From Marsupella aquatica (taxonomy: Eukaryota > Plantae > Marchantiophyta), in NCBI GenBank assembly GCA_973895155.1, contig OZ316894.1, forward strand, positions 17,700,563 through 17,764,562: a DNA stretch of 64,000 nt, read 5' to 3'. The position numbers were made by a program, and so were the translations under genes. This document shows positions 1 to 64,000 of this stretch, piece after piece. Below the pieces are notes generated by a model. That model was not told where the DNA came from, made no database searches, and was given only the letters and a program-made list of their open reading frames with translations. Numbering within the stretch: position 1 is the first letter of the stretch; each line of letters begins with the position of its first letter.

Positions 1-1156
1 ACACTTTCTCTGTGACTCGCAATCACAAATAACTGCTTCAATGTAGTATGGCACAAGTACAAATTGATTTTAAGGATATACCGATTCGTCAGTCCCAGCG
101 TCAGATCATACATCTGCGAGCTCATTTAGTATCTCTACATTGCTCTTTCCAGTGGCATTTGTCTGTGCTATCATACCTATAAAACAGTTCAGCAAAACAA
201 TTAGCTCGTCAAGGAATGACGAGATACCAACTTTACCTATGTAGAAATTTAGTCTTGGATACGGAAGCCATCGAATAGTTTCCACAAACTGAACTGCTCA
301 AAGAAAAAGAAACATGTAAGATGTCCTGGAAGATAGCCCAAGGTTGCACGGCCAGGACTTCATGACACACCTCCTCCACCTACATCCATCTTCGGTACTT
401 CAAAGTGAACCCAAACTTTATAAAGGTACAATCAAGCACACCACTATTTGATACGAAACTGTCAAAAAACTGTCACGTAGACAAGTCGAAGCCAATGTGT
501 TTTCTCAGAGTTCGTAGTGAATCTGAGAATACTCATCAGCAAACAGAATCGCATGAAAAGTGGGCGTACCCGCCTGAGCCACAAATTACAAGACGGTATT
601 TACAGTTTATATATATCTTGGGACGAGAGGATATCCGCTTTCTCTTCCAACGTGTACCTAAGAAACAACGCATTGGTCTTCATCTCCAGTTAAATGTATA
701 CAGGGCCTTTCACCACCCAGACCGAGAGTAGAATGCTCAAAACGATTTCCACGGATAGCCTGAAACTTGGAGATGATTTCGAACTCCGGGATCCGGTAGC
801 CAGCGCTCAGTCGCATTCCTTCGCTACGCAGAACCAAAAATTGGAAACTGTTACACTACTTACAAGTCGGGATGGTTGCATAAGAGGGCCAGGCCTCTCT
901 CTAAAGTATCCATGGGTCAGCAAAATAAAAACTTGAGCCACAGATGTCTAGAAACCCGGTTGATTCTCAGTTGCGCAGATCTATCTACACTACCAACAGA
1001 GGGCGTTGCAGAGGCACTGCTCATATGGGCAGCTTATCTCGTCTGCGTACAGATTCATTCTAACTCTACTGGGAACCTGAAAAACCGTGGAAATGTGTCG
1101 TGACCTTAGCCACAGCAGGATGGTCGGCTCCTCGCGGTGTACACAGAGAGGCTAAT

Positions 1157-2527
1157 TTAATCTTGCCATTTCGCATCCTCTGCGACCAACTTCAAATGCA
1201 CCAACGCTTCCATAAGCTGACTCCATCTCTTCTCCAGCGATCCAGTGAACCCAATTGACATGCGAACCAACCCAGCCGAGACTCCGCCAGTTCGCTGCTC
1301 TTCTTTGCTCAATTCGCTGCTGGTCGTGGTGCCCGAGCAGGACATGAGTGTGTCGTGATACCCTAAGCTGACAGCCATCAGACCGAATTGGGAGAAATTT
1401 TGCAAATGCCGCATGAAATCGTACGCTACTTCGGTGGTCTCCAAATCCACACACAGCATGCCGCCGTACCCGTAGCCTTCGTTTACCAAGTCCTTCATGA
1501 GTTCGTACTGAGGATGCTCTTCCAGGCCAGGATAGATCACCTTCAGGCCGAGTCTCCTCAATCTCCGTGCGTAAACGAGAGCCCTGTCACAATGCTCCTT
1601 CATTCTTATCCCCAAATGAGGCAGCCGCAGGGACACTTGAAACGCAATTTGAGGATTCATCGTGGGCCCAAGGAGCATGAGGGCGCCCTGATGTAGCCCC
1701 ATCATAGAACTGACAAGCTCCGCAGGTCCGCACACGGCCCCCGCGATGATGTCACTGGCTCCACTGATATACTTGGAAATGCTGTGAAGCACAACATCGG
1801 CTCCCAACCGAGCCGGTGAAATGAGGAGCGGTGCGAAAGTGTTATCGACCACAACCGTCACCCCATGCTCGTGTGCAATGCTCGACAGAACGGGAATGTT
1901 AGAAACTGTCAAAGTAGGGTTAGATATGGATTCGAAGTACAGTACTTTCGTGGCAGGAGTGATTGCCGCTCGCAACAAGTCGGGCTTCTCAATATCCACA
2001 AACGTGGTCGTAATTCCGCATTTTCGTGGAAGGAAATGCGCCAACAGAGCGTGAGTTCCACCGTAGAGACGAGATGAGGCCACCACATGGTCCCCGCTAC
2101 TGCAAAGCTGGAGAAGAACACCCGAAATTGCTGCCATCCCACTGGCAGTGCAATAGGCCGCCTCCGTACCTTCCATGCCGGCCATCTGACGACTCAGGTT
2201 CAGCACTGTGGGATTGAAATGGCGACTGTAGATGTAGAAGTCCCGTTCGGGACCCAGCTGGCCCGCGAACATTTTGCTGAGAGTCTCGGGCTCCATCACC
2301 GTGAAGGTCGTTGACGACTCAATGCTCATGTTCACACCTCCGTGCTCCCCAAACTCGTGCCGCACATTTGCCAACCCCTGCACCGGATCTGACCATTTCT
2401 TCACCGAAGCAGGAATTGCAAGCGCTTCCTTCCCGAGTTCCTTCAAATTCTCATCCACCTCTTTCTCTGTTCGCGCTTTCTTGCACGGCACAGTAATGTC
2501 GTCCCACTTGTGAACTGTCTCAGCCAT
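1157..2527 (-). CDS. MGL: Methionine gamma-lyase (Cys/Met metabolism PLP-dependent enzyme), intronless CDS, ~456 aa
   Basis: The ORF track opens at a TTG (2578); the first ATG is at 2527 (MAETVHKW). Motifs: EFGEHGGVNMSIE, YSRHFNPTV, ASGMAAI, DNTF, PLP-lysine HSISKYISG, SLGY and GLVRMSIG, typical of plant MGL within the cystathionine gamma-lyase family. Confidence 0.93.
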   Translation of the reverse strand: MAETVHKWDDITVPCKKARTEKEVDENLKELGKEALAIPASVKKWSDPVQGLANVRHEFGEHGGVNMSIESSTTFTVMEPETLSKMFAGQLGPERDFYIYSRHFNPTVLNLSRQMAGMEGTEAAYCTASGMAAISGVLLQLCSSGDHVVASSRLYGGTHALLAHFLPRKCGITTTFVDIEKPDLLRAAITPATKVLYFESISNPTLTVSNIPVLSSIAHEHGVTVVVDNTFAPLLISPARLGADVVLHSISKYISGASDIIAGAVCGPAELVSSMMGLHQGALMLLGPTMNPQIAFQVSLRLPHLGIRMKEHCDRALVYARRLRRLGLKVIYPGLEEHPQYELMKDLVNEGYGYGGMLCVDLETTEVAYDFMRHLQNFSQFGLMAVSLGYHDTLMSCSGTTTSSELSKEEQRTGGVSAGLVRMSIGFTGSLEKRWSQLMEALVHLKLVAEDAKWQD

Positions 2528-4140
2528 ATCTAAAACAGCCAAATTCGCCTCTCTCCCCACTCCAACCAACGAACCCAAATCTCCTCACCCCGAAATCACA
2601 ATTTCCAATCTACCCCGTAGCTCTAGCACTGAACTCCCTCGTGTCTCGCTGTATCATCCCACCTCTCTCTCTCGAGCCTCGCTTTCTTTCTCGCTCCCTC
2701 AATCTCCGCCTCATTCCTTCAATAACCATCCGCTCCACGACGACTTATACCTTTTGCGCCCGAGTCGTTCCTCTTTAAATTCTTTCTGCTTCGACGCACA
2801 TTCCTTCTACCTCATCATTACAGCAAGCTGTTCGACTCTTCCTAACTCTTCCAGTCTTCCAGACTTCCAGACTTCCAGGCTTCCTGCTCGATTGCGGCCC
2901 GACTCCCATCCCCTCCGCAGCAATGCTCGGGACAGACTGACGACGGACGAGTCAGCACCTGCCAAATGCGCTTAGGCATGTAAGTTACATTTGCACACAC
3001 AATCGCACACGGACACCACCACGCAACGACGACGCGCGCGTCGACGACCATCTCTCATTGTTCGCCTCTGTCTCGTGTCTCTACGTACTGTAGTCCTCTG
3101 CCTCTCTCTCAATACCTCCTCTGCGATGCGTGCTCCTCCCCTTTCTCCCCTGTCCCTCCCCTGTCCCTCCCCTTGTCTCCTCTCATGTCCGGATGAGAAA
3201 AAGAGTAAGTCCTTCACTCCCTAAGAGTCGGCCCTCGCTAAGTGCAACCTTGGTAACTGCGATCAGTGCATATAGGATAATGGCAGTCTGGTCTGGTTTG
3301 GGCTTTCTAGCCTCTAACCCTATGACTAGACAGTGAGTAAAACCTGATCAGCAACATAGAGAAGTTTTTGTGAGCTTTTCTTGGAGCATATTCAGTCTCG
3401 AACCCTTTCCTAAAGCTTCACTATAATATGTAATTATTGTCCGGAAAAAAGTTTACTTCCAGGCAAGAGATTATGGGAGTAGCAAGGACCTCTAAAAATG
3501 ATTACATACAGGTAACCTGCATTCCGTACAGGAGTTATGGTATCAGATGTGTAGGGTTCTTCTTCGGTCCCTCTTCTGTCTCCTCTCTTGTCCTAATGAG
3601 AAACAGAGGACACGCCAAACTCCCTAACACTTGGCTCTTGCTAAGTGTGTTCCCGTGATAAGTGTAAGGTAAGAGATGTGTAGGGTAACTCATGGCCTGG
3701 AGGGGGTTGTGGGCTGTAATCTTTGAGGGCGGTGAGGCTAGAGGGGATCAAAACTCAACCCCCACTCATTTTTTGCGTAAATACTAACTTTGAGACTCAA
3801 CAAGGCTGGCTGGAGACTAAGAGACTTACTGCTGGGGACCTCCATCAAAACTACAAAGAAGAAAGAGACAATGGGGTTACCTATACTGCTTTCTCTTTAG
3901 GCCACCCCTATTTCAAGATGTCTCCAAATTCCTTGCTGAATGTGATATTAATGCTGTCATTTACTGTTCAAACACAAATTGACCCCCAAAAAGCACTTAC
4001 TGATAAAGGGCAACCTTGTGTCAATTTGTGTGCCATAATTGTAGTTATTATTGAGGAAAGAAATAAGAACCCCCAATTTCAAACACCTTGGTTGATGGCT
4101 GAAATTCTTCACAAGCGCAACAAAAATACTTGCATGTATT

Positions 4141-4605
4141 AATAACACAAAAGACCCTAAAACATTCTGCAAGTAAAACTTCCACTAATCAATAACGCAA
4201 CAGATCCTGCAATTATCCTGCTACAATTGCTATATTTGCAGTCTATTGCAGTCTATTGCAAGGGACCCTATAATTGTTTTCCCAAGTACAACTTGCACTT
4301 ACCGATAACATGAAAGACCCTGCAATTAAACAATAACGCGAAAGACCTAAGTAAAAATTCGCACTGATCAATAACGCGAAAGACCCTACACTTAAACTTC
4401 CAAGTAATACTTGCACTAATGAATAACGCAAAACCCCCTGCGATTAATTTTCCAAGTGAAACCTAATCAATGACACAAGAGGCCCTACAATTGTTTTTTG
4501 AAGTACAACTCGCACTTACCAACAACGCAAACGAACCTACAATTAATTTTCCAAGTAAAATTAATTCACACTGATCAATAACGCACAAGACCTTACAATT
4601 AATAA
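4141..4605. repeat. Degenerate minisatellite, unit roughly 50-65 bp
   Basis: A core like aataacgcaaaagaccctacaattaattttccaagtaaaacttgcactaatc recurs several times with substitutions. Confidence 0.7.
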
Positions 4606-5187
4606 CTCCACCTCACTTATCGAGATTTGGGAGTACTCGACAAAGAATACTCCAGAGGGATTGCAGTTCATGAGGGTGACACTCATCAAAATTTCGAAGT
4701 ACTCGATGAAGGCAAGAAACACTCCTGAGGGATTGCAGTTCGTGAGGGCGACTGTATACCTGTCCCGTTTCGTTCTGTTCTGTTCCCGGGTGCATGTACC
4801 CGGGAAGTGCGTGTACCTGCGAACTGTCCCATCCCGTCCGTCAGTCTGTGAAGTACACTTGAGAGTTGCGACTTGAGTCCCTTCCGGCTGTGGTTCTGAG
4901 GGCCCGTGCACTGCGGCGGGCGAGAAGGAGGCGGGGACCGTGGTTAGGCTGGCGGCCCCAAGGGCCAATCAAAGCGACAGTCCACCAAGGGAGCCACAAA
5001 GCGGTCTGCTGTCGTCGTCCGTGTCATAATGGGCCCGGCATGGACGGGATCGGACTACTCCTGTCTAGTCCGTCCCTAGCAGTGTAATCTTTGTAAGTTT
5101 TCCCTTTTTTTCCTTGATTGGGTTTCTTGTTTGAGTGATTTGTCTCTCGGTTTGGGTGCTTTTTGTTTTTTTGCAGTTTGCTATATA

Positions 5188-5420
5188 CTCTTTCCGCCAG
5201 TGTGACGAATGTCAGCTTGTGCAGAGAAAAAGATGCTAGTAAGATTATTTATCTGATTTTACTCAATTCTACTGCTACCGTTAGATCTTCCTCAGTTTAA
5301 GGATGGCTGTCAGATTCTGGCTAATGGGGCCTGTGACTAAATTGGAAACTGGCTAGGACGAAGAAGACCTTGTGAATTTTTCCAAAATGGCCAAAATATT
5401 TTGGAGAGGTGGAATCTAGC
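5188..5420 (+). repeat. Dispersed ~270-bp repeat family, copy (fragments continue to ~6120)
   Basis: Shares blocks (cgccag..gaatgtc, aagatgcta, agatct(c/t)cc..tttaaggat, cagattctggctaatgg, tttggagaggtg) with 29021-29286, 10783-11100 and the reverse complement of 6825-7099. Confidence 0.65.
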
Positions 5421-6824
5421 AGCCAAGGCTATAAAAATAACACTGGTCCAAGTCCTCATAGGGTAAGTTGGGTGGTTTTGTATTTCTTCCTTTTTTGCGA
5501 GGGGGGGTAATGTGACCTTGTGTGAAGGAGAATTGCTGAGAAGATGTCTCGTCTATTTTATGACAGTTAGGTCTCCCTAGATTTTAAGGATCTCTATGAC
5601 TCCTGGTATGAAAGGTCTCTTGTTCATGTGGGGCAGAGTCATTGGCCAATGTCACCGAGCTGATGAAGATGCTAGAAATAGGTTTTTTTTTAATAATTGG
5701 TAGATTGTTTTGGACTGTTGTATCTCCCTAGATTTAAGGATAACTATCAAGGTCTGGCTAATGGAGTCTGTGGTTGGGTAATTGTTAAGGGTTTTTTTTT
5801 CGTACGGCCTCACATGTCAGCTTCTGTGAAAGAAGTGGCTGGGTCATTTTTTGATTTTTCTTTTTCTCTCCAAGGCCACATGTCACTTTGTGTGAAGGAG
5901 AAGGTGCTAGTAATATTCCTTATCTAATCCCACTACAGTGACATCTAACTGGTAGATCTCATCAAATTTAAGGATCTTTATCTTGCATTTCAATCACAAG
6001 TCCTCCTTAAAAGGCCTCATTCATACGGAAGGGTAATTTTTAAGGCTTTTCCTTCACCAGTGGAACCGTGTGTGAAAAAGAAGATGTTAAGAATATTCCT
6101 CATCTAATTTTACTAACTCTATCAAACAGAACTAGTAGAGGTGATTCTTCATTGCTTTGTTGTTTACAAGTGGAAATACTAAGTGAACAGCACGGAGAAC
6201 ACCATCTTGTAGGGAATAGATCATGTGGTCCCAATACCCACTTTAACTTTAGAAAATGTTTAACCTCCTTCTACCTGATTATGGGCATTTAGGATGACCA
6301 AGAAACGTTCCATGTAATTGGACTGATCTACGCATCAACAATGACAGAAACACGGGAAACCTGGAGTATCATCTAAACTAGCATTTTATGTAACAGAGGA
6401 ATTAGATTACATTAGATTAGATAAAAAATAAAAATAATAAAAAATAGATGAGATCCGATTATTAGATTAGATAGATAGAAATGTTTGTAAGTTGCATTTT
6501 ATCATATTTAGTCTTGCGTCCAGTCAAGATTCATCCTGCCCGAGCTGCTGACTTTGGTACTTTCAAATGTCAGTGCTCTATGAATTTCTAGTTTCTTTAA
6601 TCGACTTTGTCGCTTTCAAATGTCAGTGTCCTTTATCGATTTTCCCTTTCTTTAATGTTCTTCATGAGTCTACAGTCGAGCTCATACCATGCAATCTTGG
6701 GGAGTGGAAAAGGAAGAATCACTTTGGATTGAATTGAGATATATATATATATATGTTCTGCCAAGCCAAAGAAGAAAAAGGGCCAAACAGGTAAATAGGA
6801 TCCTAGAGGTCAGAGCAGCTTTTT

Positions 6825-7099
6825 CCTTAGTGTCAAAAATTTGCCAAATTTCACCTCCCCAAAAAGCTTTCACCATTTTTGGCAGAAATTAGCTAGTATA
6901 TTTCTGTTTCATTAGCCAGTGTCCCACCTAATCATGGGTCCCATTAGCCAGAATCTAACGGTAGTCCTCAAATCTAGGGAGATCTGACAATCAGGAAAAT
7001 TATCAGCTAATGAATTTTTTGTAGCAACTTCTCCTTCACGCACTGGACGTATTCTCCACTCTGGCCAAAAAGTAAAAACCTTGAAAAAATAAGTTGTGC
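6825..7099 (-). repeat. Dispersed ~270-bp repeat family, inverted copy
   Basis: The reverse complement aligns along its length with 29021-29286 (e.g. ttagtgtcaaaaatttgccaaatttcacctccccaaaaagc vs gctttttggggaggtgtaatttggcgaattttcgacactaa). Confidence 0.75.
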
Positions 7100-8864
7100 C
7101 AGAAACCAAATAAAGGGGAGCATACAAGGAGAAAACCCCACGAAACAGAAAGAGCCAAAAAGCAGGGGAGTCCCCGACAACTGCAAAAGAGCTACGCGGG
7201 AAACTGAAAAGAAAAGCCCATCAAAGTTCCAGAGTCAACACTTGATACCATGAGGAGCAGCTAAGAAAAATATATCATACTCATGGGGGGGGATTTCTTG
7301 CTCACCATGCAGCATTGTCTGAGGCACATGCCTCCTAAAGGTCTGGAAAGGTGAGGGGACAAGCCTGACTTGTTTTGGGGAAAAGGTCACCCTGTTGGGA
7401 ATGTCTACTATAACAAGATGGTCCAAGCAAGTAAGTGGCCGATGAACATTCTGTCGTTGTAGCCCTGGTGGGACTATCACTTGATCTCCAAACCCCAGAG
7501 GTAAAGCACTTCTGACCAGTCACCACCCTGTCACCACATGGCTAAGAAGAAGGTGTTTTCAATGAGGTGAAATTGATAAGTATAGGCCATCGCATGACTA
7601 ATGGCTATCTCAAGCATGACAATCTCAAAAACTCAAATGGGAGTTGCTGCTATAACCAAGTTTTAAAAAACCTGAGATAGCTTTTGAACAGGATGTAGAA
7701 CTGGCAACTCCAAATGTTATGGGGTTGGGTTACCCTAAGGAGTAAGTATATATCAAGTCTGATGACACACTTTTCTAGTGTAAGTAATTGTCATGGTCAA
7801 GTAAAACTCAGCCCCAAACCTTACTGGATTTACCTTGTGTAAACAAACCCACATTTGGACCTACCGTCTGATTTGAGTTGGGTCATTGGGATTGAAACTT
7901 GAGAGAGGGACAGGCCAGCCATGTTCAGTGTAGGGCTCGCTCAAAAAGTGGGAAAGAGCCAGCCGGGTGAGGGTAAACTCGGTCAGGGTAAGGTGGAGCC
8001 AATAGCCCTTCCATTTTTCAATCCACGGTTGAGAAGTCACCTGAGGTTAACTAAACAGTGGAAGTAACTCATTTTTTACAGAATGGGGGCAACCTAGCCA
8101 TTAAAATAATTTTGGGGGTAAATTAATAATTTAGCTCAGTTTGGGTGGACAGGATAGTAAAAGCTGAAACTCCTATTGCCTCCCAAATCCAGTTCCAGTA
8201 ACCAAAAACCCAGTGTTGTAAATATCTAAGAACATTCCAGTGAAGGGTTAGACATGACTATTTGAACTTAAGTTACTGGTTTACCAACACCCAGTTTGCA
8301 TAAGGCTTGTCAGTAAGAGGTGGAGATGCCCTTGAACTGGTTAAACTGCCATTGTCCCCAAAGCAAAACTTGGTGCATACAGGTCACCATCATTAGTCAC
8401 AAATGTCCTTAGCAAAATTTAAAAAACCCGGGCAAAGAGTGACTATTCTGTCCTCCCAAAGCCTCTGGGACACTGGCAGTTTAACCAGTTTAACGGAGAT
8501 CCTTCTTCGACACTAAATGCTACACCCATCAAGAGGACCAGCTGCAAGACAGGTGCCCTGAAATGCATTCCCATAGCAATAAACAAAAGACTCCATCTCC
8601 TTCTTTTCTTGTCCCCCTTTGCTCGGAGCTGCTTGTTTTCACACATCCCCTCTGCGAGATGCCTTACATGGTTTCCATCTTGTATTCAAGAATTATCACC
8701 TGCTCCCTCTTTGACATTCCTCAATTCTCATAAAGGGAATTTCCAACATTCTGAGACGAAGGAGAACAACTATGTAGTGACAGATTTTGCACCTGCACTC
8801 CGAACTTTCATTCTTGTTGTCTCTGGCTGACATCATTTCATTCTCTTGTAAATACTTTGACGCA

Positions 8865-9180
8865 TGTTTCCATCATTCTCCTGTAAAAGTTGTGCACGTG
8901 CCTTCAGCATTTTCGTCCCTGCTCTTCCTGGTTTGACATGTTTTTATCATTCATTCTAATGTAAGAGCTTTAGACGCAATCATTCTCTTCTAAAAGTTTT
9001 GCACCTGCCTCCTTTAGTACGTTCGTTCATGTTCTCTCTGGTTTACATGTTTTCAGCTCTCTCTTGAAAGAACTCTGACGCATATTTCCATCATTCTCCT
9101 CTAAAGTGTTGCACCTCCCCTCAAAACTTTCTTTGGTCGAAATGTTTCCATCATTCATATTCTCTTGTAAGAACTCTCTC
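8865..9180. repeat. Degenerate tandem repeat
   Basis: tttccatcattctcct(g/c)taaa(a)gt..tgcac and atcattcattct..tgtaag units recur several times. Confidence 0.55.
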
Positions 9181-10299
9181 GCTCGGATTGTGGGATTCCA
9201 TATCTCAGTCCAGCACGATTCAGATTGCATCTTGTCCTTTGTGAAATTCTGCAGGATCTAGCATTGTAGGTCCTTAATTGGAATTGTCTTCTATCCGTTT
9301 TGTTTCTTTGCAATCTCAAGGAATGATGATGTGCTGAACTGTGGTAGGTCTAATTGTAGATGCTGCAAATCCAGTAATGTGATCGTTCAGACACGTATGT
9401 TCAAAAAGTACCTTTTCAAATTTAATTAATGGCAATACTTTTTTAAACAGTGATTGATCAGCCTTTTTGAACAGTGATCGGTCTTGAAAGGATCTGTGAA
9501 AAGTTTTGTCATCAATTACGATGACTCTGCTCTTAGCTCTTAAAAAGCCCATTGTCTCATAGCCATGTCAGCTATCTTCACGCGTCAGTGCACCCCATCT
9601 TTCTTTTCAGCGGCGTGGGAAAATTGATCACATTGTAGATACAGAAAGCGCAATGACAGGGGAAGGCGATCCACCAGATTCATCTTACTTTCATACAGTG
9701 CGGAGAAATCCAAACCACAGTGGCGCTTCCTTCTCCTTCCATCCGAGCTGTGAGGTTGAAAATCACGCCACGATGACGTTCACGCATCTTTCTGCTCATG
9801 AAACGGCACCAATCTGCCATCAAATGAGTGGGTTGTTGTCTCCTCAACCCAAAAACTCTGCAGGAAAACAGTGCCCTAGGGACTCTAGACCTGCCCATTT
9901 TTTATTTTTTTAGATCTAGGAAGTGCTGTAGCTATGGTGGCAACACCTCAGCTCCCTGGGTACGGGAACTACTGTATATTTCTGGGCAACCCGTTTTCAC
10001 CCTGATTTCCTTTACACTAGCCTGAGTGCCCATTATTTGTCTTAAAATAGAGGTGAGAACAATAATGTGACAACATTCAAGCCCCTGGCCTCATTTTCAT
10101 AGTTACAATCTTCGTTTTACACTTGCATCATGGTCTAGATACGTCACTGCAGACTGTAAGCAGTTTTCCACTTGCACCCCCAATTTCAGTTTTCCCCATA
10201 ATCATGGTCTAGGGGTATCTCATGGTCTAGGGGCATCACTGTAGACTGGAGGCCCTAGAATAGTAGCTTTCTATTGCAATTATATATATATATATATAT

Positions 10300-10495
10300 A
10301 TATTTCCTTTGGACTAGCCTGAGTGCCTGGTCTTTGAACATAAATAGAGGTGAGAACTCAATATATAGTTAGATTTCCTTTGCACTAGCCTGATTGTCTG
10401 GTCTTTGAACATTAAATAGAGGTGAGGACACAATTATATAGTTAGATTTCCTTTGTACTAGCCTGAATGCCTGGTTTTTGAACATAAATAGAGAT
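10300..10495. repeat. Tandem repeat, three ~72-bp units (plus a detached unit at ~10005-10060)
   Basis: atttcctttg.actagcctga.tg.ctggt.tttgaacat.aatagag repeats at ~10302, ~10373 and ~10446. Confidence 0.8.
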
Positions 10496-10782
10496 GAAGA
10501 CCTACCTTCAAGCCGGCTGCACCAATCTTGGAGATTCACCTAATCACCAGTCCGTAATCCCCATTGTAAACTTGCACCTGGAACTTCAATTATGCCCCCA
10601 AAGTCACCATCCAGAGGGTTCACTATAGACTGCAGACCCTGAAGTTTTTTATTACAATTATGTACTAGTTAGATTAGATTAGATTAGATTAGATTAGACA
10701 TGCCCCAAAGTCATTATGGTGGAGAGTCCAACTCCTTGTACAGATTGGTGTCATACAATCCAGGAATTTTTTAGGCTTTTCC

Positions 10783-11100
10783 TTTTTTGCCAGAGTGGCA
10801 AATGTCACCTTATGTGAAGTAATTCTAAGAATATAATTACTTTCTTTTGCCTTTGGGCCTGCTTGTTCCCCCATCAGTGGGGTTCACTCGGAATAAACAT
10901 ATATTAAATATAAATAAATATATATATATATATAATTACTTATCTAATTTTCTTAGATTGGTTTCTGACCTTTAGATCCCCTTTAGATCTCCCTACATCT
11001 AAGGATAACCATCAGATTCTGGCTAGTGCAGTCTGTGGCTAGCTAGGAAACTGGCTGAAGACAAAAAGATGTGGCTAATCTTTGCCAAAAGTCAGAATTT
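10783..11100 (+). repeat. Dispersed ~270-bp repeat family, interrupted copy
   Basis: tttgccagagtggcaaatgtcaccttatgtgaag and ttagatctccctacatctaaggataaccatcagattctggctagtg match the blocks at 5188 and 29051. Confidence 0.55.
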
Positions 11101-11671
11101 GGTGAATCATGGAATTCCTGATCAAAGCCCATAGCCTTATAACACAAACTTGTTCACTGAACCCATTGTACAAGTTGCTTGATCTCCCTACTAGTCTTAG
11201 CAAAGCAAGGTAGAAAAGAACCATTTTATTTTTATCCATTTGCCCTCCCTTCAAAAAGTGAAAAATGCCTCTTTTGTCAATTTTGATACGTTTGATTATA
11301 TATATTTATATCCTGAGAAGTGAAAGCACTATATGGGGCCCTGTATGCATCTTAGAATGCATGGGATGTAAATGCTTGATAGTGCTATTTGGATGGACAC
11401 AGAAACTTTGTGTCACAGGACTCTTGGAAATATAGCTTGTTCATCCTTGAACATCTTCAGTTTTTGTTTATAGTTGAATCTTACAATGCCATGATCTGGA
11501 TGTGCAAGAGGTTATATACACAGTAACCAAGGGAACCCAAAAGGGAACCCAATTCCTTTGAATCCGAACATAGGATGACAGGTGTATGGCAGGTATGCAC
11601 TGAAAACCAACTATTACCTGTGAAATGGGTTAACATGTTATGTTTGGCACATATTTGCAAAACATGCTATC

Positions 11672-12092
11672 TGTTGGGTATTTACTCTTACGTCTAGGTT
11701 AGGTATGACGTGGTTGGTACAACAACGTGGGTTGGTACAACTACGTGGTTAGGTACAACTACGTGATTAGGTACAACTATGTGGTTAGGTACAACTACGT
11801 GATTAGGTACAACTATGTGGTTAGGTACAACTAAGTTGCACACTATATCATAAGAGGCATGTGTGCTTGGAGAGGTAGAACCAAGGCTCATTGTTATGGA
11901 GCCACTTGAGAGATAGGGAGAGCTTACACTGTGGAGACTCGGTATAGCCGACGAGCTTAGAGTTCAGTAAAGCTCTCTTGTGTGTTCCCGTGGACGTAGC
12001 CTCAAGGAGGTGAACCACGTATCTCTTGTGTCGACTATTGTGCGTTGGATGGTTCATGGGCTTGCCGTTGCGATCGTCGTCTATGCTCAACA
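11672..12092 (+). repeat. 5' LTR of the copia element (421 bp)
   Basis: Starts TGTTGGG and ends CTCAACA. Matches 17747-18167 except one substitution seen by eye (A11954 vs G18029). Confidence 0.97.
11696..11833 (+). promoter_or_regulatory. LTR U3 18-bp tandem array with MYB AC-type and ACGT motifs (also at 17771-17908)
   Basis: Seven ggtacaac cores at 18-bp spacing (11716-11824), consensus (A/T)ACGTGGTTAGGTACAAC. GGTTAGGT/GGTTGGT are the reverse of the AC elements ACCTAAC/ACCAACC. Confidence 0.6.
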
Positions 12093-12094
12093 AT

Positions 12095-12106
12095 TGGTAT
12101 CAGAGC
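12095..12106 (+). other. Primer-binding site complementary to the 3' end of initiator tRNA-Met
   Basis: TGGTATCAGAGC lies 2 nt after the 5' LTR end. Confidence 0.95.
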
Positions 12107-13246
12107 ATGCTTGGGAGGTGACGTGTGTTCGTGACGGGATTTCATGATGGTTTTTCCAGCGTTGAGTGTTGGTGGATTTTCCAGAGTTCCATCGCATGGA
12201 ACTTGGAGTTTATGGGCTCAACGGATAGATCAGGGCAAGAGCTTTCTAACGGTGTGAAGAAATCGTTGAACGGAGCTCGTGGTGCAGAGAGATCTAAGTT
12301 TTCGTCGTTCTGGATTTTGTGAAGAAAGTTGGCAATCGACTCGGAGGGAGAAGCATCAAGTGTTTTGACTCAACGGAGAGATTGAGGCAAGACGATTGTT
12401 TTTGAGTTCGGGATTGGCTCTTTGATGCAAAGAGGAAGGCTAAGCAAAATCAATTACCTTGTTGGACTTGGTGACGGCACCAAGTGCAATTGATCAACAT
12501 TCGTTGTTGACAAGGTACCATTTTTTTCTCTTTCAAAAACTGATTCGAAATTGGCTATGGCAATTGAGAGAAATCTGTCATCTTTACCAATTTTTTTCTC
12601 TCTCGTTCTTTCCTCGTTTTGGGTGCTTCTTATATCGATCTTCATCGCCTCGGAGTCTAGTTTCCAAATCTGAAATCGGATCTTGATTTCATCAAAACCC
12701 GAGTGAGATATCTTGCGTTTGGTGTCGAGGGGTACATTCTGCCGTGTGTATTTTCTGCGCGCGCGACCAGATTTCGACGACGAAGGGTGGTAGGGGGTTT
12801 TGGGGGTTCGAGGACACATGTCAGCCCCTCGATTGTTCTTCCAAAATTCCCACAGGGCCTGTACAAGGGTCATAGAATATTCCAAAAAACCAGAGAGCTA
12901 TTTTTTGATCGTCCGACAAAGATTTCATCCGCCGAACGATAACTTTTTTGGTTATTTTTCGGCGAGGTCGTAGCCATTGAAGTTGGCAATGCAGCGCACC
13001 AATCACATCGCAATTCCGACAACGGGTTGTACTTGGTATTTCGGTTATTCCCTGAGGTGGTCAAAACGGGGGAGTTTCCCAAGGTTTTACCCACCTCGAC
13101 CGAAATTTGAATAACTTTTCCGTCAAATTTCGATTTTGATTTTGGTTTTCAGTATTGGACTCCTAGCTTTGTGGGCTACGCGGCGATGTTGAGTTTCGAG
13201 TTTTTTGAGAAGTTGTGAAAAACAACATTTTTTGTGACTTTCTCAT

Positions 13247-14281
13247 ATGAGTGATTCGGAGGAGTTTTTTGAAGACGTGGAACTTGAAGCACGAGGATCA
13301 CCGCGGAGGTTTCAGGGGCAGAGAGAGGAGCAGGAGGAAGAGCACGTGACACCGATACCATCACCGGTGCGGCGTGTGGTGGAGGAAGCAGTACTACTAC
13401 CGGAGCTCACGGTAAAGAAGAAGATGGGGACTTTCAAGCTTGGGGGACCCAAGTATGAAGTGACAAAGTATGATGGGCGCTCTGACTACTTGCTATGGGA
13501 GAAGCAGGTGAAGGGAGTGCTTTATGCGTCAGGGATGGGCCAACTGCTGAGCCCTCGTGAAGACGATGTTGATGAGAAACAATGGGACCGCATGCAGGAG
13601 CAGGGAGTGTGGTGTGTTACACTCTATCTCATGCCTCCCATCATCAAGCAGTTAGGTGCACATAAGGATTGCATGTCCTTGTTTGTGGAATTGCAGAGCA
13701 AGTATCACCGCAAGGAGTTGTCGAACCGGCTCTACACTTCCTACAAACTGATGAGTTTCAGGATGAAGGAATCTGGTACGAAGTTGCAAGACCATGTGGA
13801 TGCTTTCAACGACATGGTCGTTGACTTGGAAAACCTTGGGGAGACTTTGAATGATGAGACGAAGGCTCTGCAGCTTCTTAGTTCATTGCCTCCATCTTAC
13901 CAGTCCCTATCACGAGTGTTATTGCATCGTGATAGGGATACCATTTCATACAATGACGTGGTAAGTTCTCTGCTTAGTGATGATCTTCAGCAGAAGATGC
14001 ACATCACGTCACAGCCTTCATCATCTGGTGCTGCCCTCAATGTTAACCGTGGGAGGAGTATGCAGCGACCAACTGGGGACCGTAGAACCCAGTTTAGATC
14101 TAAATCCAGATCTAAGTCCAAGGGTAAATCCCCTCAGAGGAGGCAGGTGACATGTTGGAAGTGCAACCAAGTTGGACACTTCAAGCGAGACTGTAAGGGA
14201 AAGGCAGCGGAAACTTCATCGGCAAATGTGGCTAGGGCTGATGGAGAAGCTGATTTACTCAATGATGAGTATGTTTTATGA
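13247..14281 (+). CDS. gag: Copia Gag (344 aa, open frame ending in TGA)
   Basis: KYDGRSDYLLWEKQVK N-terminal motif, gag core (LLSSLPPSY) and CCHC zinc knuckle CWKCNQVGHFKRDC. Confidence 0.9.
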   Translation: MSDSEEFFEDVELEARGSPRRFQGQREEQEEEHVTPIPSPVRRVVEEAVLLPELTVKKKMGTFKLGGPKYEVTKYDGRSDYLLWEKQVKGVLYASGMGQLLSPREDDVDEKQWDRMQEQGVWCVTLYLMPPIIKQLGAHKDCMSLFVELQSKYHRKELSNRLYTSYKLMSFRMKESGTKLQDHVDAFNDMVVDLENLGETLNDETKALQLLSSLPPSYQSLSRVLLHRDRDTISYNDVVSSLLSDDLQQKMHITSQPSSSGAALNVNRGRSMQRPTGDRRTQFRSKSRSKSKGKSPQRRQVTCWKCNQVGHFKRDCKGKAAETSSANVARADGEADLLNDEYVL

Positions 14282-17200
14282 AGCCGGGGGTATGCCCTGT
14301 GCACGTCATCTAGGAGAGCAGATGATGTGTGGATTCTTGATTGTGCTTGCTCTTTTCATATTTGTTACATTCGTGAGTTTTTTCAGTTCTTACTCTGTTT
14401 CAAACGGTTCAGTTCTGATGGGAAATGATCACTCCTGTCAAATTGAGGGAATTGGGTCTGTGAAGATTCAAATGTTTGATGGCGCTGTGCGCACAGTGTC
14501 CGGAGTCAGGTATGTACCTGGCATGCGTAAGAATTTGATTTCACTTGGTGTGTTGGATTCAAATGGTCATCAATGGAGCGTTATTGATGGTGAACTTCAA
14601 GTCAGGTCGGGAGAGACAGTGATTTTGAAGGGGAGTAGACAAAAGAATTTGTATGTGTTACAAGGCAATACTGTATGTGGAGAGGCCAATGTAACCAAGT
14701 CTCACGAGGAGATGACTCAACTGTGGCATTCACGGCTAGGCCACATGAGTGAGAAGGGTTTGGCTATCTTACGGAAGAATGGACTCATTTCTGATTTGCA
14801 ATCTTGTAAATTAGAGTTTTGTGAGCATTGCATTCTTGGAAAGCAGCGTCGTCGTGCTTTTGGTGTTGGAACTCATCGTTCCAAAGCGGTTCTTGAGTAC
14901 ATACATAGTGACGTGTGGGGTCCATCCCCGACTCCCTCACACTCTGGAAAGTTGTACTATGTATCATTTATTGATGATTACTCAAGATTTGTGTGGATTT
15001 ATTTCATGACGCATAAGTCTGATGTCTTGTCCATTTTTAAGAAGTGGAAGGCCCAGGTGGAGAATCAGACTGGAAACACGATCAAGTGTTTGGATACAAG
15101 GGTGAAGAGTCTGAGGTCAGACAACGGCGGGGAGTACACTTCAATGGAATTTGAAGAGTACTGTTCAGAACAGGGGATAACTCGCCATCTCACCACAGTT
15201 TATACTCCGCAGTAGAATGGTGTCGCTGAGAGGCTCAATCGGACACTGTTGGAGCGGTCACGGAGTATGTTGAGCCAATCAGGTTTACCACAAGAATTTT
15301 GGGCAGAAGCTGTCAATACCGCAGCTTATTTGGTAAATCTTTCTCCTTCTAGTGCTATCAATTTCAAAACGCCGTTTGAGATGCGCTATAAGCGGCAAGC
15401 AGACTATCATGGCTTGGTAATTTTTGGAAGTGATGCATATGCTCTCACACCAAAGCAGAATAGGACCAAGTTGGATCCTACCTCCAGGAAATGTATTTTT
15501 CTTGGGTACCAGAGTGGTGTGAAAGCCTATAGGCTATGGGATCCTATTGCCTGTAAGCTCGTTGTCAGTAGGGATGTTTCCTTCAATGAATCCAGATTAT
15601 TGAAGGAGGGGGAGAATACTCAGGTCTCCCGTACTGACAAAGGAAAATCTCCTATCCCGGATCTCGTTGAGGGGGAGATTGGTTATGAGGTGCATGACCG
15701 GAGAGAAGGAGTTGCTCCAATTATGGAGCTGGTTCCTGTGCCAGAGGAACCAGAGGAGTTTGTTGATGCTGGTGAGCAACAAGTGGATGCTGTTGAGCTT
15801 CAAATTGTACCAGCACACGCAGATCAACCGGAGTCATCGGCTAGAAGAACATCTGGTCGCACTGTACGCGCTCCATCAAGGTATGGACAGTGGGTTGATT
15901 CATCTCAACTGCAAGAGGATGATTTTACAGCTGATGATGAGGGTGATGCGTTAATTTTGGAAGAAGGAGAACCTTCTTCATTTCATGAGGCAAGTGCTTC
16001 AAAAGAGAAGCAGAAGTGGACTGCAGCAATGCAAACGGAGATGCAGTCACTAAAGGACAACAAAACTTGGGAGCTTGTTAAGCTGCCTAAGGGTCAGCAA
16101 GTGGTGGACAGCAAGTGGATTTACAAGCTGAAGGATAATTCCATAGGAGGTGGATCGAAGGTCTACAAGGCTAGATTGGTAGCAAAGGGATTCACACAAG
16201 AGAAAGGTGTGGATTACAATGAGGTCTTCTCACCAGTTGCTAAGTACTCTACAATACGACTATTGTGTGTACTTGTTGTAATGTTTGGTCTGCTCCTAGA
16301 TCAGATGGATGTTGTCACAGCTTTCCTCTATGGCACATTGGAAGAGGTGATCTTCATGAGACAACCGCTAGGTTTTGTGAAGAGAGGACAGAAGGAATTG
16401 GTTTGCAGATTGCTGAAATCCTTGTATGGGTTGAAGCAGTCACCAAGACAGTGGAACAAGCGGTTTGACGATTGGATTCGGTGACAAGGTTTTCACAGAA
16501 GTGTATTTGACCCTTGTGTGTATTTGAAACCGGTGAAGAATGTTGTCTTTGGGTTCATTGTTTTAGTACTTTATGTGGATGACATGCTAATTGCAGCCAA
16601 GGATAGGTCTGAGATTGTTAAGCTCAAGGCACTGCTTAGTGCAGAGTTTAAGATGAAGGACTTAGGGCCAGCTAAGAGGATTTTGGGTATGAAGATCACT
16701 AGGGACTTGGAGGCTGGCAAGCTATGGTTGACGCAAAGCAGTTATGCGAGGAAGGTAATTGCAAGGTTCAACATGGAGAATAGCAAGCCAGTAAGTACCC
16801 CGTTGGCTCCACACTTCAAGTTATCATCAGCGTTCTGTTCTATGGATGACACAGAGAAGGGGTTGATGTCAAAGGTTCCATATGACAAGGCAGTGGGGAG
16901 TCTCATGTATTTGATGACTTGCACTAGACCTGATCTTGCCATGGCTATGGGCAAGGTGAGCAGGTACATGTCGAATCCAGGGAAGGTACACTGGGAAGCA
17001 GTGAAGTGGATTATCAGGTACTTGAAGGGTACCGTGGATCATGGTCTTTTATTTGATGCGAATGCAAAGAATGCTAGATCATTGATTGGCTATGTAGATT
17101 CTGACTATGGACAAGATTTGGACCGAAGGAGATCAACAACAGGATACGTGTTCACACTTGGCGGTGGATGCATAAGTTGGAGGTCTACTTTGCAGAAGTG

Positions 17201-17555
17201 TATTGCTCAGTCTACTACAGAAGCGGAGTATGTTGCAGCTGCGGAAGCAGCAAAGGAAGCGATTTGGTTGGATAGACTTATCACTGAAATGGGATTGCCA
17301 CAGGGGAATGTGAAGCTCCATTGTGATAGTCAAAGTGCGCTCCACCTTGCTGTGAACCAGGTGATGGACAGCAGAGTGAAGCACATTGACGTCAGGTACC
17401 ATTTTATCAGGCAGGCTATGTCTGATAATTTGTTTGAGCTAGTCAAGATTGATGGTAAACTCAACCCGGCTGACGCATTTACCAAAGTGATTCCTTTGGA
17501 GAGTTTCTCTAGACACCGTGACGTATTGCAGGTTTTGCAATTGCATCACAAGTAG
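14282..17555 (+). pseudogene. pol: Copia Pol (protease-integrase-RT-RNaseH), disrupted
   Basis: PR WILDCACSFHIC is in the gag frame, followed by a +1 frameshift in the T6 run 14378-14383. IN: HHCC (LWHSRLGH...CEHC), HSDVWG, LRSDNGGEY and PQ*NGVAER (TAG 15213-15215). RT: KARLVAKG, QMDV, TGA 16482-16484, YVDDML. RNaseH: YVDSDY...STTEAEY...KHID. Confidence 0.93.
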
Positions 17556-17735
17556 AGTTTTCTTAAACATTCATTGTAATTACTGATATATGCTCTTCCT
17601 CATTCCTATGTATTAGGCTACGGCTTAGTTCTGGTTTGCTCTAGTTAGAGAGGGAAACCGGTTTGGTTTCTGTCCAGAACTTCCCGCTGAGGGATCATAT
17701 ACATTGGCAGTATTACTCTCCCCTAGACCAGAGTC

Positions 17736-17745
17736 AAGGGGAAGA
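17736..17745 (+). other. Polypurine tract
   Basis: AAGGGGAAGA lies immediately before the 3' LTR. Confidence 0.85.
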
Positions 17746-17746
17746 T

Positions 17747-18167
17747 TGTTGGGTATTTACTCTTACGTCTAGGTTAGGTATGACGTGGTTGGTACAACAA
17801 CGTGGGTTGGTACAACTACGTGGTTAGGTACAACTACGTGATTAGGTACAACTATGTGGTTAGGTACAACTACGTGATTAGGTACAACTATGTGGTTAGG
17901 TACAACTAAGTTGCACACTATATCATAAGAGGCATGTGTGCTTGGAGAGGTAGAACCAAGGCTCATTGTTATGGAGCCACTTGAGAGATAGGGAGAGCTT
18001 ACACTGTGGAGACTCGGTATAGCCGACGGGCTTAGAGTTCAGTAAAGCTCTCTTGTGTGTTCCCGTGGACGTAGCCTCAAGGAGGTGAACCACGTATCTC
18101 TTGTGTCGACTATTGTGCGTTGGATGGTTCATGGGCTTGCCGTTGCGATCGTCGTCTATGCTCAACA
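17747..18167 (+). repeat. 3' LTR of the copia element (421 bp)
   Basis: Direct repeat of 11672-12092 at offset 6075. Confidence 0.97.
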
Positions 18168-18205
18168 ATCCCAGTAAACTTTATTCCTTTTTCTTTTTCT
18201 AATTG

Positions 18206-18323
18206 TTTTTTTTTGGGAAATCTGTGAAACCCCACATAAAGAGAAGAGTTAGTCACAATAGTTGAACCCAAGATATATCAGTCTCTAGTCAAGAGAGTTA
18301 CCACACAATCATGCTCTCTGGGC
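18206..18323 (-). mobile_element. Short SINE-like element, copy 1
   Basis: The minus strand reads gcccagagagcatg..gtgtggta..gggttcaac..gtggggtttcacagatttcccaaaaaaaaa. It aligns with 53393-53512 and has a B-box-like GTTCAA and an A tail. Confidence 0.65.
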
Positions 18324-18705
18324 AGGTTTAAAGACTTTTATGTGCATCCATCACTAGTTTGCATTTCTATCCAGGCATCACGTCAAATGTTTGTACATCC
18401 CAGCTTCCACTCGGCCTCCACTTCGTTTGGGATATTTATGGTACATTCTATTCTATACATACCAAATTACAAATCACCAGTTTTTAAATTGAAATTGTTT
18501 TTTAAGGAATTTTAGCACAACTTCTGGCACCCTCTGTTTACCCAAGTCACCCCGTATATTTTCCGTTGACACAAGAATGGAACGAAGGAACTCTCTGTCC
18601 AGAGCCCGCACTATCTTGGGAATTGTGATATCGATGAACACTCGTTCGCGGCCCAAGAACAATGTCTGGAGATAATTGCACCTCATGTTGGAACTTTCAA
18701 CAGCA

Positions 18706-18776
18706 TGGACCGGCTAGGAATTGAACCTAGGACCTCCCGTGTACATCGTAGTGCTCTACCACTGAGCTACAGGCCC
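18706..18776 (-). pseudogene. tRNA-Ala-like sequence (pseudo-tRNA or tRNA-derived repeat head)
   Basis: The minus strand reads GGGCCTGTAGCTCAGTGGTAGAGCACTACGATGTACACGGGAGGTCCTAGGTTCAATTCCTAGCCGGTCCA. It has A and B boxes, intact D and T arms, an acceptor stem with G3:U70 and discriminator A, but the anticodon arm does not pair. Confidence 0.75.
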
Positions 18777-21700
18777 TTTGTGGCTGTATCCATTTTCGTT
18801 CGAGTGTGGTTCATTTCCAACACCTCAAAGAGTATTGTGCTAAGTGGCAAGTGTCCATAGGTTGAACGGATTCTTCCTACCAAGATAAACCCCATTGTTT
18901 TCTAAATATCAATGAGAGTTGTTCCTTCTTTATATCTGGCTGCTACTTTTTGATGTGCATTCGTAACCAAGAACCAAAAAAAAACTTTTCCCTCGCCCTC
19001 GAAAGCATGTTTTCCTATAACCATATTCCAGATTGATTCATGTAACGCATTGAATCTTTCGTGATCTAAGAAGAACCTTTAGTACGTTCTGACTGAAGGT
19101 CTTGAAATTCAAAAAAGAATCACATATGAATTTGAAAGCACTCAAAGTTTTACGTAGTATTTTTCACAGGAGCAATTTCAGTGTACGATTCTGGCAAATT
19201 GAAATTCTCCTAGAATATAATCATTGCTTTGGAGAGACATGGAATTAAAAAGTTAGGATGGGATCTCCATCAAACCTTTGCAGTTTGATGGAATTTTATT
19301 CTATTTTTTGTATGAAAGTCGAGCATTTTTCTTACATCATAGTTAGAATACCTGTTTCCATAATCCCCTGCAAGCTTAAAGAATCCTATCCCAGCAAAAT
19401 GCTTGGGACAAAAATCCCGTCAGAGCTTATAGCTGGAGGTTTTGACAATCAACAACTATAATAAAGGATCCCTCAAAATTTTGTTTACAAATTGAAGAGG
19501 GAGGGAACAAGCTATTACTATCGGATATTGCAATCTATTTATTGCAATATTTTTGACACCCTTGGATTGACTGAAAGGGGATATCCAATGGAGCCAGTGT
19601 TTATGACACACTTGGATTGACTGAAAAGGGATACCCTTGAATGGATATACGTGCTTCTACAATAGGTAGGGACAAGGTACATGTGCTGGCTGAGCACTTT
19701 CTAGCATAGAGCCACTACATGGGAAATCGGAAGTACAATGGTATGAGAGCTATTTTGGCTTTTTGCTATGGAAGAGGGCAATTTTCTTTTTCGTTTGGAT
19801 AATATTCTATTTTACTCCATGTTTTATTTTCTCTTTTTAAATCCTGTAGCAGGGAAGGGGAGTGCCAGAGAGGGCAAGCTAAGAGCAAGGAATATATATT
19901 TCAAAGTGCCAAAAAGCACAAACACCAAACCGGGAGACAGGGTCCCAAAGGCAGAGCAACCCAATAAAGGGAAAGTTGAAAAGGGAAGGGCTCCAAGAAG
20001 AGCCAAGAGGCCAAAGAAGGCAAGAAGTCCCCCACCACAACCAAAGATCCACGACAAAAACTAAGAGCCCCCAAAATGGGGCAGGGGACACAGTGGAAAG
20101 ATAAGGGGCAAATAGAACAATGTTCTCTCTCCACTTAGTGTAGAACAACCATGCTTGTCCCTGCAATGCCCTGCCCCCTGTCCCCCACCTTATGTAAAGC
20201 ATTGATTAATGTAACTACTTTATCAAACACAAGTTATCATATCCTATTCAAGAATATTGAAACAATAATCTAAAAAATGGAAGGGAAGAAAGCATATTAT
20301 TAAAGTGAAGCCATGTACATTACAGTCTGGGTGAAAGACTTAAGTAATTAAGTTGAATGTAGTTCGGAGAATTGGACTCTTGGACCGTATCATGGAATTC
20401 TCATGAAAAGAAGGAGGAGTGCATATAACATAAATGATAAATTAATAACATCTAATAAAAAAGAAGGAATTCAAAAAAGAGGATTGGAAGAACTAAATCC
20501 AGCAAAATACAAAGTAAAAGCATAAAATAGACCAGATTAACATAAAAACAGCAATCCCAAGAAGACAAGATAACTTAAAGTGTGTCCCCACCATATATAG
20601 CAGCATCAAAAGAATCAGTGATTTGGATCTTTACTATTAGTATCTTTATTTTAGCATTTAAGTTTTGTACGTATTGATAACCAATGATTGTTCTTGAGCC
20701 AAAAAATAGTTTGCATAGAAATAGCTACAGTTCGAAGGAGGCAAAGTGATCATACCCCCCAGACGATGCAAAGAACTAAGGTGAAGTGGGCATTTAATCT
20801 TTCTTGACTTTATTATCATCTCGTTTGTGTATTATGGCAGTGTCACTCACGACCGTAGTCTGAGCTAAAACGAGTGGCAGACTTTACTTGGCATCGAATT
20901 ATGCAAATGCAAATACTATTCTTTTGCATATAATGTTGGTACCCACGGTCGGAGTAGCAGGGGCGTGATTTACTAGTACAGCAGAAGAGATTAAGTGAAG
21001 AACTCCAGATTCGAAATATGGGAAAGTCTCTTCCTTCGCCACCCCCATGGCGATGATCAGTGGGGTTAGCTTCCTCGCTCTATCACCTCATACCATTGGG
21101 TCTCTCAATGATATGAAACGAGAGATTCTGTGGATCCAGGAAACTTTCATCACCTGTCTTCTGCTCGACACCTTTCGTGGTTCCTTAAGTTTAGGACTTT
21201 AGTGACAGATTGAGTCCAAGAACCTTGACGGTGGATAATTTTGAAAACAGACCAATAGATTTATTTTGGATTGGAATGGAATTGCACAGGAGGCCTGTTG
21301 AAAATTGTGCCTCATTCTCAGCCATGTTGGACCTGCCCAGAGTATTTAAATTGTTTGGTATCATTCTTTTTCGCGTTGAAGAATAACTGAATCTCTAATG
21401 ATAGACCTGTAGAGCACAACCATTGAAACGGCCACAAGTAGAACTGTGAAATGTGCCTAATGCTAACAGCACACAACAATTAGTTATGGCTTGCTTTATA
21501 ATAATAGCGATTTAGGAGGTACATATCACCATAGTTTGTCATAGGAAATGAAAAAATCCATAAACGAACTATCGAACGCCCTAATATAATATTTGGTAGA
21601 GAGATGTTGATATTCAATTCAAATTCTTCTAGACCTGTGTCTCATACACCGACATGCCAAACCAGCAAATGCGTTGGTGACAGAAAAATCCTCTGTCCAA

Positions 21701-22298
21701 ACAAGAAGTGCTGTTGAAAACAGGTTCGATAAGGCCAGGGCAACCACATGACTTCCATCCCCGACAACCGTGTTCCCTTCCAAAATGCTGGCACGAAATG
21801 CTGTAAACCCACCAAACCATTGTAGCTACGGATTCTACCAATGAAATTCCAAAGAGATAAGATATCTGTGAGAAACATCAGCATGTCAAACATTGAGAAC
21901 AAAGAGACAATGTACTTTTCCAGGACAAACACACAACTAATTAGCTCGGATTTTAGTGATAGTCTACATGACTTGATCAGCCGTGAGAAAGTCCATCGAG
22001 TCAAACACCTACTTGGTATACGGTTAGAGAAATAAAAACTAACCTTGGATCCAGTACAGTCCTCAGGCCCGTTTTTCGTGCACACAGAAAACTGCTACCA
22101 GTGCTGGAAAAAATGTTCGGGCTATCCGTACAAGAATGTTTAACCACTTGAGCAAAGTGAGGCACACAGCTTCACTGGAAGTTTCACCTTGGGGTGATGT
22201 AATGGTTGGACAGTGAGGTTCATATCCTGCCTCAGCATTTAATAAATTGGGATGAATTATCTTCCATAGTCCTAATGTACGAGTTGTGGCTTCTGAAC

Positions 22299-25277
22299 TC
22301 ACTCATACCAATCCAGAAACAACAGACCAAAGCTAAGTACAATGATGACAAGTAAAATGTATAAGCGAGTGCTACTGCTCCGTTTAATAGCCTTTGCCAG
22401 CTCCAAATTGCCTTTGTCAACATTTTGAGTAGCATCTAACGCCTGCAACATCAAACATCCGTGAGAAAGATGCACAAAACTGAGGAATGGCAAGCAAAAA
22501 TGGCTTCTACATGCGCATACTGACCCCACAAGACAGCAGTCTCTTGTATACCTGCTGATAAAGTTTTTCAATCTGCTGTGCCTGCTTCAGCACGTGCGTT
22601 GAGAACAAATGGTTGAGAGCAGACACCTCTAGCATCTTCCTCTCAGTCTCTTGCACTGTGTCCATTAAATTGGTCAGCTCAGCCTGCAGCATATCCAATT
22701 GTGGTCACAACCTTCCATACAATCTCTTCTGATCGAACCTTCCGCTCCATCATTTCATCACGTTGGTCCACTTCACGCAGACAAATGTGCCGGCATCCCA
22801 ACCACCATTGCAATAAAACAGACATCTATTCCAATGGCTGTTATCCATCGACGGTAAATTACACGTAGGCAGGAGGATATAATGACCCATGATTATTGTC
22901 CTCAAGATGTGACACACCCCACATAAAAGTAACCAGCTCATGTAACTCATCGATGAAGACACAGGATGTCTAAATCAAAAAGTATGAAGGCAACCAAGCA
23001 GAATGCAGAAAGGTGCGGCCATTTGTGGATATCAGCAATACACGGTGAGTCAGTACCTGTAGCGTACGAGTTTCGTCGTCCAGCAGTTGCTGAGATTGAA
23101 ATCTCTCGTTTCCCGTGTTTTGAAAATTTTGCCTGTCCGCGGATGAGGAACTTTCAATACCTGTCTCTGTGATTCCTGCAGAGGCAGGATTTAGGCCTTC
23201 CAGTCCCCGCCTCCTCTTGGGCATGCGTTTCTCTATTGCTTCTTGAAACCGTCCGGCACGGAGTTGATCAAACTGAGTGGTGACAGCGTGCAGATATTCA
23301 CTCAATATAAGTACCTAGAGACCAGTAAGCAACATTGACAGGGTCAAAAACCTCTCTGATAGATACCGTCAAGGAAACCTTTCTAACGGTTTTGTAACCA
23401 GGCGACTGCAAAGAAGCTTGAAAGGTGTTAAGGATTAACACCAATGCCATGTGCTAGTACCTACGATGCATGATAGTATTGCTACTTAATAATCAATAAA
23501 TGAACGATTTACAAACTCAGTCCAGAGATTGCCGACAGGTGCATTTTAGAGATATCACTGAAAGATAACTAAGAGACTTTCAAGTCATACCATTCCATGC
23601 TGATGGGCATTTAAATCCTTATTCAGAGTGCTTTTGCTCATAGCACTTAGCCACCCCGACCTTTCAGTCTTCTTCTCTTCAGCCCCTATGCTGTCTTTCA
23701 GAGCTTCAACACTTTCTCGGCAAGCCTTGACGAACAAGCCCACCTGGAGACCGTTGGCAGTAGTGGAATGTTAGACGTAAAAAATCCGAAATGATATCCT
23801 CGCACAAGCTTAAAATTACACAAGACTTGCCTACTTCAACGAACAACAAATCAACCAAGCAGTGAACTAACCAAATCCACGACTCTCTGCGAACAGGAAC
23901 TTGTAGGGTCTGGCAAAGAAACCAAGATAGAAATGCCGTACACTATTTCACAAAAATCTATTCATCTCAGAAAACAACAATACCTCATGCTCAATATTAT
24001 CTCTATCTTTCTCTGTGCTTCTATATTGGTCGGTGTAGTCCCTCCTATGTTTCAGGATGAATGCATGCATTTCTCTGATATTCCCATGCTGAAACAACAA
24101 AGAATCATCAGCAAGGTAAGTGCATTCCAAGCTTCCTTAAGCCGGAAAAGTGGAGATCGAGGAAATCGGAACTTGATCAACCAGTGCCTTCACAAAATGA
24201 AACTTACAATCTCAATGGCTGTTCGAGTAAAAGTCGATCGCGGGAGAGAGTTGTGCATAATGAGCGACGAAGATACCTTCGCCAGTTTCTCCTGTACAAA
24301 CACTCACGTTGGCCTTATCGTAACCCAGAACTAGTTCCCAAAGCGACCATTTATTTCTTCTCTGTACCAGCTAAAGAGCCATCTGACCTCAATAGGAGAA
24401 CCTGATAGACTTAAACTGAAAGTCCTTTCCATTTCCTACTCTGATTAGTAAACTCCAACGGTTTAAGGAGATCATGTCGACTCCGGCTCTCGAGCCGGTT
24501 TGAATCCCCAGAACTCCAACTTCCATTCGTCTCTGGCCTCAAGGATTCCACAGACGTTACATGCCTCTTGGACTTCACGAATCTATGTTTGACCGACATA
24601 TAACGGACAGTCGATTAGTCCTGAAGTGCCAAGACTAATAGAGTACCTCAATCCTTGACGTGGCATAAACATTCTGAAAATCAAACCTAAATTTGATCAT
24701 ACATTTGCGCATCAAGTCAGTGTTTCTTTTAAATGAGCCCTAAATTCCAGTCATTCTTACTTCATATTCCAACTCTAAAATGTTAAGTTAAGGTCCGCAA
24801 TAATCCCTTGCTGCATTCTGTTACCATATATGTTACCATATAGCTCCATTCCAAGCACACAGTAAAGTTTCTCCCGGCAATGACCGTCTCCGCTCTATTC
24901 CCAAAATAGTTAGTCCATAAGTTGCATTATGTACTCATTGTTTCCCTCTATATCCGTGCAGTGAAATGTATATGTGAATTCGTTGATGCACCTGAGGAAA
25001 TAAATTCACCTAGAGCCATATGTTTGGATACTTATGCTGGATTTCTTACATCGCACACGATTTAAGAGTTACTTGCATTATCGAATCCATCACCGACAGA
25101 ACGGATTGTCCCTGAAGAAGTGAATTTCACTTAAAGCCAAATATGTTCGGATAACTACGGTGAATTTCTTATATGGCACACGATTATAGATTTGCTTACA
25201 TCATCGAATCCTTCATCAACAGCTGCAGAACGAACCGCTTCACGGAATCTGTCCGTCACATCCCTCAAACTCCCCAT
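22299..25277 (-). CDS. SYP81: Syntaxin-81 (Qa-SNARE, Ufe1/STX18 family), 7 exons, ~317 aa
   Basis: Exons 25277-25200, 24291-24208, 24088-23984, 23743-23591, 23314-23057, 22683-22552 and 22442-22299, all GT-AG and phase 0. N-terminus MGSLRDVTDRFREAVR; FILKHRRDY...DRDNIEHE; SNARE helix VQETERKMLEVSALNHLFSTHVL; C-terminal TM segment ending LLFLDWYE. Confidence 0.93.
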
Positions 25278-26069
25278 CTTCAGAATCTCCCCTACTATTA
25301 CATGAATTCACTCTCAGAAAACGTCTTTCGGACCTGTAAATGCGAACATTCCACACTTTAACGTTAGGGCACTTTAGAATTGAAAGAACCTGACCACGGC
25401 GGAGACTTAGGGGGCAGATGGAACATTTGCACATTTGCACTTTTTGCAAAACTTGGATGGCAATCTGAGTCCAACTCAACCGCTATGCAGTTGTTGCTCG
25501 TAGTGGATTGCTCAGCTCAATGCTTCGTCTCTGGAGTTGCTGTTACGGTCGATATATTTTGAGTAGCAGGCCTAGATTCTACTAAGATAACTTGAATATA
25601 ACCCAAAATTTCCACCGATCGAACACAGTCTACAAGGAGACAAACAGTAACATCTCAGGCAAAGGACTAGCCTTCGAATTCTTTGGGCTCGATAAGTGAT
25701 CGATCAACCTGGCTGTCAAAATCCCCACGACAGGAAACACTCCTCACAGCAATCACCGCTCCCATCAGCCCGCTTGCGCATCTGTTCAGTTCAATTTGTC
25801 TTTCTACACTCGTGCTTGCATTGCAGCAACGCAGCTCCCACAGTCCTGCGTTGATTTCTCTTCTTCCTTCAACGAGATGCTGTGCGATTCTCGCCTTGCT
25901 CTTCTGTCGACCAAACCCTTTGTAAACGACCAGTACCCCCTATATAAGGGGAAGAGTGCCACCTGGCCCCTTCCTTGGCATGCAAGTGCTCTGGCTACCG
26001 TAGTGTATTTTACCCTTTTTTGACCATCCTGTCCCCAAACTGAGAAACTAAAGCTGGGATGTACCTCCA

Positions 26070-26214
26070 CTTTGTCTATGAAGCCCAGATGTACTTGCTG
26101 AGAACCGTTTAAACTGACTTAGATAAAATTGGTTTACATTCTCTTTGTCTATGAAGCCCAGATGTACTTGCTGAGAACGTTTAAACTGACTTAGATAAAA
26201 TTGGTTTACATTCT
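26070..26214. repeat. Near-perfect tandem duplication, 2 x ~73 bp
   Basis: ctttgtctatgaagcccagatgtacttgctgagaa(c)cgtttaaactgacttagataaaattggtttacattct occurs twice, with one 1-nt indel. Confidence 0.9.
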
Positions 26215-29020
26215 TGACTGAAATGTGATCTGTAACAGGTGTCCTCATAGTTTGCAGCCAGTTTCAATTACATTACCCTACCGATTTCCTTGGTAATTTG
26301 ACAATTTGACAACCTTCAACCTGAAAGTCGTCAAGACATCATGCTATTGCTCTGGATCACCATGACATCTTGACTACTTTCTCCCCAAGGCAGTCAAAGT
26401 TGTCAGCTGAGATCTGCCACTGGTTCCTTTTTCTTTTCGGTGTAAGAGCAACGATTGCTTTACGCACTCCATGGGGATGGGCAGGCACAATGTCTCGGTC
26501 CATCTGGGCTTATGTTTCCCCAAACTGATCCAATTTGCTAACCCACACCCAAAACCAGACAATTTTTTTGTTATTTTTAAATATTAGCCAAGGTGGTTAC
26601 TCTTGAACCTTACATACAAGCATAGGTCTAGTTATGGAGTATTTTCTTGCAATTATATACTACTTTCTGACTTTTGTAGACTATTTCCTGGCTAGCACTC
26701 CCCCTATAGTGCATTAGGTGTTGGCGAATGAAACATAATTTTTTAAATTTTGGCCTGAGGATCATTCGCCTGCCTGTTTTTTAGCTAAGTGATTGGCTAA
26801 TTTTTGCCCACAAAACATGGCTGCCCAAAACTGTTTTAACCAGGCCTTCTTTGTTATTTTAGTTTATTGTAGTAAGAGAAATAGCATGTCAGTGGGGTAA
26901 TTGTAGCACACATGCAAACAGTAAAACTGTCCTGTTACAAGGAAATCAGTTTCCTGGCACGGGAAAAATCCCACTTAGCTAGCAACCTTAGTCAGCCAAA
27001 ACCGGGTTAGGAAATCCAAATATTGGGACTCCTCTTTTGGCTAGCTAACTTGCTAGTCATGTGGTGTCAAAATGCACTTGAAATACAAAAGTTGGCAAAA
27101 ATCAAAAAGACCTTAAGAACCATTTGTAACTTGCTAACAATACTCTCCTTGCTAGCAAAAATTCCTGTCTCCTCATATCAAACAATACCTCCCCAAAAAC
27201 CTAGAAACAAAAAAAAAAAAAAACGAGGACAACTTGGTGATCCGCTTGGTGAATCTCAGACCAGGAGGAGCAGTCAGACTAAATAGTAAGAGAAACAACA
27301 TGTGACATAAACTTGGACGAGATAGGGGTTGCCTCTGTGTGACCACTTTTGAAGGTCTATGCTATTTCCATAATCTGCTCCCCAGAATCTCATGGTTGTT
27401 CACTTTTCCTAGTTCTCATGAGCTACTATAACAATGATGAAGGTCTAAGCTGGAGTTCTAGTTTGAACCCTGCTCCAAAATGTTGAGAACTTTCCTTCAC
27501 TTTATGGGCACAGGGTTAGCCTAATAACCCTATGCCCAGACCATCATTATCCTACACAATCACACTGGTAACATTGTAATATTGAATCAGGAGGCCTTGT
27601 GCTGCAGGGATGCAGCGCAGTGGGGATGCCGCTCCACTGACTACTCAAGTTAGTGGTAGTACATAGAGCCTTCCAGGAACCACAGATTTCAACTTGCAAC
27701 CCTCATATCATTCTAGTAACAAGAAACCTGTGCAGAAACAGCCCGTTTCTTTTCAAGTGCCCTAACAATTTTTGTTAAAGTAGAGCCAATTCCAAACAAA
27801 AGTAACTAAAGGGGGAGGAAACCAAACACCAAACTCAAAAAATGCTAATCCCATTGGTCCCATACTCAATCCCTTCTTCACATGCAAGGGAAATGGAGGG
27901 TGTGTGTGTGTATAGTGGTGCAAGCCCATGGTGTCTGCATTGGGGCTAGCTCTGGTTCAACCCTCTCTCCCTCGTGGTCTGGATACCTAGGTATGACCCC
28001 TTGTGGCAACCCTACATAGAGGCATGCTCCACAGTAGATCAGTATGTAGACAGTGATTGTCTGTCCTCCCTTGGATGGATATGCTTTTGGTTTCAAGGCC
28101 ACAAAAAAACAAAAACTGACCCCCAAAAAACTGAGGAATAAAGAAAGAAAAACAAACAATGAAGGCAACTTAGTAGAAGAGGAGTCCCACTACTTAGTCC
28201 CACTAACTACAGTACACTGTCCACCGCAATTAGTCCCACTAAGTGCACAACCCTTCAAATTTTAGGTCTCACAGAAAATACTGTGAATCACATTATTTCA
28301 GATGTCATACTAGTTAGAGTTCACAAGAAGTCACACTTTTGGTCTCATGAATTGAGGTGTTAGCCTTGAATAAAGCACACTAATTAAGAATAGAGGCATA
28401 AAACTGAGACTCAAAGCGGAACAACTCAAACCTGCTCTCAATACAAGTAAATAGTGGGATTACTGTGATTGGGGTTAAACAAATTGTTCACGCAATTTAG
28501 TGCGAGTCACTCTAATTTTGATATCACACTAATAGGGCGTCTCAAAGCCTGACGTTAACAAGATAAGGTCCTCCCATACCTCCAGTGTTATAGAAACTCC
28601 CATAAAAGTTGTGGGAGCCGATCTTCAGCTATTGTAAGGAACCCGCGGGCTCAACACTTAACCCATAATTTTCCCACAACTTTAGGCACAAATCTGGAAA
28701 TCCTAGACTCCGGAACTCCAGAAAGCCGTAACTGAAGGCACATGGGCTTTGCACCTGATGTGGTGATGAGTGTTGCATTTGAGTTGGCAACTGATCAAGA
28801 ATGGAGGAAAAAATAATATAGGCAATGAGAGAGATGAGGTAGTAACTCATGCCTTATGGGGGCAGGTCAATGCTACCTCCCTTGAAATAAGTGGGTCCCA
28901 TAACCTGAGTTATGGAACATATCACAATTCTTTAATTCTCATTGTTGACCCAGCTTTGACACTAATTATATACGCAACCTACAGTACTTAATGTGGACAA
29001 TGTAGAGACAACAACCTGCA

Positions 29021-29286
29021 CAGAAGTACGTTTTTTAAGGTTTTTACTTTTTCGCCAGAGTGTTGAATGTCTAGTGTGTGAAGGAAAAGATGCTCAAAAT
29101 ATTCCTTAATTGATTATTTTCTTGACGTGAGATCTCCCTCATTTTGAAGGATGACCTTTAGATTCTGGCCTGCTCTTAGGTGGAACACTGGTGGCTAATG
29201 AGACAGAAAAATACTAGCTAATTTTCGCCAAAGTGGCGAATGCTTTTTGGGGAGGTGTAATTTGGCGAATTTTCGACACTAAAAAA
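29021..29286 (+). repeat. Dispersed ~270-bp repeat family, copy
   Basis: Matches the reverse complement of 6825-7099 and blocks of 5188-5420. Confidence 0.75.
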
Positions 29287-29518
29287 CACGCTGCACACCG
29301 GTAACATCGTAAAATTGAATCACTACACTACAGTAGGCCTTGCGATGTGGCAGCGTAGTGGCTGAAATGCGCTGTTCGAGCCTTCGAGGCTCTGGTCGCC
29401 CGATCTCGTAGAGAATTGTAGTACGCAATGGAAGACTGCCCTGGAAAATCCAGCGATGGCCGATGCGAGGATAGGAAAGGAAGCGCGCCTGAGTCACGAC
29501 AAGCTTGCTGAGCTGTGG

Positions 29519-29617
29519 CAACACCACCACAAAGGAAAGCTCAGCAAGGAAGGCTGGAAAGCTTAATCCAACACCACCAAAGGAAAGCTCAGCAAGGAAG
29601 GCTGGAAAGCTTAATCC
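29519..29617. repeat. Tandem duplication, 2 x ~48 bp
   Basis: caccac(c)aaaggaaagctcagcaaggaaggctggaaagcttaatcc occurs twice. Confidence 0.9.
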
Positions 29618-30444
29618 GCACTGTTCAAAGTGCTGTGAATTGGAAGCGCGAGGACGGAGAGGAGGGGATTTATCAAGGAAGGACCACTTCAATGTCGTTG
29701 AACGGTCTCTAGGATTGCTGCTCCCGGGCCAGAAACGCATTGGACGCATCAATTTCAGGACCTGCAGGGGCAACAGCGGTGCGGACGAGGAGGTGAAGTG
29801 TTTGCTTTGTGGGTCCGGGGATGTGGATTTTTCTCTAGTTTCGGATGGAGGTCAAGTTGCGGCTGGGAGATTGGAAGAGAATTCTGTTTCCTTGCTGCCG
29901 TTAAGGCTTGTGAGGTTTGGTCGACGAGTATATAGTCTCTGGTCTGCATCAAATGATCGCTGGCTTCTCGATAATCCCTTGGAATTTATGTAAGTTGATT
30001 ATGTACACACTCACACGCAAGCGTATTGGGGGATTGTTTTATTGATCCTCGATCTGTCGTACAGGATTTGCTTACTGGACGACAGAGTAATGACATTTAA
30101 CCCGTTTTCATTTGCTACCATACTCGTAGATGAACTATTAGGTTATCATTGGTGTGGCAGAGATGCAATTGCTGACATTGTTTGGCGTTCATTTGTCAGG
30201 GAAGTCGCCGTTTGTGCTCGAAAATTATCACAAATTGTCTGTGTAGGGATAGTCAGGCGTAATTGAAATCTGCGCAGCCAGTCCAGGTAGTGGAAACGCG
30301 CAGAAATTCAAATTACCTGGTTGTCACTTTTTCATGTCATCTCTGAGGGTTGCCCCGACACGACCTTATTCATGTCGTTTGGATAAGTGGAGTGGGGGAA
30401 GCTCCTCTTAAATGCATACGCATTCGATGTAGAAGGGAGGTAGG

Positions 30445-31551
30445 ATGTCTCTGCGCATTAAGGCGGTCGTAGACAATTTTGTACGTGATCTGAAGGCAGC
30501 CCTAGAGGTGGACATGCAAGACCGTGTCATGAAGGAAAGGGAGATGAGGAGCTATTTGGAGGAGAGGGAACGTGAAGTTGCTGAAAGAGAGGCTGCATGG
30601 AAAGCTGAATTGAGTAGGAGGGAGGTAAGTCAGCCGTTCCTTTCTATAAAATGGCTGGGAGAAGCATTTAAATCGATGTAGTCTTAGACCAGATGTTCCT
30701 GCGGGAGGACTCGTCTTGTTGAGTAAAGAGTCTTTCCGTGCCGATATATTGTAAAGGACTTGCTGCGTGTTTAGGATCGCTGTAGCCCATAAAGAGGCAG
30801 CTCGTCTTGTATTGGCTGCCATGAAAAGTGTCTTGTTGATACTTTGAATTCTTTAGAGACTTTATTTGAATTTGTACGTCTTGTTCGAGCTCATGGATTT
30901 TCTCTAGGGTTTCCGGTAATTTGCGCAGTCAGGTGTTGTCCGGGTTACCAATACAGGGATGAATAATAAGTCAGCCAAAAGAAAGGATACTTCATCTGTC
31001 ATCGTTGCCATTGCACCTAAAGATAGATAGTTTCAGATTTAAGGTTTACATTTCCCGACTGTTCAAATTTCTGGGTATAAGGGCCTTTCCCGAAAATTTC
31101 TAGGGTCTATGAGTTAGTATGAAAGAAAGATGGCACGGTGCTGTTTAGATAAATATCGTTTGCCTGGACAGTCACAATCAGAGAGCTAAGGAAGGGACAC
31201 TATTTGTTGTCTTTGGCCACATTAATTGGACCATGGTAGTCTCTCAGCTTGTTTGTTTTGGCTTCTAGTCTCTTGAATGGAAATGGAAATCATTTCATGT
31301 TATTCTCTCCCCTTGAATTTGGTAACTCGAGTTTGCGCTGTTGGATTGATTGATCCTGTCGTTTTATGGTAAATCAGGCTGCGATATTTGCAAAAGAAGC
31401 ACAACTGACTTTGGAGAAGGAGAATCTAGAAAAGGAAAAAAGTGTTTTGATGGGAACTGCGTCATATCAAGATCAACAAGATGGGGCGCTAGAGATCACA
31501 GTCAGTGGTGAAAAGTATAGATGTTTGCGATTCTCGAAAAGGACTAAGTAG
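30445..31551 (+). CDS. Small coiled-coil protein of unknown function, 2 exons, 117 aa
   Basis: Exons 30445-30624 (GAG|gtaagt) and 31378-31551 (atcag|GCT), phase 0. The protein is E/R/K-rich and helical and ends LEITVSGEKYRCLRFSKRTK, which I recall as a conserved land-plant family. A 5' UTR intron is likely at ~29990-30432. Confidence 0.85.
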
Positions 31552-34281
31552 TGGTATCTACTCGGGAAGAATTTCTCAGTTGTTGTCTGAGCAGCAAGCT
31601 ACTTTTCTACGCGAGGTAGATCTTGTTGCTGTTGTAGCTAGGAACCACGGTGAACAGAACGTCTTGTAGTTTACTCAATGTAGAAAGAAGTTCTAAAATT
31701 CAATTCCTAGCCCTGAATTGCCTCCTTCTTTGTCCCTCTGGGAGGGACTTCAAGCTGAAGAAAGTTGTGCCTGTTTGCAGTAGCGTATTTCTTCCCTGTG
31801 GTTTTATTTGTATTAAAGGTTTGCATTTCGATAGTAGCACTTCATTTTTTGATATATTTCTTGTCGTTTTGATAGAGCAGAACTCTGAATTGTCGGTTGT
31901 TGTGCGAATCCATCTCTTCGCTTCTCCTTCTGATCGTAAGGTATGTGTCAAGGATGCTGCTTGAAGACTAAATGATATAGTCATTCTCTGTAATCTTTTG
32001 GTAGCAGCTTTGCTGCTTTACTTCTGCTCACATCAGAGCACCGACAGCACTTGAACCTTCCACGGTAAGTCTGATCGGAGCTGCAGCTATACACAAGCTG
32101 ATCAGCCTTCCACATACCACTTTCCTTGCTATATGTGGATTTTTGGAAAGAATTTGTACTTACGTTATTATTTTACCCAACAGGGGTGTGTATCTCAGCA
32201 TATCTCTACATTAAGCAGGCGCTCCTCTCCGTAGGTGTGCATTCAAGCGTCTCGTCTTGGCTCACGAGGTGTACTGATGATGACACTCGATGTGGCCCCC
32301 AGCAATTTTCTTAACCAAACCATTGGGCGAAATGTAAGCTATAACTCCTCAGCTTAAGATGGAATCGGGAACGGATATTGCAGGTCCTGGCCACCAGTGT
32401 AAGCATTTCAACGCCAAGGAGGGCATCATAGAATCAAACCAAAAACTGATCCCTTCGAAAAAATAGTCGGACTTCTCCAATTGCGAAAGATGGTACAATA
32501 AACAAACTAGATCATATACTCCCTGCAAATCCACTTCAAACCATGTGGATTCATTTCGGTGAGATGGTGTGATTTAAACTAAGAATACTGAGGTAGCCAA
32601 TGCCAACATCGTATCTACAAGTGATTGCCTCTTTGCAAATCCAAGGACAGAAGCACAGGGTCCCAAGACAAGCTATGCACGAGCATTGATGTCTGGAATG
32701 GGTGACTGTCCCTATTTGGAACTGTAGATGACATTTATATCACATTCATAGATGTGAAGAGGTGTATGGCCCAGTGGATCCACCAAATGAGAGAGTGGAA
32801 CCCCTACATTCTGGTGCATTGGAATGTACTCAGAATCTCGAGTGCGGCTGAGCACTCCCAACCCCCCAACGCCCAACTTTTCCCAAGCCTAAAAAAAGAA
32901 TCTTGGATCCCTCGGAGCATTTGATATCTGGCCCACGCCACAAAAGGGGCATGCCAGTCCGAGGCAATCTTGATAACTTGTGAATTTCAAACCGAGTGAA
33001 CTACCAGCTTCGGTTCCAAACGCAGGCAGACCTCTGGGAGGCAGAAGAGACCCTGAACTGCATTCGTTGGTGTCAAGAACAGTAAGATCAAGGATTGGTA
33101 CGAGTAGCAGTAGCCCAACATCACTCTCTGTTTGGACTTAAGTTGGCCATTTCAGTTGTTCTCTCCCTCTCCCGTCCCCATTTTGTACAACATCCTCACA
33201 TTTGTAACCTTTGGGATGACAAATTCCTAATTCGTTCATCAATGTATTCATAAAACCATGATTCGGACTTTCCAACCACTGGCATGTGAAGTGTTGAACT
33301 TGTCATCCTCTGCGCATTCAGTCGCACAGTGTTGAACGTCAAATTTCTCCAATATGGCATCAAACCTCTGCTCCTTGGACAGCCGTTTCGTCAAAAACTT
33401 ATTTAGAATCTAAGTAACGGTCTCTGAAATGTGTGTACTACTCTCAAAAGCAGGCAAGCTACAACTGAAGTTGCTTCCAAATAGAGGGCTGAAAAGCAAA
33501 CACTCGTAGTGATGAACGTTGAACTTAGTCGTGAAGTTCAAGTAACAACTCGTGTCTCTTCAGGAACCTTAACCGTGAATGAAAGGGCTCTACTGTAGTG
33601 CGCTTTCATGATTTGGGTTGATTCAGTTGTGATCTGCTCTCGGGCCCTGAAAGAAAGGACGTTTGTTTCCCCCTAGTCTTGGGAACAATCTTAAATCCAT
33701 TTTGCATTTGAAAAGGGTAGCAGAGCAGAGGCAGCTTCTGGAGAGTCAAAACGCCGATCGCTTTCTCGAAGGAGGGCACTGCAGGACGCTCCACGTTAAC
33801 TACGCTCAGAGAAGGAATCGTCGTCATTCTGCCAGCGTCATCTCGCCATTTGGCTCTAATTGGAAACCACATTGTTCAGGGACCAGTTTCCGTTTCGTTC
33901 TCCCTTCCGATATAGACTCCTAGGCTGCTCAGCTCGTATCAACACCAAACCAAGCGAACGGAGTCGTTGCATCATTTTCGAGGGAGTCGGTCACACAACC
34001 GGGACCTCTCTCTGAGGTAAGTGTAGGGAGAAATTTCGGAATGAGGTTTAAGGGGGGAGTGCTACGAGGTAGTCATCTACGAGACAGGATGTGATCGCCT
34101 TTCAATCAAAATTCATAGTCTGACGGAAGCAAAAGTACAGGTGATGTCTCGCAAACCCGTTTCTGTGGCCCTATACCAAAATTGGGCTCAGGAAGAAAAC
34201 AAAAGGAGGGATTGGGAGTCCTGTACTGCATTTCGTTCGCTGCAGTGAGGGAGGAGGGTCGTCGTTGTGAGGACACGCGAG

Positions 34282-35952
34282 ATGGACGTGCTTGGGTCAT
34301 CGATGGAGAGCAACCAAATGTCCCTGGCGTTTGAGGATCGGATTTTCGACAAGAAAGAGGGCCGTGGGGGACGGATCGGGTGCACGCTCGTCACAGGGTT
34401 TTTAGGTTGCGGGAAGACGACGCTACTGCAGCATATTTTGCAGAACCGCGGGAGCTTGCAGATCTGTGTTCTGGTGAACGAATTTGCAGAGGTAGATGTG
34501 GACTCTCTGCTTCTGGATTCGACTCGGATTAATTCCTCGCATGGACTGTCCTGCGTCTCCCTTGCAGATGGATGTGCCTGCTGTGCCAAGATGGGGGACT
34601 TGAAGGAGGCAGTCCGCAGTGCGATGAGCAGCAAGCACAACTTCGATTATGTAGTGATTGAGACTTCCGGGCTGGCTAATCCTCTTAAGATAGCCGAGGA
34701 GCTGGAGGAGACCGGCATCAGGCTGGACCTTGTGGTGACACTGGTGGATGTGGAAACTCTGGACACCATTTTAGAAATTCCGGTGGCCAGGCAACAGCTA
34801 GCTATGGCGGATATTGTTCTCATTAATAAATGTGACTTGACTTCGCTGGGGCAAATATCAGATGCAGAAGATCGTATTGAACAAGCCACCGACGGAACCA
34901 AAGCTGTACGCTGCCGCTTTTCAAATGTTCCGCTGGAACTTGTGCTGAATGTCACCTTGCCGGATCCGTCTCAAAGCTTAGCGACCACCACTGCTAACTC
35001 TTCAGACGGTTTTTTGTCACATGAGGCGGCAACGCCAATTTTTGGCAGAGAATTTTCAGGCACTGTGGTCAGGCAAAGAGACAACGACCACAAAAGACTG
35101 GAGAAAAACATTCAAAAGCGAGACCCTAAGGTTATAGAATTGGGCGTGCACCTGTCACAATTGAGCGTGCATCAGCATGAGCATGATCCCCAAGTTGTTT
35201 CAAGCAGATTCTCCTCTGATGCGCCAGTATCCTTGGCAGCATTTCAAGACTTTGTTGTATATCAGCTTCGTTCAGCCCAGGGCTTGCTTAGGGCAAAAGG
35301 AGTGGTTTGCTTCGAGGAAAGCAGGCCTACTAGGCACTTCTTTCATTTCAGTGGGAAAAAAAGGTCTGAGGCGGTGTTCGCTGGCCCCTGGGAGAGCCAA
35401 GCCCGAACTGACCTGGTTTTTATTGGCCGAGATAAAGCAGAACTTGAGTTGCTCAGATTTGGACTTTCAGAAGCAACAGTTCCCAGAATGGATCCTGATA
35501 CTGGCATGGAGGCTTTACTACAAGCGGCAGTTACTTCGGCAGAAGAGTTTGCAAGGCTCGTATGTTCTGATACCAGATTCAAAGTACACAAATCTCGACC
35601 TGGGAGTGTGGCGAATGGCCAATCGGACATGGTTGCACAAACGATGGTGATGTTTGGCCTTGTTGGGTCATCTCTGCGAGGCGTTCATGAGGGAGATCTC
35701 AATGCGAGTCTGATGCAAACAGTGAATGGACGAGCTTTGATGTTTCTGTCAACGGGATCATCGTTGAAAGCAGGTGGTTGGTTGCAACTCTCGTTTGGAT
35801 CTAGCTTTAGTCCTCAAACTGCTTGGTGTGAAATTAAAACTGTTGCAACCGCGGTCATCGCAAAAGCTTTCCGGGAGATCTGCCCATGCAGGTGTGACAT
35901 GGTTGCACAGATGCACTCACATCATACTGGAGAACATCCTATCAAAACATGA
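34282..35952 (+). CDS. COG0523/CobW-family (G3E P-loop GTPase) putative metallochaperone with C-terminal extension, ~556 aa, intronless CDS
   Basis: Walker A GFLGCGKT, VNEF, CxCC motif GCACC, Walker B IETSG, G4 NKCD, His patch HQHEHD and CobW_C motif LLRAKG. First ATG is at 34282 (the ORF track opens at GTG 34267). A 5' UTR intron is likely at 34017-34245. Confidence 0.92.
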   Translation: MDVLGSSMESNQMSLAFEDRIFDKKEGRGGRIGCTLVTGFLGCGKTTLLQHILQNRGSLQICVLVNEFAEVDVDSLLLDSTRINSSHGLSCVSLADGCACCAKMGDLKEAVRSAMSSKHNFDYVVIETSGLANPLKIAEELEETGIRLDLVVTLVDVETLDTILEIPVARQQLAMADIVLINKCDLTSLGQISDAEDRIEQATDGTKAVRCRFSNVPLELVLNVTLPDPSQSLATTTANSSDGFLSHEAATPIFGREFSGTVVRQRDNDHKRLEKNIQKRDPKVIELGVHLSQLSVHQHEHDPQVVSSRFSSDAPVSLAAFQDFVVYQLRSAQGLLRAKGVVCFEESRPTRHFFHFSGKKRSEAVFAGPWESQARTDLVFIGRDKAELELLRFGLSEATVPRMDPDTGMEALLQAAVTSAEEFARLVCSDTRFKVHKSRPGSVANGQSDMVAQTMVMFGLVGSSLRGVHEGDLNASLMQTVNGRALMFLSTGSSLKAGGWLQLSFGSSFSPQTAWCEIKTVATAVIAKAFREICPCRCDMVAQMHSHHTGEHPIKT

Positions 35953-37934
35953 TGAGGAGATTTAGGAAGGTAATGGAGCATCGTGTGTGGAAACGTTCTC
36001 CTCACCCGAAGCCAACCGCCCAGTGACATCTCCGATCCAGTCAATTTCTTCTAACTTAGCTAGTGAAACCCAAAGAAATTTATTTTTCAATGATACTTGT
36101 TCATATTGTACATTATCTTTGAGTCCATATACACATTCAATGGGCACCTTAATTCCTGTTTGGAAATTTCCAAAGAGTTCAAGAAGATCCCGGGAACCGA
36201 GAGGCCCTGATCATTTGATGACCCTGGGAATATTTGGAAGGTTTTGATGCTGTTTAACGTCGGTTTGGCTTTCACGAATAGGGGCTCTGCAGGAGAGATC
36301 GTGCTCCTCTCGATGTTTTCTATGCCTGTTCCACCTGAGGTGCTGGATAGATGCTGTTGGGATAGATGTTATATTCTTGCTTTTAGATAATTGTTACCTG
36401 CCAATCCACCTCTTTTACTCCTGGGCTTGTCCTTCTGAGAGTAAACTTTTAAGGGATACTGATTGAAGAGTGAATGTGATTCCTTCTCTCTTTGTGTTTT
36501 GGGGCTCTGCTCTTGTTCACACCAGAAAGACCCACCGCTATTCAACCAGCTGGTCAGGCTTCCATATTCCACTTTCTTTTCGACATATATTGCGGTACTG
36601 CATCAAGGTGCCTGTTTCAATTGGTGATTGTGTGGATAAACTTGTCAGGAATCGCTTGCATCAGGCTTGATATGTGGTCGCATTACATCTCCAGAGAAAT
36701 TTAATGGATACGAGATTTGCTTCTAATTAATCCTTCAGACCAAGAGGAAGTAGGATCTAGTAGTGGCGACCGTCGAACTCTAACCAATCTTTCAGATTTT
36801 CGTTCAAGCAGAAAGCATTGTGGCTTTTCCCATATCCAGCCCTCGTAGAAACAAAAGACCCGATATCTATGGTTTCTGTATTTTGGATCTGGATTGTGAA
36901 ATCAAGCTCCCTCACCTCATACTTCGGAAGCAAATCCACGTCATCAGATTTAAATTCCTTTTAAATGTCCTGCTCTGTTCCAGTGCTTTGGGAGCCTGGG
37001 TGAATCTCATTGTGTGAATTAATTGTAACCTTCAATCGATCGTTGGAATTGGACAAGTGACACAGTTTCTTGTCGCTCGTGTTTGATTTTTCTCTCAAAA
37101 TCGTCTCCCAGGTTGTCCTAGATCACGTGGTCTGCTGCAAAACAACGTGCCAGGTTTATGCCTGAAAGAGGGTGTGTGACATGAACAAGAAACGAAAATA
37201 ACAATCAATCCCGAGTAAACACTGAATTTGAAACCCTAAATTCAGGCCAACTCCTACAATTCTTCAGGGTATTGAGGCATTCACTCTTCCAGAGAGTGAC
37301 TGGCTTCTACTGTAGAGTATTTCAGTGTTCACCAAACTTTGATTGTAAACATTAAACATTGGAAGTTGAATGGGATCCTTGCTGACAAAATTATTTTTTG
37401 AATTATTTTGGAATTGTGCAGAACAATGTGCAACCATATAACTCCGACAGACCAAAAGGCTTCTGAGACGTGAAAGTATCAACATTTACAAAAGAAAGAT
37501 GTTATGTGAGTGCAATGTGAGGTTTGAACACATTCCATCCAGGTTGCAGCTGTCCATTCAAGTTGTTTGTCAAACATTGTGGCCCATCTGGGTTTCCTTG
37601 TCACATCTCTCTACACAGTTTCCACCATAATTGGTCTTTATCCCAGAATTAGTGTTTATCTGTAATTAACCTTGGTAACCCTAATATGAGAGTGGGGTCA
37701 GCAGAAAACAGTACTAACTACGGTAGATTTTCTTTGATTGCTATTTTGGGTTGCAATTCCCTGGTATAGAGCAATTCGTGTTTTTAAAGTCCTTTTATTG
37801 ATGCGCTTAGCACTATCCCTGCTCATGTCCTCTCTTGCTCATGATGCAAATGATCACAATATGTTTGGTCATCTGTGAAACTGTAGATCCTTGATTGCTT
37901 TGAATGATTTTGCACAGGGCCACTTCCCAAACCA

Positions 37935-38227
37935 GTGTTATGCACAAACAAAATTAGTATGACCCTAATGTTATGTAATGCACACACTATGAATGTGTGT
38001 TATGCTCAAACAGAACTAGTATGACCATAATGTTATGTAATGCACGCACTATGGACGTTACTCATAATTAGGATTGGTAATTTGGGCCTACACAATTAGT
38101 GCTACCAAGACCAACTAGATGAACAGTGCATAGGTTTGCGCACTATGGATATTAGTCATAATTAAGATGGGTAATTTGGGCCTACACAATTAGAGTTACC
38201 AAGACCAACTAGATGAACAGTGCATAG
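37935..38227. repeat. Two abutting tandem duplications (2 x ~62 bp, then 2 x ~94 bp)
   Basis: gtgttatgc.caaaca.aa.tagtatgacc.taatgttatgtaatgcac at 37935 and 37997; gcactatgga...tttgggcctacacaattag...agatgaacagtgcatag at 38046 and 38140. Confidence 0.85.
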
Positions 38228-39678
38228 AATTAATGTGCTAGCAATCTCGAAAATATATCAGTACAATTGCAAGCAAAGTCCAAAATGCTGGAAACAGTTT
38301 TGTAGAGAGATCTATTTCAACATATCTCAACATGAGGCTCCCTATCCATGATTGTAAATACAGGGCTTCTATCTAGACAGAGCTCCTGTAGATCGGGGAT
38401 TGTCGTCCTCTTCGTACATCTCAATTTGTCAAATGCCAGTTTTGTGCAGGACATATGGATGTGTACTCACATAAAGGGACCAAATCAAGCGTTGTCCTCG
38501 TGCCCACTTAAAGCTATTCAATGATAAAACGAACTCTCGAAAGTTACCCGTTCCGGGTTTGGAGCTTTTTGTTATTTTGCAGTCTGATGTATATTTCGAT
38601 TCGAGATACCGAAGAGTGTTATTTCGTCTGGTGGTGGTTAACGTAATGTGTTCATGAATACCTACAAAGTATTAACGAAAGTACCAGTTCTGTTTCTTGT
38701 AGGTTAGAGAAGCCGTTCTTCAACTTTACAGAGTGTTTCGTAGCATCACACGACGATCCCCTCTTACTTGCCGTGGGTGCATTCCCTGGCATAGGCTAAA
38801 TTCAATCTGGAATTCGGCATACACCGTATGAACCACTCATCGCGAAAGTAAACCCTAAACTAGTACCACTTCAGAATGTCAAGTTGCGGATTCACGGTTA
38901 CAGGTGGTTCCAACCCCGAACCACGGCTATGGATTCATTCATGAACAAAGTCCGAATGCAGGGTAATGCCTGTGCTATACCAGAGGTAGAAAATATCACA
39001 ATGATCTAAGAAATGAGGTCAAGATATGAGAGAACAAATTCATGAAGCAGTGAAGATTGAACTGGGGATCGATAATACTTCTTGCCTCTTCTTCCTCCCA
39101 GGGCTGCCTGTTTCAATTTGAAGCTTGTAATTCACTCGGTAACCAGTATTCAACATTGCCTCGGACTGGCTCGACCCTTTCATGGCCTGGGCACGAGCCA
39201 GATGTTAAAATAAAAGCCTACAACGCTTAAAGAGTATATACAAATGCACCTAGAAATCCTGGGTTTCTATAAACCTAGCGAATGCTCACCCGTATTCCAA
39301 ATTCAGGGTAAATTACGTTACACCAGAATCTAAGAACTGAATTGGCAATCTTTTGCTGCAACTCCGGTGCCAAAAAATATGTTTCGAAGGTTTCAATATA
39401 CATTAAAGGCTCAACCCTGCAGCCACAATACCCTCAATGCATCACATTTGAGAACTTCGGAATATTTCATTTCGTTTAGTGGCATGTTTACAAGTACCTA
39501 TTTGCTAAGTCTCGCCGTGTACTAACTGAGCAGTTCTAAAATTCCTGTACCAGTACTGACTGAAATGCATCTCCTACTTTCAAAACCAGACAAGCCTCTC
39601 AACTAAAACTGTCCAGCGCTTCGAAACACAGGTTTGGAGAACCACAATTTCATGAATTTTCAGCCACAAAGGTTGACA

Positions 39679-42600
39679 TCAAGCCAAGTAAAACTTACAT
39701 GCCTTTTCAGGAGCCTTCACCTGCAGTGGCGACTGGGGCCCGTTAACAGCTAGTGCGATTTCGTCATTTGGCATCAGTTGGCTGACACTCCGAGCAGGTA
39801 ACAATTTTCTTTTTCTCTTCTCCTTCGAAGTTGCATCAACTGCGTTCTCTTGGTCTAGTGTTGGTAAGAGCTCAGCGGGGGCTGGATGTGAAGGGACAAG
39901 GAAACGCCTATTGTTGGCGGAACATACTGGATTCCAGTCGAGACCTAATGGCAAGATGACACCGGCAGATGATAGTTTGTACTCTGAGACAAACCTGAAG
40001 GGTCCTGCTGTGCCCTCTTTGGAGAAAGCTGCCAGTGGGGACTCCGCAGATGCCGCACTAACTGTGCTCTCCTGGTCAAGCGGTACCAAGAGTTCAGGAG
40101 TTGCAAATGATGGGTCACAACCTATACCTTTCTCTGAACTGTGTAAAGGAGAAGTGTCTGAGTTTCCACCGGATGCAACAGGGGAATCAGTTGAATCTGC
40201 CATGGTATGAATCTTCTTTTCAACTGATTTTGGGCTCCCTTCTGAACAGAGGCCTGGCCCAGAACACTGAGATGGCCCATTAACCCTGAGCTCAAAAGCC
40301 ACAGCTGCTTCTTCCAGGCTGTTAAAAGTACCCAGGCTAAACTGTTTCTGTTGAACCTTATCATAATAGGAGGCTACCACACTTGCTCCTGTCTCTTGGA
40401 CTTCCAGGCACCATTGGCTTCCATGGCAGGCCTCCGGTTCTGGGTCGAAGTCAGTACTCGCCATTTGGGCTGATGAATAATCATCTTCCACCGTCTCAGC
40501 AACGCTTCCACAAGCCCCAGGGTTCTCTTGACGTTCAGAAAAAGGCTTTGTCATGGGTTTCTTCTGCGACAGAGAGCCTAAGCCTTGAGAAGATGAATGT
40601 ACAAGATTGGACTTGAACCCCTTTGCTTGTCCTGAACTTCTTCTGGCACCTGACTCAATCGAAAAATCTGTCGCATTGGTATCTGCCTCCACAGACTCTG
40701 TGCTGACATCTCCAAGGCTTAAATCTTCTTGTGCATTCAGCTCGCCCGAGCTCCCGTCAGCGAATCTTTGACTTACTTGTGCTTCCCCGTCCGTCAATAA
40801 AACTTGGGCAGAACAATCGGGCTCTTCAGAGGCCACACTATCCTGCTTGGGATCCTTTCTCCTACCTTTCACCTCTGCTGGTGAATGCACCATTGTTTCG
40901 TCGGTACTTTTGCTATCATCCTCAGCCGTCTCTTCCGTATCAGTAACTCCTAGTTCAGCGATTGAGAAATTTAGTTTGGCGGCCGCACCATGCTGTTTGT
41001 AGGCGACCTCATCATAAGCCCTTGCGGCACCCTCTGCTGTCAAAAATGTTCCTAAGTAATTGTGTTTTTTGGTCTCCGTGTTGTAGTAGATTGACTGAAA
41101 TTTTCGGCCATTGCAGTAAACTCCTCTGAAGTCTGCCCGACGTGTCAAACTTGGCTTTTTGCCGGAGGACTTGTCCCCAGAAGCTTTAGCGTCGTTCGGT
41201 GAGGTAGGTTCGTGCGAACGCAGTGACCGAGCAGATACCCTCAGAGAACCATCTCCCAAAACAGATTTGGATGGTTTCTCTTTAAGGTCAGCATCAGTAG
41301 TAGACGTATTATTGTGTCCATCATGGTCTAGCGAATAATCGTCTCCCGGAAGGTCAGTCACGACGTCAGCGGCTGAAGAATCTGCAGCATCACAAGCCTT
41401 AGCTGCTTCTTGCACAGAGCTATACTTTCCAACAAGTTTGTACTTCTGAACACCCACATCATAGCGCTTCACCATGTACTCTCCAGGGCCGGTTCGCTCT
41501 ATTAAGCATTTTTTTGGAGTCTCAGTAGCGCTCTTCCCTTTGAGACCGTCCTCGCCTCCACCGTCTTGCAATCGTGCTCTGAGTAAAGGTAACTCCTCAG
41601 GAAAATTCAGACGCACACACTCTCCTCGTTTGACAAAAGCCACTTCATCATATGCTCTTGCGGCCACTTCTGCTGAGTCATACATGCCTACATACAGGTG
41701 CTTCTTAACTTTGGGAAGGTAAATCTTAGCTTTGAATCGCCCACTTGGTGTAGATTGCACTCCCAAGTAGGAAGTTCGCTCAAGCATCTTCTTTTTTCCC
41801 GACTTTGAGTGACTAGAGGTACCACAGTTAGCGGTCCCCTTCGGTCTAGAATTGATCCCTGATCCACATCCATGTGATTTAACATAACTGTCATCTTCAT
41901 TGCAAGTGGTATCATCCTTATCTTGGCTGCCTTTGCTCTCCTTCCCTGGGGTAGACTCATCAGATCCCAATAAAGTGCCTTTCAGAGACCGAGCCAACTT
42001 TCTTCTCGAAGATTTGAATGGCTCTATTGACACTTTGTCAGGTACGTCAGATACAGCAACAGCAGCATGATTGGTTCCACTCTTATCCATCATGGCTCTT
42101 CGCTTGGAGGTAGTTTTATAGACACGAGCATATTCAGACTCAATATAGCAGTCTGCACCAATTCTGGACACGAAATCCCCTCTTGAAGCCCGTTTAGCGG
42201 GCTGGCTAGACTCCCAGCGCTGATCCGATTTCCCCTTCTCTTCCTGGCATTTACGAGACTCGTTGCTCACTAAATCTGGAGTCTTGATGGACTTACCTGC
42301 GGACGAGCCCCCACTCTTCTTCTTCACCTGAGCATTTAACGCCGGGTCTACCTTCGCACTTCGCACGCTAGCAGGTAGCGCCAGAACCGGAGTCTTAGTT
42401 AGACCTGGTTTTTCAATCGATTTCGAGCTCCTTGCTGCCCTTTCAACTGTATACTTCGCTTCCGCTGCCGAGACTTTCTCGCTATCAACGACTGCTTTGC
42501 GTTTATCTGCCCTTCTGCATCCCTCAGCTGCAACATGCACTTTCGCTGTTTGACACGCCCGTAACCTGAAGTTCCTCGATGCATGTTTTGCTTTCCGTGA

Positions 42601-45600
42601 ATTATCTAGAAAAGCCCCTGCTTTCTCTTTTATGCTACTTGATGTATTACTTCCCGTGTAAGGCTTACCTGCGCCAATCCTAGAACCACTTTGAGAATCC
42701 CTTTGCTTAGTAAGCCACTGGGCGATTCCCTTAGCCTTGCCTTTCTTGGTCATCTCATCGTGGGACTCATCTTGCACCTTGGCCTGCAATTCCTTCATGT
42801 CAGGTGTGTTCAAATTTAAAGCTGCTCCCACAATACTTGCTTCTTGTTCCCTTGAACGGTTTGTTTCTAGAGCAGAACATAGCATATCCTCGTTAACCTT
42901 CTTTCTCTTATTCCTGTCCAATAAACTGGCTTCATGTTTACCAGACATAGATTTTCTTAAACCCGAAGAGTAGCTCGGCTTCTCTACAGGGTCATCTACA
43001 GATGATGGCATTGGGCTTAAGCCTCTAAGATTGTCCACCTTCCTACGTTTGTCAAATGCAAGTAACTCTCTAATGGCAAAGTTTCCAACAGGAGGATCAG
43101 ATGTTATGCACACCTGCACATCTCCCTCTGACATCTCCAATTTTGATGCTTCGCTCACAGTGCTTCCATTTCCGTTCGTGGCTATTATATCCGCCTCTCT
43201 AACCGAAGTTTCCATGAATTCAACAGCTTCTTCATCGTCCGTTGAACTCTCAGACAAACTGTCCAGCGCCTGTACAACAGCCGTGGAGATGCTCTTAAAC
43301 TTCTTCTTTTGACGACTCCCCCGCGGGACTGAGTTTCCGCCACTTGCCCCAAGATTTGACGTTTCCACTTGTACCGCTTGCGGACCTGCCTCTCCCTTAA
43401 CGTCCGAACGTGTCAAGCCGACAACCTCCACATTGCCTACTAGGGACCCATTGTTCTGTCCTGCTTCGTCAACGTCATCCGGCACAGCGGCTCCAGCTTT
43501 GTGAATCCGTCCGGTACATGTTCTAATCTCCTTCATTTCCTTTCTGATTGAGCTCTTCCTCTGACGTCTGATGGCAAATAACTTGCCCCCCCGACACTTG
43601 AGCTCATAGTCAGGTAAATGTAGTGCAGTCTCCCGAGATATCATAAAAGCCTGTTCTTCCTTGCTAACGGGAGACGGCTCAGACAACCCATCTTCGGATT
43701 TTTTGTTTCCTGACGATAAGTGGACGGGAGGAGAATGCCCATTGACAGCAGTCTCTGTTTGACTTGACTCCAATCCAAAAGACTGTTCATGCATTTCAAT
43801 TCCGCCAACAGAACATTCCTCAAAGTCAGCCTTGATTCCCTTACTCAACTTTGGCCTTTTCTCTTCAGCCAAGACATCTAAAAGGGGGTCGTCACTCCTT
43901 TTGTTATTGCAGGATCTGCGTTTTCTAGAATTTTCCTTAATGCCAGGAATCTCCTCGGGAGATTCTGCCGGCAAGCCGACTGAAGTGAAGTTCGTCATTG
44001 CTCCCTCTCCACGGTACATTCTTGCAGCCTGGTCATATGCGCGCGCAGCAGCCTCCTCGGTAGTGAATGTACCCAGCCACAAACGTTTACCTTCAGGTGT
44101 ACGAATTTCTGCACCATAAGCACCCCAAGGTCGCTTCCGAACCCCGACATACTGGGAGAAGAACTTCCGCTTTCCTGACTGTCTTTCGCTTGCAGCATCT
44201 GGCCCTCCCGTGTCTTCCTTTGCCTTCGTTCTTGGCACAGTCCCTCTTGGTGTTCTGGCCTCGCCAACTGAGCATTTGAGCCCCATACTGGTCATATCCA
44301 GCTCTCCAAAATCTACACTGCGGCTTAACCACGGAGGGCTTTGGCCAACACCTACCCGATTGTCATCCACCAGCTCCACATCTATAGAACATGTGCTGTT
44401 CGGCAACGGTGATCTCTCACTTGCAGAACTCTGTGGAAACAAGGAACTGTTCCTACACACCTTTTCAACAGTAGTACTTGCCTTCTTTGGTGCAAAATCG
44501 CCCTGGTCAATAGATAAATTGCCCACCAAGCTTGTGCAGGGATCTACGAGAACCCCTCCTGGTGCAACAGCACTTGTCCCTTGATTCCTGGTAGTGGAAG
44601 GAGAATCACTGCCATCCAAGTTCCTGGACAAAGCTGGGTCATAAGCACGAGCTTCTCTGCTATCTGGTCTACCTACGAGATCACCCTTCTTCACGTTACT
44701 GTGTGTGTGGTCAAATTTGAATTGCTTGGCACAATCTGCTGTTGTCTGAAGGCTATCTTGTGCTCCCTGTTTCGAGGAGTCCTGTAGGACAGGAAGAACA
44801 GTATTTATACTTCCACCTCCATTCGAGACCGTCTCCGGCAGTAACGAGGATTCAGATACACCGGGAAAATTGGACGTACGGCTCATTCTTACAGCCTTAC
44901 TCAAGATGTGGGCTCCTCCAGTCAGAAGGTTGTTCCCTGGAAGGCCCTTGTGATCTTGGGTGCGAGTGGAAATAACAGCAGAACAAATGATCTTTGGGGG
45001 TTCAGCGACTTCAACATGATGAGCTGCCGTCGCAGCCAAGACGAGCAAAGTGAACTCCCCGATGGAAGGCCTGTTCACACTAAGGTGCTTCTTCAAAGTT
45101 TGCGGACTCAAGGCAAACCCCTGATGTGTCTTGTGCATTTGACAGAACCTGCCATAGAATCCGACAACTTGATTAGAATTATGGAAATTGATGCTGAGAT
45201 CCAAACGCACCTAAGAAGAATGCTGATTGACAAGACCCACATACTGGGCGCTTAAGTCAAACAGCAACATGAAAAACTTGATATGGCACATCCTGAGTGC
45301 TGGGACAGGAGGAGCTGTGGACAATACCTAGAGATACTCCGTTAAGGATGCTACCTTGCTATCTTGCTATAAAGTGATGGATTAGTACCAAGACGCAAGA
45401 ATCATACCTGATATCATCACTCTTGAGGGAAACAGGAAAGAGACAACGGTCCCTTGAGAAACCCTCCGTATAGTCACATTGCTTGTAAGGAGCAAGAGCA
45501 TCCTCCAAGATATGCCAGATACAGAACTGGTGGCCCTGGACGCAATACTGAGAGCACTTTTGTTTCCGTGACTGGCAGTATAGAGACATAGAAGAGCTTG

Positions 45601-48600
45601 ATTTCGTAGTCACTGGATTAAATCTCGACTTTGAAGGAGAAGGACCTATTGTAGAAAGAGCTGAACTTGACTTGGGGGCTCTCATACTTAATGGTTCCAA
45701 CAAGTTTTCCTGCGGGTCATTCACTGATAAAGCCCCCGACACTGAACCCTGCCCGTCTCCTCGAATATTGTGTTTCCTTCCTGAGATTCTGGAAGACAAT
45801 ACTGGAGACAGTAACTTCGGATCTAAAGTGGATGTATTGCCCTGAGAAGAGCTCCTCCAAGACGGAATCCCCGATGCTTTCCCAACCTCCAATTTTTTAG
45901 TATTTTCCGTTCCACATTTTCCTATCCCCTTTGGCGTCTTCTCATAATGCACCGATTCCTCAATGGTAAAACTTCTTGCAAGTGCGCTTGCTGAGTCCTC
46001 GCCAGTCAATTCAGGATTGCTATCCACAGGGTTTTTGCTCATGAAGCTTTTCTCAGCATCTGCATTGACCTCACTTTCATCCTGAATTCTGTTCGATCCA
46101 CGTTGAGGCCTGTTCCTGAGCAGAATCTGCCAGAATGAAATAAACGTTTCAAAAACTTTCTGATACCTATGGTCTGACAAGTGTGTGCAGATCAGTTAAA
46201 CACAAAATTCACATCCAAATTCTGTGCCGTTCATGCAATGAAAGGACTGCAGAACTGTTTTACAAGCTCAACGAACAAAGGCATACAGTCAGCTTTGATT
46301 TTCTTCTCAAGACATATCTGCCATAAATGATAAGAATTACTTCAAGTATTTCCTCACTTGACTCTGCTTCCGGAAGATATGTATAAAGAAAAAACATCGA
46401 TCAGCATCTAACTACTTGTAGCACTAGGATACTATAATTTTTACAAGTTCACAAAAGCGAGTCAAGCAGACTACTTGATTTTTTTCTGAAGTAAATCTGT
46501 TCCACAACAGGAAAAGCATTAAAGAATTGACCTGTTGTGAACGGGGTCGGGATCTGATTGCACGACGAAGCTTGGAATTTATAAATTGAACCCTGAAGTG
46601 ATGCGCAGATACAATCTCAATGAGCAAAACATCTCCGATTTTTGCATCATGAGATTCAGCAAATTCAGGCCATCCACGGATTAGAGCCAGCCTTCGTCCA
46701 GATTGCTCCCAAGCTGCCCACTCAACTCTCCAAGTATCACCCTTAACATCTTCCAAAGTGGCCACTCCTTCCGTTCCCTTAATGAATTGCTTCATGAACA
46801 TAACTGGAAAAGACTGCAGGGCACCCAGAGATCCGTCAAAGTCCGCACTTGACAAAACAACTGTTGCCACATCTTTAAGCCTTGTACGTGCACAGGGAAT
46901 GGAGACCTCACAAAACCAATGGTAGTTTTCGTAACTCTCTAACTTATGGTCGTGCAGTACTAGTTCAAGACCGACAGTACAGTATTGCTCTCGCTTGCAG
47001 TAGAGGAAAGGAGGATCATTTTGCAGAGACTACTGGACGTCGTCCCGACGTTTACGAGAATTGTAGGTGCAGATTCTTGACAGTACGAAGACTCACCAGC
47101 TTGCCAGTGGGACCAAGACAACGCTTCTGGAGAGCCCTTGCAAACGATGGCACTTCTGTCGCCAAATCCCTTGTAAGGCATGTAACCATGTGCCTATTAG
47201 GGCTCAAAAGCCCCTCACCAACATAAGGTCGAAACATCACTTTTGAATCTTCCTCCGGCACGATAGTCTGCCGAACACAATCACAAGGTCAAGCATGATT
47301 ATGACTCAGCCTGCACATTACATAAATATTCCATTTCAAAACTAACAACTTGAAACAACGTTCGATCACCTTCACCGCGAAGGAAAGGGGAGCCACATGG
47401 ACCACTGCCAACTGCATTGCAGCTCATTATAAACGCTCATGGCACAGAAAGCAGATATAACATGACAACTACAGCAAGGCCAGGAATACAAACGTTACAC
47501 CCACAAATATTATTTCGTGTCCTGGAAGACACCAGTCCTCTCCATTCCAATCGACATGCCGCCTCAGCTTTGTCACGTTAATAGATACCTCTGAGCCATC
47601 ATCCAATAGGACCTAGAACACGGCACCACATCAGTGAGATGGTGTTTGCACGCAAGAAGCAACAACGAAAAACCTTCAAATGTTATCTAAGTTCGAAACA
47701 ACTGTCAATGAACTGAATGTTAACTAGCAAATATGCAAAAGAGGACAGTGAGATTCTGCCATACGCACCAAAAATTGCTTGGGCAAGACTTTCTTGATCC
47801 TGCCTGGCCACCAAGCATTCTCGATGTAAGTATCGACCATGTCATTCATGGATAATGCCTTGAAGGGCAACAAACTCCAGTCCCCATCGTGATTGGCAAG
47901 CTCAAGCTGTTTCGGAGGCCTCGGTCGAATAACTCCACACTGAGAGTGTGGTCCCTCTTCTGTGATGACAAGACCAGGCTCTTCACAGACCAACCAGTGG
48001 TCGGCTGCACAACAAAGTAGCAAGTCAGCTTCGGATGCAACCGCGTAACACATCAGAAAACAGCTAGAATTCCTACCTCTCAAACCAAGTCCAATGCGCA
48101 TGGTATTGATCTTACCAGCTTAATCATCAGGCTGTCAGAAACGATGACAAGGAAGTTCACTTGCATCCTCCCTTGCAGTTTCTACAACTATTACAGCTTA
48201 ATACAAAATCTGGCCGCCAACATAGCAACCAGATAGTACAGGTTGAGAACATACACAGTTCGATAAGGATGACAACTAATGCACGAAGAAATTGCCAGAG
48301 GATGTTTCGGAAGAGGCTAACACTACTCACGTGTATCCTTCACATTGTCATACGAGATGCAGTACCGGAGGAATCCATTCATTTCTTCCACCTTGACAAT
48401 CTGCAAAATCAGGAAATCCAAGGTTTCAAGGTACACCACCGGTGCACAGCAAGCTAAGCCTACAGTGTGCTTTCATAGGTTATGCGACTTGCAAACAATG
48501 GGCGTACAACTTTCGGTACGAAAATGATCTTGATCCACGAACAATGTTGTTTGATGTGAGACAAGACCAACCTCGGCTGCAACCCAGGCATGGCGATATC

Positions 48601-48691
48601 GATCCAAGCCACCCATGATTTCGACACAGTCGCCAGGCCCATAACCACCCCATTTTGTTGGACCGGTGTCATTATCCAATGCGTCTCCCAT
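39679..48691 (-). CDS. Multidomain nuclear protein: tandem Agenet + B3 + zf-C3Hc3H + multiple AP2, 8 coding exons, ~2391 aa
   Basis: Exons 48691-48572, 48400-48331, 48004-47769, 47612-47505, 47267-47097, 46813-46532, 46126-45408 and 45148-39679. All junctions are GT-AG with consistent phases (0,1,0,0,0,0,2), total 7176 nt. Agenet: [46 protein letters not shown]3: [40 protein letters not shown]2: [26 protein letters not shown]. Confidence 0.85.
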
Positions 48692-51348
48692 GGTGTCTCG
48701 ATGTCCTCAATCAATCTGTACTAGAAACTTCATGTGATTCAAACAGTTCCCATCTAACAACATCATGCTTTGCTGATGATGGAGCCGCATGAATGTCCTC
48801 TACACTCTGAAGCATTTGGACGGGTCCAGTCTCCACGTACTGCAGGAGAGAAATTTCAAAACATTTCAGAACAGTGTCAAAATAAAAGCACTCACTCAGC
48901 AGACCCCTTGACAAGACACCTACATGTGTATTGCACAGCCTTTCTCATCAACCCATTACAAAATGTCGATGCAATTTAAGACACACAGAAGCCCAATTTG
49001 TCCAATCGTTTGCGCTGATCATGAACCCTTATACCTCTCCTTAAATCCATATGAGATGAATAATAAGAGTAGTTGAAGAAGTAAGACCCGAGTAGCATCC
49101 CAAGAGATCTCATATGCGCCCACGACCTATCTATTTATGTAGCAGCCATGAGAGCCTCTGGATCTCGTCAATGAACTGAATATTACTTATTTGTAGTAAG
49201 TAATGTGACTTCCTCGCTGCGAGTTGAAATTACCTACAAACCCTTAGAAACAGTTGAAACCATAATCCTATGCGAACCAGAGCCAGACTTCTAATTCTGC
49301 TCATGACTAATTTCTGGAAATAAATTTTCTACACATGCACAATCTGTAGCAATTGTCGACATCGTAGGTCTTTAAAATACCTCGACACCGTACTCCAGGA
49401 ATCATCCCCGCATTGTTGTCAAAGGCAACTCATAGATGTGTGTTCCTTTTCGAAGTTGCAAAACACGTAGCTTAGCAACCACTAAACGGACTATGCAAAC
49501 TCACATTGCACAGCATGACCAGGAAGAATCACATTGCGCTGCCTATCACTTCAATTCGACTCTGAAGAGATCAACGACGATAGAGGATAGTCCAGGAGAT
49601 CGGGACTCCGGCATGCAAGGTGTTGGAATCCAACAACCGACACTTTTTCGGCTCGGTGGGTTGATGCTTCTCCGGTTCGGCTGGATGTAACGATCATAAG
49701 GAATATATAACAACGTCCGAAATCATTGGGGTTGATCCGACCACACAAAGCAGTGACAGTAATACTGGACAGGAAATTCATCAGACGAACAGCGGAAGGA
49801 CTCAACATTGATCTGTTTTTAGAACAGGGGTTTAAAACAGTCAGACGATGAAATTGACACGTCAATGAAAGGAAAACGGAATGAATGAATGAATTGCTTT
49901 CAAATACCAGGCCAAGGTAGAGAATGAAGCCTTCTGCTGGGCTGACCTGGGTGCTGGCTGACATGACTGCAAGCGTGCATGATAGAGACATCATACAGAC
50001 TTCACGCTCCGGCGACGTGTAATTACGGAGTCGAAATATTGCGTTCAGAGACGGACGAGAGAAAGAAGGAACTACAGTAAGACTCTGTCCGACCCACGCG
50101 TCATGTGGAGGGAATCATAAAAACAGGTTTTCTTGACATTCAGGTTATGGATGGCTTTCGCCGATGGGACGACCAGCAGAGAGAACGAGAAAGAACGAAC
50201 AATGACGCGGAGAGATTCAACAGTCCGGACTCGACGAAGTCCGCAGACGCGATGAATGACTCGTGGAGGGAGGTGAACCGTAATAGACATGTAGTACGTT
50301 CGTTGATTCCAGGATTTAGCACACACAAAGATGATGCAAAGATTCTCCAGGATGCTGAAAGAAGACCCGCCCGCGCGAACCTGTAACCGGCAGGCCGGAG
50401 AGTCGAGGGTTCCGAGAGCAATGTACATACCACTATGCCCCACCATGGCACACACGTGAAGAACGACGGAGAACAGGACTTCGAGCTTCAATGAGTGAAC
50501 GACGTGATCAGCGGCAAGGAGGGAGGCCAGAGCACTCGCAATTGCCTGATTGACGAACAGATAGAGTGAACACGAGACCCCAACAGAAGGGTCCGGCCGT
50601 GACGACGAACGATCCAACTAACCACAAAGGCACCCGTTGTCCCCCCCCTCCCTCTTCGTTCGTTCGTTCACGCGCAAGGTCAGGCCTCACGTAACCAACT
50701 CGATACAACACAACAGCCATCGCAATGTCTTTCTTACCGTCAGACACCACCGGCCCTGCTTCGCTCGCAAGCTTCGATTGATACAAAATCGATTGATACA
50801 AAATTTACATACAGAGCAATAAAGACTGGTGAAAATGCTGCGTCTGCAGAGGCTCCGCTGCCGATGCAGTGCATGAAAGACTCTCTCCTCGCCGTGGATC
50901 CAGCAGCTAAAGGCTAGCAGCCAGCAGCACCCCTCCGTCGCGGGACGGATGGACGGACGTACCCGAACAACAACAATGTCCACAGCACGCTCGCCAGACG
51001 ATGGAAAATTATCGACCTCCGACTGGATTCGACACATACCGTGTTATGCACTCGGTCTTGGACAGGTTGTTGTTGCCGTTGTTGCTGCTGTCTCGTCCCG
51101 GAGACGAGGAAGAAGAAGAAGACCACCGCGACGACGCAGGCGCCGCGAGCAGCAGCAGATTGGCCTTGACAGCCAGTACAGAGCAAGTGAAGGAGAAAGA
51201 AGAGAGTCCCGTCGGAACAGCTCCAGCAGCGGCAGCAGAAGCCGACGACGCCCGACGCAGCGGTGGGTCTCGGGGGGCCAGCGAAAATAAACGCTGCATA
51301 TTCCTCCCTCCCTCAGAGCAGCAGCACCAGCAGCAAGCAAGCAGAGCC

Positions 51349-51370
51349 GCAGCAGCAGCAGCAGCAGCAG
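51349..51370. repeat. (CAG)n microsatellite in the GC-rich putative 5' leader/promoter of the AP2/B3/Agenet gene
   Basis: Run of gca/cag triplets within a low-complexity region at 51000-51800. Confidence 0.6.
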
Positions 51371-53392
51371 CGCATCGGCACTTCCTGCATCGGGGCGGAC
51401 TGCATAGGTCCGGCGGTGCGGTCGATCCCCAGGCGCGACGAGGGACACGATATATCTATCTATCCAGCAGCACACACAACACGTATGCTGCTGCCGAATG
51501 GAATGGTGCGGCGGGTTACGTTCCGAAACAGAACCGCGATGGACACCACGACGACGACGACGATTGTTGGACACACTGAAGGACTTCTTCCTACTCTGCA
51601 ACTGCTGTTGTTGGCGCAGCCCCGAAAATCCACAATCAATCAGCCCGAATCAGCCAGACCCCGAATCAGCCAGACCCGAATCAACCATCAATCAATCACC
51701 AAACACTGCTTCAATCAGCCCCGCAGCCACGCCAGGCGAGAGCAAATACCGTGGGACGAGTGGAGTGGAGGGGCGACTCACTCTCTCTTCACTCGGGATT
51801 GATAATTCGCACTGCACCACACCACTGCTCCTACTCCACCGATAGTATCGACGGGCGCTGCAAAATTAGCGCGATTAGCGAGATTAGCGCTTCTGATCCT
51901 TAATTAGCTTGTCCCACAGTCCCCCCGCTCTAACTACGGTGCCCTCCTACCGTAACCGCGCAGCTCCTCCTCAGGTCGGCCGTAACTGCAACACAGCAAG
52001 AAGGAAAACAGACTGCGTTGTTGCTTACCATAGTACCTGTACCACGTTCCTCGTTGCTGACAGAAGAATTGGGTATAGGACTGACGCAGTCGTACCTTAC
52101 TACAGGTCGTTCGTTGCATGGTTTCTGTACTGGACTGTACTCCGAGGGACGGAGGGAGGGACGGAGGGACGGAGAAATGGATGGACGGACGAAGTGGCCG
52201 GCTGCTGCTTCAACGGAGGCCGTTATGGTAGTTTGACTGGGGGTGAGTCGTGTGTGTGGTGGGCTGCTACTATAGTGAATACCGTAAACTATCCAAAAGG
52301 CAGGGCCAACCTGAGTTGGAGGCTGGCGGACCATTCAATATCAAATCCAGTGCACTGCAACTGCAACAGTACATAGTTCTGGACTCAATTATTGTAGGGT
52401 TCATATACATTCTTGGTATGAGATAGAGCATGTACAGCATGTTCATCCCAATACCTTCCTATTTTAACTTATCCAGAAAGAACATAAAAACTGTGTTATT
52501 ATATCATATTAAAATTTATGAAAAGAATAATTTGATGTAAAGTAATGTAATGAAAATTTGATTTAAAGTGATGACAATAGAGAATTGAGGCAGAGCAGCA
52601 ACTTGAACTATGTGCAAAGCAAGGACGGGTGGGCCAGGTATATGGATTATGAAAGTCTACATATAATTTCACAAACAAGACAACCGTTGGTGGATGCATT
52701 GGTCTGGGAGTTAGAGGTCCAAGGCTTGAGCCTTACACTCAGCAGGTACCTTTCAATGAAGGAGCAAGGGCCTGAATAAGGGCAAGATTGGAAAGTAAAG
52801 TTTTTTAGATATGGTGGCTGGCACAGAAAGAAATAAAAACCACATATAGGGGATTAGGTTATTTCAAAATGACAAAATAACAAGGAAGAAAGCCCTCATA
52901 GACTCTAATCAAAATCAAAGTATATGAGCTCAGGAGATTGAAACAGAGTGCAGTAACATCAAAAAGAATTGTAGGGTTCAAAGGCATTCTTAGTCAGAGA
53001 CTGATGGTTCAGGGATGGGATCTCAGTCTAAACCCTTAGAGCTCGGATAGTTTGTAAAATTGTTATATGTGTGAAAGTGAAGCAATCCTACTTCAATGCA
53101 TGATATCCTGCTTACATACAGTATTGCATGCTGAAACGGGCATCTGCAATACCTTTTTCTGTGTATATTCTTGTAAGCTCCTTCGGCTATGGCCGCCATG
53201 GTATGCGTTCTTGGTCACCTTGAGTCTTTTGCTGCAGTAAAGCTTCAAAATGACTTGGCCTGGAGTCTTTCTTGATTACTTTGTGCAAGAAAATTGCGGG
53301 AGAAATCACTGGACTCCTTGTGAAGGAGAGGAAGTACATGTTTAGTGTTCAGAAGGTAATCATCAAAGGATTGCATTTTGCCTAGCAGATTT

Positions 53393-53512
53393 TATTTTAT
53401 TATTTATTTGGGAAATTTGTGAAAACCCCACAGAAAGGGAAGAAATTACAACATTTGAACACAAGACTTATCAATATCAAGTGAGCTACCACACACCCAT
53501 GCCTCTCTGGGC
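53393..53512 (-). mobile_element. Short SINE-like element, copy 2, with target-site duplication
   Basis: Flanked by direct repeats (gc)ctagcagattt at 53380-53392 and 53511-53523. It has an A-rich tail on the minus strand (aaataaataataaaataa) and is homologous to 18206-18323. Confidence 0.8.
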
Positions 53513-56500
53513 CTAGCAGATTTAAGAAGCTCTCAGCTCAACTCAAACCTGCCTTTGTCACAATGGCATGGGCCAGAAAAGAGAACCACTTGAATGATTA
53601 GCATTCACATGTGCAATTGTGGACATTGGCTTTGGGGTGATGGAGCTCAATTGAGTGAGAACCGATGAGCTATTGATTCTCTCAATACATCACTTGTCTC
53701 CTTGTAGAGTGGCTTTCACTATTGATTGTGCCTTGTCGTGTAGGGTGCGAGACAATTTCCTAGTTGTTGTGACATATAGCATTGTGGCATAAACATGTTG
53801 TAAACATGCAACCAAAAAGGTAACCAAACCATCAAGTCCACAATATTCAGAATGATTTAAGGAAAATGCCAGAAATGTAGTTGGGCAGTTTATGGGAGAT
53901 ACATGAGAAGATCTTTCAAGTCCCACCAGTGCCCACACGTCCACCCTTGAGGTGTGTATGCCATCAGGAGTTGAAAGCTTCACTGCAAGGCTGACCGACA
54001 GATGTTCTGTCATGGATTCACTGAATGGTTCTCCACCGATTCCTTCACTGACCGGTCATTATTAGTGCACTACTCTTTCTGCAGTGTTTTTACTTCTTGG
54101 TTGGCTGCCTTTGTGCTTGCTCCTCTTTTGGTGCCGGCCTCCCCAGATTTGGGGGCACATTAAGCTTTAGTCCCCCTGGGTGTTTGCCCCTGTGTGTCCT
54201 CTGTTGTATGCTAGCTTTATGAATGATATTCATTGGTTTATTTTGAGGCAAAAAATAAATTCATCTGCATACTGATGGTATAAACATCTGCATATTTATA
54301 CATAAGGCCAGATAGAAACAACTACACTGAAATTGGAATGATTGGCCCAAGAGCATCTTTGTCTAACTCCATGTACGGGATGGCACGGTATGTCTCCGAA
54401 TGCCTTGACAACTATCCAAGAAGAACTGATTTGAGACTGAGCCAATCTGTATCTTGATGACTGAGATGAAGTTAATGAGTGTGGCAAAAGCTTCTATGAA
54501 TGTCAGTCATCTTGGACAATTCCAAATGAAACCATTCTTGTCTATGAGGAATCTATAAGTTTTATGAGTATGGAAGGGATTTTATATTTATATGTAGGGG
54601 ATAAATAAGGACCTGAACAAGGAAGAAACTTAGTTGGGTGTAGTATTAGAAAGGTAGTGACTAAAGCAAGTAAGCTCCCTCTTGAATTGGAACAAGGGGA
54701 ATGCTTTGACATTGAGAATGCCCTATCCGAGATACTATATATTGAATCCTGAAATTTTGCGCATCAATGGTATTAATCAAACTGAAATCCTCCTCATGGA
54801 TTGATTCATGCAAATAAAATTTGGGGGGGGGGGGGGGTTGTATTTTTAGACTATTACGTGAGATCCTGACCTAATTTAAATATCTCAATTTTGTCCAAAA
54901 GAAAATTAACTCTTATAATATTTGAAATTTGAAATTACCTATTTTGTTTTATAAAGGTTTACAATCATGGAAATTATCAATTGTCATGTTGTAAGCTGCA
55001 CCTTACTTTTCAGAATTTTGGTTCAAAGAGTATACAAATATCTAGTTTTGATTGCAGAGTGCACCTTTAAAGTGAAAGAAGAAGAATTATGGGCACAGTA
55101 CTTTCAGGGTGAATTAGAATTACACTAACCTGAATACACCCTCTCTAAGTTTGCCCTCTATTTTGAGAGGCTCTTTCTCAAGGTGACATCTATTGAAAAC
55201 CATAAGCATTGGAAATCCTTTAAAATGGACATATTAACTACATGGATTTATTGGGCTTTAGTTGCTAGTTTAGCAAAGAGAGGCAGTCCTTCTCATGCCA
55301 ACACAAACACCTCCCTTAATTGACTAAATGGAATATTGATTAAAAGTAATAAGATATGTCTCATAAAATCAAAAAATGAAGGCAAGAATTAGCATACCTG
55401 TAAACAGTAAGGAATTAAAAAAATTAGGTGTTAGAAAAATTTGACAAATCTACAACTATAATAAGGGATCCCCTTTTTTGTCCTCCTTGGTCCCAAAAAG
55501 CTCTTGGGTGAGAAAGATCCACAGCCATTAGATTTGATTAGCTGTTTTCCCTGACCATTGATAGAGAAAATGTGCAGCCCTAGCACATATGTGCTTCCGG
55601 CTGCCCCATAAATGCCCCGGCCCGACTCCCTATGGGCCGGCCCTCCTTGCACAGTGCAACTTACTCGCATAGGGCTCATACAAAATAATACTAGACATGC
55701 ACAGCCTAGACCAGATTGACTTCCACTCAAGATTAATAGTCTGATTAAGGACAAAATATACAGCCCGTTGAGTTGACATAAAATACCTACCAAGTAATTC
55801 AAATAAAACAAAATAACAAAATAGGATTAAGGGGTCCCACCATTTTAGCACTCAATTACTGCCATCACATTGATGCAATTTATACACTCTGATACTAAAC
55901 TCATTTGTCCCCATGCTAAATTGCATATCTTGTTCTGGTTGATTAGGCATGGTTGTATCATGTATTTCTCACCTCACGCACAGGCCGTGTGGCTGATGTG
56001 TCGGAATAAGTGCCTCACGTCGGGTGCGAGAAGAAAACAAAAGAAAACTTTTATGGGAGAAACCTATCAACGATCATCATCAGCTTTCCTTCCAAACCGG
56101 AAGGTGATGTCCAGCAGTACCCAGCACAATCTCCCAACATACTCATGATCGTTGGCTCACGTTAGTGATGCACTGAGACACGGCACGAGTGAAGTGCTCA
56201 TCATTACAGTGCCACACCATCAGTCAGTATAGCCCCAACAGTCCAACACTGCTGTATCCAATGAACGCAGATACCCAGATATATATAATGAAGGCAATTG
56301 CCAAGGAGCGGCAAGTGTTAGCAACCCAGTCACCCAGATGTGTAATGAAGGCAACTGCCCAGGAGTGGCAAGTATTAGCACACAAGCAGATTAAGACAAC
56401 GGTAATCAGTATCTCAGTTTCGCTGTCTTTCAAACTCACCTCCACGGTTGAGGACAGGAACGGGAAGGAAAGCTGAAACCATCACAGGATCACGTGTGTG

Positions 56501-56857
56501 ATGGTTCAGCGTTTCACGTGATTTGTGAGCAAGAACAACTAGCGACGCGGCTCGTCAAAGTCCGGAGTGGCTTCAAAAGTCTCAAGTGTTGCAAAATTGA
56601 CGTGAGACGCAATTTTTCTTCGCAGAGGTAGTGGCAGCTGTATGTAATTAAAGTCATTCAGTAGCCACCCTTTTTCATTGATACAGGCCGGTAAATTCTA
56701 ACAGAGTGGCATTTCTAACAGGAGCAGAAAGTTTGACGCTGACACTAGCTTGCCAAGTCTGAAGGAAACTGCATGCAAATGACACTTTCAAGAGTGGGAG
56801 CCTCGAAATCAATAACTAGTACAGGAGCTTTTTCCTCTACTGAAGGTCACTTCCTGC

Positions 56858-57045
56858 CACGTCCATAGGCTAAAACTTCAGCATTTCATCTGAATTCCAC
56901 GATGCAGATCCTCGAATTGCATTAATTAGTAGAGCAGGTTCTTGTTTTAGGCACGTCCATAGGCTAAAATTTCAGCATTTCATCTGAATTCCACGATGCA
57001 GATCCTCGAATTGCATTAATTAGTAAAGCAGTTTCTTGTTTTAGG
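56858..57045. repeat. Tandem duplication, 2 x 94 bp
   Basis: cacgtccataggctaaaa.ttcagcatttcatctgaattccacgatgcagatcctcgaattgcattaattagta.agcag.ttcttgttttagg occurs twice. Confidence 0.9.
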
Positions 57046-58588
57046 CAAAGGTCAACTTATAGACTGAAGAAGTTATTTCAAAATGACATTGTGAGGTGCG
57101 GACTATGACAGGAGATTCTTGTTCCATAGTAGGGTCAGCCTAGGAGCTGCATTTAAGTTCTCTGAAAATTCATGAAAATATGGAATATTCTACAGAAATG
57201 ACGCGAACATACACATGCTCAAATCATGTAACCAGCATAGAGCCCAATTCAGAGAACTTTCCGACAGTGATTCAAAAAAGTCCTGTACACGGCATGTCAA
57301 TTTCAATTTCAAATCGAGGCCACAACAGCTGCCCGAATGGTTCGCCATATCTCACAAATTCCACACCATGCTACCCCCTGTCACGAACTGACCCGGATAA
57401 GTTGCACCAGGGTACATCTGAGACAATCCCAACCCGACGGCACCTCTCAAGAGGTCCCACATGCTATGCCATTCCCATCCCAAATTCCTCTCTCAAACAG
57501 AAGGCAGGCAGTCATTTGTCAAGTCTTACTCAGTTCGTTTGTATGGTTCTCAGCACTAACATCTCTTCTTTGACCCTGATAGAAGTGGCAGCCCAGTGAC
57601 AAACAAGTGATGCCTTGCACCAGCCACCCATACTAAATACAAGTGATTTCCCGTACGCTGATTCATTCATTTCTGGACCCTCCGCTGATGCGCACTTGCT
57701 GGTAATAACAAATAAACCAAGACTGTTTGGGCAATAGGGCAAGCGGATTTGGGCGAGCCAACACTGAGGCACGGCTCCCCATGACAAAACAACTCTCCTT
57801 CATAGATAAACACAATAATCGAACGTACTTGTGTAAGGACAAATAAATCAAAACAGACCCACCGATTGAAATGCAACTCTTTGGCCAAAACCAACCCCAT
57901 GGGGGGAGTCCTGGATTCATAATAAGCTATGAACACAGAAATGGTGACGGTAATCCAGGCGTACATTTCAAAATAGTGCTTCAAGCAAACCTTGAAGTGT
58001 CTACCACAACACCCATTTTATCAAAATCCCAGTAGTCCCTCCTATACGTAAGGGAAAGAACACATAAAGACAAAAAGGAAATTTGCCAGATTCTACCGTG
58101 AAAAGCGGCAGTACCAGCAAAAGCTTGAGAGCTGCATTGGCAGAAAAGATAAGCCCCAAGTATGGATCCCCCAGCTGTTCCATTTCCCTTCACTTAAGAA
58201 ATGTGCCCGCATTAACCATTGCCAAAGCATATGACTGGAACCAACGAATGCACCAGATGGCCTTAACAAACATAGACCTGTCTACCTTAACCACCAGTAT
58301 CACAGATAGCTGTCAACAATTCCCAAGCAAGAGAAGGTCACCGTGAGACTTCCCACCGAACCAGGGGGGAATATTAAAATATTGCATTTAGACGTGTCAC
58401 TGGCCGGAACGAAAGGGCAAGCCAGACTGCCTGCAGCATACAATGTTTCAAATCTTCATGACAGCCAAGCTCGGGGTGACATTCCAACCACCTCCGCTTT
58501 TCACGATCCCACCCATCTTCCCAAATCGAAGACCTAATGCGTAGTACATATCCTAAAGCCTTTTCGGGGCACGGGCGTATACCCCCCC

Positions 58589-60911
<2,323 letters not shown>

Positions 60912-62826
60912 AGGCACCACCAAGCTTCAACCCAACTGCTCCCACAATCCAACCCCGGCTGTTTCTCCAATATGGAAAGGAAAGAAGCACCCTCCTCCTC
61001 GCAGTGTAATCAGATTAGAGTCGCCCCCCTTTCCTGTGAATCAAAGAAGAAGCCCGCAGTGATAAGCCTATAGTCAATTGAAGGTTAACACACACGGCTC
61101 GCAAAAAGAGCCTGCAGCCCGCAGATCTCCCCAGCAAACGAAACGTGAAAGGAATCCTGGACACGGAGGCGAAGCGGGCATATATACACGTAATGAGATC
61201 AGTTCCCGTAACATCGACGCGGGGCGAGATAGGGTAGAGAAGCAAAGCCCTACTCCAAGCCAGGAGATTGCCCACGCGAGGCTTGGTTTGAGCGAGGGAC
61301 AAGGTAGAGGAAAGCGGCGGCAAGAGAAGAGAGAGTGACCTGTCAACGAGGGAGCAGCAGAAACATCTACTTCAAGAACCTAAACATCAGATCTCCACTC
61401 ATTCCTCACGAAACCTCCGGCGTCTTTCACCACAAACACACCTTCGTTCTCGCTTCTTCTTCTCCTGCCGCGAAGGAGGCCGACTCCGTTGCTAGCACGC
61501 CTCACACTCAGCGGAGGAGTTCCCAGCGAGATGGCGCAGCGGGAGTGGCTCGACACGAAAATCACACCTACACGATTGCAAGCACAAACAACTGACTGAC
61601 GACCACCAGCGATGCATGCGAAGAACATTCAAGAACCAGAGACGACCCCAGGAGGAGAAGAAGTGCTCAGGTCACGAACCCTCCCGGCCTAGAGGCGACA
61701 GGGCAGAACGAACGCTGACGAAGGATATAGACGAAGAGAATCAACCGCCCGCCAGCAAGCCAGCCAGACCTCTGCCTCTCCTCCTCCTTTCTCTCTCTCT
61801 CTCTTTTCCTCTCCCCTCTCCCCTCTCCCTCTCAACTCAATCAACAACGTAGACCAAGCGCGAGCGAGCGAGGAGCGGAAACAGGGCGGCTGCAGCAGGA
61901 GGAGGGACCGACCGCCATAGCCAACCAGGCAAGCATCCCAAACCCAAGCCCACCCAGTACGTGCTGCACCCTCTCTGACCCAAAGCGGAAAAGGCTTTTC
62001 GCCCTCCCCTCTCCTCGGGGTAGTAGTGGCATTCGCCACCTCTCCATCCAGCAACGACACGACCATACTCCACACTTCGCGCTCTACACTACTGGGTTCC
62101 ATTCACGTTCTTCTGTCCACAACATCCTCCCTTAGATTCCCATCCGACGGCACTCTCCGCTCCAAAAGAAACGAAAACGTCGCGAGCCGGACGTCGACCA
62201 TGCGTTCGTTCCCCGGGACGAATTAATTCATCCATCCTCTGTATCTCCGTTGAGTCCGTTCCGTCACGCGCGGAAGTCCCATTCTCAAAGAAAATGGTTC
62301 CCGTGTTTCGCTCCTCACGGTCGGAGTCCGGTCCAGCAGGTTACCGAGGACGGCTTAGATGACCGTAACCCTCGTCAGAATCAGCTCACGCCGTCGTGAT
62401 TCAAACGACGGTACCGGGAAGAGTTGTCGCCCAGTGGGTCGGATCGGTCGGTCGGACCTAAATACATATACTGTATGCGGCACCATCCGCTTTCCGTACC
62501 CAAGATTCCAGAAACGTCCCAAACGCCCAACTCTCACACCGGGAGGACGATTCTATGAGGCCGGAGCCCTGCAAAAAGGCGGTACCGGTATTTTCGGAAC
62601 AAATATGGTCGGCTCTAGTTCCCGCGGTTCCGCCCGGCCCCACCCCGCCCCGCCCAGTGGAGTGGCCACTCGGGCTGCCCAAGCCTCCTCGGCCCCCAAC
62701 CAGGGCATAGTTCGAGGCTTCTCGAGTTCTGTCTAGGTGAGCTAACAACTTGAGGGGGTTATTACGGGCAATGCCCCCAAAGAAAGCATTGGTTTTACTT
62801 ATTAAAGTCATGTTTGGAAATGCACT

Positions 62827-62963
62827 TTCTTTGAATGACAATAGATTGATAACAAAATTCAGCCCTCTTAGTCATTTTGACATACCGTACATTCTTTGAA
62901 TGACAATAGATGAATAGACTGATAACAAAAATAAATATGCTTATTATTTTGACATACCATACA
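62827..62963. repeat. Degenerate tandem duplication, 2 x ~65-70 bp
   Basis: ttctttgaatgacaataga...tgataacaaaa...attttgacatacc.taca occurs twice. Confidence 0.7.
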
Positions 62964-64000
62964 TGCTATTCTACCTTCCAACTACATACATTTGGTGGGG
63001 CCCTAGAGTTAAGGTCTAGAGACTTCACTCTAGAAGCCTAGATCTCAATTCTAGCTTTTGTTCTTGAATAAGTACTAAGATAAAGGCTGGACACAATCAT
63101 GATGTTTAACTAGAGAGATGAATGGTAACCCATCCCCAGAAGGCCTTATGGGCTGTAATCCTGGAGGGGGTTAGAGCACATGGTTCCCAAGCGAGGAGGG
63201 GTTATTGGGAAAAAAAATCTACCAGCGCTTATCTTTAGAAGTACACATTTTTTTAGCATCAGACAACCCTTAAGCACTTGGGAGGGGGCCTGCACTGCTT
63301 TTAAACAAAGTGAAGTTTTGAAAATCCAGGCCAGATTGGTGTGAAAGGTCCACAGCCTCAGGTTGAGAGGTATGGCGTGTAACCTGTTATAAAAAAAACA
63401 GCCAGATCTGAAAAGATTTGAATAACATTTGTTTGTATTTCAGAAAGATTTGGGCCATAGTACTCTTGCCAGCTTGGTTGGGATATCTTCTAGTCTAAAT
63501 CTGTGTGTTATTGGCAAGGATGGAGACTTGAAAAGGCCATAGTTTTTTAAATATGCAGTGTCCAGTTTCTACTCCATAATTGATTTTCCCTTTATATTTT
63601 CAGGGCATTCTGGGAGCACAATGCCACTTCACATCAGCTCTTTACCAAGATTCTCGTCTACTTTTGCAAAATTTAGGAAAAATAAAAATCTTTCAGGCCC
63701 TCAAGTATAGTAAGATCCTATTTTTGGAGCCTTATGGACAATAATAGTTACTCAAAATTTGAAGTGAAACTCTCTTTTTCTGGGGCATTATTGCCTCTGA
63801 CCTTTCCCCTTGTGAAAGTATTGGTTGTGTGCTGGTATGGGCCCGTTTTCAGGCTGGCATATCATATTCTCTGAGTTTTATTTACTTTTAATAAAATTTC
63901 TTTCCAGGGAAAAACACAAAACATCATGATTGCCCTCAAGAACTCGTCACCAAATAAAAGGTTACCTGAAAATGCTGTCGGCACATGGATTTCCATAGGG

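What the first reader, a model, noticed from the sequence alone, without database searches (positions are those of the whole stretch)
39679..48691. Giant reader + DNA-binder protein: Agenet-Agenet-B3-zf-C3Hc3H-(AP2)x3-5
Seen: eight exons splice with canonical sites and consistent phase into one ~2391-aa frame. It carries two Agenet/Tudor repeats, a B3 domain, a C3Hc3H zinc finger, and three intact plus two degenerate AP2 domains in low-complexity linkers. Known: Agenet domains read methylated histones, B3 and AP2 are plant DNA-binding folds, and the established AP2+B3 combination (RAV family) is short with AP2 before B3. Inference: this may be an undescribed scaffold that couples histone-mark reading, multi-site DNA recognition and chromatin-complex recruitment. 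I do not recognise this architecture from angiosperms.
Basis: partly seen in the sequence, partly recalled or inferred. Interest (0 to 1): 0.87.

Follow-up and report, generated by a model that had tools for sequence, protein, structure and literature searches.

The report
Liverwort Agenet-B3-zinc-finger multi-AP2 regulator
This gene, likely from a leafy liverwort, encodes a predicted 2,389-residue protein of a plant family already described in 2019 (Agenet pair, B3, zinc finger, several AP2 domains) that likely works as a DNA-binding gene regulator, while its supposed histone-mark pocket keeps only one of three key aromatic residues.

Summary
The gene is real. Eight GT-AG exons give the 2,391-aa frame. 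It is not undescribed: it is the orthologue of Marchantia MARPO_0093s0032 (MpAP2B3-2/MpREM3), reported in 2019 with Agenet, B3, zf-C3Hc3H and three AP2 domains in the TcA3Bz1 clade (PMC6781369). I found no functional study. Added here: six AP2-like units, not five; the family reaches conifers, ferns, a lycophyte, mosses and the alga Mesotaenium, with no flowering-plant member seen; the Agenet pair has the AGDP1 fold but only one of three cage aromatics, so methyl-lysine reading is doubtful; the first AP2 sheet is nearly invariant. A ~295-bp inversion inside exon 8 replaced ~98 codons with their antisense reading without a stop. Verdict: new member of a described, functionally untested family; likely a sequence-specific transcription regulator.

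The parts
51040..51274 (-). 5' leader exon (non-coding; its 5' end not determined)
   Evidence: X1 contig piece 51040-51274 joined to exon 1; GT donor at 51039
48840..51039 (-). 5'-UTR intron, about 2.2 kb
   Evidence: joint 48802>51040 with 39 letters between that match the start of exon 1; AG acceptor seen
48572..48839 (-). exon 1; coding from ATG at 48691; six upstream ATGs in its 148-nt untranslated part
   Evidence: start matches the liverwort orthologues
48331..48400 (-). exon 2
   Evidence: joint 48400>48572 CT..AC
47769..48004 (-). exon 3
   Evidence: joint 48001>48331 in the relative, 3 nt longer than predicted
47505..47612 (-). exon 4
   Evidence: joints 47610>47767 and 47267>47505, which fixes the donor
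47097..47267 (-). exon 5 (family-specific segment before B3 and start of B3)
46532..46813 (-). exon 6 (B3 core)
   Evidence: Pfam B3 E 1.3e-11; joints
45408..46126 (-). exon 7 (linker and most of zf-C3Hc3H)
   Evidence: Pfam E 1e-9; 259-nt skip
39699..45148 (-). exon 8, 5.45 kb (runs on to a stop at 39679 if the last intron is retained)
39403..39416 (-). exon 9, coding part, giving the WLSL end
   Evidence: joint 39415>39698 CT..AC, short side 29 letters; same end in C. fissa and Marchantia proteins
47523..48643 (-). tandem Agenet pair (aa ~17-95 and ~115-172); cage positions I124/W129/L145, with E150
   Evidence: cage residues from PMC6208443
46580..47240 (-). family-specific pre-B3 segment plus B3 domain (aa ~188-313)
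45019..45583 (-). zf-C3Hc3H (aa ~511-576) and conserved hydrophobic segment after it (aa ~597-612)
43981..44157 (-). AP2 unit R1, ERF-like, intact; sheet 90-100% identical in 15 of 15 land-plant homologues
42799..42975 (-). AP2 unit R2, degenerate here and in C. fissa, intact-looking in Riccia, mosses, lycophyte, conifers
42088..42147 (-). short conserved motif without a Pfam name (aa ~1570-1589), 55-95% identical in 15 of 15 homologues
41596..41775 (-). AP2 unit R3, intact, non-ERF sheet
41380..41517 (-). AP2 unit R4, degenerate, shared with liverworts and mosses
40960..41136 (-). AP2 unit R5, intact, non-ERF sheet
40279..40416 (-). AP2 unit R6, degenerate, seen only in liverworts
39820..40115 (.). 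derived inversion of about 295 bp inside exon 8 (aa ~2247-2345); the ancestral reading lies on the + strand and is still stop-free

Best explanation
This is a single gene for a member of the TcA3Bz1 / MpAP2B3-2 (MpREM3) family, and its protein likely acts as a nuclear, sequence-specific transcription regulator rather than a methyl-histone reader. Shown: the exon chain and domain order, kinship to Marchantia MARPO_0093s0032, six AP2-like units and the incomplete Agenet cage. Inferred: the nearly invariant ERF-like first AP2 domain picks the target sequence (likely GC-rich); B3 and the intact units R3 and R5 add further DNA contacts; the zf-C3Hc3H finger and the hydrophobic segment after it, kept in every full-length member including those that lost B3 or Agenet, would be the docking surface for a co-regulator or chromatin complex; the Agenet pair is an accessory interaction module that several lineages do without.
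For: One frame, GT-AG; intron-skipping joints in a relative's RNA-like contigs, with one 2,768-nt contig running from exon 1 into AP2 R1; 72% full-length identity to C. fissa CAM6094770.1; PTQ32953.1/MARPO_0093s0032 lies in the 90% cluster of the next-best hit and is named MpAP2B3-2/MpREM3 and expressed in sporelings, thallus and both gametangiophores (PMC6174852 supplement rows). R1 sheet 90-100% identical in 15 of 15 homologues while two sampled linkers are 5-32% identical outside Calypogeia; R1 aligns with ERF96 and AtERF1 at E 7e-18 and 6e-16. AP2 units mostly group by position across species. zf plus R1 are the part shared by all full-length land-plant members. Basic clusters such as KRKRK at aa 2346 fit nuclear import.
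Against: No binding, localisation or mutant data for any member were found. R1 has Gly/Thr where ERFs have Ala/Asp (positions 14 and 19 recalled), so its target may not be the GCC box. The zinc-finger role is by family resemblance only; PMC4588387 states that experimental evidence for the domain's function is lacking. RNA evidence is from contigs of a relative, in a run only guessed to be RNA; a contig is not a single molecule. The Mesotaenium member has a much more diverged first AP2.
Confidence: 0.65

Rival explanations
1. Reader-plus-binder scaffold: the Agenet pair reads a methylated histone tail and the protein couples that mark to DNA recognition and chromatin-complex recruitment.
For: Tandem Agenet fold closest to ADCP1/AGDP1 and AGDP3 H3K9me2 readers (Foldseek E 1e-8 to 3e-7 for the first eleven listed rows; profile E 1e-8 to 7e-6); W129 and E150 keep two AGDP1 contact positions; the pair is kept in liverworts and conifers; zinc finger nearest to KANSL2-type clusters (0.83-0.88, lead only).
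Against: AGDP1 cage Tyr122/Trp127/Phe144 maps to Ile124/Trp129/Leu145; Asp124 to Asn126 and Glu45 to Leu29. Conifers keep Tyr and Phe but have Lys/Arg for the Trp and Asn/Ser for the Glu. None of the 11 family sequences matched has all three aromatics. AGDP3 AGD34, with a similarly unconserved cage, does not bind H3K9me2 (bioRxiv 10.1101/2021.03.08.434320). Moss and fern members lack the pair.
Confidence: 0.2
2. Mainly a DNA-tethered accessory subunit of an INO80- or NSL-like complex (a KANSL2/INO80D-type finger fused to DNA-binding domains), with broad rather than gene-specific action.
For: zf-C3Hc3H occurs in NSL2/KANSL2 and INO80D (PMC4588387); finger kept in all full-length members; Marchantia gene broadly expressed.
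Against: One finger rather than two; no other INO80D/KANSL2 feature tested; strong conservation of the R1 sheet argues for specific DNA reading.
Confidence: 0.12
3. Two or more neighbouring genes (Agenet-B3 and zf-AP2) joined by over-eager exon chaining.
For: One X1 contig of low depth reads on from exon 6 into intron 6 to 46440, which could be a short Agenet-B3 form or unspliced RNA; Physcomitrium and Ceratodon proteins consist of the zf-AP2 part alone.
Against: Joints across introns 6 and 7 in one contig; single annotated proteins with the whole architecture in Calypogeia, Marchantia, Riccia and Cryptomeria.
Confidence: 0.03

Closest known systems
TcA3Bz1 clade of AP2/EREBP proteins, incl. 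Marchantia MARPO_0093s0032 = PTQ32953.1 = MpAP2B3-2/MpREM3 (PMC6781369; name from PMC6174852 supplement)
   Same: Agenet, then B3, then zf-C3Hc3H, then three Pfam-level AP2 domains; clear orthology.
   Different: Only the species; plus points the 2019 passages I read do not report: Agenet is a tandem pair and is also in conifers incl. a Taxus protein, three further degenerate AP2 units, members in a lycophyte, ferns, Sphagnum and Mesotaenium, and a lineage-specific in-exon inversion.
RAV (AP2-B3) transcription factors, e.g. TEM1, RAV1, MpRAV
   Same: Both AP2 and B3 in one protein.
   Different: RAV has one AP2 before the B3; here B3 comes first, with Agenet, a zinc finger and six AP2-like units.
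AGDP1/ADCP1 and AGDP3 tandem-Agenet H3K9me2 readers
   Same: Tandem Agenet fold, best structural matches.
   Different: One cassette only; cage 1 of 3 aromatics; fused to DNA-binding domains.
KANSL2/NSL2 and INO80D
   Same: zf-C3Hc3H finger.
   Different: One finger, not two; embedded in a plant transcription-factor architecture; complex membership untested.
REM/VRN1-type B3 proteins
   Same: Best non-family hits of the Agenet-B3 profile are multi-B3 proteins; the two looked up are VRN1-like.
   Different: Single B3 with a family-specific leading segment; single-domain scores for non-family B3s reach 55 bits against 77-160 for complete land-plant family B3s.

Membership tests
TcA3Bz1 / MpAP2B3-2 clade | three or more AP2 domains | tested here: met
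   3 Pfam stretches; 6 units with a family profile, shuffled maximum 2.6 bits against 48-89, scores lifted because the units enter the profile
TcA3Bz1 / MpAP2B3-2 clade | B3 domain N-terminal to the AP2 domains | tested here: met
TcA3Bz1 / MpAP2B3-2 clade | zf-C3Hc3H between B3 and AP2 | tested here: met
TcA3Bz1 / MpAP2B3-2 clade | N-terminal Agenet as in PTQ32953.1 | tested here: met
   62% and 66% identity to PTQ32953.1 in the two repeats; Pfam Agenet on the orthologues
TcA3Bz1 / MpAP2B3-2 clade | AP2 repeats group by position with those of other members | tested here: met
   R1, R2 (partly), R4, R5 and R6 in supported groups by position; R3 not recovered as one clade; 60 columns only
RAV | single AP2 followed by a C-terminal B3 | tested here: not met
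   order is B3 then several AP2; definition from PMC6781369 passages
AGDP1/AGDP3-type H3K9me2 readers | tandem Agenet fold | tested here: met
   model of the C. fissa N-terminus (mean pLDDT 57, Agenet strands mostly 68-88) matches 6IE6, 5ZWZ, 7YTA
AGDP1/AGDP3-type H3K9me2 readers | aromatic cage Tyr(His)/Trp/Phe plus Glu in the second repeat | tested here: not met
   Ile124/Trp129/Leu145 with Glu150, mapped by hand on the profile alignment to 5ZWX
AGDP1/AGDP3-type H3K9me2 readers | acidic residues for H3R2 and unmodified H3K4 (Asp124, Glu45, Glu89) | tested here: inconclusive
   Asp124>Asn126, Glu45>Leu29; Glu89 could not be mapped because of an insertion
AGDP1/AGDP3-type H3K9me2 readers | binding to H3K9me2 peptide | not testable with these tools
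   needs ITC or peptide arrays
ERF/DREB | a single AP2 domain | tested here: not met
ERF/DREB | base-contacting Arg/Trp/Glu residues of the sheet (identity of these residues recalled, not from a call) | tested here: met
   R1 keeps the R-x-R-P-W, E-I-R and R-x-W-L-G positions in alignment with ERF96 and AtERF1; R3 and R5 do not
KANSL2/INO80D chromatin-complex subunits | two zf-C3Hc3H domains | tested here: not met
   one stretch in each family protein scanned; definition from PMC4588387
KANSL2/INO80D chromatin-complex subunits | co-purification with NSL or INO80; WDR5-binding motif | not tested
   no genome held for partner genes; motif not searched

The most novel reading that the evidence does not exclude
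An ancient streptophyte regulator, present from the algal sisters of land plants to conifers but lost in flowering plants, that wires an invariant ERF-type DNA-reading domain directly to INO80/NSL-type chromatin machinery through its C3Hc3H finger, with an Agenet pair that binds a histone tail or partner by a cage-independent route and a row of AP2 units that decay at different rates in each lineage.
Probability: 0.2. Interest if true: 0.65.

Novelty: new member of a known kind. Interest (0 to 1): 0.32.

Why it matters
As an architecture it is already in print, so the finding itself is not a discovery. It matters modestly because the family is old (alga to conifer), keeps one AP2 sheet almost unchanged, has no member seen in flowering plants and no functional study in the papers I could search, and Marchantia has an expressed orthologue that can be knocked out. 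The residue-level result redirects experiments away from assuming H3K9me2 reading. The in-exon inversion is a clean natural case of about 98 codons being replaced by their antisense reading in a conserved gene.

Tried and rejected
Recalled moss gene 'MACRO2' as a possible match: it is a macrodomain gene, unrelated (listing only). Pfam on single Agenet exons: nothing, the repeats are split by introns. No whole genome is held for this window, so copy number and partner genes were not checked. No RNA holder listed for the window's own species. Alternative exon-4 donor at 47498 (2,393 aa): rejected, the joint and all five orthologues aligned use 47504. Word-index searches for shorter relatives gave only 7 of 2,230 and 1 of 467 candidates, those placed being liverwort- or moss-like fragments; too shallow to show absence anywhere. 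No solved structure matches the zinc finger. Low-complexity claim: not above shuffles; a SEG run through blastp printed no masking and was not informative. Coccomyxa (11 AP2), Closterium, Volvox and Brassica hits share AP2 only and were not counted as family; Botryococcus and Apatococcus hits likewise. Chara CBR_g50140 has an Agenet pair and one weak AP2 but no B3 or zinc finger: left open, not counted. Assembly error as cause of the inversion: rejected, DNA contigs of two studies span the breakpoints in the window's orientation. No earlier scan findings by words or sequence. The Atlas was used once with success, on a fern homologue's zinc finger; the AP2 R1 region was not searched there. No complex prediction was run. 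Papers read in passages without anything on this gene: PMC9520294, PMC11923412, PMC12526721.
Full report
1. Observation. Joining the eight exons 48691-48572, 48400-48331, 48004-47769, 47612-47505, 47267-47097, 46813-46532, 46126-45408 and 45148-39679 gives 7,176 nt, 2,391 aa and one terminal stop; all seven introns are GT-AG, 156-405 nt, and each has an in-frame stop. Pfam on the window's exons finds B3, zf-C3Hc3H and three AP2 stretches. The Agenet pair is cut by three introns and was confirmed through the C. fissa orthologue, 90% identical in both repeats.

2. Splicing. No run is on record as RNA for this stretch. One run guessed to be RNA (X1) holds a relative about 92% alike (170 other letters in 2,425). 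Its contigs skip introns 1, 3, 4, 5 and 6 at exact CT..AC ends, intron 7 with the exact length of 259 placed 3 nt off, and intron 2 with 329 instead of 326 nt. One 2,768-nt contig has listed pieces from 44068, inside the first AP2, through exons 8, 7, 6 and 3; its unlisted record positions (277 and 105 nt) equal exons 5+4 and exon 2 plus 35 nt of exon 1 as given by the joint table. A contig is not one molecule, but with single annotated proteins in Calypogeia, Marchantia, Riccia and Cryptomeria a split into two genes is unlikely. The spliced end gives 2,389 aa ending WLSL, as in C. fissa and both Marchantia proteins.

3. What it is. Exon 8 as query gave 27 proteins among 7,988 scored candidates of 1,002-3,189 aa; 21 of the 27 share family blocks and 6 share AP2 only. 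The best is C. fissa CAM6094770.1, 72% identical over the whole length, so the window is likely a leafy liverwort near Calypogeia (inference). The next cluster holds PTQ32953.1 = MARPO_0093s0032. PMC6781369 (section 15 read whole, other passages) describes this protein with three AP2, one B3, one zf-C3Hc3H and an N-terminal Agenet, as a member of a new subgroup founded on Taxus TcA3Bz1. The supplement of PMC6174852 (rows seen) names it MpAP2B3-2/MpREM3 and shows it expressed in 24-h sporelings (56-67 CPM), 48-h sporelings (21-31), thallus (32-37), archegoniophores (59-66) and antheridiophores (52-60). Searches for the gene ids, names and domain combination returned no functional study; the library lacks most subscription papers.

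4. Range. An HMMER profile of the Agenet-B3 part against 1.84 billion representatives gave 1,096 hits, of which the best 150 were listed. Of 142 new ids, 15 carried family-specific blocks. I looked up 10 ids, 7 of them family-like: Mesotaenium ME000150S01146, Taxus KI387_035996, an Adiantum protein and four unnamed; the three others were two angiosperm VRN1-like multi-B3 proteins and Chara CBR_g50140. The Mesotaenium protein has two B3, the zinc finger, the segment after it and three AP2-like units, without Agenet in its model, so the B3-finger-AP2 core likely predates land plants. The Agenet pair is in the five liverwort proteins and three conifer-type proteins, including Taxus; Sphagnum, fern and lycophyte proteins as annotated have B3 without it, though Diphasiastrum keeps a remnant of its last strand; Physcomitrium and Ceratodon have neither, while an unnamed moss-like protein keeps B3. 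No angiosperm member appeared. All 22 unnamed family-like proteins tested fell nearest to liverwort, moss, lycophyte, fern or conifer proteins, but that reference set held no angiosperm, and a member lacking Agenet and B3 could escape the profile; loss in flowering plants is likely, not shown.

5. AP2 array. A profile seeded with three window units and three vascular-plant units found six units in the window protein at aa 900, 1294, 1694, 1780, 1907 and 2149, all from the first round; the best score on 200 shuffles was 2.6 bits. R1, R3 and R5 are intact; R2, R4 and R6 are degenerate. A tree of 41 units from 10 proteins groups most of them by position across species, with only 60 columns, long branches for the degenerate units, and R3 not recovered as one clade. 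The R1 sheet is 90-100% identical in 15 of 15 homologues; two sampled linkers are 5-32% identical outside Calypogeia. R1 aligns with ERF96 and AtERF1 and keeps their Arg, Trp and Glu sheet positions, but has Gly and Thr at the two positions used to tell ERF from DREB (roles of these residues recalled).

6. Agenet pair. A model of the C. fissa N-terminus (7-sequence alignment, mean pLDDT 57, Agenet strands mostly 68-88) matches ADCP1/AGDP1 and AGDP3 cassettes best, as does the sequence profile. In RsAGDP1 the H3K9me2 cage is Tyr122, Trp127, Phe144 with Glu149, and Asp124, Glu45 and Glu89 hold H3R2 and H3K4 (PMC6208443, passages). Mapped by hand on the 5ZWX alignment, the window has Ile124, Trp129, Leu145, Glu150, Asn126 and Leu29. 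Other liverworts have Ile or Val, Trp or Tyr, and Leu; conifers have Tyr, Lys/Arg and Phe. None of the 11 family sequences matched has the full cage (one fragment gave no match, and the Chara row is not counted). The AGDP3 preprint (passages) reports that its cassette with unconserved cage residues does not bind the mark.

7. Zinc finger. Eight Cys and three His lie in aa 513-577; the finger is 48-94% identical in 15 of 15 homologues and followed by a conserved hydrophobic segment. The domain is found in NSL2/KANSL2 and INO80D, two copies each, and its function lacks experimental support (PMC4588387, passages). The Atlas gives KANSL2-type clusters at 0.83-0.88 for a fern homologue's finger, a lead only.

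8. Inversion. X1 reads 39820-40111 on the opposite strand to its flanks, and the C. fissa protein matches the window's + strand there at 57% over 111 columns. Re-orienting the piece in a script lifts identity to the C. fissa C-terminus from 69 of 189 to 114 of 186 columns, best with ends at 39820-39821 and 40113-40114. DNA contigs of two studies carry the window's orientation across the breakpoints (X3 in one piece with no other letters, X5 in two pieces; X2 may be the source), so it is not an assembly error. Marchantia and a decayed copy at 33753-34099 have the ancestral order, so the window's state is derived. A clean inversion keeps the downstream frame by itself; what is notable is the lack of a stop, seen in 99 of 4,732 simulated inversions of 292 nt in this exon. 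This hints that the tail (basic cluster and WLSL end) is needed, but it is one event, noticed after the fact. A short motif shared by the liverwort homologues inside the piece is lost from the protein.

9. Mechanism and verdict. Most likely a nuclear transcription regulator whose specificity rests on R1, with B3, R3 and R5 as added DNA contacts and the finger as a co-regulator dock (all inferred; confidence 0.65). The gene is a new member of a described family with untested function. Interest 0.32.

Noticed in passing
window 39820-40115: Derived ~295-bp inversion inside coding exon 8; both the antisense reading now used and the ancestral reading on the + strand are stop-free.
   Followed up: yes
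window 33753-34099 (- strand): Decayed copy (68% DNA identity over 228 columns, with stops and a frameshift) of the gene's C-terminal region in the ancestral order, about 6 kb downstream, just before a CobW-family gene.
   Followed up: partly
run X1 on window 44068-48572: A second, more diverged set of spliced contigs (depth 4-7) with the same intron positions: a paralogue or another species in the sample; C. fissa also has two copies.
   Followed up: no
window 46440-46531: One low-depth X1 contig reads from exon 6 into intron 6; the window frame runs on to a stop at 46424, which would give a short Agenet-B3 protein.
   Followed up: no
window 48692-48839: Six upstream ATGs in the untranslated part of exon 1, opening reading frames of 4-34 codons, a possible translational brake.
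   Followed up: no
homologues P0080, P0007, P0042, P0050, P0013, P0066: Moss and conifer members share a near-terminal motif of the form GE(L/F/I)LKAS.VL; from memory it resembles Sin3-interaction helices. Not found in the liverwort proteins.
   Followed up: no
Marchantia proteins P0002, P0003, P0036: They lack the whole R2 unit and its flanks (about 110 aa) that Riccia and Calypogeia have: a real deletion or a skipped segment in the annotation.
   Followed up: no
window 13238-17555 (+): Copia-type LTR retrotransposon coding region, interrupted by two stops and a frame change.
   Followed up: partly
window 34249-35952 (+) and 1157-2584 (-): Long single frames for a CobW-family GTPase and a Cys/Met-metabolism PLP enzyme.
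   Followed up: partly
Chara braunii CBR_g50140 (P0205): Tandem Agenet closest to this family among non-members, also with Ile at the first cage position, and one weak AP2 unit, but no B3 or zinc finger in a doubtful 3,315-aa model.
   Followed up: partly
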